Shown here: positions 1 to 64,000 of the stretch, piece by piece
Layout: every line of letters starts with the position of its first letter
How positions within the stretch are numbered: the stretch's first letter is position 1
DNA from: a virus
Length of the DNA: 64,000 bases
IMG/VR virus record: IMGVR_UViG_3300014039_000016
Location: 8,829 to 72,828 of that record
Strand: one strand, 5' to 3'
Notes under the pieces: model-generated
Databases searched by the model: none
What the model was told of the DNA's origin: nothing
The model's input: the letters and a program-made list of their open reading frames with translations, nothing else
Program-made: the position numbers and the translations under genes

Positions 1-200
1 TCTAACTACAGTTAGTTTGAATTAACAAGGGTTAGCTTAATCTAACTAGGGTTATAAAATCCTAACTACAGTTAGTTTGAATTAACAACTGTTAGAAATT
101 GCTAACTTTACTTTTATAAAACGAACTTTGATTCGTCTTCTCTAACTTTAATTTTATACAGCTAACTACAGATAACTACAACTAATTAAAATTAGAGAAC
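1..200. repeat. Cluster of CTAACT/AGTTAG hexamers, including 27-bp direct repeats at 2-28 and 62-88 (ctaactacagttagtttgaattaacaa) and palindromic CTAACT-N2-3-AGTTAG units
   Basis: Direct reading. There are at least 12 copies of CTAACT or its complement in 200 bp. A third copy of the 27-mer lies at about 1594-1621. Confidence 0.8.
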
Positions 201-226
201 GCAAATCAAATTTTGGAGGATTGCCG

Positions 227-508
227 CTACTTGGCAACCCAAACCTTTAACAATATGTCGTCATATTTAGACGACTGGTCATTTACATCAAATAACATTT
301 TGACGCTTTGACCCTCGGCTATCTGGCAACCATCAAACTCCCAGATATCACCTGCCTTATCAGCAATCCGCACAAATCCGTTGTCGTTGCTGATAACCCT
401 GCCCTCTCTTGTGCAGTGACCCTCAAGGTATACCGCACCTAAGAATAATATACTTATACTTAATCCCAGGGCTATTTTCTTAACTATTCTCTTACTATTA
501 TTTTTCAT
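227..508 (-). CDS. Hypothetical secreted or membrane-anchored protein (N-terminal signal-peptide-like hydrophobic segment)
   Basis: ORF track 227..523. The ATG at 508 lies 8 nt downstream of a GAGGT. The annotated first codon is GTG. N-terminus KKIALGLSISILFLGAV. Confidence 0.5.
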   Translation of the reverse strand: MKNNSKRIVKKIALGLSISILFLGAVYLEGHCTREGRVISNDNGFVRIADKAGDIWEFDGCQIAEGQSVKMLFDVNDQSSKYDDILLKVWVAK

Positions 509-569
509 AATTTTAAACCTCACTTTTCATTTTTATTTTATGCGGGCTTGGTTTCCCAAGCCCTAATCA

Positions 570-878
570 TTAACAATATATCAAGGACATGTCTGCCCAC
601 TTGAGAATAGATATCTGTGCGCACTGTCTGCCAAGTGCCAAAGCGTCTCTTTTTGTAGACACTCTGTGGCTCTTGTCTACAAAGTAGACACCATTCTCAA
701 GCCAAAGTCCGCAATTACCGCCGTATGCCCTAACGGCTTTGATTGCTTCCTCGGGAGTTGTAACCATTACTCCCTCGGTGGCTACTTGATAACCACTCTT
801 GTATGTGATTATCTTACCATTCTTGAGTGTTAAACCGCCACACTCTTCAATCTTTCTTATTGTCCTAACATTAATCAT
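570..878 (-). CDS. Hypothetical protein
   Basis: ORF with a GAGGT RBS 9 nt upstream. No recognisable motif. Confidence 0.5.
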   Translation of the reverse strand: MINVRTIRKIEECGGLTLKNGKIITYKSGYQVATEGVMVTTPEEAIKAVRAYGGNCGLWLENGVYFVDKSHRVSTKRDALALGRQCAQISILKWADMSLIYC

Positions 879-918
879 ACTTATAATACCTCGCTTTCTT
901 TCTTGGGGAAGTCCCGGC

Positions 919-1185
919 TTAATAGCCGAGACTTATTAACTTACTGATATAAGTGTTTAAGACAGCCACCAACTGCTTATTTGAAAGATTTTTAAATCTT
1001 TCGGCAGTGAAGTCGATAGGTGGAAGTTCCACACCTTCGACCTTGATGATGTAAACGCTTGGACAAGCCTTGATAGCGTTTACAAGGTGGAAGATATTAA
1101 TATCTTCATATGCGTATGTCTTATCTGTATATTCCTCAAATCTGATTGAGAAGAGTTCTTTTGTAAATGCACTTAATTTTTTCAT
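919..1185 (-). CDS. Hypothetical protein
   Basis: ORF with a GAGGT RBS 7 nt upstream. Confidence 0.5.
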   Translation of the reverse strand: MKKLSAFTKELFSIRFEEYTDKTYAYEDINIFHLVNAIKACPSVYIIKVEGVELPPIDFTAERFKNLSNKQLVAVLNTYISKLISLGY

Positions 1186-1289
1186 GGTTAATACCTCACT
1201 TTATTTTTATTTTACGGCTTCGCTCACCGTACCTATATACTATCATACCCAGTTTTTGATGTCAATACCTTTTTGAAAAATTTTTGAAA

Positions 1290-1450
1290 TTTTTTTCATG
1301 CCCTACTTTCAAGGCTTCCAACGCACCTAAACACACGCAGCAGATGATGATGTGACTACATTTTTAGTCAACAATAGTGACGATGTGTCTACTTTTGTAG
1401 TCAGATAGTCACCAATTATGGGATAAGACTAGGCTTGTAGTCACACGCAA
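1290..1450. repeat. Iteron-like cluster of TGTAGTCAC / GTGACTACA motifs in both orientations
   Basis: Copies of gtgactaca, tgtagtcagatagtcacc and cttgtagtcacacgc lie within about 100 bp of non-coding DNA. Confidence 0.6.
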
Positions 1451-1530
1451 TGCGAGTTTGAAAAGTTTAATTAAGTAGTCAGATAGGCAAAATGCGGTGC
1501 GCTTTATGGGAGGAAGCGCGCCGTTCAAAA
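1400..1530. repeat. Copy A of a ~130-bp duplicated non-coding element, with a TAGTCACnnATTATGGGA box and a TTTGAAAnGTTTAA...AAAATGCGGnGCGCTTTATGGGAGnAAGCGC box containing a GCGCTT/AAGCGC palindrome
   Basis: Aligns with 2555-2685. The ends are conserved and the middle has diverged. Confidence 0.7.
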
Positions 1531-1660
1531 TAACTAACCAAAGTTAGTCAAGCCTAACAATAGTTAGACTAAACTAATTAGATTTCGGGAAGACTAACTT
1601 GAGTTAGTTTGAATTAACAAGTATTAAGCTTGGCTAACTCAAGTTAGTTTCCCAAAACCA
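1530..1660. repeat. Second CTAAC/GTTAG motif cluster, including a third copy of gttagtttgaattaacaa
   Basis: actaaccaaagttagtcaagcctaacaatagttagact...ctaacttgagttagtttgaattaacaag...ctaactcaagttag. Confidence 0.75.
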
Positions 1661-1845
1661 GATGAGTGCGGATTAGCGGTTTCCGCACTCATCTAATAAA
1701 CTAGACAAGAAGCCAATGATAAACTCCATAAGACTAAGAAGTTCATCATCAGATATGACTATGTGTGTAAGCACAAAGTCAATCTGACTATTGGCTTCTG
1801 TGACAGTGGAGCATTGCTCCACCATCACTATAGCTTCTATAAAAT

Positions 1846-2325
1846 TCATTCTATCACCTCCCCTGTTTTCTCATTTACCAAGTCACATCTAAGACCTAGT
1901 ATTCTGCAGGCTTTAGCTGTGTTATAGAACACTGCCTGTGCCTTGGCAAAACTCTCAATCCCTGTAAAGATTGGAGTATCACCATTATAAACTCCATAGG
2001 TTATTCCCTGGAGTTCAAACTCCGCTATTGCGGAGTTCACACAATCTGTTATTACTTCAAGAAGCTCTCCCTCGAAATACTCCTGAAGCTGATTCACTTC
2101 CTCAAGGCAGTTGAGATACATATCCCACTCACCCCAAGCTTCTGCCAGCTCATCATAGATTGCGCCAGTCACAAGGACTGTACAATCACTCCTAGTGCTT
2201 CTGTTGTAGATACCCTTAATAACTATAAGGGCATTCTTAGCCTTTGTATCAACGGCAACCCAGTTGCCTATTTCTAATTTCATGCCCATAAGTGACTGGG
2301 CATTTGTCTTGAATCCTTTTATCAT
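1846..2325 (-). CDS. Hypothetical protein. The start was reassigned to the internal MIKGF ATG
   Basis: The longer ORF 1846..2475 runs through the repeat/promoter region. The ATG at 2325 follows GAGG (gaggtaaatATG). Confidence 0.5.
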   Translation of the reverse strand: MIKGFKTNAQSLMGMKLEIGNWVAVDTKAKNALIVIKGIYNRSTRSDCTVLVTGAIYDELAEAWGEWDMYLNCLEEVNQLQEYFEGELLEVITDCVNSAIAEFELQGITYGVYNGDTPIFTGIESFAKAQAVFYNTAKACRILGLRCDLVNEKTGEVIE

Positions 2326-2554
2326 ATTTACCTCTTTCTGCCTCTTCTCTTGAGGCTGTTTATTTTTATTTTGCCGCCATTGCCTTGCGACACTATTATA
2401 GTACACCCATTGCACACCCATTGCAATATGCAAAATGCACAAAGTTTGACAGATGTTTTTGTGCAAATTGTACAAAGTTTGAACGCACTAGTTGAGAGCA
2501 CCGAACATTTGTTCACCGCTTTGGTTAGCTCCGAGAATAGTTTAGTTTTTTAGT

Positions 2555-2685
2555 CACATGATTATGGGAAGTTTTATTTGACTACTTGATTAGACTTTTG
2601 GAATTTGAAATGTTTAAATAACTAGAAATATAGTAAAATGCGGAGCGCTTTATGGGAGTAAGCGCACCGGCGATTTGAAATTGTA
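2555..2685. repeat. Copy B of the ~130-bp duplicated element (TAGTCACatgATTATGGGA ... AAAATGCGGaGCGCTTTATGGGAGtAAGCGC)
   Basis: Direct alignment with 1400-1530. A fifth TTATGGGA lies at about 2806-2814. Confidence 0.7.
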
Positions 2686-2903
2686 CGGGACTGTACTCTT
2701 GATGTATGCCATTTATTTTTTGATAAAGCTACAGACCGTACACAAGAGGTAGTCATCAGTTTAAAATAAAAAAAATTTTTCTTGTTTGTTTACTTTTACC
2801 CGGGGATATATTATGGGAAAATGAAAAATTAATTCTATAAAATCATATTTAGCTGGTACATTCACACACCCCAAATTTTTTGAAATTTAAAATACGAAAA
2901 GAT

Positions 2904-3209
2904 TTAATTCCGTACAACTCTTCCGTGCTTCCCTGTTTGCTTATATGCCATAAATAAATTATTTAATTTAATATTATTTCCATCTCCTAAATTAATTAAT
3001 AGGAAATCACAATTTTTTATAATATCTGCGGTTTCTGCATTTTTTATGTATCGGGTCGGTGCACCAACCGATTCAGCCCACTTTGCGGCAATACTATCCT
3101 TATTTGTTACTAACATATAAAATAAATAGCATTGACTTTCCGCAATTAATTTCTGCATTTCCGCATCAATATCTTCAATTTTATTAAAACCAATTGCCGC
3201 GACTACCAT
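2904..3209 (-). CDS. Hypothetical protein, possibly a small Rossmann-like fold
   Basis: ORF with an AAGGAG RBS. N-terminus MVVAAIGFNK. Confidence 0.45.
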   Translation of the reverse strand: MVVAAIGFNKIEDIDAEMQKLIAESQCYLFYMLVTNKDSIAAKWAESVGAPTRYIKNAETADIIKNCDFLLINLGDGNNIKLNNLFMAYKQTGKHGRVVRN

Positions 3210-3275
3210 TTTACCACTCCTTTATAATAATTATATCAAAAAATTTTTTTCTTTTCAAATTATCTACTTTTGTCC

Positions 3276-3304
3276 TTGACTTATGAAAATTTTTTTGGTA
3301 TAAT
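3276..3304 (+). promoter_or_regulatory. Sigma-A-type promoter: TTGACT, a 17-nt spacer ending in TGG, then TATAAT
   Basis: tccTTGACTtatgaaaatttttttgGTATAATtatt sits about 30 nt upstream of the RBS of the 3335 gene. Both hexamers are near-consensus with an extended -10 TG. Confidence 0.75.
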
Positions 3305-3334
3305 TATTATAAGAATAAGAATAAGGAGAGACTA

Positions 3335-4417
3335 ATGGAGCAACAAAAAGAAAATAGTGATTATATTAAAATGGATTTTAATATTGAATCACCTGCGGAA
3401 AGAGTAGAAAAAGTAAAAGAAATTATTGCCAACACTCCTCCTGAAAGATTAACTCATTCTTACTTAGAAAAATTAAGTAACTACATAATTTTTGCTATGG
3501 ATAAAGAAGAAAGAAAACAAAATAAAATCTTAACAGATAACCATATGCAAACAGTAAATGTAAGAGAGACATCTTTTGAAGGACTTGTAGGCAGATTAGA
3601 AAATGGCGAAGATGGTATATATAATATGATTGCGAATGACAAAAATATCATATTTAAGCCAAAATTTGAAATCACAGACGCGGATGTCGCGGAAATGCCT
3701 GAGTTAAGGGAACTCCGCAAGGGTATAGAAGAATTAAAGGAACAGTTAAAAGCAGCAAGAGGCAAAAAGGCATATCAAATAAAAAAACATATCATAGAAG
3801 CAAGTCAAGACCAGTATGTAATAAAAAATTCTTATAAAAAACCTATCTATTGTATAAATCCCCTTAAAAGTGTAGCAAAATTAGATTTAGATGAACATGT
3901 AACTATTGATGAAAATGATGAAATTCATACTGATGGTATTTTAAGTTTACTCGTGCCGCAACATATTTGCGCGGTATTGTGTAATTATGAAAAATTAAGA
4001 ATTCAAACTTGGGATAAATTAAATAGTGATGTTAAATGGTTTCTTGTAGATTTAGACAATCTTATAGATGAGACCTTAAAATATGATTATCCGATATATT
4101 ATGATATAACTCTCTTAAAGATTCGCGGCTATCAAAATACAGATATTCAAGAGTATTTAGAAAAAGAATATAATGTAAATCATTCTGTTGAATATATTTC
4201 TTCTCTTTGGAGAAACAAAATACCCAAACTACTTGCGGAAAAGGCTCAAGAAAAGTGGTTAGTTTGGTATTATACTAATAAAGCAGAAGGAAAATGGAAA
4301 AAATGTTCAAGGTGTGGGCAAATTAAGTTAGCTAGTAATAGATTCTTTTCAAAAAATAATACAAGCAAAGATGGTTTCTATAGTATATGTAAATGTTGTA
4401 GAAATAAAAGAAAATAA
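3335..4417 (+). CDS. Hypothetical protein with a C-terminal CxxC...CKCC zinc ribbon. It is the first gene of the rightward operon
   Basis: ORF with an AAGGAGAG RBS. C-terminus CSRCGQIKLASNRFFSKNNTSKDGFYSICKCC. Confidence 0.55.
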   Translation: MEQQKENSDYIKMDFNIESPAERVEKVKEIIANTPPERLTHSYLEKLSNYIIFAMDKEERKQNKILTDNHMQTVNVRETSFEGLVGRLENGEDGIYNMIANDKNIIFKPKFEITDADVAEMPELRELRKGIEELKEQLKAARGKKAYQIKKHIIEASQDQYVIKNSYKKPIYCINPLKSVAKLDLDEHVTIDENDEIHTDGILSLLVPQHICAVLCNYEKLRIQTWDKLNSDVKWFLVDLDNLIDETLKYDYPIYYDITLLKIRGYQNTDIQEYLEKEYNVNHSVEYISSLWRNKIPKLLAEKAQEKWLVWYYTNKAEGKWKKCSRCGQIKLASNRFFSKNNTSKDGFYSICKCCRNKRK

Positions 4418-4435
4418 TATAAAGGAGTTGACAAA

Positions 4436-5731
4436 ATGGGCGCACAAGAAGTAGAGCCAGGGAAATATTACTGTGAAAAATGTCGTAAGACAATGGGCGC
4501 AGTACAATTTTTTACCTATAAAGATGGTAGTAAAAGCGAATTGTGTAAGCAATGCTTAACTATGCATATTAACAACTGGGAGCCAGAAACATTCAAATGG
4601 CTATTGGAAAAATTTGATGTTCCATATCTCCCTTGGGAATGGGATAAAATTAGGGATAAACAATATGCGAAAGACCCCTATAAAATGACTGGAAATAGTG
4701 TTTTTGGTCGCTATCTCGCAAAAATGAAATTAAATCAATGGAATAAATATCATTGGTCTGATACTGAGCGGCTGGTGCGGGAGGCAGATGAACTTGCGAA
4801 TAGAGCGGCAGCGGCAAAAGAAGAAGATGAAAAACTTGAAAATATGCGAAAGCTCGCAGATGAAGGTGCAATTAGTGAATCTCAATATCAAACATACGCG
4901 GAAACGCAGATTGAGAAACCTATACCTAAGCCAGAGAGCTTACCCAACCCATATGAGAATGGGCAAGCCAATCCTGCATATCGAGCTGCCGCGCGAGCAT
5001 CTGTTTACCCTGTAAATAATAATCCATTTGAAGAGATTGATTTACCAGATGTCGGAAATGATTTAACGCAAGAGGATAAAATTTACTTAGCTACAAAATG
5101 GGGCAGATTTTATTCTGCGGAAGAGTGGGTAACTTTAGAAAAGAAATACAATGATTTCACAAATTCATTTGACATACATTCCGCGGCAACTATAGATACT
5201 TTAATTTTTATTTGTAAAACTTCATTAAAAATGAATCAGGCTCTTGATAGCGGAGATATTGAGTCTTATCAAAAATTATCAAGGGTTTATGATGCGCAGA
5301 TGAAAGCTGCGAAGTTCACAGAAGCGCAGAATAAAGAAGATAAAAGTAATGACTTTGATGCTATTGGTTGCATCGTTGAGTTCTGTGAAAAAGAAGGCGG
5401 CTTCATTCCAAGATTCTATACAGAGACTCCGCAAGATAAGGTTGATGTTGTTATTGCGGATGAAAAATCTTATGTTAAGTCTCTTGTTGATGGTGACTCT
5501 GGATTAGCACAACAGATAGAACAATATCTTAAGAAGCGTGAAATCCTTGAAGAACAAAAGAGAAATAAGGAAAAAGCAAAATTAGAAGGTAAAGAGCAGA
5601 TTGAATTAACAGATAAAGATATTCAAGAATATATAGAGCATCAGCAAAAAGAAAAAGAAAAAGATATTATCGCGGAAGATGATGATAATGAAGATAGTTT
5701 TGGAAGTCTTTTTAGCGTGGAGGTTGAATAA
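4436..5731 (+). CDS. Hypothetical protein with an N-terminal zinc ribbon, a coiled-coil and an acidic tail. It may be a small-terminase-like or DNA-binding packaging protein
   Basis: N-terminus CEKCRKTMGAVQFFTYKDGSKSELCKQC. It sits immediately upstream of terL. The function was not identified. Confidence 0.4.
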   Translation: MGAQEVEPGKYYCEKCRKTMGAVQFFTYKDGSKSELCKQCLTMHINNWEPETFKWLLEKFDVPYLPWEWDKIRDKQYAKDPYKMTGNSVFGRYLAKMKLNQWNKYHWSDTERLVREADELANRAAAAKEEDEKLENMRKLADEGAISESQYQTYAETQIEKPIPKPESLPNPYENGQANPAYRAAARASVYPVNNNPFEEIDLPDVGNDLTQEDKIYLATKWGRFYSAEEWVTLEKKYNDFTNSFDIHSAATIDTLIFICKTSLKMNQALDSGDIESYQKLSRVYDAQMKAAKFTEAQNKEDKSNDFDAIGCIVEFCEKEGGFIPRFYTETPQDKVDVVIADEKSYVKSLVDGDSGLAQQIEQYLKKREILEEQKRNKEKAKLEGKEQIELTDKDIQEYIEHQQKEKEKDIIAEDDDNEDSFGSLFSVEVE

Positions 5732-6354
5732 TGAGTTTACAAAGTATACTAGACCTTTCTGCGGAAAGAGATAATAAAAAAGTAGGCTGTTCAGAAGAAA
5801 GATTAAGAGAATGCCTTCCTGAATTGCGGAAGGCTATTGCTTTTTATCGTGAATATCCAGATATCTTTGTTGATGATATTAAAGGACCGGATTGTAACTT
5901 TCAATTTTATTTTTATCAGAGAGTTTTCTTAAGGTCGGTTATGCGACATCGTCGAGTTTATGCAGTATTTCCTCGTGCCTATAGTAAATCATTTCTAACT
6001 ATGATGGCTTTAATGCTGCGTGCGATTCTTTATCCAGGTGCAGCGTTATTTGTAACTACGGGCGGAAAAGAGCAAGCTGCAAGTATCACAATCGCGAAGA
6101 TTGAAGAAATTTGTCGACTTATTCCCGCGCTGAATAAAGAAATTAATTGGGATAGAGGAGCTTCAAAAAAATCAAAAGATAATGTAAAATACATCTTTAA
6201 GAATGGCTCTACTATTGATATTCTTGCGGCAAGGGAATCATCCAGAGGTCAGCGTCGTACTGGCGGAGCTATGGAAGAATGTGTACTTATTGATGGAACC
6301 GCCTTGAACGAAATAATTATTCCTAGACTTATAAGGTTGTGGGACCTAATTTAG
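5731..6354 (+). CDS. terL: Terminase large subunit, N-terminal ATPase part (exon 1). It carries a deviant Walker A, PRAYSKS
   Basis: The motif YAVFPRAYSKSF, the downstream ECVLID segment and synteny with the nuclease half and the portal. The ORF tail after VLID is probably intron read-through. Confidence 0.6.
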   Translation: MSLQSILDLSAERDNKKVGCSEERLRECLPELRKAIAFYREYPDIFVDDIKGPDCNFQFYFYQRVFLRSVMRHRRVYAVFPRAYSKSFLTMMALMLRAILYPGAALFVTTGGKEQAASITIAKIEEICRLIPALNKEINWDRGASKKSKDNVKYIFKNGSTIDILAARESSRGQRRTGGAMEECVLIDGTALNEIIIPRLIRLWDLI

Positions 6355-7399
6355 TAATAAATTAGTGCATGAACGGTGTGAACCCATTGGTTATGGGGTG
6401 TAGTATAAAGATATACTGCTAACGGTTAGGCTATAAATAAAGTGAGACCGTGCTAAGTTTATATTTTGTTATAAAAAAGTGTAGAGACTATCCAGAGGAG
6501 AAATACGCCTGGTTAGGGCTGAGAATAACCACAGCTCGAAGCGCACCGCAACTTTTTAAAATTTTTGGTCAAAAATATACAATAAAATTGTTCATTTTTT
6601 AATTTTATTGAGGGTATGTATATCCCGGGATAAAACTGAGTTATAGAAAGGAATTAAGAAAATGATTCAATGGAAAAAAAATTTTTATAGATGAAAAAGA
6701 GACTAATTACAGTGTTTCTAGCACTGGAGAGGTCAGAAATGATATAACTAAAAAAATATTATCACAAAGAATTCAACAAGGGTATAAACATGTAACTTTA
6801 TCATTACCAAATAAAATAAAATCATGTCGAGTTCACAGGCTTGTAGCACAAGCCTTTATTGAGAATCCTGAAAACAAACCCTATGTGAATCATATTGATT
6901 GTGATAGAAGTAATAATAATGTTGAAAATTTAGAATGGGTAACACCAAAAGAGAATTCTCAAAAAGCGGTTCTAGAAGGTAAATTTTTAAATAGTTCCCA
7001 TTTAAGACCTGTTGTTCAGTATAGTTTAGCAGGAAAAAAGATTAGAACTTTTGAAAGTGCCATTGAGGCAGCAAGACAGTTAAATTTACAACAATCTAAA
7101 ATAACAGAATGTTGTAGAAGAAATAGAAAAAGAACCGGAGAATATCAATGGAGATATGCAGATGAAGAATGTCTTCAATTAGAACCTATTCAAAAACAAA
7201 ATCGCCCTGGAGTGAAAGTTGCAAGATGCAACGATGATTTAGTTATATTAGAAATTTATAATTCCTATAAAGAAGCAGCAAATGCAATAAAAGGTAGTTA
7301 TCAAGCTATTGCTGCAATATGTAATGGAACAACTATAAATATTCATCATAAAGGCTGGAGATGGAAAAAAGTTGATGATATAGTCCAATCAAACAATGA
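6355..7399 (+). mobile_element. Intervening sequence splitting terL. I interpret it as a putative group I intron carrying an HNH homing endonuclease ORF
   Basis: About 300 nt of structured non-coding sequence (aaagatatactgc and agagactatcc resemble group I S/R elements; tatcccgggata is palindromic) precedes the HNH ORF. The downstream terL frame opens exactly at 7400 with no RBS or ATG. Confidence 0.5.
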
Positions 7400-7403
7400 T
7401 TGA
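6662..7403 (+). CDS. HNH homing endonuclease of the HNH_3 type. The ATG at 6662 with its RBS is in a different frame from the HNH core, and the two frames are separated by an A8 run at 6674-6681
   Basis: VNHIDCDRSNNNVENLEWVTPKEN HNH motif. The upstream in-frame peptide ...YSVSSTGEVRND matches the conserved N-terminus of this family. The track ORF 6885..7403 is the in-frame core. Confidence 0.8.
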
Positions 7404-8551
7404 CAACGAATGTTGATAGACGACTTGCAGACGGAAGTAGAGACCCTAAAGAAACAGTAAATAAAAGTCAGGTATATATTACAACCGCGGGATGGAAGAA
7501 TTCATTTGCATATGAACATCTGATTGAGATGTTAATTGATTCAATTCTAGACCCAGGTGAAGTAATGATACTAGGTGGAACATATGAAGTTCCAGTTGAA
7601 GCGGGCTTATTAAGTGAAGACTTTGTAGACCAGCTAAAATTGCAAGGTACATTCAATGATGCCTCCTTTGACCGAGAATATAGGAGTATTTGGTCAGGAG
7701 ACGCGGAAAATGCTTTCTTCTCCAATGAATTATTTGATAAATATCGTCAATTACTTCAACCAGAATATGAATTCAGTTCAAGAAGTTCAAAAAATGCATA
7801 CTATATACTTTCAGTCGATGTAGGTCGTTTTGGTTGTACAACTGAAGTTATGGTTATAAAAGTAACGCCGCAAGTGCAGGGAACAGCATTGAAGACTCTT
7901 GTTAATATTTATAGCTATGATGAAGAGCATTTTGGAGTTCAAGCTATAAATATAAAAAAACTTTATTACAAATATCGTGCGAGAACCGTGGTTATAGATG
8001 CCAATGGTCTAGGTGCTGGACTTGTGGACTTTATGATAATAGGTCAAGAAGACCCGAAAACAGGAGAATATTATCCACCTTTTGGAGTAGAAGGCGGAAC
8101 TTTCGATGATTGGTATGACCAGTATAAGAAATTTAAAACAGATGATATGGTTAGAGATGCGATGTATTTAATTAAGGCTAATGCGCCAATTAACACTGAA
8201 GCTCATAGTTATTGTCAAACTCAAATATCTAGTGGGAAAATTAAATTTTTAATTGATGAAAGAGATGCAAAAATAAAATTAATGTCCACAAAAGTTGGTC
8301 AAGAAATGACTCCAGAACAACGTGCGGAAAGGTTGATACCATTCACCTTAACCACGATACTGAAGGAACAAATGCTGAATCTGGTGGAAGAGAACGAGGG
8401 TGTAAATATTATTCTTAAGCAAGCTAATAGAGGAATTAAGAAAGATAAATTCTCTGCTTTCGAGTATGGATTATACTATATAAAGCAGCAAGAAGATAGG
8501 AAAAAAGATAGACATAGTAGAGATGTTTCAAAAATGATGTTTTTCAGTTAA
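7400..8551 (+). CDS. terL: Terminase large subunit, C-terminal part (exon 2) with an RNase-H-like nuclease domain
   Basis: YITTAGW and the acidic motifs ILSVDVGRFG and VVIDANGLGAGL. The frame opens at 7400 with only a TTG codon and no SD. Confidence 0.6.
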   Translation: MTTNVDRRLADGSRDPKETVNKSQVYITTAGWKNSFAYEHLIEMLIDSILDPGEVMILGGTYEVPVEAGLLSEDFVDQLKLQGTFNDASFDREYRSIWSGDAENAFFSNELFDKYRQLLQPEYEFSSRSSKNAYYILSVDVGRFGCTTEVMVIKVTPQVQGTALKTLVNIYSYDEEHFGVQAINIKKLYYKYRARTVVIDANGLGAGLVDFMIIGQEDPKTGEYYPPFGVEGGTFDDWYDQYKKFKTDDMVRDAMYLIKANAPINTEAHSYCQTQISSGKIKFLIDERDAKIKLMSTKVGQEMTPEQRAERLIPFTLTTILKEQMLNLVEENEGVNIILKQANRGIKKDKFSAFEYGLYYIKQQEDRKKDRHSRDVSKMMFFS

Positions 8552-8556
8552 AAAAT

Positions 8557-8593
8557 GCGGGCAGATTTATATAATTTGCCCGTACTTATTTTT
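8557..8593 (+). terminator. Possible intrinsic terminator (gcgggca...tgcccgt followed by acttattttt)
   Basis: A 6-7 bp GC stem with a 13-nt loop and a T-run. Confidence 0.4.
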
Positions 8594-8629
8594 AATTAAT
8601 ATAGTAAGGATTACATCATTGCACTTAAT

Positions 8630-9001
8630 GTGGAGGTGAGTAATTTGAGAAGTTCTCGTGGAGAAATAAAAATTGAAGAAATTTTAACAATGGCAAACTT
8701 ACCTTTTCAAGAGGAGTATAGTTTTCCAGACTTAGTAAGTTCGAGTGGAAGACCATTGCGTTTTGACTTCTGTGTATTCGATGACAATGGAGATATAGAT
8801 TTCTTAATCGAGTATCAAGGCATCCAACACTACGAGGCCAAGTCGAAATTTGGAGGTACTAAAGGATTGTATCGCCAGCAATATAATGATAAGATGAAAA
8901 GAATTTATTGCCAGCAACATAATTATACTTTAGTTATTATTCCTTATTGGGAAGAAGGACTAGTAGATTACGATTATTTATTAAAAGCCGCAGGTTATTG
9001 A
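8630..9001 (+). CDS. Vsr/DUF559-like protein with a PD-(D/E)xK endonuclease fold. It may be a free-standing nuclease
   Basis: RFDFCVFDDNGDIDFLIEYQGIQHYE resembles the DUF559 l.IE.DG.QH signature. Confidence 0.4.
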   Translation: MEVSNLRSSRGEIKIEEILTMANLPFQEEYSFPDLVSSSGRPLRFDFCVFDDNGDIDFLIEYQGIQHYEAKSKFGGTKGLYRQQYNDKMKRIYCQQHNYTLVIIPYWEEGLVDYDYLLKAAGY

Positions 9002-9052
9002 CTTTTAACGAAAATTTTGATATAATAAGAAAGTAAAGGGGGCGAAAGATTA

Positions 9053-10657
9053 GTGACTGAAAGAACCAAGGAGATTAGAGAAAAAGGTTTTGATATGTTT
9101 AATAAAGAACCTTCAGCTCCGACAACCTTTTACAAAGATATGTTTTCTGAAGATAAATCAGATATCTATTTTAGTAGTGTAAAAGTAGGTCAAAAGAAAC
9201 TTGATGATGCAACTTTAACACTTAGTGATTTAAAGAAAGCGAATCCAAGATTAGCTGATAAAAATACTATTTTACAAGCAATAGATAGATATGATTTAAA
9301 ACAAATGAGAGAAATCTCTGATTTCTTTTATCGAACAAGTGGAATTTATTCCAGAATATTAAGATATATGGCATTTATGTATAGATATGATTATTTTATT
9401 ACTCCTTATGTTAATGACTCAAATATGAATAAAGAAAAACTGTTAAAAGGTTTTTATAATTCAATGTCAACTTTAGATAATTTTAAAGTTAAAAAAACAT
9501 TAGGCGAAATCGCATTAAAAGTATTAAGACATGGATGTTATTATGGATATAAAGTTGAACAAAGCGGCGGGGTTGTGTTACAAGAATTACCACCAAATTA
9601 TTGCAGAAGCAGATTCTCAGCTAATGGTAAGCCCGCAGTTGAATTTAATATGAAATTTTTTGATGATAATTTTAGAGACATTCAACAAAGATTACAGGTA
9701 TTAAATATATTCCCTAAAGAGTTTTCTAAGGGATATGTAAAATATAAAAAAGGTTTATTACCACCACAATTCTCAGGTGATACAAATGGTTGGTATTTAT
9801 TAGACCCAAAACAAACAGTTAGATTTACTGCGAATGGAGAAGAATATCCTGCTTTCATTTCTGTAATTCCTTTAATATTAGATTTAGATGAAGCACAAGG
9901 TCTTGATAGAAAGAAAACTTTACAAAGATTATTAAAGCTTGTCGTTCAAAAAATGCCTTTAGACAAGAATGGAGAAATGATTTTTGATATTGATGAAATG
10001 AGAGCTTTTCATAATAATGCAGTTATGATGTTAAAAAATGCTTTAGGCTTAGAGGTTTTAACAACACTTGCGGATGTTAGTGTAGAAGATATGACTGACA
10101 GTAACGCATCCGCGCAAACAGATGATTTACAAAGAGTTGAGCGTCAATTGTATAATGAGGCGGGCGTATCTCAAATGCAATTTAATACAGATGGTAATAT
10201 TGCATTAGAGAAATCTATCTTAAATGATGAAGCTACAATGTATAATATGCTTTTACAATTTGAAGATTTTTTAAATGAATTGTTAGAGCCTTATAATAAA
10301 AGTCCTAAGAAAGTTCAATATAAAGTACAATTATTAACTACAACTATTTACAATTACAAAGAACTTTCAAAAGCATATAAAGAACAAACTCAATTAGGTT
10401 ATTCTAAAATGTTGCCGCAAATAGCCTTAGGTCAAACTCAAAGTAGTATTTTAGCTACTGCTTATTTTGAGAATGAAGTTCTTGATTTGGTTAGTTTATT
10501 CATTCCGCCTATGCAAAGTAGTGTAATGAATGCAGATATGTTAGATAGAACATCTAAAAAAGTTGCAAGCGGAAACGAAAAAGAGGCGGGAAGACCTGAA
10601 AAAGAAGATGACCAAAAATCAACTAAAACTATACAGAACAAAGAAAGTATGAGCTAG
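9053..10657 (+). CDS. Portal protein. The assignment rests on position and size
   Basis: A 534-aa ORF directly after terL. It has a GTG start with a strong RBS (aaagggggcgaaag). Confidence 0.55.
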   Translation: MTERTKEIREKGFDMFNKEPSAPTTFYKDMFSEDKSDIYFSSVKVGQKKLDDATLTLSDLKKANPRLADKNTILQAIDRYDLKQMREISDFFYRTSGIYSRILRYMAFMYRYDYFITPYVNDSNMNKEKLLKGFYNSMSTLDNFKVKKTLGEIALKVLRHGCYYGYKVEQSGGVVLQELPPNYCRSRFSANGKPAVEFNMKFFDDNFRDIQQRLQVLNIFPKEFSKGYVKYKKGLLPPQFSGDTNGWYLLDPKQTVRFTANGEEYPAFISVIPLILDLDEAQGLDRKKTLQRLLKLVVQKMPLDKNGEMIFDIDEMRAFHNNAVMMLKNALGLEVLTTLADVSVEDMTDSNASAQTDDLQRVERQLYNEAGVSQMQFNTDGNIALEKSILNDEATMYNMLLQFEDFLNELLEPYNKSPKKVQYKVQLLTTTIYNYKELSKAYKEQTQLGYSKMLPQIALGQTQSSILATAYFENEVLDLVSLFIPPMQSSVMNADMLDRTSKKVASGNEKEAGRPEKEDDQKSTKTIQNKESMS

Positions 10658-10669
10658 GAGGATTAAATA

Positions 10670-12016
10670 ATGAAACGAGCTTTTAATCGTAGTGTTGCTA
10701 CTATTGATGAGCCAGAGTTTATAAATGTCACTTCAATTAATCCTCTTATCTCCCAATGTGAAGTAAAGGTTTTATATGTAGGTGAAAACCGCAATAAATC
10801 TTTAATCACAAAAGAAGTTGCTAGGAATATGGCGGAAACCCTTCCAGGCTGTCCTATTGTTGGATATTATAGAGCAGATAAAGAAGATTTTTTTGACCAT
10901 GGCGATATTCTTACTATTGATGGAGATGGGATAAAATTTAGTGATGCAACAAGACCTTACGGTTTTGTAGCTCCAAATGCGAAGATTTGGTTTCAGAAAT
11001 TTATTGATACTGATGAAAATGGAGTAGAAACGGAAAGAGAATATTTAATGACGACAGCTTATTTATGGACTGGCTCTTATCCAGAGTGTGAACAAGCTTT
11101 AGACAATGGCAATCCGCAATCTATGAAATTAGAAAAAGACAGTTTAAAAGGAAATTGGGCAAAAACGGAAAATTCTAATGTTGAATTTTTCATAATAAAT
11201 GACGCGATAATTCAAAACTTATGTATTTTAGGAAAAGATGTTGAGCCTTGTTTTGAAGGTGCAAATGTATCTGAGCCAGATATAAGTGCTAATTTTAGTA
11301 AAGAAGATAATAATATTATTACTTTATTTACTATGATGGAGCAATTAAAAGAATTATTAACTACTCAAAAAGAAGGAGGACAAAGTTCAATGAGTATGGT
11401 CGAAGAGACTAAGCTTGATGATATTTCTGTTGAAAAATTTTCAAAAGAGCAGGACAAAAATGATGAAACTGTTCAAGAGAAAAATGAAAATACAATAGAA
11501 GAGTTCAAGAAACAGGATGAAGAAGAGAAACCTTCTGATAACAAAGAAGATGAATCTAAGGATAATAAAGAAGAGAAGTCTTCTGATAATAAAGACGAAA
11601 AAGATAGTGAAGACAAAGATGAAGATAAAAAGAAAAATGAGAATTTTGAATTACTTCAATCAGAGTTTGATGCCCTTCAGGCTAAATATACTTCATTAGA
11701 GGAGTCTTATAACGAACTCGTAGCTTTCAAGAAAAGCATCGAAGATAAGCAGAAAGATGAATTAATTCAGTCTTTTTATATGCTTAGCGATGAAGATAAG
11801 AAAGATGTCATTGAAAATAAGTCTAATTATAGTTTAGATGATATTGAGAAGGAACTTTCAGTTATTTGCGTAAGAAAGAAAGTTAATTTCAATTTAGATG
11901 ATGACAAAGAAGATTCTAAAGATGTTTCAACAACATTTAATTTAGATTCTTTAGAATCTGATAGTGATTTACCAGCTTGGTTAAAAGCGGTAGAGTCTAC
12001 AGCTAAAAAGCATTAA
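10670..12016 (+). CDS. Scaffolding-like protein with a globular N-terminal domain, a long acidic Lys/Asp/Glu repeat and a C-terminal coiled-coil. It may include a prohead protease domain
   Basis: Composition, and its position between the portal and capsid genes. Confidence 0.45.
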   Translation: MKRAFNRSVATIDEPEFINVTSINPLISQCEVKVLYVGENRNKSLITKEVARNMAETLPGCPIVGYYRADKEDFFDHGDILTIDGDGIKFSDATRPYGFVAPNAKIWFQKFIDTDENGVETEREYLMTTAYLWTGSYPECEQALDNGNPQSMKLEKDSLKGNWAKTENSNVEFFIINDAIIQNLCILGKDVEPCFEGANVSEPDISANFSKEDNNIITLFTMMEQLKELLTTQKEGGQSSMSMVEETKLDDISVEKFSKEQDKNDETVQEKNENTIEEFKKQDEEEKPSDNKEDESKDNKEEKSSDNKDEKDSEDKDEDKKKNENFELLQSEFDALQAKYTSLEESYNELVAFKKSIEDKQKDELIQSFYMLSDEDKKDVIENKSNYSLDDIEKELSVICVRKKVNFNLDDDKEDSKDVSTTFNLDSLESDSDLPAWLKAVESTAKKH

Positions 12017-12038
12017 TTAAAATAGGAGGAATATAAAA

Positions 12039-12746
12039 ATGGCATTTACTAGAATTGGTTTTGGTCAGGTTGAAGAAAACCAGATGTCTTACTACCATAC
12101 AGGTCAGATGTTTGCTAGTTTACCTCTTGATACATCAGTACAGTTACTTCAGAATGGTGAATTTATGTACTATGATTATGCAAGTGGAAAGGTAACAGCA
12201 GAACCTACAGTTGAGGGTGTGGAACCTATGTTGGTATTAAATGAAATTAAGGTTTATGAAGATTACCTTGCAAATAAAGATTTTGCTATGATGAGAGTAG
12301 GAGAGAACTATGTTACTAATCCTGCGGCAATCGGTAGAATTACTTCTGTAGTTATTGACCCTGCAACAGGTGAGGCAGCTAATCCTTACGGTGATGGTTC
12401 AAGAACTGTAAGCGCAACAATTGACCCAGCTCACACAGAGTATGGTTATAGAATGGATGGTATGGCTCCAAGAGTTGTAAAGACTAATATTGGAGACATT
12501 TATACAACAAACATGGTAGTTACAGGTGTTGATTATACAGTTGGCAATATCTTAGTTCCAACAAAGACACAGACAACAGTTAATGATTTAACTAATGGTG
12601 GAACAACACAGCAGTATACTTTAGTTCTTGCAAAGAACTCAGAAGGCGATAACACATTACCTGCTAAGGGTATGGCTTGGGCAGTAGTTAAGGTTTACAC
12701 AATGCCAGACGGACAGCCTGGATTAAAGTTACAAAGAGTACAGTAA
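12039..12746 (+). CDS. Head protein, either a decoration or minor capsid protein
   Basis: Its position before the major capsid gene, its higher GC and its strongly biased codon usage. Confidence 0.4.
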   Translation: MAFTRIGFGQVEENQMSYYHTGQMFASLPLDTSVQLLQNGEFMYYDYASGKVTAEPTVEGVEPMLVLNEIKVYEDYLANKDFAMMRVGENYVTNPAAIGRITSVVIDPATGEAANPYGDGSRTVSATIDPAHTEYGYRMDGMAPRVVKTNIGDIYTTNMVVTGVDYTVGNILVPTKTQTTVNDLTNGGTTQQYTLVLAKNSEGDNTLPAKGMAWAVVKVYTMPDGQPGLKLQRVQ

Positions 12747-12764
12747 TAGGAGGAAAAGATAATA

Positions 12765-13799
12765 ATGGCATTACAGTATAGTGATATGTTAGCATTATGT
12801 AAGACAGTTGCTAAAGCTAATCCAGCTTCTCCTGTTGCTTATAGCTTCGGAGATAAAAAGTTTGGTTATGAAGATATGCATGAAACACTTCGTTCAGAGT
12901 TTCAGGCTTTAGCTCCAGATTACAGAACTTATGTAGAGAATCAGAATACAATATTCAGATTATTAGAAGAAACTTTCGATGATGTTTTACCAGAGAGAGT
13001 TATGCAGCAATATTCTCAGTTTGCTGAAATTAAGACATTTGCGCAGGGAGATAGGCCTATTTTCTTACAGAGAATTACAACAGCTTCTCGTAGAAGAGCA
13101 AAGCAGTTCATCGGTAAGGTTGGCTTAAATGGTATGTACGAGGCATTCAGACTTGATGGCCGTGCTTACGAAGTAACAACTAACGCTATTGGTGGCGCTG
13201 CTAGAATCGGTTTCGAGGAATTTCTTGATGGTCGTGTAAATATGGCAGATGTCCTTGATATCGTTCTTGAAGGTCTTGATGAGTGCATTTATGTTGAGAT
13301 TGAGAAGCAATTAATCGGAGCTGCTAAGAACGTTCAGGCAGCAAATAAGCATTCAGATAGTAAATTCAATGAATCACAGATGGATAGATTACTTTCTATT
13401 GCTGATTCTTATGGAAAATCAACAATTTATTGCACTTTTGAATTTGCAGCAACAATGATTCCTTCAGAAGGTTGGATTTCAGATGAAATGAGAAATCAGA
13501 AATGGAATAATGGTTACCTTGGTAACTATAAGGGACATACAGTAATTGTATTACCACAGTCTTTTGAAGATGAAACAAATACAACAAAGGTTATTGACCC
13601 ATCATATGCATTTATTATTCCTACTGGTGCTGAGAAGCCAGTTAAGATTGCATTTGAAGGTGGTACAATCGCTAAGAGCTTCACAGGATATGATAACTCA
13701 GAAGAGATTCATATTTATAAGAAGGTCGGTGTAAGAGCTATATTCTCTAACGCAATTTGCGTATATCAGAATACAACTCTTAAGAGAAAAGTAGCCTAA
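12765..13799 (+). CDS. Major capsid protein
   Basis: A 344-aa ORF in a highly expressed context, followed by a strong terminator. Its position follows the scaffold gene. Confidence 0.6.
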   Translation: MALQYSDMLALCKTVAKANPASPVAYSFGDKKFGYEDMHETLRSEFQALAPDYRTYVENQNTIFRLLEETFDDVLPERVMQQYSQFAEIKTFAQGDRPIFLQRITTASRRRAKQFIGKVGLNGMYEAFRLDGRAYEVTTNAIGGAARIGFEEFLDGRVNMADVLDIVLEGLDECIYVEIEKQLIGAAKNVQAANKHSDSKFNESQMDRLLSIADSYGKSTIYCTFEFAATMIPSEGWISDEMRNQKWNNGYLGNYKGHTVIVLPQSFEDETNTTKVIDPSYAFIIPTGAEKPVKIAFEGGTIAKSFTGYDNSEEIHIYKKVGVRAIFSNAICVYQNTTLKRKVA

Positions 13800-13812
13800 G
13801 TAAAATTTAATA

Positions 13813-13846
13813 GGGGAGATAATTAATTTTATCTCCCCATTTTTTT
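13813..13846 (+). terminator. Rho-independent terminator (ggggagata / tatctcccc followed by T8)
   Basis: A perfect 9-bp stem followed by attttttttt. Confidence 0.85.
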
Positions 13847-13871
13847 TAGAGATAAAAGGAGAATAAAAGTA

Positions 13872-14465
13872 ATGGACGGAAATAAGTTAATTTCAGTTAG
13901 AAATAGAAATAATGGTTCTACAGGATATTCTATTCCAGATAGAAATATTACTAGACTTTGGAATGTACCAGGAGAAACAAAAAATATTCCTTTTGCGGAA
14001 TTACAGAGTTTACAGTATGTTCCTGGCGGAGAGTACATTCTTGAGAATCTTTTAACTGTTGAAGATGATGAAGCTTTAAATGCATTAAATATGCATGTTG
14101 AGCCAGAATATAAATATACAGAAGAAGATATTAAGAGTATACTTTTATCTGTAGATAATGATAGTTTAGATAGACTTGAAGATTTCTTAAACTTCAGTCC
14201 CGCAGGTGGAATTGATTTAGCTCAAAAATTAGCAGTTGAGTTAGAGATTCCAGATACAAGAAAAAGAAAAATGATTTCTGAAAAAACAGGATTAAATATA
14301 GATAATGCTATTATGATTAATCATATGATGAATGATGATGATAACGAAGAAGAGAAAGCTGATGCTCCAAAAAGAAAGACAACTCCATTAGGAGAAGAAA
14401 AGAAAAGCACAGCTCCAGTAAGAAAGACAACTCCTAAGTATGTTGTGACATCAATGGGAAAATAG
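13872..14465 (+). CDS. Hypothetical head-tail region protein
   Basis: ORF with an RBS. Its C-terminus is acidic and Lys-rich. Confidence 0.5.
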   Translation: MDGNKLISVRNRNNGSTGYSIPDRNITRLWNVPGETKNIPFAELQSLQYVPGGEYILENLLTVEDDEALNALNMHVEPEYKYTEEDIKSILLSVDNDSLDRLEDFLNFSPAGGIDLAQKLAVELEIPDTRKRKMISEKTGLNIDNAIMINHMMNDDDNEEEKADAPKRKTTPLGEEKKSTAPVRKTTPKYVVTSMGK

Positions 14466-14495
14466 TATATAGGAAAGAGAGGTGCTTTATTTATA

Positions 14496-15098
14496 ATGAG
14501 CGGAATATACACCTCATTCTCGACCATATATGATAATTTTTTAACAAGAGTAACTTCTGATATGTACATGGAATGGACTGAATTAGATACCTATAGTCAT
14601 TTACAAGATTTATTAACAGTATCAATTCCTAGATTCGAGTTTCCGCGATTTAATATCTTTGATTATGAAGAAGGATATTATGATAGTTTAGGTATATATT
14701 CTGGAGTTGAAAGTAATAATATTGAAGTGCCTGCGGCTGGATGGGTCGGAGGCACTTTTCATAATAATCTGACTCTTGAAGAAATTAATATTATTGCATT
14801 AAATATGGTTATAGAATGGTTAGGACAGCAATTATCAACAACTGATAATACTGTTATGAAATACAGTGGAAGTGATTTTAAATTTTCATCACAAGCAAAT
14901 CATATGGCGAAAATTAAAAATTTACTTGAAAAATATGAACAAGAATCTAACCATCTTCAAAAGTTATATAAAAGAAGAATTGTTGATAAAGATGGTTCTA
15001 TAAAAACTACTATTTCTACATTAATGATGCCTTTCTCTTCTCCGGAAGAAGAACAAATGAAAGGAGTGTTTTTCAATGGTTATGAAATACGACATTGA
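14496..15098 (+). CDS. Hypothetical protein, a candidate head-tail connector
   Basis: ORF, placed by synteny. Confidence 0.45.
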   Translation: MSGIYTSFSTIYDNFLTRVTSDMYMEWTELDTYSHLQDLLTVSIPRFEFPRFNIFDYEEGYYDSLGIYSGVESNNIEVPAAGWVGGTFHNNLTLEEINIIALNMVIEWLGQQLSTTDNTVMKYSGSDFKFSSQANHMAKIKNLLEKYEQESNHLQKLYKRRIVDKDGSIKTTISTLMMPFSSPEEEQMKGVFFNGYEIRH

Positions 15099-15387
15099 TA
15101 TTAGTGTTAAAGCAGTTGAAAAGAACTTAGATAGAATTACAAATCGTATTTTTAAACTACTTCCTTCAAGAGAAGAAGGAGATGATTGGCAAACTCCTTT
15201 AAAAAATTTAATTGTGGAAATTGGTGGAATGTCAAGTTTGTTGTACGACCAAACAGACTTATTACATTTATTATGTAAATTAGAAGGTTTACTAGTCTTA
15301 ACTGAAGATGCTGATTTTTTAGTGTTTAGAGCAACAATATTTGAATGTTTAGGATTAGTAAGTAAAATAAAACAATGTCTGGCTTAG
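15076..15387 (+). CDS. Hypothetical head-tail joining protein
   Basis: A short ORF that overlaps its neighbours. Confidence 0.45.
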   Translation: MVMKYDIDISVKAVEKNLDRITNRIFKLLPSREEGDDWQTPLKNLIVEIGGMSSLLYDQTDLLHLLCKLEGLLVLTEDADFLVFRATIFECLGLVSKIKQCLA

Positions 15388-16325
15388 ATAATATGAAACA
15401 AAGACTTGATAGTCGCGGTGGTTTTCTTAATGGTCGTAATGTAAAAGGAAAATTAAATTCTTTTCATGCCGCACTTAATAATTCCTATCAGTCAGAATGG
15501 GTTACAGTTAATAAGGGAAAAGAGAATGAACAAAAAGTACATTGTCTTATAAACCCTAGTAGATTAACAGAGGAGTTTGATAAGAAAGTTATTTCTGTCG
15601 ATTTTGATAAAGGTATAACTGAAGGAACTGTGTTCTATTGGGATAGGACAGAAAAATATTGGATTGTAAATTTACAACAACATACTGAAGAAGCTTACTT
15701 TAGAGGAGATATTACAAGATGTGATTATCAAGTTGATATTGATGGAGAGCATTATTGGGTTTATCTTCGAGGTCCAATAGAAACAGATATATCTTGGAGT
15801 CAAAAACATGATATATATTTTAATAATCTTAATTATTCTATGTTAATGCATATAACAAAGAATAAAAAAACTTTAGATTATTTTTCACGATTTAATGTAG
15901 TTAAAGTAAGTTTTTCTTATATAGATGAAAATGGTGAAAAACAAGAAGAATGGCATAGATGGCAAGTTGCGGCAACGGATAAATATTCCAATAATAATAT
16001 TATTGAAGTGTATTTGAATGAATATGCGGATAATCCGATTGAAGAAGATAAAACCAAGGAAGAGGAGAAAGAATTCTCACCTGAGGAAGCCTATATCGAC
16101 GGTCCGCAATTTATAAACCCTTATGATGAAAATATCGTTTATACTATTAAAAATAGTGTTGGCGGAAGCTTTGTAGTTAATTCTAATAAAGTTAAAATTG
16201 TTAAATCGAATGATAATTCATTAACATTAAATGTTTTAACAGGAAAATCTGCAAAGTTTGATATTATATATCGGAAACCTGATGAAGATGATATTATTCT
16301 TAATGTAACCATTAAATCATTATAG
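15375..16325 (+). CDS. Hypothetical structural protein
   Basis: ORF. Confidence 0.45.
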   Translation: MSGLDNMKQRLDSRGGFLNGRNVKGKLNSFHAALNNSYQSEWVTVNKGKENEQKVHCLINPSRLTEEFDKKVISVDFDKGITEGTVFYWDRTEKYWIVNLQQHTEEAYFRGDITRCDYQVDIDGEHYWVYLRGPIETDISWSQKHDIYFNNLNYSMLMHITKNKKTLDYFSRFNVVKVSFSYIDENGEKQEEWHRWQVAATDKYSNNNIIEVYLNEYADNPIEEDKTKEEEKEFSPEEAYIDGPQFINPYDENIVYTIKNSVGGSFVVNSNKVKIVKSNDNSLTLNVLTGKSAKFDIIYRKPDEDDIILNVTIKSL

Positions 16326-16343
16326 AGATAAAAGGAGAATAGA

Positions 16344-16952
16344 ATGGGAGTTAGAAGTCAGAAAATGAACTCGACTCTTCAAGGAGAGCCAAAGTCTTCT
16401 TTTCTTTCATGCGAAAAGGATTTGGAAGCAATTATTCATAAACTTTTTGTTGAAGACAGAACTGTAAGTAACTATTTAAAACGATTACTTGCAGTAAACA
16501 CTTCAGATTGTTTAATTGATAAAACAAATCCTGCTTATATAGATAAGATAAATAAATTATCTATAAAAAAATTATTAGATGACAAATATATTAGAATAAG
16601 TCCAAAGATTGAAAGAAAAGAAAATGAAGAAGTAAAATCATATATTAGAATTAATTTTGATAATTTTACTGAATCTAGTAATCCAGAATATAGAGATTGT
16701 ATAGTTGAAATAGATGTTTTATGTCACACTGATTACTGGGAGTTAGAAAATTATCAATTAAGACCAATAAAAATTGTTGGATATATAGACGCCATTTTAA
16801 ATAAAGCAAAACTTTCGGGAATAGGAACACTAAACTTTTTTGGTTGTACTGAAGTAACTTTAAGTAATGATTTATCTGGTTATTGCTTAATGTATCAAGC
16901 AACACATGGAAGTGATGATTCAATTCCTGAAGAAGATGAAGATAATGATTAA
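16344..16952 (+). CDS. Hypothetical structural protein
   Basis: ORF with an AAAGGAG RBS. Confidence 0.45.
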   Translation: MGVRSQKMNSTLQGEPKSSFLSCEKDLEAIIHKLFVEDRTVSNYLKRLLAVNTSDCLIDKTNPAYIDKINKLSIKKLLDDKYIRISPKIERKENEEVKSYIRINFDNFTESSNPEYRDCIVEIDVLCHTDYWELENYQLRPIKIVGYIDAILNKAKLSGIGTLNFFGCTEVTLSNDLSGYCLMYQATHGSDDSIPEEDEDND

Positions 16953-17694
16953 TGAGTTATTATTATTATCAAAGAACGATGTTCCTTTTATTGAAGGACA
17001 TGCAGTAATCCATAATCCAACAATGAATGAAATTGCTCTTATAGGAGAACGAGCTTTTAATATTGGTACACAATTTTTAAATTTTTCTAAAGAACTTTTA
17101 TCTTCTAAGGACAAAAATGATTTAGAGGATAAAAGCGATTTTGATATATTTATGTCAGTAATGAATAGCCATGAGCGCTATGAATATAGAACTGACGCGA
17201 TGCTAGTATTAGCATTATTATTTCCAAACTGTCAATTAAAGATAGATAAAGATAAACTTATTTTGAAAGACCAGAATGGTGAAATCTTTATGGAAATAAA
17301 TAATGATAATTTTACTTCTTTTAGAGATAAAATAAGTGATTTATTTTGTCTTAAAAAAGTTACAACTACTGCGGCGGTCTATGACCCTGCAGATAAGCAA
17401 GCCCGCAAGATAGCTGAGAAATTAAAAAAGAGACATGAGACTCTTGATAAGAAAAAGAATAATGGGGAAAATGAGAACCAAAAAGTTTCGATATTTGTTC
17501 GATACATTTCTATTCTTTCTGTTGGTAATCATAAAGATATAAATGAACTTATGAATTACACAGTTTATCAACTATTAGATGAGTTTACTCGTTTTCAAAA
17601 GAAACAAAGTTTTGATGCTTATGTTCAAGCTAAAATTGCAGGAGCTAAAGATTTAGAAGAAGTTGAAAATTGGATGGAAGATATCCATTCATAG
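16936..17694 (+). CDS. Hypothetical structural protein. The start is uncertain between 16906, 16936 and 16945
   Basis: An ORF that overlaps the previous stop. Confidence 0.4.
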   Translation: MKIMINELLLLSKNDVPFIEGHAVIHNPTMNEIALIGERAFNIGTQFLNFSKELLSSKDKNDLEDKSDFDIFMSVMNSHERYEYRTDAMLVLALLFPNCQLKIDKDKLILKDQNGEIFMEINNDNFTSFRDKISDLFCLKKVTTTAAVYDPADKQARKIAEKLKKRHETLDKKKNNGENENQKVSIFVRYISILSVGNHKDINELMNYTVYQLLDEFTRFQKKQSFDAYVQAKIAGAKDLEEVENWMEDIHS

Positions 17695-17723
17695 TAAATT
17701 ATTTATTTAAGGAGGAAAATATA

Positions 17724-18689
17724 ATGAAGTTCGGTGTCCGCGAGATATGCGATGTAACTTTTAAGGCTACATCTAATAACCAAAAAATCGGAAAGAAAAC
17801 TTTCAAAGCTGGACAGCCAGCATTTTTCATTGATAGTGCAAAAACATCTACTTTAGAGCAGGCTACAACAACAGTATATGCTCAAGGTGGTAAAGGTAAT
17901 TCTCGTCTTATTGCTTGGGAAGGTGAGAAGACTATGACTTTTACAGTTGAAGATGCTTTAATTTCTCCACAGGGTCTTGCTGTACTTTCAGGTGCAGGAT
18001 TACTTGAAGCTGGTGAAAATGCAATTCAGCATGTTCATGTTACTATTGATGCAACAGTTGGCGAAGATGGCAAAGCAGAAGTAAGTTTAGATGAACTTAA
18101 TGATGAATTAGGCACAAACGAAGAAGAGCTTACTATTTGCGGAGATATCCCAGTATACGCTACAAAGCTTGATGGTTCAGGCGCAGGTATTGATTATTAT
18201 TCAGATGTTACACTTACAGGTGCAACAGGAACAAGTAATGATTATCTTGTAAAGGTTAGTGATAACGCTGAATTTACAATTAAAGATGACACATCTTCAG
18301 CAGTTGCTAAGGGTACTATTGTTAAGTTAGACTTCTATGTAGCAATGAAGAAAGGTGTATCTGAAATCACTATTGCTCCAGAAGATTTCGGTGGATATTA
18401 CTATGTTGAAGCTGATACTTTATTCAGAAGTGAAGCTACTGGTAAAGATATGGCAGCTACAATTACAATTCCTAAGGCTAAAGTACAGTCAGCAATGACA
18501 TTTACAATGGCTTCTAGTGGAGACCCAAGTACATTTACATTCACAATGGATGCATTCCCTGGATATACTTACTTTGATAGAACAAAAAAAGTTATGTGTA
18601 CTATCCAGGTTGTAGGCACAGATGGAACAACAGAGGATGAAACATACCATAAAGATGTTCCAGCAGATACTCACAAAGCTACACCCTAA
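17724..18689 (+). CDS. Major tail (tube) protein in its frame-0 form
   Basis: An AAGGAGGA RBS. Its position before the chaperone and TMP genes. High GC and biased codon usage. It ends ...KATP at CCC_UAA. Confidence 0.6.
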   Translation: MKFGVREICDVTFKATSNNQKIGKKTFKAGQPAFFIDSAKTSTLEQATTTVYAQGGKGNSRLIAWEGEKTMTFTVEDALISPQGLAVLSGAGLLEAGENAIQHVHVTIDATVGEDGKAEVSLDELNDELGTNEEELTICGDIPVYATKLDGSGAGIDYYSDVTLTGATGTSNDYLVKVSDNAEFTIKDDTSSAVAKGTIVKLDFYVAMKKGVSEITIAPEDFGGYYYVEADTLFRSEATGKDMAATITIPKAKVQSAMTFTMASSGDPSTFTFTMDAFPGYTYFDRTKKVMCTIQVVGTDGTTEDETYHKDVPADTHKATP

Positions 18690-18987
18690 AGAAGAGCCGG
18701 CAGAGCCGGTATACACTATTTCATTAGGAGAACCTGATAATAGTGTTGTAGGAAAAGTATCGTGGGATGTTACAGTTCAGAAAGATGGTAAAACAGAAGG
18801 AACTTATGCATTAGTAAGTTCTACTGTAAATGCTCTTGATGCAACAGATAACACAACAGTAGTAGGAAATAAGGTAACAGTTGACTATACAACAGCAGGA
18901 GGAACTTCTGATGAAGAAGTTAAGATTGTTGTTAAATGTGTAGAAGATAACAGCAAGACTGTTACTGGAACTTATACAATCGCGTAA
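18616..18987 (+). other. +1-frame C-terminal extension encoding an Ig-like (Big_2-like) domain, reached by programmed +1 frameshifting at CCC_UAA (18684-18689)
   Basis: The +1 frame is open from 18616 to 18987 with no RBS. The extension VYTISLGEPDNSVVGKVSWDVTVQ...TVTGTYTIA resembles phage Ig-like decoration domains. A terminator follows. Confidence 0.6.
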
Positions 18988-19014
18988 GCGGGAATCCCGG
19001 TCAAGGATTTCTAT

Positions 19015-19053
19015 AGCGGGGTCGGGTTATTATACTCGACCCCGCATTTTTTT
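19015..19053 (+). terminator. Rho-independent terminator (gcggggtcgggt / cgaccccgc followed by T7)
   Basis: A GC-rich stem followed by attttttt. Confidence 0.8.
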
Positions 19054-19072
19054 GTTTATGGGAGGTGAGACA

Positions 19073-20335
19073 ATGCGTAATTATTCTACCCTTTTTACAG
19101 AGGATGAAGTAACATCAATAATAAAAGAATTAGATGATGTTTTTCAAACCGAAGATATTCAACAAATGGGTCAAAAAATTTTAACAAATTTAAAGTCTAT
19201 GCAAGATAAACTTAAAAATTTATTAAAAGATTTAGAGACTCTTGATTCTTTACAAGATGTTCAAAATCAAAAAAAGCAAATTGAAACAAAATGGAAAAAT
19301 GAAGGACATGAGAAAGAAATGACTTCAGCTAAATTGAAAACAGCATTAGGTTCACTCGCATTAAAAAAATCAGATATGAACCAATTTAAAAGTATACAAC
19401 AAGGAACTTCAGCAACATATGGAGCTGTAAATAAAACAATTTCAACGAAGAGAGCGCAAATATATGGAAAAGCCTATGTTTATGTTATGAAAATAAGAGA
19501 AATACTTACTGACCAAAAAGTAGATTACCATATTTATGCAAAAACAGATGGCGGCGATACGATTTTAGTAGAATTAGATGATTATGAAGTTTTATACGCA
19601 ATGAAAGAAAATGATGACAAAATCGGAGTGGCTTGTTATACTGCTTTAAATGCAATTAATGAAGCTAAAATGAAGAACAATGCACAACTTCGCGAAAAAC
19701 AATCAGGGTTAAATGAACAAGCAAAAAAAGGTTTTGACTTATTTAAACAAGCTGTAGATAAAAAAGTCTTAGTAGAAACCAAAGTAGAAGATGAAAACGG
19801 TAGAATGAAAACGATGTACCAAGTTGCGTATAATGGTAATAAAAAATGGTATAAAGATAAAGACCTGTCTGATGAAAAAGCAAAATTTAATAAGGGACAT
19901 TTCTTTGAAGCTTTTGATATAATTGCTTCAAAAATGACAAGAAATCAAACTTTTGGGTCGATAAAATATAATAATGTTATAAATAATTTGGAACATGATA
20001 ATGTAGATGCATGGGCTGGCGGAGATAATGCTGAAGATTTTTATTTACAACATTCTGTTAAAGCTATTATAGGACAATCTAGTGCTACTATTAAATCATA
20101 TAAATCTGTTCAGAATATCCTTAATATTCTTATAAATTTAATAGATGGTATAACTACAAAAGACTTTTCAAAAGAAGAAATTAAAAAACAATTAGAAAAG
20201 AATTTCTTTGATAAAAATAAATATGATGCTTTAGGAAAAACAACTACAGCAATGAATAAGGATGTAGAAAAAGCAGTAGATAGAATGTTAGAAATATTTA
20301 CACCACGACAAGTTGACAATTCAAAAAAAATATGA
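19073..20335 (+). CDS. Hypothetical Lys/Asn-rich protein of about 420 aa, lying between the tail tube gene and the chaperone gene
   Basis: A GGAGGTGAG RBS. The start was reassigned to the internal ATG. Confidence 0.5.
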   Translation: MRNYSTLFTEDEVTSIIKELDDVFQTEDIQQMGQKILTNLKSMQDKLKNLLKDLETLDSLQDVQNQKKQIETKWKNEGHEKEMTSAKLKTALGSLALKKSDMNQFKSIQQGTSATYGAVNKTISTKRAQIYGKAYVYVMKIREILTDQKVDYHIYAKTDGGDTILVELDDYEVLYAMKENDDKIGVACYTALNAINEAKMKNNAQLREKQSGLNEQAKKGFDLFKQAVDKKVLVETKVEDENGRMKTMYQVAYNGNKKWYKDKDLSDEKAKFNKGHFFEAFDIIASKMTRNQTFGSIKYNNVINNLEHDNVDAWAGGDNAEDFYLQHSVKAIIGQSSATIKSYKSVQNILNILINLIDGITTKDFSKEEIKKQLEKNFFDKNKYDALGKTTTAMNKDVEKAVDRMLEIFTPRQVDNSKKI

Positions 20336-20370
20336 TATACTATAATTAAGAAATAAAAGGAGGGCTAATA

Positions 20371-20898
20371 ATGCCAAGTTTTAAAGAGTTAGATATATCA
20401 ATAAATTCTGATTTATATTACGAGGGAGCAACTATAAATAATCACCCTATAAAAGTAAAACAATATATTCCTATTGAAGAGAAAATAGAGATTGCAACAA
20501 ATGTATTAAAAAATTCTTTTGATGAAAAGAATAGTTTTGCCAATCCTTTTAAAGTATCTGTTTATTTTGCTTTAGAGGTTGTATATCATTATACAGATAT
20601 CTTCTTTACAGATGAAGAAAAAGAAGACCCTACTAATTTATATAATATTCTTGAAAGTAATGATGTTATAAGTGCAATTATTTCATTAATACCAAAAGAT
20701 GAATATGATTATTTAAAATCAACCACAGATGAGTTAATTAAAAATTTTTATACTTATCGTAATTCTGTTTTAGGTATTTTAGAAGCTGTTAACGAAGATT
20801 ATGCTACTACACAGGCAGATTTAGATAATATCATTAAGGAAGTTGAAGACCCTAATTCATTAGGATTATTAAAAGAAATTATGACAAAATTGGGCTAA
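20371..20898 (+). CDS. Tail assembly chaperone (gpG-like), assigned by position
   Basis: A small acidic protein immediately upstream of the TMP gene. Confidence 0.4.
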   Translation: MPSFKELDISINSDLYYEGATINNHPIKVKQYIPIEEKIEIATNVLKNSFDEKNSFANPFKVSVYFALEVVYHYTDIFFTDEEKEDPTNLYNILESNDVISAIISLIPKDEYDYLKSTTDELIKNFYTYRNSVLGILEAVNEDYATTQADLDNIIKEVEDPNSLGLLKEIMTKLG

Positions 20899-20956
20899 AA
20901 TGTTCTATCGGTTCATAAGTTTCTCGAAATATTTTAGAAAAAGAAAATTATAATGG

Positions 20957-20990
20957 GAATGTGATATTCGTATCGCATTCCCATTTTTTA
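20957..20990 (+). terminator. Terminator or attenuator (gggaatgtgata / tatcgcattccc followed by T6)
   Basis: A 12-bp stem with one G-U pair, followed by attttttag. Confidence 0.65.
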
Positions 20991-21015
20991 GTATAGAGAA
21001 AAAGGAGAAAAATGA

Positions 21016-24000
21016 ATGGCAGGAAGAAAAAGAATTGATATTGATATAGGTTTCAATACCGATACCTCAAGAGCAAAAGCTCAAATTCAAGATTTACAGA
21101 AACAGATAGTTAATTTATCAGTTGCCGCAAAACAGAATACAGCAACTAATACTTTATCTTCTGATATTTCCAAAGCTGTAATAGAAGCTAGTAAATTAAA
21201 TGGTATATTATCACAATCAATGACTTTCAAGGGAGATAATCTTGACTTATCTAAATTTGTTACAAACTTAAATAAGTCTGGTACTACTATTTCTCAAGTT
21301 CGTAAGAATTTAGAATCATTAGGTCCTCAAGGTCAAAAAGCATTTACATCTTTAGCGCAATCTATTATGTCTGCGGAAGTTCCTTTAAGACAGTCTGAAG
21401 GACTTTTAAAGAGTTTTTCTACTACTCTTACAAATAGTGCGAAATGGACTGTAGCTTCAGGTGCCGTTCATCAAGTACAGACAGAATTTAGTAAAGCTTT
21501 TGAATATAGTAGAAAGCTTGATAAATCATTAAATGAAATTAGAATAGTATCTGGAGAAAGTTCAGATAATATGGCTAAATTTGCTAAACAAGCAAATGAA
21601 TCTGCCAAAGCTTTAAATACAACAACAACTGCATATACAAATGCGGCATTAATCTTCTATCAGCAAGGTCTTGATACTGCCGCAGTTAAAGAGCGTACTG
21701 ATGCAGTTACAAAGATGGCAAGTGTTACAGGAGAGACTGCTGCAGATGTATCTTCTTACATGACTGCTATTTGGAATAACTTTAATGATGGTTCAAAAAG
21801 CGTAGAATATTTTGCAGATGTTCTTACTGCATTAGGTGCGGCAACTGCATCTAGTACAGATGAAATCGCAGAAGGTCTTGAAAAGTTTGCTTCTATTGGT
21901 AATACTGTAGGTTTATCATATGAATATGCTACTTCTGCTCTTGCAACTGTTGTTGCAGAAACTCGTCAGTCCGCAGATACTGTAGGTACTGCATTTAAAA
22001 CATTATTCGCGCGTATCCAGGACTTAGAGTTAGGCAATACATTAGATGATGGAACAACATTAGGTCAGTATTCTAAGGCTCTTGAAGCTATTGGGGTAAA
22101 TATCAAAGATTCAAAGGGCGAAATTCGTGATATGGACGATATCTTAGACGATATGGGTTCTAAATGGAAGACTATCTCTAAGGATACTCAGATTGCGGTT
22201 GCACAAGCAGTTGCAGGTACTCGTCAGTATAGTCAATTAATTGCCTTAATGGATAAGTGGGATGTTTTCCAAGAGAACTTAAATACAGCTAAAGGTGCGG
22301 AAGGTTCTTTACAACAGCAAGCTGATATTTATGCAGAATCATGGGATGCCGCATCTAAGAAAATAAAAACTTCATTAGAAGAAATTTATTCAAATCTTAT
22401 TGATAGTAAAACTATGGTTGATTTAATGAAATTCCTTAGTAAAGCTATTGAAGGTTTTGGTCATTTTGTTGATTCTGTTGGTGGAGTTAGAACTGCTTTT
22501 ATTTTATTAGCAAATACTATAATTTCTAATCAAGGTCCTCAAATAAGCAAATATGTTGATAAAGTTGTTGATAACTTTAAAATCAAATTTGGTATTATGG
22601 GCAAAGAGATTGAGGCAACTAGAGAGAAAGCTCAAAAAGAATATAAAGCTATGATTGCAGGAATGGATATAAAGACTCCAGAAGACCGTGCACAAGTAGC
22701 TAATATGAAAGCAAATTATGATATTGAAAATGCTATTTTTGAGAAGAAAAAAGAGTTAGCCAAAATAAATGCAAATTTAACTGAATCTCAAATAGAACAA
22801 ATAGCCAATGAAAAAGCTCAATTAAAACAATTAACAGAAGAAGCTGAAGTTACAGCTCAGATTTATGATACTAAAAATAAAGCTAGACATGCTGCGTCTG
22901 ACGATATTTCATCTATTGGTCAGAGATTTAAAAGCACTAATTTATCTTTAGACAATGTAGACAGTAAAAAAATTCGTGAAAAAATTACTTCAGAAGTAAA
23001 TAAAGCTTATTATGCAAAAAATTTACCTGAGAATACTTTACAAGAGCTTTATGCAAAAAAAGTATTATTAGGTGAAGCAGATGAATTACCTAGTGAATAT
23101 TATCTTAGTCAAAACTATAAAGGTATAGATAAGACTAGAGCAAGAAATAGCCGCTATTGGGATATGATACATCAAGTTGACCCTGCAGATGAGAATGGTA
23201 ATTATAGATTCTCAGAAAAAGAACGAAGACCAACAAATAGTGCAAATATTAATAAAGCGGTATATAAATCATACCTTGAAAAATATCGGGATACTAAAAA
23301 GTTAGCTGAAGGTATGGTTAATCCTAATTTTGATGAAGAAGCACAGGAAGCTCTTCAGAATCAATTTTTTGAAGACTACAATGCTGCAGAATTAGCATAT
23401 GCTGGAAATGAAACTAATATTTCTACTAGTAATAAAGTTTTAAATTTATTTGATATGAATAAAGTTAAATCAGGTAAGTTTTCTTTAAAAGATATGCAAG
23501 AAACATTATCTACTCTTTATAATTCTTCAAATGAAAATAAGCGAATGATTGATGACCTTATGAAGTTAAATGAATATAAAAAAGAAGGTAATATTAAAAA
23601 ACTTATTACTGGTCAGAATGTAGCAGGTGTAGATAAAACAGACTATGCTCATATGCTACAGATGATTGAAAATAATAGAACGAGTTATCTTACAAATCGT
23701 GATACTCTTAGCGGTAATCTCAGAGGCGTTTTACAAAATTATGGTTTTGAAGCTACAGATGTTACAAAGATATCTGATGCGCTTGATGAACAACATAAAG
23801 CAATAGAGGCTTCAGATAAGTCTTTAGCAGATTATGTAAAATCTTTATTAGATGTTCAAAATCATTCTAAATCAGTAGTTGACTCTATTAATGAGATGGG
23901 ATTTTCTGTAGGTAGTATCGGCGAGAATTTTGCTAATGGTGCAAATGCTATGAGTAATTTCGCGATGACTGCTAATAGTGCTTATTCTGTTTTTGAATCT

Positions 24001-27000
24001 ATAGAAGAATTATTCTCTGGAGATTTAAAATTAAGTATTGGTTCTATAATTGGACTTTTTACTCAATTAGGTTTTAGTGTGTCTGGTTTTCTTCAAACAA
24101 AGAAATCATTTAATCAATTTTCAAATATGCTTTCAGGAACTATTGGAAATAGAGCCACTTTAAAAGACCAAAAAGCATTAGAAGATAGAAAATATAATTT
24201 AGCAGAAACAAAAGATAATATTGATGCTTCATTTAAAGAATATCTTGAAAAGAAAAGTACATTTGGAAAAGATAAAGGCAAACAAAAGAGATTATCAGAT
24301 TTTACAAGTCTTATAGGTGAAAGTCAAACAATTGATTTGCCAGACAATTTATCTAAGATGAGTGTTGATGAAAGAAAAGATTGGCTTTCTAAAATAAGTG
24401 GCGCGAAAATTGATTCACAATATAGAACTAGAGATTCTAGACTTACAGGAATTACAAAGGGTCTTATTACAAATGATGATGAATGGGCAAACTTTACTGA
24501 AAGTTTGAAGCAGAGAAAAGCTGCTGCGCAAGAAGAACAAGATATTGTAGCAACAACTCAAGCAGTTGAAGGTCGTGGAATTCAAATCGCAAGTAAAGTT
24601 TCAAAGGCTATGGGTGCGATTGGTATCGCGGTTCAGGTTGCAACAACAGCGTATGCCGCTTATAATCTTATTCATAAAGCAGTTGTAGCTAATTTACAAA
24701 AAGAAGCAGAAGAAAGTCTTAGAGTAGCACAAAATACAACAGAAAAGACAAAACAATATAAAGAAGAATCAGATAAAGTTAGTGAATTAAAGAAAGCTTA
24801 TGATGAATTATATAATAAATATAATGATGGAGAATTATCAGCTTCTGCATTAAAGAGACAAAGTTATGACCTTTGTATGCAATATGGTGAAGAAGAGCTT
24901 GCAGTAAAAGCATTAAGTGGAGAGTATAAGAGTCTTGAAGAGGCTATGAAGTCTATTGAAAGTAAAAAGACAGAGAAAACACTTAATTCTGCAAAACAAG
25001 AACAGAAAAACTATGAAGTAGCTCTTAGAGACCAATTAAGTGCAAGTGCCGAAGAAGACGCGGGTAGAAGAGATTTTGTTAATGGAACTGAGACTATTGA
25101 CTTAAGAGGTATGGTTGCAAGAAATTCTAAAGAAAAGAATTTAGCTAGTCAACTTCAAGAATTAGGAGTTCAATTCCTTACAAATGATAAGATTAGTCTT
25201 CAAAGTTTAGCTACTGCAATTAAGACAGATGCAGAAGCAGTTCAATCTGTATTGAATGATTCTGATACTACTGCGGCAAAACAATTAAGACAATATTTAT
25301 CAAGTGCAAAAGACCAGATTGATGGCTTAACAGAATCTATAGATACTGCGCACGAAGCACAAAAGACTATGATTGTAGATGCTCAAAACTTTGATGCTAT
25401 TGATTCTATTGAAGACTATACTACAACATGGCGGAATATGGTTCATGAAGCATTGAGTAAAGGTGTTTATGATTCTATTGAAGATGCTTCAAAATGGGCA
25501 AACTCATATATGTCTGCTATTGATAGTATAAAAGAATATGCTCAAACTGCAACAGTTGCTGATACTATTATGTCTAACACTTCTAAAGATATATTTAAAG
25601 ATATTCAAAATCAGAAGAATGAAATTGATTATACAAGTATTGAAGAGTGGGCAGCAGAGAAGTATGGCGCAGAAGTTCATTATATGAATGTAAAAGACCT
25701 TACTGATGAATTTGAACAAGAAAAAGCAGCAAAGAAAACTGGATTAGAATTAAATAGCTTACAATACTATGAATCTATGACGAAAGCCTTAAATAATTAT
25801 TCTACTTATGAGCAAAGTTTCTTTAGTGATAATTTTTCTCAGTTGCTTAGTGAAGCAATGGAGAAAAACAACAATAATACAGAAAAAGCTTTAGCTTCAT
25901 TAGCAGAAAAGCTTCCTAATGTATTTGAAGGAAGTGCAGAAAAAGGTGAAGCTGATTATGCACAAACTTTAATTGATGGTTTAATTACTGATAAAACAGA
26001 ATTAACAGATAAACAAAAGAAACAAGTTCTTAATACTCTTGATTTTTCAGGTGTTACATCTGAAGGCGTATCAGTTGATGAAAAAACTTTAAATAATATG
26101 GATTATTCTTCTCAAGCTACTCTTATGGCAGCCTTTTATGGCGAGAAGTTAAAATTGATTGAAGAGACTGGTGATGCCGCAAGAGAAGAAGCTCAGTTAG
26201 AAGCTGAGACATATAAGAAAACATATGAATCTCAAATAAATGATTATAAAGATGCTCAAAAAGAGTTAGAATTATTATCAGAAGACTCAGATGCTAATTT
26301 CACTCAAGAGGATATTACTAAATTAGTTGATAAATTTAATGGCAATGATTTAAGTGGTCTTAATGATGATACTATTAAGAACTTAAAAGAGGTTATGGCT
26401 AGTCAAGGTTATGGAAGTGATAATAATGATGTTATAGACTTCTTTAAAAAGCTTAGTAATAAGAAATATGCAGACCAATTAGAGAAACTTGATGATTTAG
26501 TTAAAGACCTTACTGTTGATTCAGATGATTGGAATAAAGTTGTTAAAGCTGGGGAGAAAGCACAAGAGGCTAATAGTAGTGTTATTGATGATATTCAAGC
26601 TGGATATAAGACTTTAACATCTGCCATGAAGGATTATAATGCTAATGGTTACTTTACTATGGATAATCTTCAAGCTATTCTTGAACTTGAACCTAAATAT
26701 CTTTCAGCATTAGAGTGGGATGGAAGTCAATTTAAGTTAAACACTGCTGACTTAAAAGAGATGACTAAAGCTAAACTTGCGGATATGGCAGTAAGTCAAG
26801 CAAGAATTACTGTAGCTAAGGTTGAATCTATTTTATCAAGTGATAATGTAGTTAATGCGGCTATGGAACTAGAGATGACTCAAAAGTTGACTACATCAAC
26901 AATGAGTTATGCAGAGACTTTAATTGCAGAAGCTAGAGGTTTAGCTGCTGCAAATACAGAGCTTCAAAATAATGCCGCAGCAATGCAACAAGTTACCATG

Positions 27001-30000
27001 TACATTGATGCGCAGGAAAATGCAATTGCCGCAATAGGTAATGTTTATGATAATATAGACGCGCATTTTGATAAGATTATGGGTAGTTCTGCTTCATCTT
27101 CAAAGAAGAAATATTTTGAAGATGAGTTCGATAGATATTGGGAGTTTAAGAAGGCTATTGATGAAGTTGCTCATGCAATGGAGCGCCTTGAAGATGAACA
27201 AGATAATTTATATGGACAAGAATTAATTGATAATCTTAATCAAGTAAATGATTTATTAGTAACTCAAAAAGCTAACTATGAAGCTTTATATGAAGCACAA
27301 AAAGTTGAAGCAGAAGAGTTAAGAAGTTCATTAAGTGCATATGGTGCATTATTTGATGAAGAAGGTCGTCTCACAAACTACGCAGATATTACGACATCTA
27401 TGTTTGCTCAGTATGGTAATGTTGATGATTCAGAAACATATGAAGAATTTAAAAAGTATCTTGAGAGATATGATACTCTTTATTATTCTGAAATGGTTGA
27501 TACTACGGATAAGATTGTAGAAGAATCTAAGAAGATACTTGAGAATAATCTTAAGATTTGGGAAACAGATATTCAGATTAATTTAGATTTAAAACAAGCT
27601 GAAAGAGACTGGAATGATTTCTTAAAAGAGATTAACAGAAACTTTAAATCAACATTTAGTGACGCAGGACAAGAGATTGAGTATGCTTTAAAGAAAGCTC
27701 AAACATTTAACTTAGATGATGGAACTCTTGCGAGTGATATTCAGAAAGTTGAAAATATTAATTATGAGATAAATCAATTACAAAATGGCGGAACTAGTGA
27801 TTTATTTAGCTCTTTATCAGAAGCAGAAAATGCTTTAAAAGAAGCTAATAAGACACTTCAAGATGATGCTGAGGAATTATTCTCAACATACGAAGAAGGT
27901 TGGAACGCTTATTTAGAATATATTGATGATGTAGGAACTCATCTTGATAATATCAATAAAAAATATGAAGAATTAAATGAAGAACTTGAACATCAAGCTA
28001 ATTTAATTAGTCTTTTATACGGAGATACAGCTTATGATAAACTTGCTAAATTATATGACACTCAACAAAAGAGTAATTTAGCTCAATTAAAATCTTTAAG
28101 ACAGCAGACAGACTTTTATCAAGCACAATATGAAAAAGCTGTTCAATTAGATGGCGAAGATAGTAAGTCCGCAGAGAAGTGGCTTGAAAAGAAGAGACAG
28201 GCTATGCAGGACCTTCGTTCAGAAGAAGAGACTTACATTAAGACTATTCAAAGTAAATATAATAATACTATTGATAGTATTATTCAAAAAGCTAGAATGG
28301 CTACAAATGGCGGAGTTGATACTGATTGGGCTAGAACTATGTATGATTTAACAAAGACTAAATCAGAAGGTAACTATGATGATGTTGAAAGAGTATATCA
28401 ATTAACTTCATTACAGTCTAAGTGGAATAAATTAATTGCGGATACCACAGGAACTAAGAATCAAGAGAAATTAAAGAAGATTATGGATGAGCAATTAGCT
28501 AATCTTGAAAAGAAAGCTACTTTAACAGAATATGATATTGGTCTCGCGGAAAAGGCACTCGCAGTAGAGCAAGCTAGAATAGCACTTGAGCAAGCTCAAA
28601 ACTCAAAAGATAGTATGAAACTTACTAGAAATGCAGAAGGTAATTGGTCTTATCAATATGTAGCAGATGAAGATAATGTTGCGGAAAAACAACAAGATTT
28701 ATTAGATGCTATTAATGATAAGTATGAATATGTTAAATCCGCAAACCAACAAGCTTTAGAAGATTTACTCCAATATGAAGAAGACTTCTGGAATAAGTAT
28801 GCGGAGATTATGAAAGATGTTTCTTTATCTGATGAAGAAAGACAAAGTAGAATAGCTCAACTTTATGATATGTATTATGGAGAAGAAGGTATTCTTACTC
28901 AAGCTTATCAAGATTCTGCGCAAACACAACAAGATTTAAACCTTGTTACAGCAGAGCAGTTATGGGCGATTTATGAATCAGACCAAGAGAAGTATGCTAC
29001 CATGACTGCCGCAGAACAAGAATTAATAGATGGTTTAAAGAACGGAACTATTAAATCTTATGAAGATATACAAGAAGCTGGTCAAAGAGTTAATGATGAA
29101 AGTCTTGACTATTGGAATACAACTGCACAAGCTATGGCAGACGCATGGAACGCAGATGACGGAATGAGTATTAAATCTCAAGTTAATGAAGCATTAAAAG
29201 ATTGCTCAACCGCATTAGCTGATTATGGCGCAGATGTAGATGTAGGATGCGCAGCCGCAGGTGAAGATTTTACAGATGTAGGTAATGCAATAGATGATGT
29301 ATCTAATGCTATTGACGACTTAGATGGAACAACTGAAGATTATATTGATAATGCAGAAAAATTAATTGATGATTATATAGATAGTTTAAAAGAGTTAGAA
29401 TCTCAATGGAAAGAAGTTAAGTCTATTGTTGAACAAAATATTGAAACTATGAAGAAGTATGAGCTAGCTGCAAAGAGTGCTTCTACTGCTTATAGTCCAG
29501 CTGCTGCAACACCATCAAGTGGAGGTAGCGGAGGTGGAAGTGCAACTGATATTGCAGATAATAATCCTCCGGAAGAGACAGTCCATTATTATTCTGTAGA
29601 TACTGCACCAGATGGAGATGGCTTAGTAGTAACAGTATATGAAAGAACAGGAAATAGTGAAAAAGCAATAGGACGAGATGGGGAAGAACCAAAAGATTAT
29701 AAAGACCATAGAATCAGTTCTGTTTGGGAAGCTAGAGATTATATAAATCAAGTTTTATCCGATAATGGATATGATGAAGAATTAGACCCTAATGTAAATG
29801 TCCAAACAAGTGGTTATAAATATTATTTAGATAATGCACGAGTAAATACATATTCTTTTGATACTGGCGGTTATACAGGAGAATGGGATAATTCAGGCAG
29901 ACTTGCGATATTACATCAAAAAGAATTAGTTTTAAACAAGGATGATACAGAAAACATTCTTAATGCAGTTGAATTTGTTCGTGGAATTGCAAGCTCTATA

Positions 30001-30225
30001 GGAGCTTCATTATTATCTCAACTTGCGGGAATGACAAATGCTACTTCTAGTATTCGTCCTGTTAGTGCCGATTACTTATCTTCTAGTGTTAGTAATGCTT
30101 CTAATAATAATGTTTACAATGTTACTGCGGAATTCCCTAATGCAGAAAGTGTTCAAGATATTAGAGAAGCTTTATTAAGTTTACCTAATTTAGTTAGCCA
30201 AAAAGTTAATGAAAAAAATATTTAA
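21016..30225 (+). CDS. Tail tape measure protein, 3069 aa
   Basis: The N-terminal region matches the conserved TMP core (…AAVKERTDAVTKMASVTGE…FKTLFARIQDLELG…AVAQAVAGTRQYSQLIAL). It has a long coiled-coil and a Gly-rich hinge near the C-terminus. Confidence 0.9.
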   Translation: MAGRKRIDIDIGFNTDTSRAKAQIQDLQKQIVNLSVAAKQNTATNTLSSDISKAVIEASKLNGILSQSMTFKGDNLDLSKFVTNLNKSGTTISQVRKNLESLGPQGQKAFTSLAQSIMSAEVPLRQSEGLLKSFSTTLTNSAKWTVASGAVHQVQTEFSKAFEYSRKLDKSLNEIRIVSGESSDNMAKFAKQANESAKALNTTTTAYTNAALIFYQQGLDTAAVKERTDAVTKMASVTGETAADVSSYMTAIWNNFNDGSKSVEYFADVLTALGAATASSTDEIAEGLEKFASIGNTVGLSYEYATSALATVVAETRQSADTVGTAFKTLFARIQDLELGNTLDDGTTLGQYSKALEAIGVNIKDSKGEIRDMDDILDDMGSKWKTISKDTQIAVAQAVAGTRQYSQLIALMDKWDVFQENLNTAKGAEGSLQQQADIYAESWDAASKKIKTSLEEIYSNLIDSKTMVDLMKFLSKAIEGFGHFVDSVGGVRTAFILLANTIISNQGPQISKYVDKVVDNFKIKFGIMGKEIEATREKAQKEYKAMIAGMDIKTPEDRAQVANMKANYDIENAIFEKKKELAKINANLTESQIEQIANEKAQLKQLTEEAEVTAQIYDTKNKARHAASDDISSIGQRFKSTNLSLDNVDSKKIREKITSEVNKAYYAKNLPENTLQELYAKKVLLGEADELPSEYYLSQNYKGIDKTRARNSRYWDMIHQVDPADENGNYRFSEKERRPTNSANINKAVYKSYLEKYRDTKKLAEGMVNPNFDEEAQEALQNQFFEDYNAAELAYAGNETNISTSNKVLNLFDMNKVKSGKFSLKDMQETLSTLYNSSNENKRMIDDLMKLNEYKKEGNIKKLITGQNVAGVDKTDYAHMLQMIENNRTSYLTNRDTLSGNLRGVLQNYGFEATDVTKISDALDEQHKAIEASDKSLADYVKSLLDVQNHSKSVVDSINEMGFSVGSIGENFANGANAMSNFAMTANSAYSVFESIEELFSGDLKLSIGSIIGLFTQLGFSVSGFLQTKKSFNQFSNMLSGTIGNRATLKDQKALEDRKYNLAETKDNIDASFKEYLEKKSTFGKDKGKQKRLSDFTSLIGESQTIDLPDNLSKMSVDERKDWLSKISGAKIDSQYRTRDSRLTGITKGLITNDDEWANFTESLKQRKAAAQEEQDIVATTQAVEGRGIQIASKVSKAMGAIGIAVQVATTAYAAYNLIHKAVVANLQKEAEESLRVAQNTTEKTKQYKEESDKVSELKKAYDELYNKYNDGELSASALKRQSYDLCMQYGEEELAVKALSGEYKSLEEAMKSIESKKTEKTLNSAKQEQKNYEVALRDQLSASAEEDAGRRDFVNGTETIDLRGMVARNSKEKNLASQLQELGVQFLTNDKISLQSLATAIKTDAEAVQSVLNDSDTTAAKQLRQYLSSAKDQIDGLTESIDTAHEAQKTMIVDAQNFDAIDSIEDYTTTWRNMVHEALSKGVYDSIEDASKWANSYMSAIDSIKEYAQTATVADTIMSNTSKDIFKDIQNQKNEIDYTSIEEWAAEKYGAEVHYMNVKDLTDEFEQEKAAKKTGLELNSLQYYESMTKALNNYSTYEQSFFSDNFSQLLSEAMEKNNNNTEKALASLAEKLPNVFEGSAEKGEADYAQTLIDGLITDKTELTDKQKKQVLNTLDFSGVTSEGVSVDEKTLNNMDYSSQATLMAAFYGEKLKLIEETGDAAREEAQLEAETYKKTYESQINDYKDAQKELELLSEDSDANFTQEDITKLVDKFNGNDLSGLNDDTIKNLKEVMASQGYGSDNNDVIDFFKKLSNKKYADQLEKLDDLVKDLTVDSDDWNKVVKAGEKAQEANSSVIDDIQAGYKTLTSAMKDYNANGYFTMDNLQAILELEPKYLSALEWDGSQFKLNTADLKEMTKAKLADMAVSQARITVAKVESILSSDNVVNAAMELEMTQKLTTSTMSYAETLIAEARGLAAANTELQNNAAAMQQVTMYIDAQENAIAAIGNVYDNIDAHFDKIMGSSASSSKKKYFEDEFDRYWEFKKAIDEVAHAMERLEDEQDNLYGQELIDNLNQVNDLLVTQKANYEALYEAQKVEAEELRSSLSAYGALFDEEGRLTNYADITTSMFAQYGNVDDSETYEEFKKYLERYDTLYYSEMVDTTDKIVEESKKILENNLKIWETDIQINLDLKQAERDWNDFLKEINRNFKSTFSDAGQEIEYALKKAQTFNLDDGTLASDIQKVENINYEINQLQNGGTSDLFSSLSEAENALKEANKTLQDDAEELFSTYEEGWNAYLEYIDDVGTHLDNINKKYEELNEELEHQANLISLLYGDTAYDKLAKLYDTQQKSNLAQLKSLRQQTDFYQAQYEKAVQLDGEDSKSAEKWLEKKRQAMQDLRSEEETYIKTIQSKYNNTIDSIIQKARMATNGGVDTDWARTMYDLTKTKSEGNYDDVERVYQLTSLQSKWNKLIADTTGTKNQEKLKKIMDEQLANLEKKATLTEYDIGLAEKALAVEQARIALEQAQNSKDSMKLTRNAEGNWSYQYVADEDNVAEKQQDLLDAINDKYEYVKSANQQALEDLLQYEEDFWNKYAEIMKDVSLSDEERQSRIAQLYDMYYGEEGILTQAYQDSAQTQQDLNLVTAEQLWAIYESDQEKYATMTAAEQELIDGLKNGTIKSYEDIQEAGQRVNDESLDYWNTTAQAMADAWNADDGMSIKSQVNEALKDCSTALADYGADVDVGCAAAGEDFTDVGNAIDDVSNAIDDLDGTTEDYIDNAEKLIDDYIDSLKELESQWKEVKSIVEQNIETMKKYELAAKSASTAYSPAAATPSSGGSGGGSATDIADNNPPEETVHYYSVDTAPDGDGLVVTVYERTGNSEKAIGRDGEEPKDYKDHRISSVWEARDYINQVLSDNGYDEELDPNVNVQTSGYKYYLDNARVNTYSFDTGGYTGEWDNSGRLAILHQKELVLNKDDTENILNAVEFVRGIASSIGASLLSQLAGMTNATSSIRPVSADYLSSSVSNASNNNVYNVTAEFPNAESVQDIREALLSLPNLVSQKVNEKNI

Positions 30226-30230
30226 AAAAT

Positions 30231-30259
30231 GGGGCAGGAAACTGCCCCAATATTTTTTT
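30231..30259 (+). terminator. Rho-independent terminator (ggggcag gaaa ctgcccc followed by T7)
   Basis: Direct reading. Confidence 0.8.
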
Positions 30260-30329
30260 GGTCAGTTTTAAATAATTTTGCCCAAAGAAAAATTAATTAT
30301 TGTAAGAGATTAAAAGGAGGTTTTACAGA

Positions 30330-33300
30330 ATGTCAAATAAGAATAGTCAAGATATTTCTTCAGCTTTATTAGCGGCATTTGAAACTTATAGTAAAAGCAC
30401 TGCCGCATCAGTAAAAGCATCTGTTACTATTGAATGTACAATTACTAGTATTGTAGATAGAGCTGCGGGCATCTATACTGTTAAATATCAAAATAATATA
30501 TTTAATGTATATTCTAATAATGCTGACTACTCTATTAAAGATATTGTCTATGTTTTAGTTCCAGAAAATGATTTCTCAAAAAAGAAAATGATTGTAGGAC
30601 TAATAAAACATAATACGGATGAATCAGCGTCTTCCGCGGAAGAAGATTCTACAGCTAGTCAATATCTTGTAATTGCAGACAATGTTTTAGATATTAACTC
30701 AAAAGAAGTTATAAACCTTTGTTCTTTTCATACAGAAACTAAAGATGTTTTTTCAAGTAATGTGGATTCCGCGGACCAGGTTTTAATGCCAAAATATTTA
30801 AAACATTATAAAACTTATGCTTTATCTATGAAAGTAAAAACTTCATTAATAGATAGTCAAAGAGTTGGCGGAGATTATGGTATTACATTACAGCTTCCAT
30901 TCTTCAGATATAGTGAAGATAATGATAAAATGATTAATGATAAAACTTTAACATTTGATATTCATAAGATGTTAGGTAATCCATATAATTATCAAGTTTG
31001 GACACAGCAAACTTATTATTTTACATTAGAAGAAAATGATGAAGAATTTTATGATAGCCGCAGAAGTCCTATTATTTCTGCTTTTGTAAGAGACTTTAAT
31101 CAAGATGAAAATATTGATACAAATGATATTTTTATTAAAGATGTTCAATTCTTAGTTGTTCAAGCTTTAACAGAAACAGAGATGCAAGGTAATTATTTAA
31201 AAATAAAATCTGATACTGGAGAATACTTTTTAAAGAATTATTTTGAAACAAAGAAAACTTTAAAACCAATTTTAAAGATAAAAGGACAAGAGAAGAATAT
31301 CAATGGATATGATTGCTATTGGTTTGTAAAAGATGCTTCAGTTAATGCAACTAACAATCCTAACTATTGTACAAAAGGCGGACTTGGTTGGAAATGTCTT
31401 AATGAGAAAACTAAAGTTAATACAAATGACAATGGAGATACTTCTTATCAATATGTTACAAATATATACAGTTATCAAGTAAAGATAGAAGATGTTAAAA
31501 CATCATTGATTTATAAGTGTGTATTAACAAAAGATACAGAAAGAATTTCTGGTGAATTAGAAATTGTAAATCTTAATTCAGATATTAAGTTTAGTTTATA
31601 TTCAACAACAGGAAGTAATAATTTTGTAAAAAATATAGGTAAAGTAAGTCTTGCGGCAGACCTTTATTATCCAGGCATTACAGATAATGAAAATTCAACA
31701 AGTAATTTTAAATATTACTGGGATAGATACGCAAAAGACGGAACTTATTTAGATAGTAATTTCTTAACTTTTAGTGATATAAATATTAAAGAAAACGGAC
31801 ATTACATTACTAAAGGTACTTATCCAACTTCAAAAATGCAGGATAGTAATTTAATTACTTGTACCGTATTTGAAGAAAAACAGCGCGCGGATGGTAGCAT
31901 AGAGAGCATTAACCTTGGTAGTGCGGATTTAGCGGTTTCCGCAATAGATACTTATGAATATGTAACCTACTTGTATAATGCAACTAGATTATATAATTAT
32001 GATTCAGATGGAGATTCTCCTTTTTCAGAATATTATGATAAAGATACAACAAACTTAAATGAAATTGAACCAATTACATTTAAAATATATAAAGCAAATG
32101 GAAATGAATTAACAGAAACAGAATATTTAGCTGTTAATATCATTTGGAGAATACCAAAGAAATCTTTAATTAATATTAATCCTATTTTAGTTAGTGAGGA
32201 AGATGATAATTATTATTATGTTCGTGGTGAGAGAAGTCTTCCTTATACTATTGATAGTACATACAATCCTTCAAAAAGTAATAATGAGATTACTCTATAT
32301 ACTATTTTTGCAGGCGTGGAGATGTTAAATAATACATCGTTTACTTTTGTTAAAGATGGCGGAAATGGCACTAATGGTACGAACTATAGTGCAGAAATCA
32401 TTATTGATGGATATGCATATGGACAGAAAAATCCAACTACTAATGGAGTATATAAACTTTGTTATGTTTATTTTGCAGATAGCGCTAAATGGATGCTATA
32501 TGATATGCAGAATAATCAGCTAATTGATGATACAACATTAAGGACTCTTGATGTAAGAGTATTTAGTAAAGGCGAAGTAATTACCGATGATACACAATAT
32601 AGTGTAAAATGGAGCATGTTTGATGATAAAGCAACTAATCCTTGTTTTACTTTTGATGATACAAAGAATCAGTTAATTCCATCAAAAGCATTTGACCCCT
32701 CGGAAGTATATTGTAATATTCTTCAAGCAGAAGTGACAGTTACAGATACAAGTGTTGCTAATAAAAACTGGATAATTTATGCTTATTATCCTATTGAAAT
32801 TACTTATTGTGCAAAAGAGTCTGATATTATTTATACAGATGAAAATGGTAATAAGAGATGCGCAGTTCCAGTGCTTAATGGCGGATATTCAGAAGTATTA
32901 TTTGCTTCAGATGGTACAAATCCAAAATGGGATAATAGTTCTAATTTTACTATTGTAGATAACTTATATAGTATAGATAGTTCAAATGTCTATGACTATG
33001 AATGGGAAACATCAGAGAACTTAAACATTTCAGAATATAGAAGTGCAGATTTACCAGAGAATCAGAAAGTCATTGAACCTACTTCAAAATTTGATAGTGG
33101 TATTAGTAAAAACTATGTAAAAACAACACTTACTCTTGATTCGGAAACTAAGGAGAAATTAACAAAAACAAAAGAAGAATATACTAAAGAAGCAGAAGAC
33201 TATCAAACTCAAATTACTGCTTTAACAACTAATTATTCAACTTTAAAAAATGTTTTAAGCTATTTTCAATATAAACCTTGGTTAAATGTTTTAACAGAAG

Positions 33301-35765
33301 TAAAAGATTATATGTCTCTTAATAATGATATGGTTAGAACTCTGAAAGAAAGTGGAAGTCTTTTAAGTGATGTTAGTAAATATTATCAACAGCATACTGA
33401 AATTGGTGGAATTGTAACTATTGATTTTGTTACTTATAATAATTATATTAATAGAGATATTACAAACGCATTATTAGGTAAGACTTTACCAGTTTCTTTT
33501 TCAACTAGAAAGATTGATTTAACAGATAGACAGCTTGCTAGATTAAAAGAAAAACTTGATATTGCTATTTATAATGTATTTGTAAATTATGTTAATATAT
33601 ATAATGATAAGATAGAAGTAGTTCTTCAATATAAGAATCAATTAATCGCGGAAGAAGGCGGTGCTAGGAAGTACGAAAGCAAAAGAGAAAAACTCTATAG
33701 CCTTTGCTCTGGAGATTCTACTAATGCAATTGCGGAAGGGGTATATCCTGTTTCCCGCATGATATCTACTTTTGATAAGATTAAAACAGCTTACAAAAAT
33801 TCTTACGATAATTTAGTCGCATTACAAAATCATTTCACAGAAGTAAGTTCTTATTCTGAATACAGTGATATTTTTGAAAATATGAAAAAGACACTGTTAG
33901 ATTATGGAAAATTATCAGATTCAGAAGAGAATATGGAAATTAAAGAAAATTTAACACTTGATTATAATAATAAGTTAAGTTTATTATATACAGATAAAGT
34001 AGCAGCCATCGTTCAAGCTAATGCCTATGATGTATTAATTGGTGTTGAGATGAATAGAATTATTCATATTAAACCAATTATTATGCTGTATAATAGATAT
34101 GCTATGTCTAATATTAATGGTTGGGATGGTAATAAGATATATACGGGTGATGAAGACAGCTTCTTATTAGCTCCGCAAGTAGGTGCAGGTAAGAAAGACA
34201 GCAATAATAAATTCACTGGTATGGTTATGGGACTTAGAAATTTGAATAAAACATCTGCCGCGGAAGATACTCAGGTAGGTCTTTTCGGATATAGCGGTGG
34301 CGCGCAATCACTTTTCTTAAATGCAGAAGATGGTTCTGCAATATTTGGTCTTCATAAAAGAGGACAAATTATTATTGACCCATCAACATCACAAGCCTTG
34401 TTATATAGTGGTAATTTTTATAAAGAATTTGGTAAAGATGGAAAGCCAACTGGTTATTCTTCTCAGAATAGGGATAATCAAGGTATGCAGATTGATTTAA
34501 CAACACCTAAAATTGAGTTTGGTTCTGGTAATTTCATAGTTACTCCTGAAGGACATGTAACTGCAAAAGGTGGAGGCTCAATCGCAGGTTGGCAAATTGG
34601 AGACACAACTTTAACAAGTTCTAATGGGAAAATTACTTTAGATTCTAAAGATACTAAAATCTGGGGTGGAGAAAGACATTCTACTCTTGATAATACTACT
34701 GATGGATTTTATTTAGGTCCGGATGGTATTAGTATAGGTTCTTGTTTTAGAGTAAATCAAGATACTTTATTATTAGGAAGGTTAAGGAGTGATAGCCGAC
34801 ATTGGGAATTAAAATATGACGCAGAAAATAGCTATCTAGGATACGGTACAAAAGGAAGTAGTAATTCTGTTTATGTAGGAACAGATGAGATTGCTTTAGG
34901 TCGAAAATTTAGTGTTAATAATGAAGGTGAATTAACTGCAACATCAGGACACATAGGCGGATGGGAAATTGGAGATAAGAGTTTATCTTGTGATAGTAGA
35001 AGTGCTTCTATGTATAGCGGCAGTCATACCACTTTAGATTCAACATCAGGCGGATTTTATTTAAGTTCAGATGGTTTTAGTCTTGGTAAACATTTTAAAG
35101 TTGATGATGATGGCTTATTGACTGCTTCTGATATAAGTGTATCCGGAAGAATAGAAGCGTCTAGTGGTAGTATTGGTAGCTTTGATATTTCTGATGGACA
35201 TATCAGTACTAATGGTAAGACATGGAGCGGAGAAGATAATGATAGAGATGGAGTTTATATTGGTTCAGAAGGTATCTATTTAGGTGCTAATTTCTGGGTT
35301 GATATAGAAGGTAACTTACATGCAAGTAATGCAACTGTAACAGGTAATGTTACTGCTAATAGCATTGATTTTGATACAGCTTCTATCTCGGGAACTTTAT
35401 CTGCCGGACACATTAACTGTCAAGGTGTCGTAGATGCCGCGACTATTTACTGTAGTGCTGCAAATGTTACGGGAACTCTTACTGCGGGTCAAATAGATTG
35501 TCAGGGCGTCATTGATGCTGGAACAATAAGCGCTGATAAAATAACAACTGGCTCATTAAGTGTTGAACGTATTGATACTCATCAGGTTACGGGGGCTTCT
35601 GGTTCTCCTGCATGGATACCTGCTTGGATTTGGGGCGGTTCATCATGGGCTCAATATTATGTTTTAGTATGCTCAGGAACTATTCCAGGTGGCGGAGGTA
35701 CTGCACCATCTTCATTAGATTCTTCAAGTTCTGATGACGGTGATGGTGGAGGCCATAGTTTCTAA
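30330..35765 (+). CDS. Giant tail-tip or baseplate protein (1811 aa), positioned like a distal tail protein (Dit), with a C-terminal triple G-x-I-G-G-W-x-I-G-D repeat and TGTLTAGxIDCQGV repeats
   Basis: An AAAGGAGG RBS, its position right after the TMP gene, and the internal repeats. Confidence 0.55.
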   Translation: MSNKNSQDISSALLAAFETYSKSTAASVKASVTIECTITSIVDRAAGIYTVKYQNNIFNVYSNNADYSIKDIVYVLVPENDFSKKKMIVGLIKHNTDESASSAEEDSTASQYLVIADNVLDINSKEVINLCSFHTETKDVFSSNVDSADQVLMPKYLKHYKTYALSMKVKTSLIDSQRVGGDYGITLQLPFFRYSEDNDKMINDKTLTFDIHKMLGNPYNYQVWTQQTYYFTLEENDEEFYDSRRSPIISAFVRDFNQDENIDTNDIFIKDVQFLVVQALTETEMQGNYLKIKSDTGEYFLKNYFETKKTLKPILKIKGQEKNINGYDCYWFVKDASVNATNNPNYCTKGGLGWKCLNEKTKVNTNDNGDTSYQYVTNIYSYQVKIEDVKTSLIYKCVLTKDTERISGELEIVNLNSDIKFSLYSTTGSNNFVKNIGKVSLAADLYYPGITDNENSTSNFKYYWDRYAKDGTYLDSNFLTFSDINIKENGHYITKGTYPTSKMQDSNLITCTVFEEKQRADGSIESINLGSADLAVSAIDTYEYVTYLYNATRLYNYDSDGDSPFSEYYDKDTTNLNEIEPITFKIYKANGNELTETEYLAVNIIWRIPKKSLININPILVSEEDDNYYYVRGERSLPYTIDSTYNPSKSNNEITLYTIFAGVEMLNNTSFTFVKDGGNGTNGTNYSAEIIIDGYAYGQKNPTTNGVYKLCYVYFADSAKWMLYDMQNNQLIDDTTLRTLDVRVFSKGEVITDDTQYSVKWSMFDDKATNPCFTFDDTKNQLIPSKAFDPSEVYCNILQAEVTVTDTSVANKNWIIYAYYPIEITYCAKESDIIYTDENGNKRCAVPVLNGGYSEVLFASDGTNPKWDNSSNFTIVDNLYSIDSSNVYDYEWETSENLNISEYRSADLPENQKVIEPTSKFDSGISKNYVKTTLTLDSETKEKLTKTKEEYTKEAEDYQTQITALTTNYSTLKNVLSYFQYKPWLNVLTEVKDYMSLNNDMVRTLKESGSLLSDVSKYYQQHTEIGGIVTIDFVTYNNYINRDITNALLGKTLPVSFSTRKIDLTDRQLARLKEKLDIAIYNVFVNYVNIYNDKIEVVLQYKNQLIAEEGGARKYESKREKLYSLCSGDSTNAIAEGVYPVSRMISTFDKIKTAYKNSYDNLVALQNHFTEVSSYSEYSDIFENMKKTLLDYGKLSDSEENMEIKENLTLDYNNKLSLLYTDKVAAIVQANAYDVLIGVEMNRIIHIKPIIMLYNRYAMSNINGWDGNKIYTGDEDSFLLAPQVGAGKKDSNNKFTGMVMGLRNLNKTSAAEDTQVGLFGYSGGAQSLFLNAEDGSAIFGLHKRGQIIIDPSTSQALLYSGNFYKEFGKDGKPTGYSSQNRDNQGMQIDLTTPKIEFGSGNFIVTPEGHVTAKGGGSIAGWQIGDTTLTSSNGKITLDSKDTKIWGGERHSTLDNTTDGFYLGPDGISIGSCFRVNQDTLLLGRLRSDSRHWELKYDAENSYLGYGTKGSSNSVYVGTDEIALGRKFSVNNEGELTATSGHIGGWEIGDKSLSCDSRSASMYSGSHTTLDSTSGGFYLSSDGFSLGKHFKVDDDGLLTASDISVSGRIEASSGSIGSFDISDGHISTNGKTWSGEDNDRDGVYIGSEGIYLGANFWVDIEGNLHASNATVTGNVTANSIDFDTASISGTLSAGHINCQGVVDAATIYCSAANVTGTLTAGQIDCQGVIDAGTISADKITTGSLSVERIDTHQVTGASGSPAWIPAWIWGGSSWAQYYVLVCSGTIPGGGGTAPSSLDSSSSDDGDGGGHSF

Positions 35766-35795
35766 TAAAGATAATTAAAAGGAGATAAAAGGATA

Positions 35796-35975
35796 ATGGA
35801 AAAACTAAGATTAAAATTAATAGAAGATATCAATGCAAGCGGACTTCCGCTTGAAGCGATTGTTTTTGTAGTTAGAGATGTATATAGGGACGCGCAAGAG
35901 ACATATCAGAAATATCAAATTGCACAACAATCTCAAACTACAGAAGAAAAGAAAGAAGATATAGACCACCAGTAA
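35796..35975 (+). CDS. Small hypothetical protein of 59 aa, absent from the ORF track
   Basis: aaaaggagataaaaggataATG. A terminator hairpin overlaps its stop codon. Confidence 0.4.
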   Translation: MEKLRLKLIEDINASGLPLEAIVFVVRDVYRDAQETYQKYQIAQQSQTTEEKKEDIDHQ

Positions 35976-35994
35976 TGGTGGTCTTATTTTTTTG
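35964..35994 (+). terminator. Terminator (agaccacca gtaa tggtggtct followed by T8)
   Basis: Direct reading. Confidence 0.7.
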
Positions 35995-36062
35995 GTCTAA
36001 AATATGTAATTTATATTTTTTAGATTTTAAATGTAATATAGGATAGGAGGTAGCTTATCTAA

Positions 36063-36515
36063 ATGTTAGCTTTATTGAAATCTTATTCTGTTGGAGAAAT
36101 TATTATCTTCATAGTGATACTTGCTTTGGCGGTAAAGGAAGTTATCTCATTGTATCAATACTTTGCAAAAGGACTTTCTGATAGTTTTAATAACAAATAT
36201 AAAAAACAAGAAAGTCTTAATGATTTAAGTGAAAAGATAAACCAACTAACAATAATGGTTAAACAACTTCAAGAAGATAATAAACAGCAAAATAAGAAAA
36301 TCGAGAACTTAATTGATTCTGATGTACAAGATATAAGAAGTTGGATTGTGCAGCAATATCATGCATGTCAACAAGGAAAACAGCTCGACCCATTTGAAAT
36401 GGATTGCGTTGAAAGAAGATACGCTTGCTATGATAAAGAAGGCGGCAATTCATATATTCACAATCTTGTAGATGAGATTAGAAAAATGAATAATAGTCAA
36501 GAACAAGAGAAATAA
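36063..36515 (+). CDS. Membrane protein with one N-terminal TM helix and a coiled-coil
   Basis: IIIFIVILALAV is a TM segment. A GGAGG RBS. Confidence 0.45.
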   Translation: MLALLKSYSVGEIIIFIVILALAVKEVISLYQYFAKGLSDSFNNKYKKQESLNDLSEKINQLTIMVKQLQEDNKQQNKKIENLIDSDVQDIRSWIVQQYHACQQGKQLDPFEMDCVERRYACYDKEGGNSYIHNLVDEIRKMNNSQEQEK

Positions 36516-36530
36516 AAGGAGGCATCTTCG

Positions 36531-39110
36531 ATGGCAAGTAATACTTTATATGCACCAACATTGAGTAGTTATATGCCAGCTTTTCTTGCAAGTAGTAATT
36601 CTTGCAGAATATATTTTTCTCTATCTAAATTTAATACCGCCGCAGATGTTAAGTCCGCTCATATTTCAGTTGTTAAGCAGCCGAGCGGACTTAGCGTTGT
36701 TGAAACAAATTCTGGGGCGAGAATAAATAATAGATATAGAAATACTGGTATTATAGTTAATGCGGAAGTACATGCCGCAGATAATGACTTATATTATGTT
36801 GAATTATTTGGAAATGAATTAAAGAATAATAATTATGATAAAGATTCTTCTTCAGGCATAACAGCTCTTGGTCGTGTAGGTTTTACAGCCGGATGGATTT
36901 ATAAAATTCAAATTCGATTATGCGGAACGGAGAATTATACAGCTTCTTCTATTGGTTTAGCGCAATGGCTTGTTGATAATTCAAATAGTTTTTCTGAATG
37001 GTCTACAGTAACTTTGACTAAGGCTATTGATGATACAAGAATTCAGATTAATACTTTAGATTTTGATTCTTCTGTTATCAATAATGTAAATGAAGACAAG
37101 AGTTTATATTTATCAACATTAGATTTAAAAGGCAAATATAGTTGTAAAGATACAACTGAATCACTTTATTCATATCAATTAAAATTATATGGAGAAGATT
37201 ATATTTCCGCGGATTCTGATGAAGGTTTGCTAGAAGATAGCGGAATTAAATATGGAAACCAATATGAGGCAAGTCAAAATGAATTTGGACATACTTTTAA
37301 AACAGAGCTAAAAGATGGACAAAATTATACATTAGTATTTTCATACATGACTACCAACAAATATGAAAAGCAACTAATTATTCCTTTTGATGTTATAGTA
37401 GATGAGTTACCTGAAGTTGATGCGGAAGTTTATACAATAGATAGTTTTAGCCCTTATAATCATCATAAGCCTGAAACTAAGAATTTTATGCGAGATATTA
37501 CAGATTTAGCAACAGAGGAAGAAGAAGGCTATATTTGTTTAAAATTACACACAACAAGTGAAAATTTATATAATGGAGTTATCTGTTTGCGCAGAGCGGA
37601 TAGTAAAGATAACTTTAAGACATGGCAAGATATTAAAATGATTTATGTTAAAAATCAAAATATCAATGATGTTTCTGAAATATATGATTTCGCTATTGAG
37701 AGTGGTGTTTGGTATAAATATGGTATTCAGACATATTCAGAATTAGGTCGTGGAATATTAAAGTCTATGTCTGTACCTATTATAAGGAATTTTGAACATA
37801 TGTTTCTTTTAGGAGAAAATAATCAGCAATTAAAGATTGAGTTTAATCCAAAGATAAATAGTTATAAATATAATGTATCAGATGGAAAAACTGATACTAT
37901 TGGCGGCAAGTATCCATTTATTACAAGAAATGGCGCAGTTCGATATAGGACAATTCCGCTTGAAGGTCTTATCTCTTTTAATATGGACGAGAATGGACAT
38001 TTTATAACAAAAAATGAAATATATGGAGAAGAAATCGCGGATTTACATAGAGCTTATGAACAGAAACACGGAATTGATTTTTATAACTATAATTATGAAA
38101 AAGATTTTCGTGAAGAAGTATTAAAGTTTTTATTAGATGGAAAGCCAAAACTTTTCAAGTCTCCAACTGAAGGAAATATTATTCTAAGATTAATGGATGT
38201 TAGTTGTACACCAAATCAGCAATTAGCAAGAATGATATACGCTTTTACCGCAAATGGACATGAGATTGCGGAGAATACTTTAGAGAATTATTTAAAATAT
38301 AATTTCTATGACCCAGGTCAATATGGAGAAGATGAGATGTCAACAGAGATAAGACTTGGACAATATTGCGGAACTGTTAAGTTAGGAGAAAATATTCTTA
38401 CAAAAATAAAAGAGAAATATAACTTTAAAAATGAAAGTTTAAATCTCCAAGAAGAACTTATTAAGTTATCAAATGTAAGAATTGAAATCCAAAATGGAAA
38501 AGGTATTACATCTAATATTCTTCAAAAGCCTGGATATACTTTAGTATATAATAATAATGTGCCTATTAATTTATTTGGACCTAATGAAGAATACCAGTTT
38601 GATGAAATGATAGAGATTTCCGCAGATGATGATTTACATATCGTATGCGCGGAAGCTACTAATCCAAATACTACAGTTACTATACAAATGGATTATTTAT
38701 ACACTGTTTCTGTTGGTGCTTATACTGCAAAGCCAGTAAAATCAAGAATTATTAGAAGAAATATTGGACAAATATATGATGTATTTGAACCGAATACTTC
38801 TTTATATAATAATATATATTATAAATACTATATTGATTGGGATAATCAATATAGAAAGCTATATAATTTAAGTTCTATCTCTATTGAGGCAGAACCTGGA
38901 GCAACTTTTAATATTAAAACTAAAGATAATAAAGATGCTAATAGATATATTATTGGCGCAAATGGACGATTAACATTAGGAGATATTACAACTATTACTG
39001 CAATAGATTTTATTGGATACACTGCCGCAGATGGTCAGATAGAAGAAAAAGCTATGCAGATTATGCTTGATTATGTTTATAGTGTAATATCTGGTGAGTA
39101 TATAGGATAG
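36531..39110 (+). CDS. Tail or baseplate structural protein (859 aa)
   Basis: Its size and synteny. Confidence 0.45.
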   Translation: MASNTLYAPTLSSYMPAFLASSNSCRIYFSLSKFNTAADVKSAHISVVKQPSGLSVVETNSGARINNRYRNTGIIVNAEVHAADNDLYYVELFGNELKNNNYDKDSSSGITALGRVGFTAGWIYKIQIRLCGTENYTASSIGLAQWLVDNSNSFSEWSTVTLTKAIDDTRIQINTLDFDSSVINNVNEDKSLYLSTLDLKGKYSCKDTTESLYSYQLKLYGEDYISADSDEGLLEDSGIKYGNQYEASQNEFGHTFKTELKDGQNYTLVFSYMTTNKYEKQLIIPFDVIVDELPEVDAEVYTIDSFSPYNHHKPETKNFMRDITDLATEEEEGYICLKLHTTSENLYNGVICLRRADSKDNFKTWQDIKMIYVKNQNINDVSEIYDFAIESGVWYKYGIQTYSELGRGILKSMSVPIIRNFEHMFLLGENNQQLKIEFNPKINSYKYNVSDGKTDTIGGKYPFITRNGAVRYRTIPLEGLISFNMDENGHFITKNEIYGEEIADLHRAYEQKHGIDFYNYNYEKDFREEVLKFLLDGKPKLFKSPTEGNIILRLMDVSCTPNQQLARMIYAFTANGHEIAENTLENYLKYNFYDPGQYGEDEMSTEIRLGQYCGTVKLGENILTKIKEKYNFKNESLNLQEELIKLSNVRIEIQNGKGITSNILQKPGYTLVYNNNVPINLFGPNEEYQFDEMIEISADDDLHIVCAEATNPNTTVTIQMDYLYTVSVGAYTAKPVKSRIIRRNIGQIYDVFEPNTSLYNNIYYKYYIDWDNQYRKLYNLSSISIEAEPGATFNIKTKDNKDANRYIIGANGRLTLGDITTITAIDFIGYTAADGQIEEKAMQIMLDYVYSVISGEYIG

Positions 39111-39120
39111 GAGGAACTGA

Positions 39121-41412
39121 ATGAATAGCAATGATTATTTACAAGATTATTCTTTCTTAAAAGAATTAGATAATGAAAGAATAAAAGTTTATTATGTTAA
39201 AATCATTGTCTTAACATTAGATGAACTTCCTATTAGAGCTATCGAGGGAAGAGTCGGGGTTGGCTCTTCTATCTCGATAGCCGCAAATTCTGCGGTTCGT
39301 AGAACATGTAGTTTAAATTTTGTCGCGGAAGATTCTGATAATGATTTAAGCGATATTGATAACTTACTAAGTATGAATAGAAAGATTAAAATACTTATAG
39401 GTTTTGAAAATACAATTAATGATAAATATGATAAAATAGTGTGGTTTCCGCAAGGAATTTATGTTATAAATCAAATTTCTTTAACACATAGTACAACAGG
39501 AATTAATGTTTCAATCTCTTGTAAAGATAAAATGTGTTTGCTAAATGGTGAGAGTGGCGGTAATTTCCCTACTTCAGTTACATTTAATCCATATGACCAG
39601 TTATATGGCTATATGAAAATTGATTATGATAGTAATGAGATACCATTTCCCGCAGATTATAATGATTATACAATTTATGGATTCTATAGTACTGTTACAA
39701 AAAGTATTTCTTATTATTATCATAGTAAAGATACCGGTTTATGGACTGAAGGCGGAGAAGACCTAATCAATTCTACAGTTTCTATTGAAACAAGAATATA
39801 TGATATTATTCAAACAGTTGTATGTAACTATGGAGGAGAGTCTATAGATAAAATTTTAATTACTGACATTCCGCTTAGAACAAAACAATTATCTCATTAT
39901 GGTGGTTCTAATGTTTTATATTATAATAGTAAAAACAATTATTATACCACTAATGAGAAGTATGTTGCAGAAGACACAAGAAGCAATACAGAGGAGACTT
40001 CCGCATGGCAGCAATTTTCTTTCAATGAAGATGTTGGATATGAATATGTCGATTTTGTTTATCCTAAAGAGCTTACTGGCGGAATGGGAGATAATGTTTG
40101 TACTATCTTAGACACTATTGCTTCCACACTAGGTAATTATGAATACTTTTATGATATAGATGGAAATTTTGTTTTTCAAGAGAAAAAGAATTATCTTAAT
40201 AATTCTTATACTCCTGATAATTATTATAGATTAGATAATGGAAAGCCAATGGCTTTAAATAGTTTAAATAATATGGTTGTATTAGATAATACTAATTATC
40301 AAGTTGATTTTACTGGAAATACTGAATCTGTATATACTTTTAATGAAGGTAACGGGTTAATATCATCTTATTCAAATAATCCTTCTTATACAAATATTAA
40401 GAATGATTATCATATTTGGGGTAAAGATGATAATTCTAATGCTATTCATTATCATTTAGTTATAAAAGAAAAACCTAAAATAGAAAATGAATATAAAGTT
40501 ATTTTCTTAAAAAATGAAGATGGTCAGTATAATGGTAAAATTAGATTAGCTTTACCTAATGAAATAAGTGCAATGTTAGAATATAACGAGAATCAAAAAT
40601 CACTTGATATGAGCGGCAATGCCTCATTCAAATATGATGAAGAAAGTGGTACTTATATTATTGATACTAATTATTATGGTCAAGTAGATAAATCTGCATT
40701 GCAAATTGATGGTAATACAATTTATAATTATATTCCGGACGATTGGCGCGCAGAGATATATTTACAAGGTTTAACGAAATTACAAGCCTCTCAGAGACCA
40801 GACATTTATGAACAAGAATTATTAGATAATTTTAATTCTATTTATGAGTTTTGCTATTATAATGAAGATAATGAATTCATTCCGCATGGTCGTTTTAAAG
40901 AAGATGTATTTAAACCAAATAATTTAAAATACTATATTGATTATTTAGAGCCAGTTGACAGTATGTATGATTTTTCTGTTGATGCTATCAATAGCAAGAT
41001 ATATACCTATCAGCAAGATAGTATTAAGAAAATTTATGATAGAGATGTTCCAAATGTTATTTTAATAGATATTAATGATGAACAAAGAGATTCTCTTATA
41101 AAAGAATGTGAATTAGCAGGACAAACCTATTCAAATATTGATTCTGCATTGTTTAAAAATATTATTCCAACAACAGTAGGATACTCTGCTGCGGAAATAG
41201 CTAGACAAGCATTATATCAATATATTACTTATAATGAATCAATTTCACTTCAAAGTAGACCTATTTACTATTTAGATGTAAATAGAAGAATTACAGTAGA
41301 AGATAAAGCATCAAAGATATCAGGAGATTATATTATATCATCTATCTCAATGCCATTAGATGCGTCTGGTAATATGTCTATAACAGCCACTCGCGCAGCA
41401 GATAGATTATAA
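39121..41412 (+). CDS. Tail or baseplate structural protein (763 aa)
   Basis: Its size and synteny. Confidence 0.45.
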   Translation: MNSNDYLQDYSFLKELDNERIKVYYVKIIVLTLDELPIRAIEGRVGVGSSISIAANSAVRRTCSLNFVAEDSDNDLSDIDNLLSMNRKIKILIGFENTINDKYDKIVWFPQGIYVINQISLTHSTTGINVSISCKDKMCLLNGESGGNFPTSVTFNPYDQLYGYMKIDYDSNEIPFPADYNDYTIYGFYSTVTKSISYYYHSKDTGLWTEGGEDLINSTVSIETRIYDIIQTVVCNYGGESIDKILITDIPLRTKQLSHYGGSNVLYYNSKNNYYTTNEKYVAEDTRSNTEETSAWQQFSFNEDVGYEYVDFVYPKELTGGMGDNVCTILDTIASTLGNYEYFYDIDGNFVFQEKKNYLNNSYTPDNYYRLDNGKPMALNSLNNMVVLDNTNYQVDFTGNTESVYTFNEGNGLISSYSNNPSYTNIKNDYHIWGKDDNSNAIHYHLVIKEKPKIENEYKVIFLKNEDGQYNGKIRLALPNEISAMLEYNENQKSLDMSGNASFKYDEESGTYIIDTNYYGQVDKSALQIDGNTIYNYIPDDWRAEIYLQGLTKLQASQRPDIYEQELLDNFNSIYEFCYYNEDNEFIPHGRFKEDVFKPNNLKYYIDYLEPVDSMYDFSVDAINSKIYTYQQDSIKKIYDRDVPNVILIDINDEQRDSLIKECELAGQTYSNIDSALFKNIIPTTVGYSAAEIARQALYQYITYNESISLQSRPIYYLDVNRRITVEDKASKISGDYIISSISMPLDASGNMSITATRAADRL

Positions 41413-41429
41413 TATTAGAAAGGAGAATA

Positions 41430-42179
41430 ATGAGCTATAGTATTGGACAATACAATAATATAAATGAATCTTTAGAGATTATGAGTCCTGTAAGCCAAAG
41501 CGGCGACCCATATGAAGTAGAGACTATAATTGAAGATACAGGTATTGTTTTTAAAGACCCCGCAGTTAAATTAAGTGGGGTTTTATCTAGTAATAACAAT
41601 TACTTTTTACATTGTAAAATAAAGCAACTTAGTACAGAACAAACTTTTTATGTTAAGCTAAGAACTGCGGACGATACAGAAACAAAAGAACAAAATATTA
41701 AAATTGTAACTGTAAAACAGGGTGCAGGATGGTTTGACCTTCAAATTGTTTTTAATCCGATTATAAATTCTTTTAATGAAATTTTATTTAGCTTAACAAG
41801 AAGTACGATTGATTATACAAGTACTCCAAGAAAACCAATTGTGATTTTTGAAGAATTATCTGAATTACAAAATCTATTAGGCGGAAGTGCGATTCCCGCG
41901 AGTGTGGTTTTAAAATTAGGAGTTCAAGCTGGACCTGGTCTTAATATGTGTATTAATGGAGAGGGCGTTATGGTTGGTAACAGCGGAAAGTATGAAGTTA
42001 ATAATGGAAAGGTTTATGTTACTTTCTTCTCTATTGTTACAACTGCAACAGATACAGATATAGAAGAGAAACAAGCTGAAAATAAAACAATTTGTTTATT
42101 CAATAGAGCAGATGGAGATAATAGAGTACGAAAAGTACGACCATTTACTATTGATTATATTTATGAGGAAGGAGAATAA
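41430..42179 (+). CDS. Hypothetical tail protein
   Basis: ORF with a GAAAGGAG RBS. Confidence 0.45.
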   Translation: MSYSIGQYNNINESLEIMSPVSQSGDPYEVETIIEDTGIVFKDPAVKLSGVLSSNNNYFLHCKIKQLSTEQTFYVKLRTADDTETKEQNIKIVTVKQGAGWFDLQIVFNPIINSFNEILFSLTRSTIDYTSTPRKPIVIFEELSELQNLLGGSAIPASVVLKLGVQAGPGLNMCINGEGVMVGNSGKYEVNNGKVYVTFFSIVTTATDTDIEEKQAENKTICLFNRADGDNRVRKVRPFTIDYIYEEGE

Positions 42180-42182
42180 TAA

Positions 42183-43862
42183 ATGGAAAGCTTTTATGGC
42201 GGAAGACAAGGTAAATCATTTATTTTAGTTGACCATTTTGATACAATCGCGGATATGGAAGAATGCTTTGCCGCAGGTGGTAGTACAACAGATAGAGTGA
42301 ATTATGGAGAATATGTTATTATTGATACCATCATAAATAGACATGATAAACAAGATTTAGATAATGGTAAAGTCTATATGCGTAAGATAGATAATACCGC
42401 AGAGTATATAGGTCAAATTGTAGGACCACAAGGTAATTGTCCTATTGTTGATTTTCAAGAGTTTAATGACCCAAATCATTATTTAACTGATGGTACACAA
42501 GTTTCTACTATTTCTAACACAGGGCTTGTACCAGGCAAAGATAGCGCGGGTAATTATAATGATAGTGTAACTACAAAATGGGGAATTATGAAAGACAAAT
42601 ATGGTAATGTAATAGGTTGTTATATTGGCTTAAAATTTCCTTATTTAGTTGAAGATTATACTGCAACAAGCGTTTCCGCATATGTAGATGCATCTATTGA
42701 TAAGATAGAAGATGAGCATCCATTTTATAAAAAATGGAGAATTAATGTTCCAAAGGGTATAAAAGGGGATGCTGTTACTGGAGTTGAAGTGGTAACAAAT
42801 AGCGGAAGACAGTATTATAGATTTACAATTACTAATTATGATAAGTCAACTCCAACAACAAGAACGGTTGATTTTGATTATAATATTATTAGCAATATCG
42901 CGGTTGCCGATAATGGTACTTTAACAATATCATTAACTTGCCATGATGATATTATATTTAGTAATAGATTAAGATGGATTGACCAAATGGCATTAAGTGA
43001 TGGTGGTGTCTTAAGCGTTAAGTATAATAATGTTAGTAGTTCAACAAATATTAATCAGAGTAATCCGATTAGATGGGTTAATAATATGAGCCTTGCGGCA
43101 GATGGTAAAGTTTCTACAGCATATAATACTTCATCAACACCTGTTGTTATTAATAATGATAATCCTATTAAGTGGATTGAATCTATATCATTTGCGCAAA
43201 ATGGTAAGGTTAGTGTAAAATACAATACACAAGAAACTGCAACAATAGTAAATAGTGAAAATCCTATTTTATGGATTGCCGCAATGTCGATTGATGATGA
43301 GGGTCATGTTGTTGCTACTATGAATGATAATAGTGAAAAGAAATCAACTGGTCATTTAAAATGGTTTGAGAATGTTACTCTCGCGGCAGATGGTACTCTT
43401 ACTTTTGTTTATCATAATTCAGAAGATGGTAATGTTACTTTTAGTAAGGCTATTAAATGGATTAGTGGTATTAAAGTTAATACAGGAGATAAGGAAGGAG
43501 AGGGAAATCAAAAACTTAATATAAGTTATAATAATGGAATTAATGAAGATGTTGGTAATCCTATTAACTATATTATGGAAGCTATTGTTTCTCAACCAGA
43601 TGTTGAAAATTCAACAGCGGAACCTTATCATTTATTGATTTTATACGCAGACCCCGCGTATCGTGCATCATTAACTTCGCCAGTTAGTTATCCAAGTAAG
43701 AAATTTAATACTTTAAGAACTGATTGGTTTGATGCTGGTATGATTCGTGGAGAAAAAGGAGAAGTGACTGGAGTTGTTCCAAGTCAGATTATCAGTGAAT
43801 CTGCGGATAGTCTAGTTGAAAATGGTATTTTATTAAATACAACAACAATAAAACATGCTTAA
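42183..43862 (+). CDS. Tail fibre or receptor-binding-like protein with a degenerate internal repeat of about 38 aa (NPI(R/K)W(V/I)...(L/F)AADGKVS)
   Basis: At least five repeat copies, and a terminator follows. Confidence 0.5.
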   Translation: MESFYGGRQGKSFILVDHFDTIADMEECFAAGGSTTDRVNYGEYVIIDTIINRHDKQDLDNGKVYMRKIDNTAEYIGQIVGPQGNCPIVDFQEFNDPNHYLTDGTQVSTISNTGLVPGKDSAGNYNDSVTTKWGIMKDKYGNVIGCYIGLKFPYLVEDYTATSVSAYVDASIDKIEDEHPFYKKWRINVPKGIKGDAVTGVEVVTNSGRQYYRFTITNYDKSTPTTRTVDFDYNIISNIAVADNGTLTISLTCHDDIIFSNRLRWIDQMALSDGGVLSVKYNNVSSSTNINQSNPIRWVNNMSLAADGKVSTAYNTSSTPVVINNDNPIKWIESISFAQNGKVSVKYNTQETATIVNSENPILWIAAMSIDDEGHVVATMNDNSEKKSTGHLKWFENVTLAADGTLTFVYHNSEDGNVTFSKAIKWISGIKVNTGDKEGEGNQKLNISYNNGINEDVGNPINYIMEAIVSQPDVENSTAEPYHLLILYADPAYRASLTSPVSYPSKKFNTLRTDWFDAGMIRGEKGEVTGVVPSQIISESADSLVENGILLNTTTIKHA

Positions 43863-43868
43863 TGCATA

Positions 43869-43897
43869 GGGCGGCTTAATTGCCGCCCATTTTTTTA
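43869..43897 (+). terminator. Rho-independent terminator (gggcggc ttaatt gccgccc followed by T7)
   Basis: Direct reading. Confidence 0.85.
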
Positions 43898-43909
43898 TTG
43901 GTCAAAGTT

Positions 43910-43939
43910 TTGTAATTTATTAATGAAGATTTTTATATT
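43910..43939 (+). promoter_or_regulatory. Candidate promoter (TTGTAA, an 18-nt spacer, TATATT)
   Basis: It lies between a terminator and the RBS of the 43966 gene. The match is weak. Confidence 0.3.
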
Positions 43940-43965
43940 ATATATAAATATGGAGGTGTTGTTTA

Positions 43966-44181
43966 ATGAGTAAAAGTGATTCATCTAAGTTCATCTCACA
44001 AATAACACTTGGAGAAGATAAAGTTGTATTAAAAGACCCAAATGCTATTGAGAGAGAAAAGGATAGTGATGTTGAAGCTGTTTTAAATTTTGTAAATGGT
44101 TTTAATATTTTTGGTATGAATATAACTTTAAACAAGGAAGATAATACAATTAATTTTGGAAAACAGGAGGGTGAAGAATGA
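43966..44181 (+). CDS. Small protein, paralogue 1 (KDPNAI...LNFVNG...FG...INFG)
   Basis: It shares a motif with the 44178..44522 protein. Confidence 0.5.
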   Translation: MSKSDSSKFISQITLGEDKVVLKDPNAIEREKDSDVEAVLNFVNGFNIFGMNITLNKEDNTINFGKQEGEE

Positions 44182-44522
44182 GCGATAAAGTAAGTACAAA
44201 AATTACTTTTGAGAATGAAGTTTATACTGTAAAAGACCCAAATGCAATAAATAAATATGAAGATAGCGCTGATTCTGATGAAGTACAAGGTCAGGGTGAT
44301 GTAACTGGAATTTTAAATTTTTCAAATGGAATGAAATTATTTGGAATTACCGGTGTTGACTATGATAAAGATACTGAAACAATTAATTTTGGAGAGTATA
44401 ATCCTAAAGATAATGCGCCAGTATATAAATTTAAGATAATGACAGAAAATGAATATTCTGCTTTAACTGATAAAGACCCTTATACTTTTTATTTATTAGA
44501 AAAAAGTAGTGAGGAGGAATAA
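44178..44522 (+). CDS. Small protein, paralogue 2, with a C-terminal EYSALTDKDPYTFYLL motif
   Basis: It shares the KDPNAI...LNFSNG...FG...INFG pattern. It overlaps the next start (ATGA). Confidence 0.5.
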   Translation: MSDKVSTKITFENEVYTVKDPNAINKYEDSADSDEVQGQGDVTGILNFSNGMKLFGITGVDYDKDTETINFGEYNPKDNAPVYKFKIMTENEYSALTDKDPYTFYLLEKSSEEE

Positions 44523-46426
44523 TGCAAGAATATTATTTAGATGGTAATGATAATAAAACTAAATCAAGTTTTTATCAAGATATCAATAGTGGAATATATA
44601 ATAATGTTGCTATTGGTAAAGTATATTTTGATAATAAATTACTGTGGACTGCACCAAAGAAAAAATATGCTATTATTAATATCTATCAGATGAGCAGAAT
44701 TAGGACAATAGAAAGTAATCAATATAATTATTTAACTTATGATATTAACTTTATAAAAGGTGTTCTACCAGAATATTACAATGTAGCAGAAAAAGGCTCT
44801 TCTGTTGCAATTTATGCAAAAGAAGGCAAATTTTATTCAACTGCAGATTATGCTTATTTTAGTGAATTGAGATTATTAAATTCATATATGGGGTTTGGTG
44901 GTGCTCCTGCAGAAGGGTCTATCACCAGTCAACCAATAGATATAGGTAATTCAAATATATGGTTTAATAAAAGTAATTATCATGGTAGTTATAATAATGA
45001 TGGATTTATGACTTTTTCAGATTGTTATTGGAATTATCAAAATATTACTTTTCCTAATACTGTAACTAATTTATTTTATACTTTTTCAAATGCTTGGGGA
45101 TTAACTTGGCAATTACCTCTTAAGTGTAGTGATTCTGTATTAAATATGTATTATACTTATTTTAATGCAGGTGGTGGTGTAGAAGTTATAGATAATAAGG
45201 TTCAAAGAAAATCAATAAATAATTGGAGTACTTTATGCTTAATGTATGAGGGCGGAATTGGCAATAATGTATTAGATATGCAAAGTACTTTTGAGGGTAG
45301 CTCTTTAACAACCCCACCTTGGCCTCATAGTATGAATAATTCATGGGGTTTTTTTGGTCCTAATACAGTAAAAGCAATAGCTACTTATCGAAGTTGTCCC
45401 GCTCTTAGGGAAGTAGGAATTGATTGGATGGGACATAGTGATTCTAATATTTTTCCTGCTAATTTAAAATATATTAGTCAAGTTTTTTATAACTGTCAAA
45501 ATTTAACAACTGCAGTAGTTGGAGTACAAGACCCGGCGAATACTTATATTTGGGAAGTATATCGTGATTGTCCAAATATAAAATTAATACTTATGGACCC
45601 AACAGTATCTAATTTTGGAGGCAGTATTTTTGGAGGTTGGAATTGGTGTATTGGCGGAGATTGTGCTTTACTTAAAGATAATATAATTTTTAGGGCTGGT
45701 GGCTGTGATAGCTTATTAAATGTTAGTGCTTTAGGTCCTAGTTTAGGTTATAATGCTAGAAAACAAGTTAATAATATGAGTTTTAGTATGTCATTGAATA
45801 TCGTAGATTTCTCTTATTGTGCAGATTCTTGCTCAAATCTAAACTATTTTGAATTTGAAGGCGAAAATGTTATTAATATAGCATGGTGCTTTAATGGTTG
45901 TAATAATTTAAGAAATGTATTTCAAAGACAGCCAATGCAAAATTGTAATACTGTAAATATGAGTTTTACTTTTTCTAATTGTCCTAAATTAGAATGTGAT
46001 GAAACTTTATTAATAACTTCAAAAAATTTAATGACTATTCAATGTTGTTATTTTGGCTGTACTAATTTAAAACATATTCATGACCGTTATATTACTAGTA
46101 ATTGGACAAGAATTGGCGGAGATAAATTAGTAAATGTAAGCGCTGCATTTCAATGGTGTCCATTATTAGGTGGTAATTATTATTTTGCTTCTGAAAATAT
46201 CATATATGGAGATTTATTAGGATATCAATCTTCACCTGGAAGAGGAAATATTTTAAATATTTATATTAAATCAAATACTTTAACGAATAATAGTTTTGCA
46301 AAACATTATGCAAAAAATATTTGGTCTAATGGAAATGGTTATGATGATGCTGCTAATAATATTTTTATATACTATGCTGAAAAACAACCAGAATATAATC
46401 GTTATAAAGAAGCTAATTGGGGATAA
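44522..46426 (+). CDS. Cys/Asn/Trp-rich leucine-rich-repeat-like protein (BspA-type LRR), probably a host-binding tail component
   Basis: About 22-aa C..L..(V/I)....F..C..L repeat units. Confidence 0.5.
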   Translation: MQEYYLDGNDNKTKSSFYQDINSGIYNNVAIGKVYFDNKLLWTAPKKKYAIINIYQMSRIRTIESNQYNYLTYDINFIKGVLPEYYNVAEKGSSVAIYAKEGKFYSTADYAYFSELRLLNSYMGFGGAPAEGSITSQPIDIGNSNIWFNKSNYHGSYNNDGFMTFSDCYWNYQNITFPNTVTNLFYTFSNAWGLTWQLPLKCSDSVLNMYYTYFNAGGGVEVIDNKVQRKSINNWSTLCLMYEGGIGNNVLDMQSTFEGSSLTTPPWPHSMNNSWGFFGPNTVKAIATYRSCPALREVGIDWMGHSDSNIFPANLKYISQVFYNCQNLTTAVVGVQDPANTYIWEVYRDCPNIKLILMDPTVSNFGGSIFGGWNWCIGGDCALLKDNIIFRAGGCDSLLNVSALGPSLGYNARKQVNNMSFSMSLNIVDFSYCADSCSNLNYFEFEGENVINIAWCFNGCNNLRNVFQRQPMQNCNTVNMSFTFSNCPKLECDETLLITSKNLMTIQCCYFGCTNLKHIHDRYITSNWTRIGGDKLVNVSAAFQWCPLLGGNYYFASENIIYGDLLGYQSSPGRGNILNIYIKSNTLTNNSFAKHYAKNIWSNGNGYDDAANNIFIYYAEKQPEYNRYKEANWG

Positions 46427-46439
46427 AAGGAGGGCTTAA

Positions 46440-48011
46440 ATGAAAAATTGGAACTTTAATGGTTCATTAAAAGAAAATAATAAAAGAGTTCTTACAGAAG
46501 CAGAAGGTTCTGTTAATATGATTAGTGCAAGAAAAGACCCCTCTGTATCTTTTAATAATGATAACGGTACATTAAAAATGACATTAAATATTCCCGGGGG
46601 TGGAGGTTCTGGCGGTGGAGGAGAAACTGAATCTGGAGTAGGTAGAACCTATGTTACTGAAAGTGGATGTAGCCGCGGAGAATATTTTAATGTTTATGAA
46701 GGTAGACATATAGGAAATGCTATAGGTAAATTTTCACATGCAGAAGGTGGAAATTTAATTAGAGAAAATTCAAGTTGTTGGCCGCATAATAATTGGGGCG
46801 GAAGAGATATTCAAATTGATAGAAACAAACCCGAATTTAAAAATCTTAGTTCATGTAAAATTTTTATAGAATCTTCTATTGCTAGTGGACTGAATTCTCA
46901 TGCAGAAGGATATGAAACAGCTGCGATTGGAGACCACTCTCATGCAGAAGGACAAGATACTGATGCAAAAGGACAAGCAAGTCATGCAGAAGGAAGACAA
47001 ACTGTAGCAGAAGGAGACTATTCACATTCTGAAGGACGCTATACGACAGCAAATGGAAATTGTTCTCATGCAGAAGGATATTATAGTTCTGCATCAGGTG
47101 TAGAATCTCATGCAGAAGGAACTTCTACTACTGCTAATGGTTATACTTCTCATGCAGAAGGAGGTTATACGACAGTGGAAGCTTCATATAGCCATGTAGA
47201 AGGTCGTAAAAACACTATCTCAGCATCTGGGTGCTCAAGTCATGTTGAAGGATTTAATAATAATCTTAAAGGTGCAAGGAACCATATTGAGGGTATGAAC
47301 AATACAATAAAAGATGATAACATTAAAGGTTCTCATATAGAAGGTGGCAATAATCAATATATTTTCGGTGTTTATAGCCATATTGAAGGATATAATAATG
47401 TGGGTGATGATTCTTATTATTCACACATTGAGGGTGAAAATAATAGAGATTATGGTAACCGTAATCATATTGAAGGATATAATAATGAATGTGATGATGC
47501 AACATGTTGTCATATTGAAGGAAAAGAGAATAGCACAGGCGATGGTGCTTCTGAAAATCATATAGAAGGTAGTTATAATAAATATAATTATCAAACTAGG
47601 TCTTTCCATATAGAAGGACAATATAATGATTTTTCTTATTGTAAAGGACCTGCGCATATAGAGGGTTATTCTAATAGCCCATCTATGTCTTCTTCACATA
47701 TAGATGATATAGATATGGATAGTACTCATATTCAAGGAAGATTTGCTAAAATAGATGAAACGATGTTTAAAACTCGTCCCTCATTTGATGAATGTAAAGA
47801 TTTTAAGTATGCTGATATCATAGGTGGTGGCACGAGTGGTTTAGATAGAAAAAATATTTCGCTTCTTGATTGGGATGGAAATCAAACAATAGCTGGTGAA
47901 TTATATATTAAGAATTCATCTCAACCTTTGATTAGATGCTTAACTCAATCAGAATATAATAGTTTAGAAACTAAAAATCCATATACTTTATATCTTATAA
48001 AGGAGGCTTAA
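46440..48011 (+). CDS. Tail fibre protein with a conserved N-terminal anchor (MKNWNFNGSLKEN...), a Gly-rich hinge, about 25 copies of a 13-residue His-containing repeat (xSHAEG / HIEG) and a C-terminal SEYNSLETKNPYTLYLI motif
   Basis: Direct reading of the translation. Confidence 0.6.
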   Translation: MKNWNFNGSLKENNKRVLTEAEGSVNMISARKDPSVSFNNDNGTLKMTLNIPGGGGSGGGGETESGVGRTYVTESGCSRGEYFNVYEGRHIGNAIGKFSHAEGGNLIRENSSCWPHNNWGGRDIQIDRNKPEFKNLSSCKIFIESSIASGLNSHAEGYETAAIGDHSHAEGQDTDAKGQASHAEGRQTVAEGDYSHSEGRYTTANGNCSHAEGYYSSASGVESHAEGTSTTANGYTSHAEGGYTTVEASYSHVEGRKNTISASGCSSHVEGFNNNLKGARNHIEGMNNTIKDDNIKGSHIEGGNNQYIFGVYSHIEGYNNVGDDSYYSHIEGENNRDYGNRNHIEGYNNECDDATCCHIEGKENSTGDGASENHIEGSYNKYNYQTRSFHIEGQYNDFSYCKGPAHIEGYSNSPSMSSSHIDDIDMDSTHIQGRFAKIDETMFKTRPSFDECKDFKYADIIGGGTSGLDRKNISLLDWDGNQTIAGELYIKNSSQPLIRCLTQSEYNSLETKNPYTLYLIKEA

Positions 48012-48013
48012 TA

Positions 48014-49174
48014 ATGATTTTTATGGGTACTTCTAATATACAAGATTTAAAATATGGTAATATAAATATTGCTTCTGCTTATTGGGGAAGTGATTTAATT
48101 TGGCAAAAAACACAACCAGATTATTCTAATTATAAAGCTTTTATTAATGTTGAAGCATTTGGAAATTTATTAAATGCGAATAATAATTTCCTTAGGCATA
48201 ATGTTGAAGCAATTCGCATGGTAAATGAATTAGGCGTTCAAACTGGAGAAACATCTTCTTTATTCTTTTTAGGTATGGAAAATAGAAGTAATTATTATGC
48301 AGTTGACAATAATATAACTAATATTATATATAAAAATGCAAAATATTATTATGATTCAAGAACAAAATTCTTAATTTTTCAAAAGCCTTCTTCTTTTGGA
48401 TATAAAAATATTTATTTTAGTACAAGCTATTTAGGCGGTTTATTTGAATGGTGTAGCAATTTAAAAGGACCTGTTACTTTTATAAATTATGATAGGGTAC
48501 TCTATATGGAAAATACATATCGAGGATGTACTAATCTAAGATATTCTGTCTGTGGGAATTATGTAAAAGATATGTATTATACCTATGAATATTGTACTTC
48601 TTTAGAAGAAGCAGTTTGCGGTCCAAGTGTAACTAATTTAGTAGGTACTTTTTCAGATTGTTATAGTTTAATAGAAGCTAAGTGTGGAGAGCGCGTAAAA
48701 GAAATGTTTCAAGCCTATAATAATTGCACCAATCTAGTAATCTCTGCATGCGGGAATAATGTTCGTAATATGACGTGGGCTTATAGAAATTGTAAAAATT
48801 TAGTAACTCCAACATGTGGAAATAATGTTGACATTTTTAATAGCGCATATACTAATTGTAGTAATTTAACAACAGCGGTTGTAGGTAAAAATGTAATTTG
48901 GTGGTCACAATGTTATCATTTTTGCGATAATATAACTGGAAATATTTATCTTGGAGACCACATTACTGGCATCGCGGCAGGTTTGAAGGAATGTTTTTAT
49001 CCTTATAATGACCGTTGGCTTATGAAGAATTTTTTCTTAAATTTTAATAGTTATACATATAATTCACTTATTCTTAATAGCCCTGATGGTATAGTTTGGA
49101 ATTACTGGGCTAATAATTTAGGTTGTGATAATGCTAAGTATAATATGTATGTATATTATTTAGATAAAATGTAA
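48014..49174 (+). CDS. LRR-like protein, with five consecutive 22-aa repeats of the form CGxxVxxMxxxYxxCxxLxxAx
   Basis: The repeats CGNYVKDMYYTYEYCTSLEEAV, CGPSVTNLVGTFSDCYSLIEAK, CGERVKEMFQAYNNCTNLVISA, CGNNVRNMTWAYRNCKNLVTPT and CGNNVDIFNSAYTNCSNLTTAV. Confidence 0.55.
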   Translation: MIFMGTSNIQDLKYGNINIASAYWGSDLIWQKTQPDYSNYKAFINVEAFGNLLNANNNFLRHNVEAIRMVNELGVQTGETSSLFFLGMENRSNYYAVDNNITNIIYKNAKYYYDSRTKFLIFQKPSSFGYKNIYFSTSYLGGLFEWCSNLKGPVTFINYDRVLYMENTYRGCTNLRYSVCGNYVKDMYYTYEYCTSLEEAVCGPSVTNLVGTFSDCYSLIEAKCGERVKEMFQAYNNCTNLVISACGNNVRNMTWAYRNCKNLVTPTCGNNVDIFNSAYTNCSNLTTAVVGKNVIWWSQCYHFCDNITGNIYLGDHITGIAAGLKECFYPYNDRWLMKNFFLNFNSYTYNSLILNSPDGIVWNYWANNLGCDNAKYNMYVYYLDKM

Positions 49175-49193
49175 AAGGAGGTTAAAATAATAA

Positions 49194-50063
49194 ATGAAGA
49201 ATTGGAATTTTAACGGCTCCTTAAAAGAAAATGGCACAAGAGTATTAACTGACGCGGAAGGTGTAGTTAATATGATTGGCGCTAGAGAAGATGCGGAATG
49301 CAAATTCACAAATGATAATGGAAAATTAAAAATGCTTCTTAAGATACCTGCGGGAGGCGGTACTGGTGGAAGCATAGATGTTGATGACGAAATTAGTGAC
49401 ATTTCTGAAAATCCAGTTCAAAACAAAGTTATTGCGGAAGCTTTAAAAAATGTAAAAATTCCAGTTGATGATGAAATTAATGCGGAATCTGAAAATCCAG
49501 TCCAGAATAAAGTGATTGCCGCGGAATTAGAAAAACTTTTTCAATCTGTCAGTGAAGGAAAACGGCTTATAGCACTCGCCATCACTGACAGAGGTGTTAT
49601 AACGAGTGCTACAGATAGTTTTGAACAAATGGCAAAGAATATTATGTCATTAAAGAGAAATGATTTAGATATTAGAATTTCTGATACATTCAAACCGGTG
49701 GCTCTTGGTGGTTTATCTACTACCAAGATGAAAGATTCTGTTAATGTTAAAACACAGATTCCTACTGGTGTATCATTTACAGAAGTATTTACTGGAATCA
49801 AGTTAGGTGGATTAAGTGTAGCTTCAATGACAGATACTGTTGCTATTAATGAAGTTATAAAGTACTATACTATTGATATTTCTAAGAAATCAAAGTATAC
49901 TTATGATAACAATTATGTTCTTACAGATACTAAGTATGAACTTAAAACAGATTATACTTATGTAGGAACAGAAGAAACTATTGATAGTGGTAGAATGGAA
50001 TATGTATCACTTGACTTCACTAAGTTTACAGAAGTTCAGGAGGTGAATATAACATGTGGTTAA
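49194..50063 (+). CDS. Tail fibre paralogue. It shares the N-terminal 55 aa with the 46440 protein and contains a 23-aa tandem repeat (DDEI.D.SENPVQNKVIA.EL)
   Basis: Alignment of the N-termini, and a 69-bp tandem DNA repeat at about 49381-49520. Confidence 0.55.
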   Translation: MKNWNFNGSLKENGTRVLTDAEGVVNMIGAREDAECKFTNDNGKLKMLLKIPAGGGTGGSIDVDDEISDISENPVQNKVIAEALKNVKIPVDDEINAESENPVQNKVIAAELEKLFQSVSEGKRLIALAITDRGVITSATDSFEQMAKNIMSLKRNDLDIRISDTFKPVALGGLSTTKMKDSVNVKTQIPTGVSFTEVFTGIKLGGLSVASMTDTVAINEVIKYYTIDISKKSKYTYDNNYVLTDTKYELKTDYTYVGTEETIDSGRMEYVSLDFTKFTEVQEVNITCG

Positions 50064-51046
50064 GATGGACAATTACTAAACTAAAAGGTTCTACTAATAT
50101 TTGTCAAATGGCAGAATTATACTTATATGATAAAGATGGTAATAAAATATCTTGGGCTTCGAGAACTACTGTTCATGCACCAAGTCAAGCTTCTTATTCG
50201 GGCAGTGAAGGTCCAGAAAAAATTATTGATGGAAATGTAAATACTAAGTTCTGTTTGTTAAATTTTAATATATATACTACAAGTGGTATGTCTATATTAA
50301 TTGAAATACCAGAAACAATAGATTTTACTTCTTATTCATATGTAACAGCTAATGACAGTTCAGAAAGAGACCCTATAAGCTGGATATTGGAATTAAGTTA
50401 TGACAATGAAACATGGTTCACAGTATCAGAGGTAACAGAAGACATCATCACTACCACAAGAAAAACAGAAACTCAAAAATGGGATATTAAAATGCCATTT
50501 GCTGTTAAATATTTAATTCAGTCTGATAATATATTATATACAATGGAAAACAATGAGCTTAAAGCATTAGAAGTCACTGAATTAACTTCAGAAACATTTA
50601 AAACATATGGTTCAGATATAGCACCAACATTTGATATTTTAAATGTGTTTATAAAACCAAAAATATATTGTTGGACAGATGACACACAACAACATGCATT
50701 AACTGCTTCAGTTAAAGCCACACCAAAACCACAGACTGTTATAACTAACGATATAGATTTATCAGACCCTAGTATAACAGGTATTGAAAAAGTTACTGCT
50801 GATTATACAGGTAATCCCACAATAGCTTGTAGCTTTGATAATGGAACTACTTGGAAATTATATAATGGTGTAGATTGGGTTGTATTAAGTGAAACTGAAA
50901 CAGGTATGACAATGGAAACACTATTAGCAATAACTACGGAAAACTGGACACAAATACTTCAAGGATTAACATCATTTAAAATGAGATTTACATTATCAAA
51001 TAAAGATGATACAGTTACTAATATAATCATAAACTTTACTAATTAA
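50054..51046 (+). CDS. F5/8 type C (discoidin) / CBM-like carbohydrate-binding protein
   Basis: The KIIDGNVNTKF motif, a beta-rich sequence, and an AGGAGGTG RBS. Confidence 0.45.
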   Translation: MWLRWTITKLKGSTNICQMAELYLYDKDGNKISWASRTTVHAPSQASYSGSEGPEKIIDGNVNTKFCLLNFNIYTTSGMSILIEIPETIDFTSYSYVTANDSSERDPISWILELSYDNETWFTVSEVTEDIITTTRKTETQKWDIKMPFAVKYLIQSDNILYTMENNELKALEVTELTSETFKTYGSDIAPTFDILNVFIKPKIYCWTDDTQQHALTASVKATPKPQTVITNDIDLSDPSITGIEKVTADYTGNPTIACSFDNGTTWKLYNGVDWVVLSETETGMTMETLLAITTENWTQILQGLTSFKMRFTLSNKDDTVTNIIINFTN

Positions 51047-51058
51047 AGGAGGATATAT

Positions 51059-52384
51059 ATGTTAAAAGGACATACTAAAATTGAATTGAAGAATGAAAAA
51101 ACTGGTGAAGTACAAGTTGTTGAGAAAGATAATATGATTACTAATGTACTAAATAAACAACTAACACTTATTCCATTACTTAATTCTATTTCAAATATTA
51201 ATTCTGAATATTTTCCATTAAATACTAATGGTATGGGAGGTATTGTTTTATTTCAGGAAACATTATCTGATGATTTAATAAATATACCTGATGAAAAAGA
51301 TAATCCTATTATTGGTTATGCTTCAAATGATGTTAATACCGAAACAGATACTAAAAGGGGTTCTCGCAATTTAACAGAAAGTGTGAAGTTAGATAATGGT
51401 TATAAATTTGTCTGGGATTTCACAACATCTCAAGCTAATGGACAAATATCAGCTTTAGGTTTAACACATGAAGGTGCTGGAAAAAATCCTAAAGGGACTG
51501 ATATTTTTGGATTATATATTAAACAAGATATAGCATCAGATAAAGAAACCCATCAGTATCTTAATTCAGCTATTTCATTTGATTGGGATAATTCCATTAT
51601 AACATGTATTAGGACTACAAGTACATCTCAGGTTACTATCCGAAAATATAAAATCGTATGTGGTTTAACTCCTTTAGGTATAAATGAAACTTTATATAGC
51701 CTTAAATTAGTATCTGAAGAAGCTATTGATATAGAAGGTATTATTAATGAACAAACAGTTTGGGTTGATAATTCCAGCAATAATTATTTATATGGTATAT
51801 ATTTGAATAGTAAAACTGGAAACATAGTACGAATAAATAAAGAAACTTATAAATTAGATACTTCTTATAATCTTAGTATAAGTATGTCTTCATATAACTA
51901 TTATATATATAATTCAGCAGATAAATTACCTATTGTAATAGTTGGAGACATGTTATATATATATCTGAATAATGCATTAGCCACTATAAATATAGTTACT
52001 GGAGATGCTAATGAAACTTTTGTCGAACTAAACGGAAGTAGGTCAAATACCATATCATTAGTATATAGAGGTGGATTAATACATGCTAATAATTTTTATT
52101 TGAACAAGGATTTGAATATAACTCGTAGAAAATCAACATCCTTAAATCATTCAGAAGATTTTTTTAGTAAGGGTAATGAAGGTGCAATGGGATACGAAGT
52201 TATATTTATTCGTGATGATGGAGTGGGTATAAGCATAACTGGACAAAATAATTATTCTACATTAGTCATAGGTAATTTGAGAGATTATCTTGCAACAATT
52301 AATAACCTTGATAGTCCAGTAGTTAAAACATCTGAACAAAGTATGAAGATTACTTATACAATTACAGAAGTGGAGGATAAATAA
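51059..52384 (+). CDS. Hypothetical tail-associated protein (441 aa)
   Basis: ORF with an AGGAGG RBS. Confidence 0.45.
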   Translation: MLKGHTKIELKNEKTGEVQVVEKDNMITNVLNKQLTLIPLLNSISNINSEYFPLNTNGMGGIVLFQETLSDDLINIPDEKDNPIIGYASNDVNTETDTKRGSRNLTESVKLDNGYKFVWDFTTSQANGQISALGLTHEGAGKNPKGTDIFGLYIKQDIASDKETHQYLNSAISFDWDNSIITCIRTTSTSQVTIRKYKIVCGLTPLGINETLYSLKLVSEEAIDIEGIINEQTVWVDNSSNNYLYGIYLNSKTGNIVRINKETYKLDTSYNLSISMSSYNYYIYNSADKLPIVIVGDMLYIYLNNALATINIVTGDANETFVELNGSRSNTISLVYRGGLIHANNFYLNKDLNITRRKSTSLNHSEDFFSKGNEGAMGYEVIFIRDDGVGISITGQNNYSTLVIGNLRDYLATINNLDSPVVKTSEQSMKITYTITEVEDK

Positions 52385-52818
52385 TGACAACAACTGTAAT
52401 AAATAGTTTAACTAAAAAAGCTAAAAATTCAGATATTACATATCAAATTGCGGCAAAGCAATTTCTAGTAGAGCCTTTAAGAGGTTCTACTGGAGTTAAT
52501 AATCTTGAAGAACAATTTTTATTAGGTGTTGATTGTGTAACAACAGAGCAAGAAGATTCTAGTACACATGTAAAGACAATAGTACAAGAATTTAGAAATG
52601 CAGATTCTGTTACAACTAATTATTATACAATCACTTCAACTATACAACCAGAACCAAGTGCGGGATACACTGCCGCATATACTGAGACAGAAAGACATGT
52701 TCTCTCTTTTGTTTCTGCGGCGGGTACTACTACTGTGGCAACTAAAGTTGTATCAAAAAAGAAAGAAAACAATATTACTTCTACTAAGACAGTAATTACA
52801 AACAGTTTGGCGGGTTAA
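52384..52818 (+). CDS. Thr/Ser-rich hypothetical protein
   Basis: ORF whose start overlaps the previous stop. Confidence 0.45.
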   Translation: MTTTVINSLTKKAKNSDITYQIAAKQFLVEPLRGSTGVNNLEEQFLLGVDCVTTEQEDSSTHVKTIVQEFRNADSVTTNYYTITSTIQPEPSAGYTAAYTETERHVLSFVSAAGTTTVATKVVSKKKENNITSTKTVITNSLAG

Positions 52819-52838
52819 AATAACCCGCCTTCTTTTTT
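52809..52838 (+). terminator. Rho-independent terminator (ggcgggtta aaa taacccgcc followed by ttcttttttg)
   Basis: Direct reading. This is the end of the structural operon. Confidence 0.85.
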
Positions 52839-53030
52839 GTAGTTAGCTGTAGTCTAATTTTCTTTGTCAATTCGGACAAGTTTTCACTTTAAAAAATAAT
52901 CGTATGTCTCCTGTTAAATTGCGATTTTCTACATGAATCAATTAAAATTTTCCAAAATTTCGTGACAATTCTACACAAAACACTTAACGCTATTTTTATA
53001 TAGTATTGCAAGGGAAAGGAGAAAAGAAAA

Positions 53031-53438
53031 ATGTATAATCAAATGCCTTATTTTGGTCAACAAGCTCAGTCGCCGTATAGCTTGCCACAATACTACCAGC
53101 AAGCACCAACGCCGCCGCAGTTTGTAGCACCACAACCACAACAACCTGCATTAAAGGGAAGACCGGTTTCATCAATAGATGAGGCTAAAGCCTCTCAGAT
53201 TGATTTTGATGGAAGTTTATATCTATTTCCAGATATCGCTAATAAAAGAATTTATACAAAACAAATAGGTGAAAATGGAATAGCTATAATGAATTCTTAT
53301 TCTTTGCAAGAAGAAATTTCCACCCTTCCGCAAGAGTATGTAACTAAGGAAGAGTTTGACAAGGTTGTTGCGCAATTAAAGTCTCTATTGGAAGAAAGAG
53401 ATAAAAAAGAAACACCAAAAGCAACTATGAGTTTTTAA
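53031..53438 (+). CDS. Protein with a Gln/Pro/Tyr-rich N-terminus
   Basis: ORF with an AAGGAGAAAAG RBS. It is the first gene of a terminator-flanked cassette. Confidence 0.5.
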   Translation: MYNQMPYFGQQAQSPYSLPQYYQQAPTPPQFVAPQPQQPALKGRPVSSIDEAKASQIDFDGSLYLFPDIANKRIYTKQIGENGIAIMNSYSLQEEISTLPQEYVTKEEFDKVVAQLKSLLEERDKKETPKATMSF

Positions 53439-53450
53439 TAGGAGGTTTTA

Positions 53451-53687
53451 ATGAGTAATGGAATAAATCCAATGCAACTACTTGGAATGATTAAAAATGG
53501 TTCTAACCCACAGCAATTAATGCTGTCAATTTTAGAACAGAATCCTAACATGAAGACATTAACAGATTTAGCAAAAGCCAATAATGCAAGTGGTATTGAG
53601 AATTTTGTTAGAAACTATGTTAATAGTCAAGGTGGAGATTTTGATAAAGATTTTAATGCCTTTAAACAAATGTTGGGCGTTAAATAA
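53451..53687 (+). CDS. Small hypothetical protein
   Basis: ORF with an AGGAGG RBS. Confidence 0.45.
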   Translation: MSNGINPMQLLGMIKNGSNPQQLMLSILEQNPNMKTLTDLAKANNASGIENFVRNYVNSQGGDFDKDFNAFKQMLGVK

Positions 53688-53714
53688 ATAAATTTTATAA
53701 GGAGGACAAAAGAA

Positions 53715-54497
53715 ATGTTCAATTCAAACAGTGGTTATTCATTAGCCGATATTGCTGCGGCAACCGGCAATAATAACTGTAACAATGGTGGATGGGGCGA
53801 CGGGAACGCCTGGTGGATTATCATCTTGTTCTTATTCTGCTTTGCTGGCGGATGGGGAAATGGACGAGGTGGACTCTTCGGAGGTTCAGATTCTACAGGT
53901 AGTGGTATAACAGATGGTTATATCTTAACTTCAGATTTCGCTAACCTTGAGAGGAAATTAGATGGAGTAAACAATGGTATCTGCGATGGATTCTATGCTA
54001 TGAATACTGGTATGTTAAATGGCTTTGGTCAGGTAAATAATAATATTACACAGCAAACAATAGCAGACATGCAGAACACTAACGCCGTAACTGCTCAAAT
54101 TACAGCGTTAAGTAATCAGATGAGTCAGTGCTGCTGCGACAATAGGTTCCAGTCTGCGACGCAATCAGCTGACTTAAATTATCGCTTAGCTGAACAGAGT
54201 TGCCAGACTCGCCAGGCTATAGCGGATGCCGCACAGGCAGTAACATTAGGAAATGATGCTAATACTCGTAGCATCTTAGCTGCTATCCAGGATATGAATA
54301 CTCAAGCATTACAAGATAAGATTGCTACTCTTACAGCAGACAATCAGGCTCTTAAGTTTGCTGCTTCTCAGCAAGCTCAGAACGCTTACCTTGTTCATAC
54401 TTTAGCACCAAGTCCAAATCCTGCATATATTGTTCCTAATCCTTATACAGGAAATTATGGATATAATAACTGCGGTGGATGCGCATGTGTAGGTTAA
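53715..54497 (+). CDS. Gly/Trp-rich single-pass membrane protein with a YjcZ-like N-terminal segment, a Gln/Ala/Asn-rich coiled region and a Cys-rich C-terminus (CCC, NCGGCACVG)
   Basis: GGWGDGNAWWIIILFLFCFAGGWGNGRGG. GC is markedly higher than in the surrounding sequence. Confidence 0.5.
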   Translation: MFNSNSGYSLADIAAATGNNNCNNGGWGDGNAWWIIILFLFCFAGGWGNGRGGLFGGSDSTGSGITDGYILTSDFANLERKLDGVNNGICDGFYAMNTGMLNGFGQVNNNITQQTIADMQNTNAVTAQITALSNQMSQCCCDNRFQSATQSADLNYRLAEQSCQTRQAIADAAQAVTLGNDANTRSILAAIQDMNTQALQDKIATLTADNQALKFAASQQAQNAYLVHTLAPSPNPAYIVPNPYTGNYGYNNCGGCACVG

Positions 54498-54513
54498 TTT
54501 AAGGAGGTCTATA

Positions 54514-54936
54514 ATGGAGATTACAGCAAATGCAGTTCAGACAGTAACAGCAAATTCAAATGTAATATTTACAGACACTCCGGTGTCAGGTAATTGCTCT
54601 ATTGTTCACAGAGAAGGCTCAGGTCTCGTAAAATTACGCGGCCTGACTTCTACTCAATGTAGAGCAAGGTTTAGAGCTAGTTTTGGAGCAAATATCGCAT
54701 TGCCAGATGGCGGTACTGCTGGTCCAATTTCAGTAACTATCTCTCTTGATGGAGAACCAATCTCCGCTACTAGGATGATTGTTACACCAGCCGCAGTCGA
54801 TAATTATTTTAATGTTTCTGCGGATATCTTTATAGATGTACCTAAAAATTGTTGTGCTACAATAGCAGTTACAAATACAAGTGGAGTAACTATTTTAGTA
54901 CAAAATGCTAATTTAATTGTTGAGCGAGTAGCTTAA
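54514..54936 (+). CDS. Beta-rich protein of 140 aa with paired cysteines. It may adopt a BclA-CTD/ExsF-like (TNF/C1q-like) fold
   Basis: A loose pattern match (ISLDGEP, TILVQNANLIVERVA) to the exosporium ExsF/BxpB family. High GC. Confidence 0.35.
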   Translation: MEITANAVQTVTANSNVIFTDTPVSGNCSIVHREGSGLVKLRGLTSTQCRARFRASFGANIALPDGGTAGPISVTISLDGEPISATRMIVTPAAVDNYFNVSADIFIDVPKNCCATIAVTNTSGVTILVQNANLIVERVA

Positions 54937-54950
54937 AGAAAGGAGTCCTT

Positions 54951-55496
54951 ATGAATAACTTAAAAAGTATGAAAGAGCAATTAACCAGTGTTGTCCAAGC
55001 ACAAATGGGAAATATGCAAAATGTAAGTGCTAAAGAGTTAGGCGAAGCTGTTGATATGATAAAGGACCTCTCTGAAGCTATTTACTATTGTACAATTACG
55101 GAAGCTATGGAAACAAAAGAAAAGGAAGAAATGCATTATTATACAGACAAGAGATATCCAGATTACTATAGAGATGTAGATAGGGAATACGGAAGAATGT
55201 ATTATGATGATAAACCTAGCGCGGGAACTGGATACACTGGTACACGAATGATGTATACAGAACAAATTCCAAAGACAATGATGCGTGATTCTAGAGAGGG
55301 TAGAAGCGGTATGAGCCGCCGCATGTATATGGAATCTAAAGAAATGCACAAAGATAGTGCTACCCAAATGCATGAGTTAGATAATTATATTAAAGAATTA
55401 GGTAGTGATATCACAGAAATGATAAAAGATTCTACTCCAGAAGAAAAACAAGTTCTTCAACAGAAAATAGCTAATCTCGCTGCGAAGATAAAATAA
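54951..55496 (+). CDS. Tyr/Met/Arg-rich protein
   Basis: The sequence RYPDYYRDVDREYGRMYYDD...RMMYTEQ. Confidence 0.45.
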   Translation: MNNLKSMKEQLTSVVQAQMGNMQNVSAKELGEAVDMIKDLSEAIYYCTITEAMETKEKEEMHYYTDKRYPDYYRDVDREYGRMYYDDKPSAGTGYTGTRMMYTEQIPKTMMRDSREGRSGMSRRMYMESKEMHKDSATQMHELDNYIKELGSDITEMIKDSTPEEKQVLQQKIANLAAKIK

Positions 55497-55813
55497 TGAA
55501 AATAAACGGTATTGATTGGAGGGTCTATTTTGTTGAAAAAGATAATGAAAAATTACAAAGAAGTGATGGCTCATATACCCTCGGTTCATGCGATAATAAT
55601 ACTAATATTATTTATCTTAGAGAGGATTTGTATGGAAGGTCATTAAAGAAAGTCTTATGTCATGAGTTAGCGCATGCGGCAATGTTTTCGTATCAAATTA
55701 ATTTGACATTAGACCAAGAAGAACTAATTGCAGATTTTATTGCAACCTATGGGGAAGAAATTATTGATATTACAAATTTTCTTTTTAATAAGTTAAAGGA
55801 GAGGTCTTATTGA
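55496..55813 (+). CDS. Small HEXXH zinc metallopeptidase-like protein (ImmA/IrrE / SprT-like)
   Basis: The LKKVLCHELAHAAMFSY motif. Confidence 0.5.
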   Translation: MKINGIDWRVYFVEKDNEKLQRSDGSYTLGSCDNNTNIIYLREDLYGRSLKKVLCHELAHAAMFSYQINLTLDQEELIADFIATYGEEIIDITNFLFNKLKERSY

Positions 55814-55829
55814 CCTCTCCTATTTTTTT
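55798..55829. terminator. Terminator hairpin between convergent genes (ggagaggtc ttatt gacctctcc followed by tattttttt)
   Basis: Direct reading. The T-run lies on the + side. Confidence 0.8.
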
Positions 55830-55832
55830 GCT

Positions 55833-56357
55833 TTAAAAAGCAGATTTACTAGGTATAGTATTAGCTTTAACTTTCTGAGCGCTTGTAGTTCCATTTACTA
55901 AGTAGGCATCTAAGATACAAATAGCATCTGCTTCATCATCATTAACTATTTTACCATAGTTATTTTTTACATATTCTATGCCTGCCGCTTTTAACTTATC
56001 TCTTGTGATTCCGCGTCCAGTATGAATACCAATAGCACTTCTCCAAGAGCTTGGCAATATAGTTTCAATTTTTATATTCTTATCATATTCCCAAACCGCA
56101 ACTCTTAAGCACCCTTGTAGCCAATTTAATTTCTGATTAACTGTTGAATTGTGCGTATATTCTGCGTGAACCTCTTCTATTACTATTGTATCTATATCAT
56201 ATTTTTTTATAAGTTTTAGTATTTCATCTCGCATATACGCGATTCTTTTTTCTATTGATGTACTTGCGGAAACTATACATCCTGATTCTCTTGCTTCTTC
56301 ATTTTTAATACTCCAACCTGTTGATTTAGTACTGGCATCTAATGCTAATATATTCAT
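55833..56357 (-). CDS. ruvC: RuvC-like Holliday junction resolvase
   Basis: ILALDASTKSTGWS (motif I with a catalytic Asp), the IVIEEV segment (catalytic Glu) and the C-terminal DEADAICI segment. Confidence 0.8.
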   Translation of the reverse strand: MNILALDASTKSTGWSIKNEEARESGCIVSASTSIEKRIAYMRDEILKLIKKYDIDTIVIEEVHAEYTHNSTVNQKLNWLQGCLRVAVWEYDKNIKIETILPSSWRSAIGIHTGRGITRDKLKAAGIEYVKNNYGKIVNDDEADAICILDAYLVNGTTSAQKVKANTIPSKSAF

Positions 56358-56460
56358 TGTTTTTTCTCCTATCTAAAATTTGATTTAAAAAAATCCAAAA
56401 CCTAATTTTGTTTTCTATTTACGAGTGTCTGCAACCTGAGCAGACCTTTTCTCTTACATT

Positions 56461-56489
56461 TAGTATATCAAATTTTTTCTTTGGAGTCA
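56461..56489 (-). promoter_or_regulatory. Promoter for ruvC on the minus strand (TTGACT, a 17-nt spacer, TATACT)
   Basis: The reverse complement of 56461-56489 reads TTGACTccaaagaaaaaatttgaTATACT. Confidence 0.6.
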
Positions 56490-56508
56490 ATGATTCTAAT
56501 GTAGAAAA

Positions 56509-56538
56509 TAAAAAAAGGAGAGTGAATTAACACTCTCC
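56509..56538 (-). terminator. Rho-independent terminator on the minus strand (ggagagtg ttaattc actctcc followed by T7)
   Basis: The hairpin overlaps the stop of the 56527 gene. It ends the dut operon. Confidence 0.75.
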
Positions 56539-56724
56539 ATCAAACATGCAAGTAAAATTTTTATTTTCTTTATTTATTGTATTCATCAGTTTATTATGAT
56601 AATATTCTAAATCTCTAAAAGTAATAAACTTTTCTCCAATATCATCACATATATCATTAGCAACAATTTTCTTTGCTGTTATTGTTCCAGTTTTTAGATT
56701 ATTTGCATTAATAATAGTTGACAT
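56527..56724 (-). CDS. Small hypothetical protein. The start was reassigned so that it abuts the dut stop
   Basis: The longer ORF 56527..56775 overlaps dut by 50 nt. Confidence 0.4.
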   Translation of the reverse strand: MSTIINANNLKTGTITAKKIVANDICDDIGEKFITFRDLEYYHNKLMNTINKENKNFTCMFDGEC

Positions 56725-56725
56725 A

Positions 56726-57184
56726 TTATTTATTTCCGGAAGAGCCAAAACCGCCATCTCCTCTATCTGTTTCACTCAAATCATTAACTTCTGTGAACTC
56801 CATTGACTGATATGGTAATAAAATCATCTGCGCGATTCTATCTCCAGGCGCGATAACTGCATTTCTATTCGAGTCATTATGAATAGCTACGATAACCTCG
56901 CCTCGATAGTCACAATCAACTACGCCTACACAATTAGCTGGTCTAAGTCCCTGCTTAGTAGCTAATCCGCTTCTAGCGAAGATTCCCGCGAAGAACCCCT
57001 CCGGTAACTCAAAAGCTAAACCAGTTCCAATCTTAACAGTTTCTTCAGACTTGATTGTAATTGGAGTATCAATAGCTGCGTAAAGGTCGTATCCAGCAGC
57101 ATACTGTGAACCTTGAGTAGGAATAATAGCGTCATCACGCATTTTCTTAACATTAACCATAAATGTATTACTTAAAAGACTCAT
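56726..57184 (-). CDS. dut: dUTP diphosphatase
   Basis: The motifs AGYDL, RSGLA, GVVDCDYRGE, GDRIAQ and RGDGGFGSSG. Confidence 0.95.
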   Translation of the reverse strand: MSLLSNTFMVNVKKMRDDAIIPTQGSQYAAGYDLYAAIDTPITIKSEETVKIGTGLAFELPEGFFAGIFARSGLATKQGLRPANCVGVVDCDYRGEVIVAIHNDSNRNAVIAPGDRIAQMILLPYQSMEFTEVNDLSETDRGDGGFGSSGNK

Positions 57185-57477
57185 TAATCTTCATCCTCCT
57201 CATCATCTCTTGTTACTGTTGGAAAACTACCAAATCTTCTCGAATAATCCACTGAAATAGTAGAATCTGGCTCTTTTTCTTCCTGGAATACTCTATTAAG
57301 AGTAACGCGATACCATGATTGAACAACTTCGCCTTTAACTTTCTGTTCTTTATATTCTGATGAATACTTTGCTAAGATAGAAGTTTTTTCATTCTTAGCT
57401 TCTTCAATAAGAGCTTTTGCTTCAGATTCTGAATCTACTCTCCACTGTTCTTGTGTTTTTATTAAATACTTTGACAT
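57184..57477 (-). CDS. Hypothetical protein with an acidic C-terminus
   Basis: An AAGGAG RBS precedes the internal ATG. Its TAATG junction overlaps dut. Confidence 0.5.
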   Translation of the reverse strand: MSKYLIKTQEQWRVDSESEAKALIEEAKNEKTSILAKYSSEYKEQKVKGEVVQSWYRVTLNRVFQEEKEPDSTISVDYSRRFGSFPTVTRDDEEDED

Positions 57478-57491
57478 TTTATTAACTCCTT

Positions 57492-57752
57492 TTATCTCGA
57501 AACAATATTTATATTCAAATCTCCGCAATCATACTTAGTAAAGAAATCTTTCTTATATTTTTCAAGATAAGCTGTATTTCCTACTAAGTCTATATCATTT
57601 ATTGAATATTCTTTACAAAAACCAATTATAGCATCTACTAAAGAATCAGTAGGCGCAGATTGTAATTCTACGCCTCTACCGTGTTTATAGATAGCTATTG
57701 GTTGGTCATAATCTCCTATATTAAACAATACAATTATCTTATCCATTAGCAC
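57492..57752 (-). CDS. Hypothetical protein
   Basis: ORF. Confidence 0.4.
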   Translation of the reverse strand: MLMDKIIVLFNIGDYDQPIAIYKHGRGVELQSAPTDSLVDAIIGFCKEYSINDIDLVGNTAYLEKYKKDFFTKYDCGDLNINIVSR

Positions 57753-58114
57753 TCAATTACTCCTTGTGACCAGTCTGCTAAGTAATATACAAAGCTATCA
57801 TTTAACTGCGGGTTTCTTATCCATATCTCATAGGCATCGCCTTCAGACTGTTTAATAATATCCATAACTTCTCCAAGAGAATGAAGAATTTCTGATAATT
57901 TTAAAGTGATATTATCCCAATCTGCGTTTTTACAATTAAACAATGTATAATAATGAGTTTCATTATTTACAAGTATAAAGTATGTCTGTTTATCACTCAT
58001 ATATCCTGAAACTTGATTAAGCTTTTTATTATATTCAATAGGGTCTAAAGGCTGACCTTGATTTATAATCTGCTTATTAATCTCGTATATAGTTCCTAAC
58101 TGAACTTTTGCCAT
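57746..58114 (-). CDS. Hypothetical protein
   Basis: ORF. Confidence 0.45.
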   Translation of the reverse strand: MAKVQLGTIYEINKQIINQGQPLDPIEYNKKLNQVSGYMSDKQTYFILVNNETHYYTLFNCKNADWDNITLKLSEILHSLGEVMDIIKQSEGDAYEIWIRNPQLNDSFVYYLADWSQGVIEC

Positions 58115-58149
58115 TCTTTTTCTTACCTTTCTTCTTTTTATTAATTATA

Positions 58150-60450
58150 TCATAATTTTTTATGATTTTCAAATTCCATTAAATCTATTTTAGAATAGTG
58201 TTTTACTCTTTGTTCTGCTTCTTGTCTTTTACCTGGGTTAAATGCAGTTTTATAATCTCCTGTTAGATATCCTGTTACTCTACGGAGTCTTTGTATCTTA
58301 TTACTTTTACAAATAGGACATTCATCTTCAGGTATATATCCGCAATAGCCGCAATCTAAACAAGTGTCATTAGGAACATTAACTGCAAAGTAAGGAATAT
58401 CATGGTCCATTGCATAACTAACTATTGCATCTAACACATAAATATGGTCTTTAATATCTTCTTCTAATTCTACATATGTTATACATCCCGCAGAAGAATA
58501 TCCAGTCAATTGACCTTCTATATCAATTTTATCAAAAGGAGATAATTTTTTCCAAACTGGTACATGAATAGAATTTGTAAAATAATCTCTATCAGAAACA
58601 TTTGGAATTACTCCATATTCTTTCTTAAATTTTTGCATTGCAGTATAACAAAGATTTTCTGCGGGTGTATAATAAACTCCAAAATTTAATTTATATTCTT
58701 CTTTAAATTCATCACATCTTGTTCTAAAAAGTTGTTCTATCTTTTTTGCTAAAGACATACCCTTTTCTGTAGTATGGTCACATCCAATAAGGATTTGTAA
58801 TGTTTCTGCTAATCCAATTTGTCCAATAGCAAGAGTTCCATGTTTTAAAGCACTTCTAATACCTTCTTCTGGAACATATCCTGCCATAACATTATTTTCA
58901 TATACGAATTTTGCAGATGCGGGATTCTGAGAACAAATCCACTCAAATCTTTCAATCAGCATATCCTTTGCTTCATAGATTTTTTTATCTAATAAAGATA
59001 TAAATTGTCTTATATTTTCTTTAATTTTTTCTTCATTATCATCATCTAATTTCTTATATACAGGTAGGTTATTTGTTCTTTCTTTTGCTATCATGGCTAA
59101 AGTTGGTAAAATAATAGTTACAGGACATATATTGCCTCTTCCATCCTTTAACTGACCGAATCCGTTAATATCCCAGCCATTGGCAGTCCTACATCCCATT
59201 GTAGAGAAATAAGTTCTAGGGTCATTGATATCATATCCAGCATTTCCGCTCCAATCAACATTTGCATAATTTGGATATAATCTCTTAGCTGTAGACTTTA
59301 AAGCTAATTGATACAAGTCATAATTTGGCTCTCCTTCTGCTCTATTAACCCCCTTCATGCATTGAAATATGCCACAAGGGAAAATTGGAGTTTTATGTAA
59401 TTTTCCTACTCCTTTTAAGCTACCTTCTAGTAAAGCTTTAATAACCATTCTACCTTCTGGAAGCGTACAAGTACCATAATTAATTGAAGTAAACGGTAAT
59501 TGATTACCTGAACGAGATTGTAATGTATTCAGATTATGATACATTCCTTCAACAGATTGTTGAATTTCTTTTTCTGTCATATCTATTGCATATTTATATG
59601 CTTTAGGAAAACTATTTTCCCAAAACTCATTATAAATACTTCTTTCACCATCAGTTTTCTTCATAGTAAAAATTTCTGAATCTGTTCCATCATTTTCGCA
59701 ATAAACAACTCCATCTCTATAATGCTTCCAAAAACTCTTTCTTACATATGGAACCATTGTCCAATCTAGGTGGGTCGCGCTGACACCTCCAAATTGCTGT
59801 AGAGACTGAAGCTGAAAAATAACAGCAAGTAATTGAAATGCTGTACTTATACTATTTGCAGGTCTAATATCTGTTTGACGAGTATTAAAACCATTTGCAA
59901 GTAAATCATCAAAAGGAATTGATAAACAATTAGGATTACCAACAGCATAACTTCCTAAATCATGAATATATATTTCATTATTTAAATGATTTTCCCTTGA
60001 TTTCTTTGACACGATTTCATTTAGTGCTATATCTTTAGTTTGAACTTCATTAGCTTCGCCCATTCGTCCACCAAAAGAATGTTCATCTACATTTGCATTT
60101 TGATTAAGTACTTCATCAGCCATTAATTTTTTAATAACTGCTTTTCTTAATTCTGTTTTTTTAGTTCTTTCTATATTTCTTTTTTCACGAAATAGTATAT
60201 AAGATTTTGCCACATCTTTTCTTTTTGTTGACATAAGACCTTTTTCAACATAATCTTGAATTTCTTCTATTGTTAAAGTTTTTTCTTCTGCAATATCACT
60301 GATATAGTCTGCGATATTACCAGCTTTTTCAATAGCATAATCATCTACATTACCATTGTCAACATCTTTAAATGCGGCAAGTACAGCATCAATAATCTTA
60401 TTTCTATCAAATTTCTGTACTCTTCCATCTCTTTTTATAATAGTTTTCAT
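58150..60450 (-). CDS. nrdD: Anaerobic ribonucleoside-triphosphate reductase (class III, NrdD)
   Basis: An N-terminal ATP-cone, the C-terminal Zn-ribbon CLDCGYCG...CPIC and the glycyl radical motif RRVTGYLTG. The GGAGG RBS selects the ATG at 60450. Confidence 0.9.
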   Translation of the reverse strand: MKTIIKRDGRVQKFDRNKIIDAVLAAFKDVDNGNVDDYAIEKAGNIADYISDIAEEKTLTIEEIQDYVEKGLMSTKRKDVAKSYILFREKRNIERTKKTELRKAVIKKLMADEVLNQNANVDEHSFGGRMGEANEVQTKDIALNEIVSKKSRENHLNNEIYIHDLGSYAVGNPNCLSIPFDDLLANGFNTRQTDIRPANSISTAFQLLAVIFQLQSLQQFGGVSATHLDWTMVPYVRKSFWKHYRDGVVYCENDGTDSEIFTMKKTDGERSIYNEFWENSFPKAYKYAIDMTEKEIQQSVEGMYHNLNTLQSRSGNQLPFTSINYGTCTLPEGRMVIKALLEGSLKGVGKLHKTPIFPCGIFQCMKGVNRAEGEPNYDLYQLALKSTAKRLYPNYANVDWSGNAGYDINDPRTYFSTMGCRTANGWDINGFGQLKDGRGNICPVTIILPTLAMIAKERTNNLPVYKKLDDDNEEKIKENIRQFISLLDKKIYEAKDMLIERFEWICSQNPASAKFVYENNVMAGYVPEEGIRSALKHGTLAIGQIGLAETLQILIGCDHTTEKGMSLAKKIEQLFRTRCDEFKEEYKLNFGVYYTPAENLCYTAMQKFKKEYGVIPNVSDRDYFTNSIHVPVWKKLSPFDKIDIEGQLTGYSSAGCITYVELEEDIKDHIYVLDAIVSYAMDHDIPYFAVNVPNDTCLDCGYCGYIPEDECPICKSNKIQRLRRVTGYLTGDYKTAFNPGKRQEAEQRVKHYSKIDLMEFENHKKL

Positions 60451-60536
60451 TAGAACCTCCATTATTTTTATATTTTTGAGTCTATAAATATATAACTTTT
60501 ATATAATAAAAGTTATATACTTTTGACCAATGGAAA

Positions 60537-60809
60537 CTATTCTGTATAACCGAATTTCACATCATCACTAAGTCTTGGGATATCACATAATTCTTTATAT
60601 TTATTGATATACCAATCAGATTTTTTCATATCTTCTTCTCCATTTTTATAAAGCGCTCTTTTTCTATATTTCCAAGCATTTAATTTACAAAAAGATTTAA
60701 CTTCTTCTTTTCCAAAAAGTAAAATCATTTCATCTATACACTCCACAGACCCTTCTCTACAATAGTGAGAAGGGTGATTTACAACATCATGCTTCTGTGA
60801 TTCTGACAT
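60537..60809 (-). CDS. DUF3310-like phage protein (NHPSHY...ECID motif)
   Basis: VNHPSHYCREGSVECIDEM, and an AAGGAG RBS. Confidence 0.5.
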   Translation of the reverse strand: MSESQKHDVVNHPSHYCREGSVECIDEMILLFGKEEVKSFCKLNAWKYRKRALYKNGEEDMKKSDWYINKYKELCDIPRLSDDVKFGYTE

Positions 60810-60820
60810 TTTTATCTCCT

Positions 60821-63800
60821 TTAATCATAATATTCTTCTTCCTCGAAGGCGTCTACAGACGTCCATCTCTCGTGGGTGATTTGCATTTTGTCTCCCATAA
60901 CATTTGTGATTTTATACAGTTGATGTGCATTTGTTGATTTATAAGTTTTTCCAACAAAAGTATCTTCTCTTCTGAAGCCTGTTATCATTAACATTGTTCC
61001 TCTTGTAAACCAACCTTTTTCCATAACTGTTTTAGTTCCATCAGGGTTTCTTCTACTAATCTGCTTTTTAAACATTGCATAATACTCTCTTGTAAATTTT
61101 ACATTTACAACACCTGTTGTTGTTAATAAAGAAATTGATGATTTACTATCATTCTTTGCAACTACAGTACCAATAATAGTAGAAAGTTTAAAGATTGGGA
61201 TTCGAGATTTTCCTCTTCTGAAGAAATAATCTACTTCTGGTTCTGAACTTAAATCATTAAAATCACTTAATCCATAAGTATATTTATTTATATTACTTAA
61301 TTCATGTGGATGAAAGTAGAAGCATAAAGATTGCATTTCCCAATGCGCAACTGTTCCCAATGCGTACTTATTCCACATTTGCTTAAATAATAATAAATTA
61401 TAATCATACAATAATTGATTTTGATTTTCAGATAACCACGCTCTTACCATATCCATTTTCTTTTTATAATAATTGTCCCAAACTGTTTGCTTAAAACAAA
61501 TATAATTATTTATATTTTCTGTATCATTCATAGCTTCAGGAATAAATTTTTCTATAAAGCTAATACAACTTCCATCTAAAACATAATATAAACCTGTGCG
61601 ATGAGTTTTTAAGTACTTATTAAAATTATATATTCTTACATATAACTCTAAATCTTTTGGAACTAAATTATTTTGTATCAATCCATTAAAGTTCTGCAAT
61701 GTTAATTTCTTTTTAGGTTCACAAACTTGACTAATATAATATATCATAATAGATTGTCTATTAGGAAAATCTTTATCAACTTCATCAAAAGCTCCACTCT
61801 TAATTAAATTAATCATTGCAGTTTTTGGTAGTTGTACTTTAAACATAAAGTCTTTTATACCATAAAATGGTCTTAATTGTTTAATTATGTCTATTGTATT
61901 TTTATTAATTCCACTAATAGCTTTTAATCCATACAAAATTCGATTATTTTCAACATCTGGTTTAAAACCATAATCTGAAGTGTTTATATTAACAAGAGAT
62001 ACTTCAATTCCTTTTGAGGTAATTGCGCCAATGGCTTTTGCTATTTTTGTATAATCTGTACCTTTTTCTTTTTTCTTTAACTCATCTTCATTATTATATT
62101 CATACTCTATATCTTCATCTTCTTCAAGAGACCCACTATTTACAACTAAACATGCGGCATCCCAATATATAGGATTCCAGCGGGTAGCGATATAAGCGGT
62201 TTGAAACCCGATAAAAGAGTATGATAACGAGTGAATGTCTGAGAAAGAATAACCAAGTCCAGGCGCTACTACATAATCCCAAACATAATCAGCACAGTTT
62301 TTGCTTTTTGCTTCTTTATACACTTTTTCTTTGAAAGAAGGTATCTCATTCATCTTTTTCTTTGAAACTATTTTTCTAGCTTTATTAGCTTCTTTTAAAC
62401 TAAAACCGCATATATTTTCATCCATAAGAACTCGCATCATTTGTTCTTGGGAAATACCAATACCATAAGTATGCTCTAAATATTTATTTAAAGCTTTTTT
62501 CTCATTCTCTTCTAAATGATATTTTTCTATTTCTTTAATTAATTGTGACTTGTCATTTTTAAATCTTACATATTTATCTATCCAAGTTTCTTGTCCTTCT
62601 CCTGCATTCATTAATCGAATAAGACCATTTACAGAGCTCAATTCGATAATTGATTCTGGTTTAACTTTCTTAGCTCCTTGGCGACCAATCTCACTGTCTA
62701 GCTGAAAAAGGTCTATAGTTGAAGTTTCTTGAATTGCTTTCCAAGTAGCTTTGTCTTGAAGCGGTAAAACATCAGGATGTAAATACTTATCATATGCTTC
62801 TTTTAAAGATAAATCTTTTTCAATGAGACCATCTTCTTGTAAAAATTTAATTGTTTGAACAATTTTATCTTGTATTTCAGTAACCAAGATATCCATTTTT
62901 ACTGCTCCACACCATTCAGCATCATGTAAATCATATTGGGATACAATTTCTCCACTTGGCGTTTTCATATAAGCATTAAATTCAAAGGGGTCTTCACCAT
63001 TAAACAACACTCCTGAAGCATGACGTCCACGACGAGAAATGCATCCTTCAATACCTAGTAAAATTTCTAATAACCCAGGATATTTGTCTATTTCAGTTTT
63101 AAATGCAGAAACTGGCTTTCTATCTTTATCCGGATTTCCATAATAAGCATCTGAAGAAGACCATACAAACCCTCTTTCTTGAGGAATTAAGGAAGATAAA
63201 TATTGCGCTACATCTACATCAATTCCATCTGGAAAATCTTCTGAACGATATCCTCGACAAGCTGTTTGAATAGCACTTTTAGAAGACTCTGTTCCAAAAG
63301 TGCATACATAAGTTGCTCCAAGAGATTCACGAATAAGCGGGTCGTTAATATCTTTATTAAATTTTTGACCTCGTTCTTCTCTTATTCGAGCTACAATAGT
63401 TTGTACTTTACTAGGACAAACATCAATATCTATATCTCCAAGACCATCAGTATCTCGGTTCATATATCTGAAAAATGGAAAGTTCCATTCAATTGGGTCT
63501 AACTGAGTAATACCCCACAGATAATGATTAAGAGCAGAACAAGCTGAACCTCTTCCTACTCCAACTGAACTTCCGCAATCCCACATCATCTTAATATAAT
63601 GGGCTAAACAGATAGGATAAGCAAACATATTAGTATTTAATTTTTCCCCTATTGTCATTTTTACATCAGCTTCTTCTTCTAATTCTGACAAATAAACATC
63701 ATTAAATTTGCCGATTTCCTTTAATTTATTTATGCATACATTGACCCAACATCTTTCTATTTTGTCTTTTGAAGAGTACATCTGAAAAAGATGAGGATAA

Positions 63801-64000
63801 CTTTTAATCTTTTCATCTATATTCATAATAATTGGATAATCTGGAACATCTACTTTAGGCACTTGTTGTGGATGGAATAAAGAATAAGAAGTTATTTTAT
63901 CATAAATCTCCATTGAGTTTTTAAACATTTTTTTAACGAATAATTTATCAAATCCACTTAAAGCAAATTTTTCAATCATCTCTTCGTCAGTGTGTAAATA
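60821..64000 (-). CDS. dnaE: DNA polymerase III alpha-like replicative polymerase (DnaE family). The CDS is partial and its N-terminus lies beyond the window
   Basis: GRGSACSALNHYLWGITQLDPIEWNFPFFRYMNRDTDGLGDIDIDVC matches the DnaE polymerase core. The ORF is open to the window edge. Confidence 0.8.
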   Translation of the reverse strand, partial: YLHTDEEMIEKFALSGFDKLFVKKMFKNSMEIYDKITSYSLFHPQQVPKVDVPDYPIIMNIDEKIKSYPHLFQMYSSKDKIERCWVNVCINKLKEIGKFNDVYLSELEEEADVKMTIGEKLNTNMFAYPICLAHYIKMMWDCGSSVGVGRGSACSALNHYLWGITQLDPIEWNFPFFRYMNRDTDGLGDIDIDVCPSKVQTIVARIREERGQKFNKDINDPLIRESLGATYVCTFGTESSKSAIQTACRGYRSEDFPDGIDVDVAQYLSSLIPQERGFVWSSSDAYYGNPDKDRKPVSAFKTEIDKYPGLLEILLGIEGCISRRGRHASGVLFNGEDPFEFNAYMKTPSGEIVSQYDLHDAEWCGAVKMDILVTEIQDKIVQTIKFLQEDGLIEKDLSLKEAYDKYLHPDVLPLQDKATWKAIQETSTIDLFQLDSEIGRQGAKKVKPESIIELSSVNGLIRLMNAGEGQETWIDKYVRFKNDKSQLIKEIEKYHLEENEKKALNKYLEHTYGIGISQEQMMRVLMDENICGFSLKEANKARKIVSKKKMNEIPSFKEKVYKEAKSKNCADYVWDYVVAPGLGYSFSDIHSLSYSFIGFQTAYIATRWNPIYWDAACLVVNSGSLEEDEDIEYEYNNEDELKKKEKGTDYTKIAKAIGAITSKGIEVSLVNINTSDYGFKPDVENNRILYGLKAISGINKNTIDIIKQLRPFYGIKDFMFKVQLPKTAMINLIKSGAFDEVDKDFPNRQSIMIYYISQVCEPKKKLTLQNFNGLIQNNLVPKDLELYVRIYNFNKYLKTHRTGLYYVLDGSCISFIEKFIPEAMNDTENINNYICFKQTVWDNYYKKKMDMVRAWLSENQNQLLYDYNLLLFKQMWNKYALGTVAHWEMQSLCFYFHPHELSNINKYTYGLSDFNDLSSEPEVDYFFRRGKSRIPIFKLSTIIGTVVAKNDSKSSISLLTTTGVVNVKFTREYYAMFKKQISRRNPDGTKTVMEKGWFTRGTMLMITGFRREDTFVGKTYKSTNAHQLYKITNVMGDKMQITHERWTSVDAFEEEEYYD

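Follow-up and report, generated by a model that had tools for sequence, protein, structure and literature searches.

The Tape Measure Gene and Its Neighbours

The window (the whole stretch of 64,000 nucleotides analysed here) carries a 9.2-kb plus-strand gene encoding a tape measure protein (TMP) of the TP901 family (Table 1). The open reading frame (ORF) starts with ATG, is preceded by a ribosome binding site (AAGGAG) approximately 8 nt upstream, and has an end coordinate that includes the stop codon; terminator-like hairpins are located on both sides. The gene lies between genes for a tail tube protein and a YomO-like protein upstream and large tail-type ORFs downstream, which include matches to phrog_1887 (tail protein) and Phage_tail_C.

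The earlier note on this DNA reported a single tube protein of 321 aa, and we found the same gene; it is 93% identical to an L001 gene bearing PF27173 YomU_Tube, and tblastn matched its product to Enterococcus phage VRE9_3 (1e-55), Lactococcus phage 949 ORF136 (4e-24), and Tsamsa gp230 (2e-14). The YomO assignment of the adjacent 175-aa protein represents a weak PF27287 match read on an L001 gene 99% identical to it, and the protein also matches phrog_30570, a family found in the same VRE9_3 neighbourhood. Its position makes this protein a candidate tail assembly chaperone; we recognised no chaperone gene pair of the canonical G/GT frameshift type ahead of the TMP gene. Downstream, the gene for the 1811-aa protein occupies the position of Dit/Tal-type genes in SPbeta, Tsamsa, and 949, and the protein is presumed from this position to be a distal tail, tip, or fibre protein; it had no Pfam, PHROG, or NCBIfam match, and its C-terminal end varies between near-identical genomes. 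None of the genes downstream of the TMP gene was recognised as Dit or Tal with any of the profile libraries tried.

The neighbours of the TMP gene are, taken together, 93–99.7% identical to L001 genes carrying YonD_N, YonB, YomW, YomV_2nd, YomU_Tube, and YomO, the Yon/Yom assignments being precomputed Pfam matches on these near-identical genes. The capsid, connector, and tube genes of the YonB, YomW, YomV, and YomU families stand in SPbeta order, and the module is collinear with VRE9_3, with several genes, including the tube gene, also matching Tsamsa and 949. Judging from these family matches, the TMP gene is surrounded by an SPbeta-like structural module.

Table 1. Features of the TMP gene and its surroundings (window coordinates).
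Feature	Coordinates	Strand	Residues or size	Evidence and remarks
Tail tube (major tail) protein	17724..18689	+	321 aa	YomU_Tube homologue; phrog_2729
YomO-like protein	20371..20898	+	175 aa	Directly 5′ of TMP gene; PF27287 YomO (weak)
Terminator-like hairpin followed by T-run	20952..20985	+		Just 5′ of TMP gene; terminator scan, sequence reading
TMP gene	21016..30225	+	3069 aa + stop codon	ORF list, translation, TMP family matches
TP901-type TMP core domain	21487..22494	+	aa 158–493	TIGR01760, PF10145
Poorly conserved region	22876..24615	+	aa ~620–1200	Drop in BLASTP coverage
Strongest hydrophobic segment	24025..24096	+	aa 1004–1027	Kyte-Doolittle peak 1.54
Second hydrophobic segment	24616..24675	+	aa 1201–1220	Hydropathy scan
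Family-defining conserved helical module	27013..29415	+	aa 2000–2800	Cluster search, AlphaFold2
Invariant beta-hairpin	28612..28662	+	aa 2533–2549 (SMKLTRNAEGNWSYQYV)	Invariant columns, DSSP strands
Gly/Ser/Pro-rich linker and lineage-variable insert	29488..29850	+	aa ~2825–2945	Unalignable across family
Conserved TMP C-terminus	29854..30222	+	aa 2947–3069	FDTGGYTGEW...LHQKELVLN..DT.NIL; invariant columns in family alignment
Terminator-like hairpin	30230..30249	+		5 nt past TMP stop codon; terminator scan
1811-aa protein	30330..35765	+	1811 aa	3′ of TMP gene; distal tail/tip/fibre presumed from position

Family Identity and Organization of the TMP

Two profile families identify the N-terminal core domain, TIGR01760 (aa 158–493, E = 1.2e-38, 133 bits against a cut-off of 28.8) and PF10145 PhageMin_Tail (aa 193–401, E = 5.3e-28, 98.7 bits against a cut-off of 33.2), and nine of the ten PHROG families that match the protein are annotated as tail length tape measure protein. 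The core domain sits within a conserved N-terminal stretch of approximately 600 aa. Nowhere else in the family alignment are invariant columns packed as densely, and about 100 of the 104 distant homologues cover this region (BLASTP). The region that follows (aa ~620–1200) is covered by just 0 to 8 of these 104 homologues and is still under purifying selection (dN/dS 0.076); it also contains the strongest hydrophobic segment of the protein. Proline and glycine are scarce throughout, with proline representing 0.72% of all residues and almost absent from aa 800–2800.

AlphaFold2 modelling covered aa 1990–3069. The model of aa 1990–2800 (811 aa) presented a pLDDT of 75.6 and 82% helix, with no fold match in PDB (Foldseek); because its helices pack against each other, the extended state is beyond what this monomer model can show. 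Within this helical module, DSSP assigned a single pair of strands, the beta-hairpin with invariant columns R2538, G2542, W2544, Y2546, and Q2547, a motif found in 207 of the 237 family members and missing from the TMPs of SPbeta, VRE9_3, and Tsamsa. Within the lineage-variable insert, a small alpha/beta unit was predicted at aa 2855–2916 (pLDDT 73–79 for this unit only), with no PDB fold match (Foldseek) and no Pfam match. The C-terminal motif (GGYTG...LH.KE.VLN..DT.N) aligns with SPbeta YomI, Tsamsa gp226, 949 ORF130, and the VRE9_3 TMP.

TMP Length and Relationship to Named Phages

The TMP region aa 2000–2800 matched at least 549 protein clusters (50%-identity representatives) at E ≤ 1e-30. 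Among the best 150 of these matches, 133 proteins were at least 2200 aa long (median 2841 aa), and the 3069 aa found here fall at the 91st percentile of these near-complete proteins; the best 120 TMP homologues ranged from 2647 to 3233 aa. The TMP had been described as exceptionally long and the phage placed among the longest-tailed siphoviruses. The protein is indeed long, and so is the tail predicted from it (see below), but TMPs of equal or greater length are present in 949, Tsamsa, P23-45, and the phAss-1 group; the length is thus not unprecedented, and the predicted tail is as expected for large Firmicutes siphoviruses of an already known lineage.

Tsamsa (vB_BanS-Tsamsa) gp226 has nearly the same length (3123 aa), likewise contains PhageMin_Tail, and is 56% identical over 43 aa in the C-terminal motif, and the Tsamsa genome is of a similar size class (169 kb versus ~150 kb) with homologous tube, capsid, and connector genes in the same order. 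However, the alignment of gp226 is limited to the domain core and the C-terminal motif, PhageMin_Tail lies ~500 aa further into the Tsamsa protein, and gp226 lacks both the GNWSYQY hairpin motif and the aa 2000–2800 module; in addition, the Tsamsa host is an aerobic Bacillus, whereas the uncultured gut phage studied here carries an anaerobic ribonucleotide reductase. Phage 949, a cultured siphovirus, has an even longer TMP (ORF130, 3276 aa), in which the domain is also of TP901 type and the C-terminal motif is 50% identical over 54 aa; its tube gene is homologous as well (30% identity). The middle 2400 aa of ORF130 show no detectable similarity to our TMP, its proline content is higher (1.5%), and 949 is a dairy phage of Lactococcus with a 115-kb genome. 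Phage PhiL47, listed alongside 949, has a tail of 480 nm.

SPbeta, the reference phage for the module, provides the YonB, YomW, YomV, YomU, and YomO families matched here, and in its record yomI is flanked by annotated stem-loops, as is the TMP gene here. YomI (CwlP) is similar to our TMP in its N-terminal domain (25% identity over 510 aa) and C-terminal motif (59% over 46 aa) but is 784 aa shorter. By synteny, the closest cultured relatives are Enterococcus phages VRE9_1–4, EF1, EF5, and H1, for which we found no published morphology in the literature. From the capsid gene through to the TMP gene, VRE9_3 has the same succession of PHROG families, with a tube protein 39% identical to ours; its TMP, which has no lytic domain, aligns with ours in three blocks that take in part of the helical module, with 38% identity over 129 aa in the C-terminal region, but is 396 aa shorter (2673 aa) and lacks the GNWSYQY motif. 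The published phAss-1 group consists of uncultured human gut phages (~133–136 kb) that encode DNA polymerase III alpha and have very long TMPs (3149, 3150, and 3209 aa), 32% identical to ours over aa 47–508; TAG is recoded in that group, whereas the standard bacterial code reads our window cleanly. Thermus phages P23-45 and P74-26 represent the ruler principle at its extreme (gp96, 5002 aa; tails of 800–900 nm, the upper bound for known tails), without any sequence relationship between gp96 and the TMP found here.

Predicted Tail Length and Function

We consider it highly probable that the ORF encodes the tail length TMP of an uncultured human gut phage of ~150 kb with an SPbeta-like structural module; the host is very likely an anaerobe. 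Tail and TMP lengths are available for SPbeta (320 nm, PMC8270828; 2285 aa), Tsamsa (440 nm and 3123 aa, PMC3903500), phage 949 (500 nm, PMC3888941; 3276 aa), and P23-45 (800 nm and 5002 aa, bioRxiv 10.1101/2022.12.01.518664), the first three being relatives with the same module, and correspond to 0.14–0.16 nm per TMP residue. With these ratios, 3069 aa predict a tail of 430–490 nm, which by analogy would be flexible and non-contractile; the ~450 nm initially proposed from ~0.15 nm per residue falls inside this range. Any folding back of parts of the TMP, or their loss through processing, would shorten the tail; in Tsamsa, the TMP separates into two bands, at 280 and 100 kDa (PMC3903500).

Lambda gpH, TP901-1, and the related phages suggest a mechanism by analogy. 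Multiple copies of the TMP, which is poor in proline and mostly alpha-helical, may make an extended core, which the conserved C-terminus would anchor to the complex at the tail tip. The 321-aa YomU-type tube protein would then polymerise as hexameric rings around this core until the N-terminal end of the TMP is reached, and protein length is thereby proposed to set tail length. During infection, the TMP would be expelled from the tail, and its hydrophobic segments would probably help form a conduit through the envelope. For this phage, the ruler mechanism, actual tail length, oligomeric state, and membrane role are all inferred.

Embedded Functional Domains

YomI contains SLT (aa 1425–1533) and Peptidase_M23 (aa 1579–1674) domains, both of which were recovered by the same Pfam search that we applied to our TMP. 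In the latter, Pfam, NCBIfam, and PDB sequence and profile searches and motif scans revealed no lysozyme or peptidase domain, in agreement with the earlier note; a TMP of the YomI/CwlP type with an embedded peptidoglycan hydrolase (SLT, lysozyme, or M23) was therefore rejected. Pfam, NCBIfam, and PHROG yielded nothing beyond TMP families, and the PDB searches solely retrieved coiled-coil proteins and one tape measure (8vjh_Q). One PDB chain named as M23 (8tzk_E, E = 0.066) aligned only within the helical region and thus does not represent a hydrolase-domain match. The RNA polymerase metal-binding signature (DxDxD) was absent from the entire 3069-aa protein, as were HExxH and HxH motifs, and only 18 His and 3 Cys residues are present; the protein thus differs from P23-45 gp96, which embeds an RNA polymerase and a metallopeptidase, and a TMP-fused virion RNA polymerase of this type was also rejected.

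A composite protein, combining a partial ruler with a cryptic functional module (e.g., at aa 620–1200 or in the C-terminal insert) and giving a tail clearly shorter than 430 nm, appears improbable. Such an arrangement would be modelled on the gp96 RNA polymerase, which escapes sequence searches, or on the SLT and M23 domains of YomI, and could be accommodated by the poorly conserved aa 620–1200, which lie outside the modelled part, or by the small alpha/beta unit. However, the negative domain, motif, and Foldseek searches and the scarcity of proline and glycine throughout argue against it, and the whole-protein ratios of SPbeta and P23-45 still fall within 0.14–0.16 nm per residue with their embedded domains counted.

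Tail Morphology

No sheath family was matched by any ORF of at least 100 aa between 3.3 and 55 kb of the window, where several ORFs have no annotation, and no sheath-sized ORF precedes the tube gene; the statement in the earlier note that no sheath gene is present thus holds for every ORF tested. A contractile-tailed phage or a tailocin with a sheath too divergent to detect is very improbable. Many ORFs of the module are without functional annotation, and EF1 and EF5, which carry a homologous module, are tabled as Myoviridae in one paper without images, but the families matched by the tube, head, and connector genes take their names from SPbeta, a siphovirus verified by electron microscopy, and homologues of the tube gene are found in Tsamsa and 949, both of which were seen as siphoviruses in images. 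The presence of terminase, portal, DNA polymerase III alpha, NrdD, and dUTPase genes in the window further indicates a full phage rather than a tailocin.

Integrity of the Gene

The gene was confirmed as a genuine, uninterrupted reading frame of 3069 codons. At the base composition of the region, the chance of 3069 stop-free codons is ~1e-120, and none of the other five frames stays open for more than 82 codons. Tandem Repeats Finder and a direct-repeat search identified just short, weak matches, leaving nothing in the gene to collapse or expand. The exact protein sequence is recorded on six contigs (JGI, Logan, and ENA; longest 151 kb), and close variants of 3067–3110 aa are found in many independent assemblies. 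Because contigs from metagenomes, the Hadza gut among them, carry the identical protein, the window probably originates from a short-read metagenome assembly, and long helical proteins may be repetitive; nevertheless, an assembly artefact, whether through the collapsed repeat raised earlier, an expanded repeat, or chimeric joining, is effectively refuted by the lack of tandem or long direct repeats, the occurrence of the same protein in several independent metagenome assemblies, and selection on the gene. Compared with a 97%-identical orthologue, dN/dS was 0.074 overall and 0.02–0.17 in each of five segments, and distant homologues of similar total length are collinear with the TMP from end to end.

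Integrity and Family Identity of the Tape Measure Gene

The gene encoding the 3069-aa tape measure protein (TMP) is real and translated end to end. An AAGGAG ribosome-binding site is found approximately 8 nt 5′ of its ATG. G+C content is approximately 32.5% in this gene versus 31% in the window, so that a random codon would be a stop in approximately 8.6% of cases. A run of 3069 codons without a stop would then have a probability of approximately 1e-120; over these 9.2 kb, none of the other five frames stays open for more than 82 codons. A comparison with a 97%-identical orthologue yielded a dN/dS of 0.074 overall and of 0.02–0.17 in each of five segments, the poorly conserved one included. 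The earlier note, which reported this frame, had named an assembly artefact of a collapsed repeat as one way in which it could be wrong; Tandem Repeats Finder and a direct-repeat search detected just short, low-identity matches in the gene, and, with no sizeable repeat, there is nothing to collapse or expand in assembly. Independent assemblies agree with this, as six contigs (JGI, Logan, and ENA; longest 151 kb) record the identical 3069-aa sequence, and full-length versions of 3067–3110 aa (86–97% identity) are present on many independent assemblies, including two 156-kb Hadza gut contigs. The frame as originally reported thus stands.

The TMP is matched by PF10145 (PhageMin_Tail; Pfam) at aa 193–401 (E = 5e-28) and by TIGR01760 (tape_meas_TP901; NCBIfam) at aa 158–493 (133 bits versus a cut-off of 28.8). 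Ten PHROG families match its first 500–600 aa, nine of them annotated as “tail length tape measure protein”; the profiles of the two best PHROG matches are approximately 2600 positions long. BLASTP coverage by 104 distant homologues delimited five zones, i.e., a conserved N-terminal region of approximately 600 aa, a poorly conserved zone (aa ~620–1200), a moderately conserved zone (1200–2000), a strongly conserved zone (2000–2800), and a conserved C-terminus. Proline accounts for 0.72% of the residues and is nearly absent at aa 800–2800; the protein contains 18 His and three Cys, and hydrophobic segments are located at aa 485–504, 1004–1027, and 1201–1220. An AlphaFold2 model of aa 1990–2800, built with a 14-sequence family alignment, is 82% helix (mean pLDDT 75.6) with a single β-hairpin at aa 2533–2549.

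The last 123 aa bear an FDTGGYTGEW...LHQKELVLN..DT.NIL motif, which shows 50–59% identity to the C-termini of the TMPs of SPbeta (YomI), Tsamsa (gp226), and Lactococcus phage 949 (ORF130); identity to the TMP of Enterococcus phage VRE9_3 is 38% over 129 aa. The gene is the TMP of a gut phage of about 150 kb that is SPbeta-like and probably siphoviral. The helical body is separated from the C-terminus by a linker rich in Gly, Ser, and Pro, followed by an insert of approximately 100 aa that varies by lineage. Here and at the corresponding place in the relatives P0017–P0116, the stretch between the linker and the GGYTG motif is a lineage-specific cassette of 60–190 aa that is unalignable across the family. 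A small α/β unit was predicted in the insert of this protein (pLDDT 73–79), for which Foldseek found no fold match in the PDB; an SH3-like wall-binding domain considered for the insert of three relatives (P0054, P0095, and P0108) was unsupported by Pfam.

Gene Context and Tail Type

Features of the window and their positions.
Feature	Position	Strand	Remarks
Sigma-factor-like gene, 360-aa ORF	3335–4417		phrog_5767, E = 3e-50; adjoins packaging genes on the 5′ side; last ~40 aa match an endonuclease VII family
Large terminase, seemingly split by HNH endonuclease ORFs	5731–9001		Pieces at 5731–6354 and 7400–8551
HNH ORF between terminase pieces	6885–7403
HNH ORF after terminase pieces	8630–9001
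Interval between terminase pieces	6355–6884		~530 nt; no long ORF
Portal gene	9053–10657
Head and connector gene block	Between portal and tube genes
Tube gene	17724–18689		321 aa
Three small or unknown ORFs	Between tube and TMP genes
384-aa ORF	19052/19181..20335		Between tube and YomO-like genes
TMP gene	21016..30225	+	ATG start, 3069 aa, single ORF; end includes stop codon
TMP β-hairpin KLTRxxxGNWSYQYV	28612–28662		aa 2533–2549
TMP variable cassette	29488–29850		aa ~2825–2945
1811-aa ORF	30330–35765		Directly 3′ of TMP gene
Large tail, fibre and adhesin-type ORFs	3′ of TMP gene, spanning ~22 kb
RuvC, dUTPase, NrdD with ATP-cone, DNA polymerase III alpha subunit	55833–63979	-
Terminator-like hairpins with T-runs	19016–19045; 20952–20985; 30230–30249; 35963–35984		Bracket TMP and neighbouring large genes

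The neighbouring genes on a near-identical Hadza gut contig (L001) are 93–99.7% identical to those of the window and have precomputed Pfam matches to YonD_N, YonB, YomW, YomV_2nd, YomU_Tube, and YomO, all families whose names derive from SPbeta proteins. The module is collinear with that of Enterococcus phage VRE9_3: PHROG content and order coincide, at 24–39% identity; Tsamsa and 949 also match several module genes, including the tube gene. SPbeta (PMC8270828), Tsamsa (PMC3903500), and 949 (PMC3888941) have been imaged, and all are siphoviruses. The ORFs tested in the window showed no match to a sheath family and nothing sheath-sized is located 5′ of the tube gene, in line with the earlier description of a phage with a single tube protein and no sheath. 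A literature search turned up no electron microscopy study of the Enterococcus VRE9/EF1/EF5/H1 phages; EF1 and EF5 have been tabled as “Myoviridae”, without images (PMC6435515). A literature search on YomU and YonB returned only unrelated papers.

No G/GT chaperone pair produced by a -1 frameshift was recognised 5′ of the TMP gene, where overlapping ORFs are lacking, and neither Dit nor Tal was recognised among the genes 3′ of the TMP gene. Around the split terminase, Rfam gave no match at gathering thresholds that would support a group I or II intron (a sub-threshold match to an L20 leader had E = 0.019).

Predicted Tail Length and Length Variation Across the Family

Four phages with reported tail and TMP lengths provided calibration factors: SPbeta, with a 320-nm tail and a TMP of 2285 aa (0.140 nm/residue; PMC8270828); Tsamsa, with 440 nm and 3123 aa (0.141 nm/residue; PMC3903500); 949, with 500 nm and 3276 aa (0.153 nm/residue; PMC3888941); and P23-45, with 800 nm and 5002 aa (0.160 nm/residue; bioRxiv 10.1101/2022.12.01.518664). 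With a TMP of 3069 aa, the corresponding tail lengths would be 430, 432, 468, and 491 nm, respectively, and the tail of this phage is thus predicted to measure 430–490 nm. Because the previous estimate of about 450 nm falls inside the range given by the four calibrations, it is reasonable as a prediction.

The length of 3069 aa was confirmed, and its description as exceptional is relative, as 949, Tsamsa, and P23-45 have TMPs of equal or greater length and the protein lies at the 91st percentile of its own family. The phAss-1 group of human gut virome phages, described in 2023, also has TMPs of 3149, 3150, and 3209 aa (PMC10607447); close functional precedents therefore already exist in culture and in the gut-virome literature. 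The best 120 homologues in a collection of 5.8 billion proteins are all 2647–3233 aa long (median 2955 aa), and 21 of these 120 have at least 3069 aa; the longest contigs carrying homologues are 140–172 kb and come from gut and rumen-type metagenomes. A HMMER search with aa 2000–2800 alone against 1.84 billion 50%-identity representatives yielded 1308 matches at E ≤ 0.001, 1011 at E ≤ 1e-10, and at least 549 at E ≤ 1e-30. Among the best 150 matches, 133 have at least 2200 aa (median 2841 aa; interquartile range 2736–2918 aa; maximum 3233 aa), and these 133 are the proteins to which the 91st percentile refers. Distant homologues are also collinear along the whole protein. Length is thus conserved throughout a large lineage, most of which is uncultured.

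Tail length bears on receptor reach and envelope crossing by siphoviruses, and few cultured phages have very long tails. TMPs of approximately 3000 aa, and therefore tails of approximately 400–500 nm, are common in this uncultured SPbeta-like gut phage lineage, beyond a few isolates. With hundreds of homologous TMPs of 2300–3230 aa, the lineage could represent a natural data set for a large-scale test of the ruler model. For the TMP gene of the window itself, the outcome is chiefly a confident annotation that raises no new mechanism.

Search for an Embedded Enzyme

The earlier note had seen no lysozyme or peptidase domain in the TMP, and profile, structure, and motif searches all agreed with it. 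At E ≤ 0.1, Pfam matched PF10145 and nothing else in this protein, and likewise only PF10145 in the VRE9_3 TMP; SPbeta YomI, at the same threshold, presented SLT (aa 1425–1533) and Peptidase_M23 (aa 1579–1674) domains. PF10145 is also the sole Pfam domain in the best 120 listed homologues, apart from one stray PF03670 match. Among all PDB chains, the only matches to phmmer with the TMP and hmmsearch with a 27-sequence family profile were proteins of coiled-coil type (dystrophin, SMC, M protein) and the tape measure 8vjh_Q. Because the virion RNA polymerase hidden in P23-45 gp96 is recognisable only by its DFDGD motif (bioRxiv 10.1101/2022.12.01.518664), the sequence was also scanned for motifs; no D.D.D, HExxH, or HxH motif is present, and a cryptic RNA polymerase of the P23-45 type or a metallopeptidase was rejected.

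The structure models cover about a third of the protein, from aa 1990 on, and Foldseek detected no significant match with either of them. The 811-aa helical model matched only long helices of the SMC and dynein type (E > 0.01), and the low-confidence model of the C-terminal 285 aa (pLDDT 54) matched nothing in the PDB below E = 0.2. A cryptic module could hide only in aa 1–1990, above all in the poorly conserved aa 620–1200; the amino acid composition there argues against its presence.

An Invariant Hairpin in the Helical Module

The β-hairpin is invariant within the otherwise helical protein, the invariant residues being R2538, G2542, W2544, Y2546, and Q2547. Of the 237 family members that reach 2200 aa or more, 207 carry the corresponding G.W.YQ[YF] motif, whose median distance to the C-terminus is 527 aa; the TMPs of SPbeta, VRE9_3, and Tsamsa lack it, and no cultured member with the motif was found. 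One tentative and, in our view, rather doubtful proposal is that, jointly, the helical module and the hairpin mark out a separate lineage of very wide distribution with tails of approximately 400–480 nm, in which the hairpin is functional and TMP length is under selection. If so, the hairpin would be a candidate processing point, tube or hub contact, or membrane-insertion element, and the tightly kept TMP length would reflect selection for long reach through the thick envelopes or capsules of anaerobic Firmicutes.

Relatives and Host

Megablast of the TMP gene against 50,697 phage records gave no match, indicating that it has no close cultured relative; tblastn of the TMP was run with a query of 2993 aa. 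When one genome per species was searched for prophage copies, the only matches were four MAG contigs (L004–L007), labelled Bacteroidales, Oscillospiraceae, Bacteroides, and Clostridium. As these labels are mutually inconsistent, a host is not assignable from them; the contigs probably belong to phages and ended up in MAGs through mis-binning, and they provide no host evidence. The anaerobic ribonucleotide reductase NrdD encoded in the window points to an anaerobic host. The window also encodes a DNA polymerase III alpha subunit, which also serves as a signature gene for phAss-1 phages (PMC10607447).

Terminator-Like Hairpins and Sites of Variation

Strong terminator-like hairpins are more frequent in the window than in shuffled sequences (17 observed versus 5.4 expected); as around the TMP gene, stem-loops are annotated on either side of yomI in the SPbeta record.

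The 384-aa ORF, which had no Pfam, PHROG, or NCBIfam match, represents an allelic replacement relative to L001 over window positions 19077–20206; L001 DNA is 94–97% identical on both sides of this interval and has no blastn match within it. The two encoded proteins are equal in length and share just 28% identity, and, judged from this comparison, the site seems to be a hot spot of diversification within the tail module. The 1811-aa ORF likewise had no Pfam, PHROG, or NCBIfam match; its C-terminal third contains repeated G-x-I-G-(G/S)-(W/F)-x-I-x-D motifs followed by a Gly/Ser-rich tail at the end. The last ~650 nt of this ORF differ between the window and L001, as would be expected for a putative receptor-binding tip.

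What the first reader, a model, noticed from the sequence alone, without database searches (positions are those of the whole stretch)
44178..49174. Repeated 'motif-ending protein followed by BspA-type LRR protein' gene pairs
Two proteins end with a shared motif, ...EYSALTDKDPYTFYLL(EKSSEEE) and ...SEYNSLETKNPYTLYLI(KEA). Each is followed at once, with overlapping or 3-nt-spaced starts, by a Cys-rich BspA-like leucine-rich-repeat protein of 634 aa and 386 aa. The repeated junction looks like a conserved linker sequence for cassette exchange by recombination, or a docking motif for the LRR partner. BspA-type LRRs are host-adhesion modules in gut anaerobes and are not commonly described as phage receptor-binding partners.
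Basis: partly seen in the sequence, partly recalled or inferred. Interest (0 to 1): 0.7.

Follow-up and report, generated by a model that had tools for sequence, protein, structure and literature searches.

The report
Split phage tail fibres with LRR tips
Two tail-fibre stalks of an uncultured gut phage each end in a known 26-residue "Phage_tail_C" motif and are each followed by a separately encoded leucine-rich-repeat protein whose conserved N-terminal segment probably plugs onto that motif; the same stalk-end/plug gene boundary recurs in very different phages and marks where host-binding tips are swapped.

Summary
In detail: both gene pairs sit at the stated coordinates. The shared ending is Pfam PF24243 (Phage_tail_C). 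Both downstream proteins are Cys-rich LRR solenoids whose nearest solved folds are BspA-type LRRs.

The pairing is not special to LRRs. Of 44 distinct IMG/VR genes ending in this motif and having a tightly following gene, 20 are followed by a gene whose N-terminus carries tandem ~10-residue "Y-x-G-x-x-x-V-W" units, as both window LRRs do. None of 349 control ORFs has this. A plug model built only from independent sequences found 12/44 partners and 0/339 controls. Mycobacteriophage Bxb1 gp4/gp5 and Staphylococcus phage 80alpha FibU/gp69 show the same junction. No motif-to-plug fusion occurred in 2.26 Mb.

Four relatives keep the stalk ends and the first 32-119 LRR residues at about 92-93% DNA identity (LRR1 plug 70-96% amino-acid identity). 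Their LRR bodies are replaced (21-34% identity) or, in one relative, deleted.

Best reading (confidence about 0.6): a two-gene split fibre in which the plug docks on the stalk end and the LRR is an exchangeable host-binding tip. Docking and virion presence are inferred, not shown. The parts are known; I found no published description of the pairing rule.

The parts
43869..43888 (+). Intrinsic-terminator-like hairpin (7 G-C pairs plus a T run) just after the 559-aa tail gene; upstream border of the variable fibre operon
43966..44181 (+). 71-aa paralogue of the N-terminal part of the 114-aa stalk; lacks the Phage_tail_C ending
   Evidence: BLASTP E 1e-12 against the 114-aa protein; conserved in L001, L159, L160 and L161
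44178..44522 (+). 114-aa short stalk/adaptor protein
   Evidence: 104-113 of its 114 residues are identical in four relatives
44427..44504 (+). Phage_tail_C-type motif of the 114-aa protein (residues 84-109, KFKIMTENEYSALTDKDPYTFYLLEK)
   Evidence: Pfam PF24243 15.4 bits, below cut-off; own motif profile, residues 84-109; BLASTP against the 523-aa C-terminus E 1e-6
44511..44517 (+). Shine-Dalgarno GAGGAGG for LRR1, lying inside the last codons of the 114-aa gene; the stop TAA overlaps the ATG by 1 nt
44522..46426 (+). LRR1: 634-aa Cys-rich LRR protein, proposed distal host-binding tip
   Evidence: AlphaFold2 mean pLDDT 71.6, pTM 0.73; Foldseek top hits are BspA-type LRRs; hhalign to the LRR2 family 99.5%
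44522..44680 (+). N-terminal plug of LRR1 (residues 1-53, includes IYNNVAIGKVYFDNKLLW)
   Evidence: 92-96% identical in six homologues and 70% in the most distant, while the body falls to 21-34%; pLDDT about 30 for residues 1-45; the L160 similarity break is at 44681
46440..48011 (+). 523-aa fibre: N-terminal anchor shared with the 289-aa protein, YadA-head-like SHAEG/HIEG repeats, Phage_tail_C end
47928..48005 (+). Phage_tail_C motif of the 523-aa fibre (residues 497-522)
   Evidence: PF24243 28.1 bits, above the 23.7 cut-off; own motif profile, residues 497-522
47868..48110 (+). Conserved junction island: last 48 codons of the fibre, the gene boundary and the first 32 codons of LRR2. It is 91.8% identical to L160, which shows no similarity to the LRR2 body beyond it and only weak repeat matches in the fibre shaft before it
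   Evidence: L160 and L161 both lose similarity to LRR2 at 48110
48000..48006 (+). Shine-Dalgarno AAGGAGG for LRR2, inside the last codons of the 523-aa gene
48014..49174 (+). LRR2: 386-aa Cys-rich LRR protein. Its plug is residues 1-32 (MIFMGTSNIQDLKYGNINIASAYWGSDLIWQK, Gly at 5, 15 and 25)
   Evidence: LRR_5 26.6 bits; AlphaFold2 residues 135-350 confident, 1-134 below 50; Foldseek; alignment A5
49194..50063 (+). 289-aa fibre with the same 59-residue N-terminal anchor as the 523-aa fibre (73% identical) but no Phage_tail_C end; its 3' end overlaps the start of the next gene by 10 nt
50054..51046 (+). 330-aa protein with an F5/8 type C (discoidin) domain; a third, different tip candidate in the same operon
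   Evidence: PF00754 28.8 bits
52809..52829 (+). Terminator-like hairpin after the 144-aa gene; downstream border of the variable operon
   Evidence: similarity to relatives resumes at 52286-52342

Best explanation
The region is the exchangeable fibre operon of a large gut siphophage-like virus, bounded by terminators at 43869 and 52809. It encodes split tail fibres. A stalk protein (the 114-aa adaptor, or the 523-aa YadA-head-like fibre) is anchored to the baseplate by its N-terminus and ends in a 26-residue Phage_tail_C unit. From its sequence pattern this unit is probably strand-helix-strand. The next gene is translationally coupled through a Shine-Dalgarno site embedded in the stalk's last codons. 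It encodes the distal tip, which begins with an N-terminal plug of two to three tandem ~10-residue units ending in Y-x-G-x-x-L-(I/V)-W. The plug is proposed to fold onto the stalk's free C-terminal motif. The rest of the tip is a Cys-ladder BspA-type LRR solenoid that is proposed to bind the host surface. Because the stalk end and the plug stay constant, homologous recombination just inside the LRR gene exchanges or deletes the LRR body and so changes host specificity. Shown here: the sequences, the domain assignments, the LRR fold, the cross-phage association of motif and plug, the tight gene spacing, and the mosaic breakpoints. Inferred: physical docking, presence of the LRR proteins in virions, host binding, and stoichiometry.
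For: (1) Domain identity: PF24243 on the 523-aa fibre; LRR folds closest to BspA-type structures; the two LRR families are homologous. (2) General association: 47 distinct IMG/VR ORFs end in TQAEYDAL..(T)LY.I, and 44 have a next gene starting within -40 to +40 nt. Of these, 20/44 carry the strict plug pattern in their first 45 residues against 0/349 control ORFs, Fisher p 9e-22. A plug HMM trained only on sequences outside that set finds 12/44 partners and 0/339 controls at E <= 1e-3. (3) Independent LRR instances: siphophage contig L003 has a 59-aa helix-GGGGGG-motif adaptor followed by a 659-aa LRR; faecal Bacilli MAG L167 has a 397-aa motif-ended fibre followed by an 886-aa LRR. (4) Cultured phages: Bxb1 gp4 (PF24243 51.3 bits) is followed 10 nt later by gp5, which starts ...KAAIGSTEIQKISIGTTEIW and matches PHROGs annotated 'minor tail protein'. 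80alpha FibU is followed 5 nt later by gp69, which starts ...KLIYEGEEYTKVYAGNIQVW. FibU fibres were reported to end in a 4-nm knob (PMC7048315). (5) Motif and plug are never fused in one chain in 2.26 Mb of loci. Of 95 loose motif hits, 66 lie within 12 residues of a stop. (6) The plug is the most conserved part of LRR1 (92-96% against 21-34% for the body) yet is modelled with pLDDT about 30 alone. This combination is expected of a segment that folds on a partner. (7) Mosaicism: breaks at 44681, 44879 and, twice, at 48110. L160 carries a different LRR body behind the same plug, and L161 keeps only a 33-aa plug ORF. (8) Partners elsewhere carry adhesin-type or lectin-type domains (ConA-like, cadherin, InlB repeat, InlK). 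(9) SD sites and the 1-nt overlap indicate coupled translation.
Against: No complex could be modelled, so contact between motif and plug is not demonstrated. There are no proteomic or imaging data for this phage. Bxb1 gp5 is absent from the deposited tail-tip model 9D93, and 80alpha gp69 is not mentioned in the baseplate paper. A non-virion role such as an assembly chaperone is therefore not excluded. Only about half of the motif-ended genes have a partner with a clear plug under the strict pattern (20/44). One LRR instance (L031) follows a motif-ended gene but has a different N-terminus. The control ORFs include spurious reading frames. The 114-aa protein is below Pfam's cut-off for PF24243.
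Confidence: 0.6

Rival explanations
1. The downstream LRR proteins are tail-fibre assembly chaperones (Tfa/gp38-chaperone-like). They would bind the stalk's C-terminal motif to help it fold or trimerise and would then be released, so they would not be host-binding parts of the virion.
For: They sit immediately after a fibre gene with coupled translation, as Tfa genes do. Bxb1 gp5 is not in the deposited tail-tip structure. 80alpha gp69 is not listed among baseplate proteins.
Against: The LRR proteins are 386-634 aa (other partners reach 1244 aa) and are built from adhesin-type or lectin-type folds. Their bodies are hypervariable while the stalk end they would chaperone is constant, which is the pattern of a specificity determinant rather than of a chaperone matched to its client. 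No Pfam chaperone family was hit. Bxb1 gp5 matches PHROGs annotated 'minor tail protein'.
Confidence: 0.15
2. The conserved junction is only a DNA-level homology patch that promotes cassette shuffling. The two termini do not touch, and the LRR protein attaches elsewhere or acts alone.
For: Recombination breakpoints cluster next to the junction, and the island 47868-48110 is 91.8% identical to L160 between poorly matching or non-matching flanks.
Against: The motif and plug are conserved as peptides in this 30% G+C window, in mycobacteriophage Bxb1 and in staphylococcal phage 80alpha, where DNA homology is not possible. They co-occur far above chance. They are never fused. The plug is modelled as disordered on its own despite being the best-conserved segment.
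Confidence: 0.1
3. The LRR genes are morons or host-interaction genes, for example mucus or eukaryotic-host adhesion or host-surface modification, carried in the tail operon but not working as receptor-binding proteins for the bacterial host.
For: BspA-type LRRs are known as bacterial surface adhesins; the nearest folds are PcpA, TpLRR and Bacteroides surface proteins. The LRR family is huge and includes giant proteins of up to 6,432 aa that are unlikely to be phage tail parts, although the library gives no organism or genomic context.
Against: By eye, neither N-terminus shows the hydrophobic stretch of a signal peptide (not formally tested). The genes are translationally coupled to fibre genes inside a terminator-bounded tail operon. 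The conserved N-terminal plug is shared with non-LRR partners of motif-ended fibres.
Confidence: 0.08
4. Each pair is one gene broken by a frameshift, through sequencing or assembly error, a pseudogene, or programmed frameshifting.
For: The two reading frames abut or overlap, by -1 and +2 nt.
Against: The same boundaries, with their own ATG and a strong SD, are kept in all four independent assemblies for the first pair. For the second pair three keep a full downstream gene and L161 keeps only a 33-aa start. The same boundary occurs in dozens of unrelated phages and in Bxb1 and 80alpha. No fused version was found.
Confidence: 0.02

Closest known systems
T2/T6/S16-type long tail fibre: gp37 fibre plus separately encoded gp38 adhesin (from my own knowledge of the literature; not retrieved here)
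   Same: The distal host-binding protein is encoded by the gene directly after the fibre gene. It attaches through its N-terminal part to the fibre's distal end and is the exchangeable specificity determinant.
   Different: There is no sequence or Pfam relationship. The tip here is an LRR solenoid rather than a polyglycine-sandwich adhesin. The socket is the 26-residue Phage_tail_C unit. Attachment here is inferred, not shown.
Mu/P2/lambda tail fibres with Tfa assembly proteins (own knowledge)
   Same: A two-gene fibre-plus-partner arrangement with tight coupling and cassette variability.
   Different: Tfa proteins are small chaperones. In that system the variable parts are the fibre's C-terminus and the Tfa's C-terminus. 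Here the stalk C-terminus and the partner N-terminus are the constant parts, and the large partner body varies. No Tfa family was hit.
Staphylococcus phage 80alpha FibU (gp68) and mycobacteriophage Bxb1 gp4 collar fibre (PDB 6v8i, 9d93)
   Same: Both end in the same Phage_tail_C motif. Both are followed within 5-10 nt by a gene whose product starts with the same tandem plug units.
   Different: Their partners (gp69, 131 aa; gp5, 236 aa) are not LRR proteins. Their stalks differ from the window's: FibU has BppU_N plus collagen, whereas the window has a 114-aa adaptor and a YadA-head-like fibre. FibU was modelled only to residue 123, gp5 has no PDB entry, and whether gp4's C-terminal motif is resolved in 9d93 was not checked. 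No solved motif-partner interface was found.
Pfam PF24243 Phage_tail_C ('Phage tail tip domain')
   Same: The 523-aa fibre passes the family's cut-off, and the motif sits at the extreme C-terminus.
   Different: The name implies that this is the tip. The gene-neighbour evidence here suggests that in many phages it is the joint carrying a further, separately encoded tip.
BspA-type LRR surface proteins (Pfam LRR_5 / DUF285; PcpA 4cp6, TpLRR 6mlx, BACOVA_04585 4fs7)
   Same: Same solenoid fold and repeat style (~22 residues, (Y/F)xxCxxL), found by Foldseek and by precomputed Pfam hits on homologues.
   Different: The window proteins fall just under (LRR2) or outside (LRR1) the Pfam cut-off. They have two Cys per repeat. 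They lack an evident signal peptide (by eye). They carry a phage-type N-terminal plug and sit in a tail operon.

Membership tests
Pfam PF24243 Phage_tail_C | HMM score at or above the gathering cut-off (23.7 bits) | tested here: met
   The 523-aa fibre scores 28.1 bits, E 1.3e-6, residues 499-521
Pfam PF24243 Phage_tail_C | The same cut-off applied to the 114-aa protein | tested here: inconclusive
   15.4 bits, E 0.012, below the cut-off. It does align with the 523-aa C-terminus (BLASTP 1e-6) and has the same kind of downstream partner
Pfam PF24243 Phage_tail_C | Location at the extreme C-terminus of a tail or fibre protein | tested here: met
   The motif ends 5 and 1 residues before the stop in the 114-aa and 523-aa proteins. 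72 of 118 TQAEYDAL hits in IMG/VR lie within 25 residues of a stop
BspA-type LRR (Pfam PF13306 LRR_5 / PF03382 DUF285) | HMM score at or above the gathering cut-off (27.7 bits for LRR_5) | tested here: inconclusive
   LRR2 scores 26.6 bits (just below); LRR1 has no hit. Many LRR2 homologues carry precomputed PF13306 and/or PF03382 hits. LRR1 is linked to the LRR2 family by hhalign at 99.5%
BspA-type LRR (Pfam PF13306 LRR_5 / PF03382 DUF285) | LRR solenoid fold closest to solved LRR_5-type proteins | tested here: met
   Foldseek probability 1.00 to 4fs7, 4cp6, 6mlx, 4h09 and 4gt6 for both models. [quoted passage not shown]
BspA-type LRR (Pfam PF13306 LRR_5 / PF03382 DUF285) | Cell-surface adhesin function | not testable with these tools
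   No binding or localisation data
Fibre plus separately encoded distal adhesin (T2/S16 gp37-gp38 type) | Sequence membership in the gp38 or Tfa families | tested here: not met
   No Pfam or PHROG hit of that kind for either LRR protein
Fibre plus separately encoded distal adhesin (T2/S16 gp37-gp38 type) | Partner gene directly downstream of the fibre gene, with a conserved N-terminal attachment part and a variable body | tested here: met
   Gaps of -1 and +2 nt. Plug 92-96% identical against 21-34% for the body. Body swaps and one deletion in relatives
Fibre plus separately encoded distal adhesin (T2/S16 gp37-gp38 type) | Physical attachment of the partner to the fibre tip in the virion | not testable with these tools
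   Only single chains could be modelled; there are no proteomic data
BppU/BppL-type baseplate (TP901-1, 80alpha) | BppU_N anchoring domain on the stalk | tested here: not met
   No BppU_N hit on the 71-, 114-, 523- or 289-aa proteins. 80alpha FibU does have it, at 123 bits
YadA-head / Hep_Hag repeat fibres | Pfam PF05658 at or above its cut-off (25 bits) on the 523-aa shaft | tested here: inconclusive
   22.9 bits, below the cut-off. phmmer against the BpaC head (7o23) gives E 2.3e-6

The most novel reading that the evidence does not exclude
The Phage_tail_C ending and the tandem-unit N-terminal plug form a widespread socket-and-plug joint of split tail fibres, found in phages of Actinobacteria, Bacillota and other hosts. 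The plug's two to three ~10-residue pseudo-repeats may let a single tip chain cap a trimeric stalk, acting as a 3:1 symmetry adaptor. That would explain why the two parts are never fused in the sample and why monomeric solenoids such as LRRs can serve as fibre tips. If true, the gene after any Phage_tail_C-ended gene could be read as the host-range determinant, and tips could be swapped by design.
Probability: 0.25. Interest if true: 0.8.

Novelty: new variant of a known kind. Interest (0 to 1): 0.6.

Why it matters
Receptor-binding proteins are the hardest phage genes to recognise in metagenomes, and they are the ones that set host range. A short, sequence-recognisable junction (Phage_tail_C at the end of one gene, tandem Y-x-G-x-x-x-V-W units at the start of the next) would flag the specificity gene in uncultured phages. 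It would also explain where natural tip swapping happens and give an obvious splice point for engineering host range. It further suggests candidate distal fibre parts, so far unassigned, in two well-studied phages (80alpha gp69 and Bxb1 gp5). Finally, it adds BspA-type LRR solenoids to the list of candidate phage tail tips in the gut.

Tried and rejected
- Near-identical DNA search of 42000-52000 against 50,697 phage records found nothing.
- tblastn of LRR2 against the same records gave only 5 weak hits. tblastn of the fibre's last 74 residues gave none.
- PHROGs has no family for either LRR protein or for the 114-aa adaptor.
- The search for related loci in IMG/VR found nothing with LRR2 or P0002 as single queries, and one locus with P0022. 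The alignment A1 was too divergent for that tool. I switched to back-translated DNA patterns.
- The genome-contig scan with the LRR pattern returned mostly single chance matches. Only L167 and L196 were real LRR genes among the 11 loci checked.
- phmmer of LRR2 against the PDB was uninformative.
Nothing was found for PF24243, for the peptide QAEYDAL, or for BspA/DUF285 LRRs as phage tail parts. The Bxb1 structure paper (PMC12124961) is not held.
- No tRNAs were found in the window.
- A frameshifted single gene was considered and rejected (see rivals).
- A complex could not be modelled, because only single natural chains may be submitted and no natural motif-plug fusion exists in the fetched loci.
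- The third homologous-protein search and the metagenome scan were not used.

Full report
**1. What is in the window**

The window is phage DNA of about 30% G+C. It carries a portal gene (9053-10657, phrog_2739), two giant ORFs of 3069 and 1811 aa, tail genes, and an NrdD on the opposite strand. The nearest cultured portals belong to the human-gut Phage Phass-1 (38% identity) and to ~140-kb Enterococcus phages (34%). No near-identical DNA exists in 50,697 phage records. Relatives in metagenomes reach 141-146 kb.

The finding lies in a run of tightly packed + strand genes between two terminator-like hairpins at 43869 and 52809. The genes encode proteins of 71, 114, 634 (LRR1), 523, 386 (LRR2), 289, 330, 441 and 144 aa.

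**2. Check of the observation**

All four ORFs are at the stated coordinates. The shared ending is real. BLASTP between the two C-termini gives E 1e-6. It corresponds to a curated Pfam domain, PF24243 Phage_tail_C ('Phage tail tip domain', 26 positions). The 523-aa protein scores 28.1 bits, above the 23.7 cut-off. The 114-aa protein scores 15.4 bits, below it.

The first junction reads ...GAG GAG GAA TAATG and the second ...AAG GAG GCT TAA TA ATG. The pairs are therefore translationally coupled separate genes.

Both downstream proteins are LRR solenoids:
- LRR2 scores 26.6 bits on Pfam LRR_5, against a cut-off of 27.7.
- Its AlphaFold2 model is confident over residues 135-350. Its best PDB matches are BspA-type LRR proteins: BACOVA_04585, PcpA and TpLRR.
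- LRR1 has no Pfam hit, but its family aligns with the LRR2 family at 99.5% probability, E 5.9e-23.
- The LRR1 model (pLDDT 71.6, pTM 0.73) finds the same PDB set.

The 523-aa shaft is YadA-head-like: BpaC at E 2.3e-6, and PF05658 just under its cut-off.

**3. The pairing is general and not tied to LRRs**

*Starting from the LRR side.* LRR2 homologues, and IMG/VR loci found with a back-translated CGxNVTNM pattern, nearly always sit directly after a fibre-like gene.
- An unrelated siphophage contig (L003) has tape-measure, Dit-like and Tal-like genes. These are followed by a 59-aa ORF, MYGQDEYKILNYIKRMLEKGGGGGGLKTVTLTQAEYDALVAAGTVDSKTFYMIIDEDGE, which overlaps the start of a 659-aa LRR protein.
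- A faecal Bacilli MAG (L167) has a 397-aa fibre ending ...LTQAQYDALGSNINPETLYIIG, followed by an 886-aa LRR protein.

- 72 of 118 in-frame hits lie within 25 residues of a stop.
- Of 47 distinct ORFs ending in the full motif, 44 have a next gene starting within -40 to +40 nt.
- 20 of those 44 carry the pattern [VIALM][YF].[GDN]...[VILM][YWF] in their first 45 residues, against 0 of 349 control ORFs from the same loci (Fisher p 9e-22).
- A plug HMM trained only on seven sequences outside that set (two from the window, plus L003, L167, L023, 80alpha gp69 and Bxb1 gp5) finds 12/44 partners and 0/339 controls at E <= 1e-3. At E <= 0.1 it finds 17/44 and 1/339.

In the window, only the two LRR proteins carry this N-terminal pattern.

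Twenty-six partner N-termini align almost without gaps into up to three tandem ~10-residue units: (K)(I/L)G.xx(I/V), x(Y)(L)Gxxx(I/V), and (K)(V)Y(L)Gxxx(V)(W). In LRR2 the glycines fall at positions 5, 15 and 25.

Partner bodies are diverse and adhesin-like. They include ConA-like lectin, cadherin, InlB B-repeat, InlK and an AbfB-like N-terminal region. The plug itself has no Pfam family.

**4. Cultured, structurally studied examples**

A profile of the motif hits the C-termini of 80alpha FibU (6v8i, E 9e-5) and Bxb1 gp4 'tail collar fibers' (9d93, E 7e-3). Pfam gives 22.1 and 51.3 bits for these two.

In Bxb1, gp5 starts 10 nt after gp4 with ...AFAKAAIGSTEIQKISIGTTEIW. It matches PHROGs annotated 'minor tail protein'. 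It is not in the PDB.

In 80alpha, gp69 (phi11 orf51, 131 aa, PHROG of unknown function) starts 5 nt after FibU with ...KLIYEGEEYTKVYAGNIQVW. The 80alpha baseplate paper modelled FibU only to residue 123. It reported thin fibres ending in a 4-nm knob and does not mention gp69 (PMC7048315).

I found no paper that describes this junction. The searchable library is incomplete, and the Bxb1 structure paper is not held.

**5. The two halves are never fused in the sample**

In 2.26 Mb of fetched loci, no polypeptide contains the motif followed by the plug. Of 95 loose motif matches, 66 lie within 12 residues of a stop. In the exact-octapeptide sample, internal matches continue into other domains, such as collar-like IYP(V/I)GSIYI segments. 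A plain inter-domain linker would be expected to occur fused at least sometimes. Its absence suggests that a free C-terminus and a free N-terminus, or unequal copy numbers, are required.

**6. Mosaic evidence within the lineage**

Four relatives (L001, L159, L160, L161) keep the 71- and 114-aa genes (104-113 of the 114 residues identical) but differ downstream. blastn shows the following.
- Window against L160: 92.8% identity up to 44681, which covers the 114-aa gene plus LRR1 codons 1-53. Identity then collapses, and the LRR1 body is 21% identical.
- Window against L001 and L159: 93% identity up to 44879 (codon 119). The body is 32-34% identical for the most divergent ~43%-identity homologues, P0043 and P0044; P0044 is the L159 protein. 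Similarity returns near the LRR1 C-terminal cap.
- An island at 47868-48110 (the last 48 fibre codons, the gene boundary and the first 32 LRR2 codons) is 91.8% identical to L160. Beyond it there is no similarity to the LRR2 body; before it there are only weak repeat matches in the fibre shaft. L160 carries a different, longer LRR body behind the same MIFMNASNIQDLKYGNINIASAYWGSDLIW start.
- L161 loses similarity to LRR2 at the same base, 48110. It retains only a 33-aa ORF, MIFMGTSNIQDLKYGNINIVRVYWGNNLIWIKI*.

Across LRR1 homologues, residues 1-53 are 92-96% identical (70% in the most distant), whereas residues 121-560 fall to 21-34%. Those same residues 1-45 are modelled with pLDDT about 30. 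A segment that is both the best conserved and the least self-folding is what one expects of a part that folds on a partner.

**7. Most likely mechanism**

*Shown.*
- Two stalks end in Phage_tail_C.
- Two LRR genes are coupled to them.
- Motif and plug are associated across distant phages.
- Bodies are exchanged just behind the plug.

*Inferred.*
- The plug docks on the stalk's C-terminal motif, and the LRR solenoid is the distal host-binding tip.
- The 523- and 289-aa proteins share a 59-residue N-terminus at 73% identity. The 114- and 71-aa proteins share theirs. These shared parts would be the baseplate anchors.

The arrangement works like T2/S16 gp37-gp38 or BppU-BppL two-component fibres. 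It is not a sequence member of those families.

One speculative extension follows from the repeat structure. Three pseudo-repeats in one tip chain could cap a trimeric stalk at a 3:1 ratio. That would explain the lack of fusions and the use of LRR solenoids, which are usually monomeric, as tips.

**8. Rivals**

| Rival | Main evidence against | Confidence |
|---|---|---|
| Released assembly chaperone | Size, adhesin folds, and variation located in the partner body rather than in the stalk end. Not excluded, because gp5 and gp69 have not been seen in virion structures | 0.15 |
| DNA-only recombination patch | Peptide-level conservation in Bxb1, 80alpha and this window, whose DNA cannot be homologous | 0.1 |
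| Moron or non-tail adhesin | Operon position, translational coupling and the shared plug | 0.08 |
| Frameshifted single gene | Conserved boundaries, own start codons and SD sites | 0.02 |

**9. Novelty and limits**

Each part is known: PF24243; BspA-type LRRs, whose family has 126,135 cluster representatives at E <= 1e-3; and two-gene fibres.

Three things appear to be new:
- LRR solenoids serving as fibre tips in a gut phage.
- The rule that Phage_tail_C, despite its Pfam name, is often a joint followed by a separately encoded, plug-bearing tip.
- The plug itself, which has no Pfam family.

Limits:
- No complex was modelled and there are no virion data.
- The control ORFs include spurious frames.
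- The 114-aa protein and LRR2 fall below their Pfam cut-offs.
- The literature coverage was incomplete.

Noticed in passing
L002, L004, L007, L008, L016, L020, L028 (LRR loci from IMG/VR and ENA): A second, different junction class. The upstream fibre ends ...DF.Y..N.DGTYT(I/L)TGWKGT..G..ST.(L)IIPN...I.L* and the LRR gene starts MINF(R/K)QY.N.TKI.IP..V.L. The gene break seems to fall inside the N-terminal cap of the LRR domain. L023 has the plug and this cap segment fused in one protein. L008 has them as an 80-aa ORF between the fibre and the LRR gene.
   Followed up: partly
window 43966-44181: A 71-aa paralogue of the 114-aa adaptor that stops just before the Phage_tail_C part. It is conserved in all four relatives. 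It might form mixed trimers with the 114-aa protein or occupy the same baseplate site without carrying a tip.
   Followed up: no
window 46440-46616 and 49194-49370: The 523-aa and 289-aa fibres share their first 59 residues at 73% identity, ending in a Gly-rich linker. This is probably a common baseplate anchor. The 289-aa protein lacks the motif, and its gene's 3' end overlaps by 10 nt the start of the gene for a discoidin-domain protein (50054-51046).
   Followed up: partly
L161 12324-12425: A relative in which the LRR2 body is deleted but a 33-aa ORF consisting only of the plug is kept intact. This may be a remnant or a functional cap.
   Followed up: partly
L250 (80alpha, DQ517338) 6937-7332; L158 (Bxb1, AF271693) 3371-4081: 80alpha gp69 (phi11 orf51) and Bxb1 gp5 carry the plug directly after motif-ended fibres. 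gp69 is a candidate for the 4-nm knob seen at the end of FibU fibres.
   Followed up: partly
window 43869-43888 and 52809-52829: Two strong terminator-like hairpins bracket exactly the gene block that varies between relatives. L159 lacks the 289-, 330- and 441-aa genes, and L161 has other genes there.
   Followed up: partly
L042, L067, L072, L087, L091, L118, L119, L139, L146: An unrelated group also caught by the TQAEYDAL pattern. These proteins end ...TQAEYDAL(P/A)(S/D)G.E(F/Y)I.NG..(R/Y)KK(P/G). and are followed by proteins of 521-1373 aa starting MA(E/K)..FG. They lack the terminal TLY.I strand.
   Followed up: no
L105 3430-3558 and the preceding ORF: Two consecutive tiny ORFs (45 and 42 aa), each ending in a Phage_tail_C-like motif.
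   Followed up: no
window 21016-30225 and 30330-35765: Two giant ORFs (3069 and 1811 aa) upstream of the baseplate genes. The 1811-aa ORF has no PHROG hit; the 3069-aa ORF was not scanned against any family library.
   Followed up: no
proteins P0046-P0191: The Cys-ladder LRR family is very large, with 126,135 representatives at E <= 1e-3 and 8,277 at E <= 1e-30. It includes proteins of up to 6,432 aa with up to 26 matched stretches. The word-indexed search had shown only 35 homologues.
   Followed up: no
L013 5928-8345, L196 5770-8001, P0020, P0030: A third N-terminal type on LRR proteins, MAHK.L(V/I)GGTAY.(V/I).(G/S)GK.(M/L)VSGT.Y.IKKG(R/K)TLV.GTGY. It follows fibres ending ...NGEI(Y/C)WTY(G/E)*.
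   Followed up: no

Follow-up and report, generated by a model that had tools for sequence, protein, structure and literature searches.

Genes and boundaries of the cassette

The window (the whole stretch of viral DNA that was analyzed, 64,000 nt) contains six tightly packed genes, g1 to g6, on the plus strand at positions 53031–55813 (Table 1). The ORF list and a terminator scan place them between two intrinsic terminators, as the sequence-only reading had described, and its view of the region as a discrete, terminator-insulated unit of compositionally unusual, uncharacterized proteins is upheld. The upstream terminator closes the tail-fiber operon, and the downstream hairpin is shared by the convergent g6 and a RuvC-like gene on the minus strand. 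Equivalent boundaries occur in relatives. One of these (L105) has a terminator at 5280–5300, between a holin-like gene and g1, and a bidirectional terminator at 8297–8340; in Butyrivibrio virus Ceridwen, a terminator is annotated ahead of the cassette. Because a terminator parts the cassette from the holin in both L105 and Ceridwen, we consider the cassette to be its own transcription unit.

Table 1. Positions in the window of the cassette genes, their boundaries, and motifs discussed in the text
Feature	Position	Strand	Description
Upstream terminator	52809..52838 (stem 52809-52829 + T-run)	+	9-bp stem, 6 GC pairs; terminator scan
Promoter-like leader	52958..53014	+	TTTCGTGACAA, ~23 nt gap, ATTTTTATATAGTATTGCAAGGG
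g1	53031-53438	+	135 aa ORF
g2	53451-53687	+	78 aa ORF
g3	53715-54497	+	260 aa ORF
g3 hydrophobic anchor	53811-53846	+	WWIIILFLFCFA, aa 33-44
g3 CCC motif	54129-54137	+	aa 139-141
g3 Pro-rich tail with Cys cluster	54408-54494	+	NCGGCACVG at aa 252-260
g4	54514-54936	+	140 aa ORF
g5	54951-55496	+	181 aa ORF
g6	55496-55813	+	105 aa ORF
g6 HELAH motif	55661-55675	+	aa 56-60
Downstream terminator	55797..55829 (hairpin 55797-55821 + T-run)	both	10 bp, 6 GC pairs; terminator scan

A leader region of 212 nt, with promoter-like elements predicted from sequence, precedes g1. The elements match, in degenerate form, the bipartite motif TTGGTCW ... ATTTTW, which is found 3' of terminators and ahead of structural-gene blocks (TTGGTCW-N20-34-ATTTTW; four occurrences observed vs. 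0.66 expected), and we infer that the leader belongs to the promoter class preceding these blocks. There is no RNA structure signal in the leader (z +0.49). AGGAG-type ribosome-binding sites precede g1 to g5, and the start of g6 overlaps the stop codon of g5. A sigma-factor-like gene is also present in the phage.

The cassette has a GC content of 0.37–0.40, compared to ~0.30 in its surroundings. Codon bias like that of the capsid genes had been claimed for g3 and g4. This is borne out for g3, with a GC3 of 0.33 (vs. 0.255 for the capsid-like gene), but not for g4, in which GC3 is not raised (0.19); g5 and g1 also have raised values (0.29 and 0.25), those for the tail genes being 0.13–0.17. Flanking terminators, deviant GC, and a promoter-like leader (the promoter being a prediction only) are the features by which morons are recognized, and the cassette has all of them. 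Late expression is suggested by the strong ribosome-binding sites, the raised GC3, the structural-block-like leader, and a recoded stop codon in a relative: the g3 of a 255-kb phage carries an in-frame TAG that is read as Gln. TAG recoding is reported to occur mainly in late structural and lysis genes (PMC10136315).

The cassette proteins

No cassette protein falls in a curated family of Pfam or NCBIfam, and we found no literature on the cassette. However, g1, g3, and g4 are genes and not chance ORFs, because they have 627, at least 7517, and at least 7986 homologs, respectively (those of g3 and g4 counted as clusters at 90% identity). Read from the sequences, none of the cassette proteins starts with a signal peptide or lipobox, and g1, g2, g4, and g5 have no N-terminal hydrophobic stretch.

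The g3 protein combines one hydrophobic anchor with a long coiled-coil rod in which cysteines are conserved. A conserved N-terminal peptide leads into the anchor, which is flanked by G/W/N-rich linkers (with charge near nil on both sides, so that topology is not assignable). The rod follows, with indels among relatives of 7 or 11 residues and the CCC motif in invariant columns of the alignment; the tail is Pro-rich and ends in a Cys cluster. The AF2 model is poor (pLDDT 46), with residues 76–230 helical in two long helices. The protein matches phrog_16490 (1.5e-29) and none of the holin families in Pfam and PHROGs. Its N terminus had been likened to YjcZ-family sporulation proteins. We find this likeness to be compositional only: no NCBIfam or Pfam model matched at E ≤ 1 beyond one unrelated NCBIfam noise hit, and g3 is a 260-aa protein with a large coiled coil.

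For g4, the predicted monomer model shows a stand-alone jelly-roll protein of the TNF/C1q/BclA-CTD type, with the ten-strand fold of C1q, TNF ligands, and BclA. The nearest solved folds are exosporium or appendage proteins (F-BclA, BclA, and ExsFA), at 16%–18% sequence identity. The resemblance to BclA-CTD/ExsF proposed in the sequence-only reading thus stands at the level of predicted fold but not of sequence, as g4 matched no Pfam (E ≤ 1) or NCBIfam family and its family profile no PDB chain at E ≤ 10. The protein has an invariant CC pair and a C-terminal NANLIVERVA. Its homologs form 845 clusters at 50% identity, and the best 150 of these 845 relatives are 77–196 aa long, with no long N-terminal extension and no stalk fusion. 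A stalk of collagen-like GXX repeats is absent from these 150 and from g4, the 140 aa of which are all domain. Judging from the fold, g4 is probably a trimer, and its invariant adjacency to g3 suggests that the two associate.

Low-complexity segments rich in Tyr occur in both g1 and g5. The first 42 aa of g1 are rich in Q/P/Y (11 Q, 9 P, and 5 Y); the rest comprises a small domain that is conserved and a helix at the C terminus. The protein matches phrog_21718 (unknown function; 7e-6), and its homologs come with neither a Pfam domain nor a source name. The small g2 protein is rich in N/L/M/Q and probably helical, and matches no Pfam or PHROGs family; its version in small phages is phrog_22984. 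In g5, a helical N-terminal domain is followed by a Y/M/R/D-rich low-complexity middle (aa 61–135, with 11 Y, 10 M, and 10 R) and a C-terminal helix. Matches of g5 to Pfam are at noise level, and its small-phage version (phrog_28802) has an RGG/Y-rich middle. Counts from the sequence therefore agree with the compositions first described for g1, g3 (CCC and NCGGCACVG), and g5.

The identification of g6 as a HEXXH peptidase is likewise supported, and g6 is predicted to be a minimal zincin that forms an accessory part of the cassette. Its HELAH motif is invariant in 15 relatives, and it matches phrog_1233 (5e-17). The Pfam matches, to the DUF6782, SprT-like, and Peptidase_M78 families, are near threshold: the three scores of 24.2, 24.1, and 21.7 bits lie just under their cut-offs of 27, 25.6, and 22.

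Conservation and gene order in relatives

The sequence-only reading had suggested looking for the cassette in other phage and prophage genomes. The comparison made here covers 159 related loci with nonidentical g4. In IMG/VR, one g4 profile found 422 loci and another at least 589; these were counted separately, and the sets may overlap. The gene order is fixed. A g5 homolog lies 3' of g4 in 159/159 loci, g3 is directly upstream of g4 in all 156 that could be assessed, g1 is found in 150/159, and g2 has counterparts by synteny in 78/80 loci of each IMG/VR set. The core of the cassette is g1-g2-g3-g4-g5 plus one small peptidase-like gene, which may be of either of two unrelated types. The HEXXH peptidase occurs in 70 of the 159 loci and the Cys/His protein C128 (unrelated to g6, and encoded upstream of g1 in small phages) in 77, with none having both. 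The former goes with large phages (70–260 kb) and the latter with temperate phages (~40 kb).

Cassette proteins, g4 among them, share about 60%–70% identity between 40-kb and 150- to 260-kb phages. Given that the structural modules of these phages are unrelated, horizontal transfer is implied. Host assignments are mostly Clostridia, and the relatives of the portal protein infect single-membrane Bacillota. The full cassette is found in Ceridwen, whose host, Butyrivibrio fibrisolvens, is a non-spore-former. Beyond this range, the g3 family, with the CCC motif and Pro/Cys tail retained, reaches into Bacteroides and crAss-like phages and into viruses assigned to Methanomassiliicoccales.

In relatives, a holin gene usually precedes the cassette. 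In 78 of the 133 assessable loci, a holin-like gene of the same strand is found no more than 4.2 kb upstream, a lower bound given that the queries were five holin families. At least four unrelated holin families precede the cassette: Phage_holin_1 (7.7e-30), Phage_holin_4_1 (2.4e-31), phrog_13712 “holin” (3.7e-30), and a Dulem-virus type. In the prophage of the cultured Vescimonas fastidiosa MM35, the order is holin - amidase - C128 - g1..g5 - c113 - host genes. More generally, in ~40-kb temperate phages the cassette lies past the holin and endolysin, outside the structural module, at the prophage end adjoining integrase or host genes. A g3-type cassette in crAss-like cr116_1 has the small terminase gene on one side and the capsid gene on the other, ~1.2 kb past the holin and L,D-carboxypeptidase annotated there. 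The genes that flank the cassette in Bacteroides phage C3_41T2LP, Dulem virus 39, and csAssE-Sib are for replication, integrase, or antirepressor instead of lysis. In the window itself, no holin precedes the cassette, a tail-fiber operon taking that place. The earlier statement that the window holds no conventional holin or endolysin agrees with partial tests, although the window is only ~40% of a genome of ~156 kb. A novel lysis module had been among the alternatives originally listed, and the position of the cassette directly past holins of several unrelated families now gives it synteny support.

Possible function and known systems

Our best reading, offered with considerable reserve, is that the cassette is a conserved, horizontally mobile, late-expressed accessory unit of Bacillota (Clostridia) phages that sits beside the lysis genes where the late region ends, the link to lysis being suggested by synteny, and that it serves as a late, membrane-based accessory egress module. 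In such a module, g3 would be an oligomeric and probably trimeric stalk, inserted in the infected cell's cytoplasmic membrane. The probably trimeric g4 and the other soluble proteins, all free of signal peptides, would be made in the cytoplasm and would assemble with g3 there or after the holin opens the membrane. The cassette peptidase may process one component, and the assembly would act on the membrane or envelope at or shortly after holin triggering. This would be an accessory egress (lysis) device with a role comparable to that of spanins or PBSX XhlA/XepA, and neither a virion part nor a spore-coat component. Several points speak against this reading. A terminator parts the cassette from the holin in L105 and Ceridwen, no holin precedes it in the window, and in some relatives its neighbors are not lysis genes. 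The textbook holin–endolysin model needs no third component in single-membrane hosts, small phages already have full holin–endolysin pairs, and Pfam detects no peptidoglycan-hydrolase domain in the cassette. A bolder extension, which we regard as unlikely, is that g3 and its jelly-roll partner are the core of a new membrane machine, a membrane-anchored, cysteine-stapled coiled-coil spike with a TNF/C1q-like head. Gut phages infecting Bacillota and Bacteroidota (crAss-like phages included), and possibly also archaea, would have it in common. It would act on the cytoplasmic membrane, which all these hosts possess, and would add an egress or remodeling class beyond holins, endolysins, and spanins.

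Several other explanations have to be weighed. In temperate phages of Gram-positive bacteria, conversion (moron) genes classically lie in the interval from the lysin gene to the attachment site, and the position of the cassette at the prophage end, beside integrase or host genes, suits cargo of this kind. It could build a membrane-anchored fiber with a knob that alters the infected or lysogenic cell (superinfection exclusion, adhesion, or aggregation). The insulating terminators here and in relatives, the raised GC, and the evident horizontal transfer all favor such an independent unit. However, the structural-block-like leader in the large phages and the recoded TAG in relatives' g3 indicate late lytic expression, an outer-surface structure would need an unexplained export of g1, g2, g4, and g5, and no PADLOC defense model matched the cassette. 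We therefore give cargo a rather small chance. A role in the virion, with g3-g4 as fiber or decoration, or with g3 as an ejected, membrane-inserting pilot protein, and with the peptidase processing g5 as an internal protein rich in Arg/Tyr, seems quite improbable. It would suit the location directly 3' of tail-fiber genes and the capsid-like GC3 in the window, as well as the cr116_1 arrangement, but not the placement past holin and endolysin in the ~40-kb phages and the Vescimonas prophage. Nor would an adaptor that has to dock on one particular virion be expected to keep 60%–70% identity, as g4 does, across phages whose capsids and tails are unrelated. So hydrophobic an anchor would be atypical of a fiber, g4 is never fused to a stalk among the best 150 of 845 relatives, and the head fibers of crAss001, gp21 and gp29, are different small proteins (PMC10172136).

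The lead idea of the sequence-only reading, spore-surface cargo, is not supported by the comparison with relatives. It would have exosporium- or coat-like proteins (a BclA/ExsFA-like knob, a Cys-rich lattice, and a Tyr-rich coat-like protein) laid on the host spore from the mother-cell cytoplasm. The nearest solved folds of g4, the soluble proteins without signal peptides (as in coat and exosporium proteins), the mostly clostridial hosts, and the sigma-factor-like gene fit this, and the richness in Cys and Tyr is reminiscent of ExsY/CotY and CotG-type proteins. But the full cassette occurs in a phage of the non-spore-former B. fibrisolvens, and the g3 family extends to the Bacteroides, crAss-like, and Methanomassiliicoccales-assigned viruses. 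No sporulation-family model matched, nor did any BclA, ExsF, or YjcZ model, there are no collagen-like repeats, and both the location and the kind of promoter suggest the late program of lytic growth, making the idea very hard to credit. Similarly far-fetched is the possibility that g3 is a true homolog of class I fusion proteins (influenza HA2, coronavirus S2) or of i-spanins and fuses membranes. A hydrophobic segment followed by two long helices is in keeping with it, relatives carry the GenBank labels “spike protein/glycoprotein,” and the g3 profile matches HA2 chains (best E 0.01) through DFANIERKIDxxNxxxxDGF vs. EFSNLERRIDNLNKRMEDGF. Yet the unrelated coiled coil of monopolin Csm1 scores alike in the same search (E 0.021), and the two pieces of the HA2 alignment overlap in the query, indicating noise level, so the hemagglutinin resemblance is unsupported. 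Among coiled coils, the weak match of crAss-type g3 to coronavirus HR1 (E about 0.1) is likewise no more than noise. The quality of the AF2 model does not permit a fold comparison, there is no lipoprotein partner gene, and the hosts indicated by the portal relatives have a single membrane.

Whatever its role, the cassette is unusually conserved, with fixed gene order, between phages otherwise sharing nothing, and g3 and g4 belong to the more frequent “dark” genes in gut phages (at least 7500 clusters at 90% identity each). If the cassette is an egress module, then the holin–endolysin picture for single-membrane hosts is incomplete, and annotators gain a lysis-region marker for the many gut phages whose lysis genes are not easily recognized. 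As cargo, it would represent a very common phage-borne trait in gut Clostridia. Cultured carriers exist in the Vescimonas prophage and phage Ceridwen.

Parts of the cassette resemble known systems. The C1q/TNF-like jelly roll of the BclA CTD, ExsFA (BxpB), and F-BclA is also the predicted fold of g4, but g4 is phage-encoded (including in phages of non-spore-formers), lacks a collagen-like stalk, and has a membrane-anchored coiled-coil protein as its fixed partner. TNF-family type II membrane ligands such as ectodysplasin A differ in that their parts are not divided between two genes and their stalk is collagen, whereas the cassette stalk is a coiled coil; g4 also lacks an export signal, and the sequences show no similarity. 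The HEXXH motif and near-threshold scores link g6 to SprT, ImmA-IrrE (M78), and DUF6782 zincins, although it falls below every curated cut-off, has only 105 aa, and is replaceable by the Cys/His protein. In outline, g3 recalls the i-spanin of lambda Rz/Rz1: a hydrophobic anchor near the N terminus precedes two predicted long helices, cysteines are conserved, the end is Pro-rich, and lysis genes are close by; however, g3 is larger, has no lipoprotein partner, and belongs to phages of single-membrane hosts, and no homology was detected. A precedent for the proposed module comes from the lytic cassettes of PBSX and SPbeta, whose XepA and YomS proteins form beta-sandwich oligomers with no enzymatic role, and membrane-directed action has been proposed for XepA (PMC6834076). 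Like g4, they are free of signal peptides and encoded with holin and endolysin in phages of Gram-positive bacteria. They differ in being pentameric and of another fold, with no sequence or fold relation to g4, and XepA is a single gene, whereas the cassette is a five-gene set with a membrane-anchored partner.

Conserved gene order of the cassette

The interval 52840-55830 holds six closely packed ORFs, all on the + strand and free of in-frame stops, with AGGAG-type ribosome-binding sites in front of g1-g5. The terminators that a sequence-only reading had placed on either side were both recovered by a terminator scan, and every compositional oddity stated for the encoded proteins was confirmed in their sequences. 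The G+C content of the region is 0.37-0.40, compared with ~0.30 in the surroundings. A codon bias like that of capsid genes, claimed for g3 (the stalk protein) and g4 (the jelly-roll protein), is only partly right, because third-position G+C (GC3) is raised in g1 (0.25), g3 (0.33), and g5 (0.29) but not in g4 (0.19); values are 0.255 for a capsid-like gene and 0.13-0.17 for tail genes. The 212-nt leader was searched for a regulatory RNA and contains no Rfam family, tRNA, or structure signal.

Features of the cassette and its surroundings (window coordinates)
Feature	Position	Strand	Remark
Portal, sigma-like protein, tape measure, tail-fibre proteins		+	
Bipartite motif copies	6565-6607, 30257-30300, 35992-36029, 43898-43934		just after terminator T-runs, before structural-gene blocks
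Upstream terminator	52809-52829		after last tail-fibre gene (terminator scan)
g1	53031-53438	+	135 aa
g2	53451-53687	+	78 aa
g3	53715-54497	+	260 aa
g4	54514-54936	+	140 aa
g5	54951-55496	+	181 aa
g6	55496-55813	+	105 aa
Downstream terminator	55797-55821		between g6 and convergent RuvC-like gene (terminator scan)
RuvC, dUTPase, NrdD, DNA polymerase		-	

The cassette is a real, mobile unit that consists of a tightly conserved five-gene core and an interchangeable peptidase-like gene. Related loci were collected from species-representative genomes (44 loci, all on metagenome-assembled contigs, mostly assigned to Clostridia), from IMG/VR (160 loci), and from annotated phage and plasmid records. 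The sequence-only reading had proposed a search of other phage and prophage genomes; synteny was counted over the 159 loci with non-identical g4. The g3 gene lies directly upstream of g4 wherever this could be assessed (156/156), g5 follows g4 in all 159 loci, and g1 is present in 150. A g6-type zincin occurs in 70 of the 159 and C128 in 77, never both together. C128 is a 128-aa protein (phrog_3754) unrelated to the zincin, in which a GDC...RA motif is invariant and is followed further on by H..D..WDSG. In large phages (70-260 kb), the order is tail fibres, (phrog_13712 “holin”), g1-g2-g3-g4-g5, zincin, and convergent RuvC/dUTPase; in temperate phages (~40 kb), it is endolysin, holin, C128, g1-g2-g3-g4-g5, c113, and an opposite-strand integrase or host genes. 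The small-phage arrangement is found in two cultured settings, a prophage of Vescimonas fastidiosa MM35 and Butyrivibrio virus Ceridwen; in the phage collection, no other cultured phage has g4.

Vescimonas fastidiosa MM35 is a cultured human-gut member of the Oscillospiraceae, and its complete small-phage cassette (NZ_AP023416.1, ~251.4-254.5 kb) sits at the prophage end, adjoining host lactate-utilisation genes; this prophage offers an experimental system for the cassette. At another locus (L053, 5138-6573), a g3-g4 pair lies amid ordinary bacterial genes (transporters, oxidoreductase), with no further phage genes within 12 kb; it is probably what remains of a prophage, or perhaps a domesticated copy. 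Relatives of both flavours carry a GC-rich hairpin in the g3-g4 spacer (L105, 6949-6976; L171, 6951-6976), which could set the g3:g4 expression ratio; the spacer in the window is 16 nt long and has no hairpin.

The cassette proteins: a coiled-coil rod with an anchor, and a jelly roll of TNF/C1q type

Scans of all six proteins against Pfam, NCBIfam, PHROGs, and PADLOC returned just PHROGs families of unknown function (for g1, g3, g4, and g6) and sub-threshold zincin matches, with no curated Pfam or NCBIfam family and no PADLOC defence model. The proposed HEXXH peptidase, g6, is a probable minimal zincin that scores just under the SprT-like, M78, and DUF6782 cut-offs. In both g1 and g5, low-complexity stretches rich in Tyr are combined with short conserved parts that are helical or globular.

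Of the two central products, g3 is a coiled-coil rod with an anchor and g4 a jelly roll of TNF/C1q type. For g3, at least 7,517 homologues exist, and an alignment of the family (A2) displays a conserved N-terminal peptide, an invariant WW that opens a 12-residue hydrophobic core with Gly/Trp/Asn-rich linkers on both sides, a conserved block TDGYILTSDFANIERKIDG, an invariant CCC with one more conserved Cys, and a tail of the form P.P.PAY.VPNPY with CGC at its end. Indels in the helical part measure 7 residues in 23 cases and 11 residues in nine, the pattern expected of a continuous coiled coil. Because the residues flanking the anchor are almost uncharged on both sides, topology is not readable from the sequence. 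The AF2 model of the monomer, in which residues 76-230 are helical, is poor (pLDDT 46), too poor to serve in a fold search. Comparison of g3 with PDB sequences gave noise-level coiled-coil matches only, among them the influenza fusion subunit HA2 (E 0.01). This “haemagglutinin-like” identity was rejected because an unrelated coiled coil, the monopolin protein Csm1, reaches E 0.021 in the same search; moreover, the two pieces of the HA2 alignment overlap in the query. Some Bacteroides-type and archaeal-virus-type g3 proteins (L001, 4575-5471; L002, 4560-5477; L056, 4878-5759) have longer N-termini with the motif ..KGVDPNLMAML.., which by eye resembles the part ..NPMQLLGMIKNGSNPQQLMLSIL.. of g2, a hint that the N-terminus of g3 may act jointly with g2.

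The g4 protein has at least 7,986 homologues, ~70% identical and nearly all ~140 aa in length, and its AF2 model is confident (pLDDT 87.6). No match was found among PDB sequences. On the strength of the model, the loose likeness to BclA-CTD/ExsF noticed earlier is a real fold relationship, with identity of just 16-18% and no sequence-level match; by its fold, g4 represents a sequence family new to the TNF/C1q/BclA-CTD superfamily. A profile search recovered 845 clusters among 1.84 billion representatives. The best 150 of these 845 relatives are all 77-196 aa, so that g4 was never seen joined to a stalk among them; a g3-g4 fusion, which would prove the pairing, was sought in this set and none was found. 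In BFVD, stand-alone 130-143-aa proteins of the g4 fold occur in gut sipho-, myo-, and podovirus genomes, and it is only these fold matches that hint at a fold common to g4 and the “Podoviridae” proteins.

Many crAss-like phages encode g3-type proteins that share the anchor, CCC, and Pro/Cys tail of g3 and carry the label “spike protein/glycoprotein.” Others come from Bacteroides phage C3_41T2LP, phage csAssE-Sib, and two viruses assigned to Methanomassiliicoccales. Within this wider group, in those members that are phages of bacteria, g3 is followed by a 136-180-aa beta-rich protein with Cys pairs, then by a ~165-aa protein and a small Arg/Tyr/Glu-rich protein, and HEXXH proteins flank the set. 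Neither hhalign nor a broadened HMM gave a significant match between g4 and these beta-rich proteins of crAss-like and Bacteroides phages. In the structural atlas of crAss001 (PMC10172136), the head fibres described are other proteins, and the present family goes unmentioned.

Phage, host, and expression timing

The nearest cultured relatives of the portal are large siphoviruses of Bacillota (relatives include Enterococcus EF1/EF5, Brevibacillus Sundance, Bacillus PBC2 and Kirov, SPbeta-like phages, and Clostridioides phages), making the host very probably a gut member of that phylum. The exact g3 protein was found on gut-metagenome contigs of 137-156 kb. The tape measure protein (21016-30225; 3,069 aa, PhageMin_Tail domain) implies an exceptionally long tail; the next gene encodes an 1,811-aa protein with no family match. 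The nrdD gene (58150-60462) is intact at 770 aa, and in the near-identical relatives L004 (10472-12783) and L005 (10475-12783) it is in two pieces with an HNH_3 endonuclease gene inserted. A stretch of 530 nt (6355-6884) has no listed ORF of at least 60 aa. Its 3' part is in frame with the GTG-start ORF at 6885 and resembles the N-terminal part of a homing-endonuclease-type protein, so the true start of that gene probably lies upstream of the listed GTG.

In the window and in divergent relatives, the g1 leader contains a bipartite motif whose halves, TTTTTGG(T)CAAAA and ATTTTTATATAnTAaTGaAAG, lie about 28 nt apart; the upstream half is degenerate in the window's leader. The motif (TTGGTCW, about 25-30 nt, AT-rich ATTTTW.. 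element) also follows terminators ahead of the window genes at 6885, 30330, 36063, and 44178, and a strict form of it was observed four times versus 0.66 expected. It may represent the promoter class of the phage's own sigma-like factor. Ahead of the sigma-factor-like gene (3335-4417; phrog_5767, 2.8e-50), at 3277-3334, is an almost perfect promoter of host type (TTGACT, 17 nt, TATAAT, TG extension), as would suit an early gene able to redirect transcription to the bipartite motif.

The g3 homologue of a 255-kb relative (L008, 8001-8789) has an in-frame TAG at codon 93, rendered as Gln in the source gene call. In-frame TAGs are also present in the g1 N-termini of L071, L077, L079, L088, L110, and L115, the TAG-bearing cassette genes being those of relatives on 255-260-kb contigs and of some IMG/VR contigs. 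This suggests that part of the phage lineage recodes TAG to Gln; recoding of this kind is reportedly enriched among late genes for virion structure and lysis (PMC10136315). From the leader motif shared with the structural blocks and the TAG in a relative's g3, we infer that the cassette is expressed late.

The lysis-proximal slot and possible functions

The cassette occupies a lysis-proximal slot of the late region. A holin lies no more than 4.2 kb upstream on the same strand in 78 of 133 assessable loci, a figure that counts only holins matching the chosen queries and comes from loci that are not independent, as many are close relatives. The informative point is the recurrence beside unrelated holin families; the upstream holin varies by phage (Phage_holin_1, 7.7e-30; Phage_holin_4_1, 2.4e-31; phrog_13712, 3.7e-30; and a fourth type). 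In cr116_1, the g3-type set follows an annotated holin and L,D-carboxypeptidase by ~1.2 kb. A terminator separates holin and cassette in L105 and in Ceridwen, and no holin was found in front of the cassette in the window's phage. The absence of a holin or endolysin from the window (about 40% of the genome), claimed from sequence alone, agrees with the searches made: neither tblastn with the lysis genes of relatives nor a Pfam scan of tail genes turned one up. At 36063-36515, the window encodes a 150-aa protein (phrog_4257) with an N-terminal membrane segment and a coiled coil. It has a weak PADLOC “SAVED_TM” match (1.1e-4) and belongs to the same family (cluster c145) as the opposite-strand gene directly after the cassette peptidase in many relatives, and could be a relocated lysis-related membrane protein.

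The reading that we tentatively prefer, while regarding it as short of probable, is a role in egress. The g3 protein would oligomerise into a stalk anchored in the cytoplasmic membrane, g4 and the remaining proteins without signal peptides would join it in the cytoplasm or once the holin opens the membrane, the peptidase would process one cassette component, and the assembly would act on the membrane or envelope at lysis. The strongest rival, which we consider rather unlikely, appeals to the same position: this is the usual place of accessory “moron” genes, which would explain the location, and the function might then be one such as exclusion or adhesion. A virion role is a little less likely again, and is disfavoured because small phages carry the cassette outside their structural module and near-identical g4 proteins occur in phages with unrelated virions. 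The spore-surface role proposed from the sequence is at odds with the presence of the cassette in a Butyrivibrio phage and of relatives in Bacteroides phages and in viruses assigned to archaea, and we regard it as very improbable.

No functional description of the cassette was found in the literature on BclA/C1q-like proteins, TNF-like lysis, crAss “spike” proteins, or cultured phages, nor any characterisation of it in the crAss-phage publications examined (including PMC10172136 and PMC10136315). As a gene module with a putative function, the cassette has no described counterpart. It could be placed in none of the known systems that it recalls: by parts list, g3 and g4 together are like a viral spike or like a TNF-type ligand that is anchored in a membrane and split, and in genomic context XepA and YomS of Bacillus prophage lytic cassettes (PMC6834076) come closest, along with the spanins.
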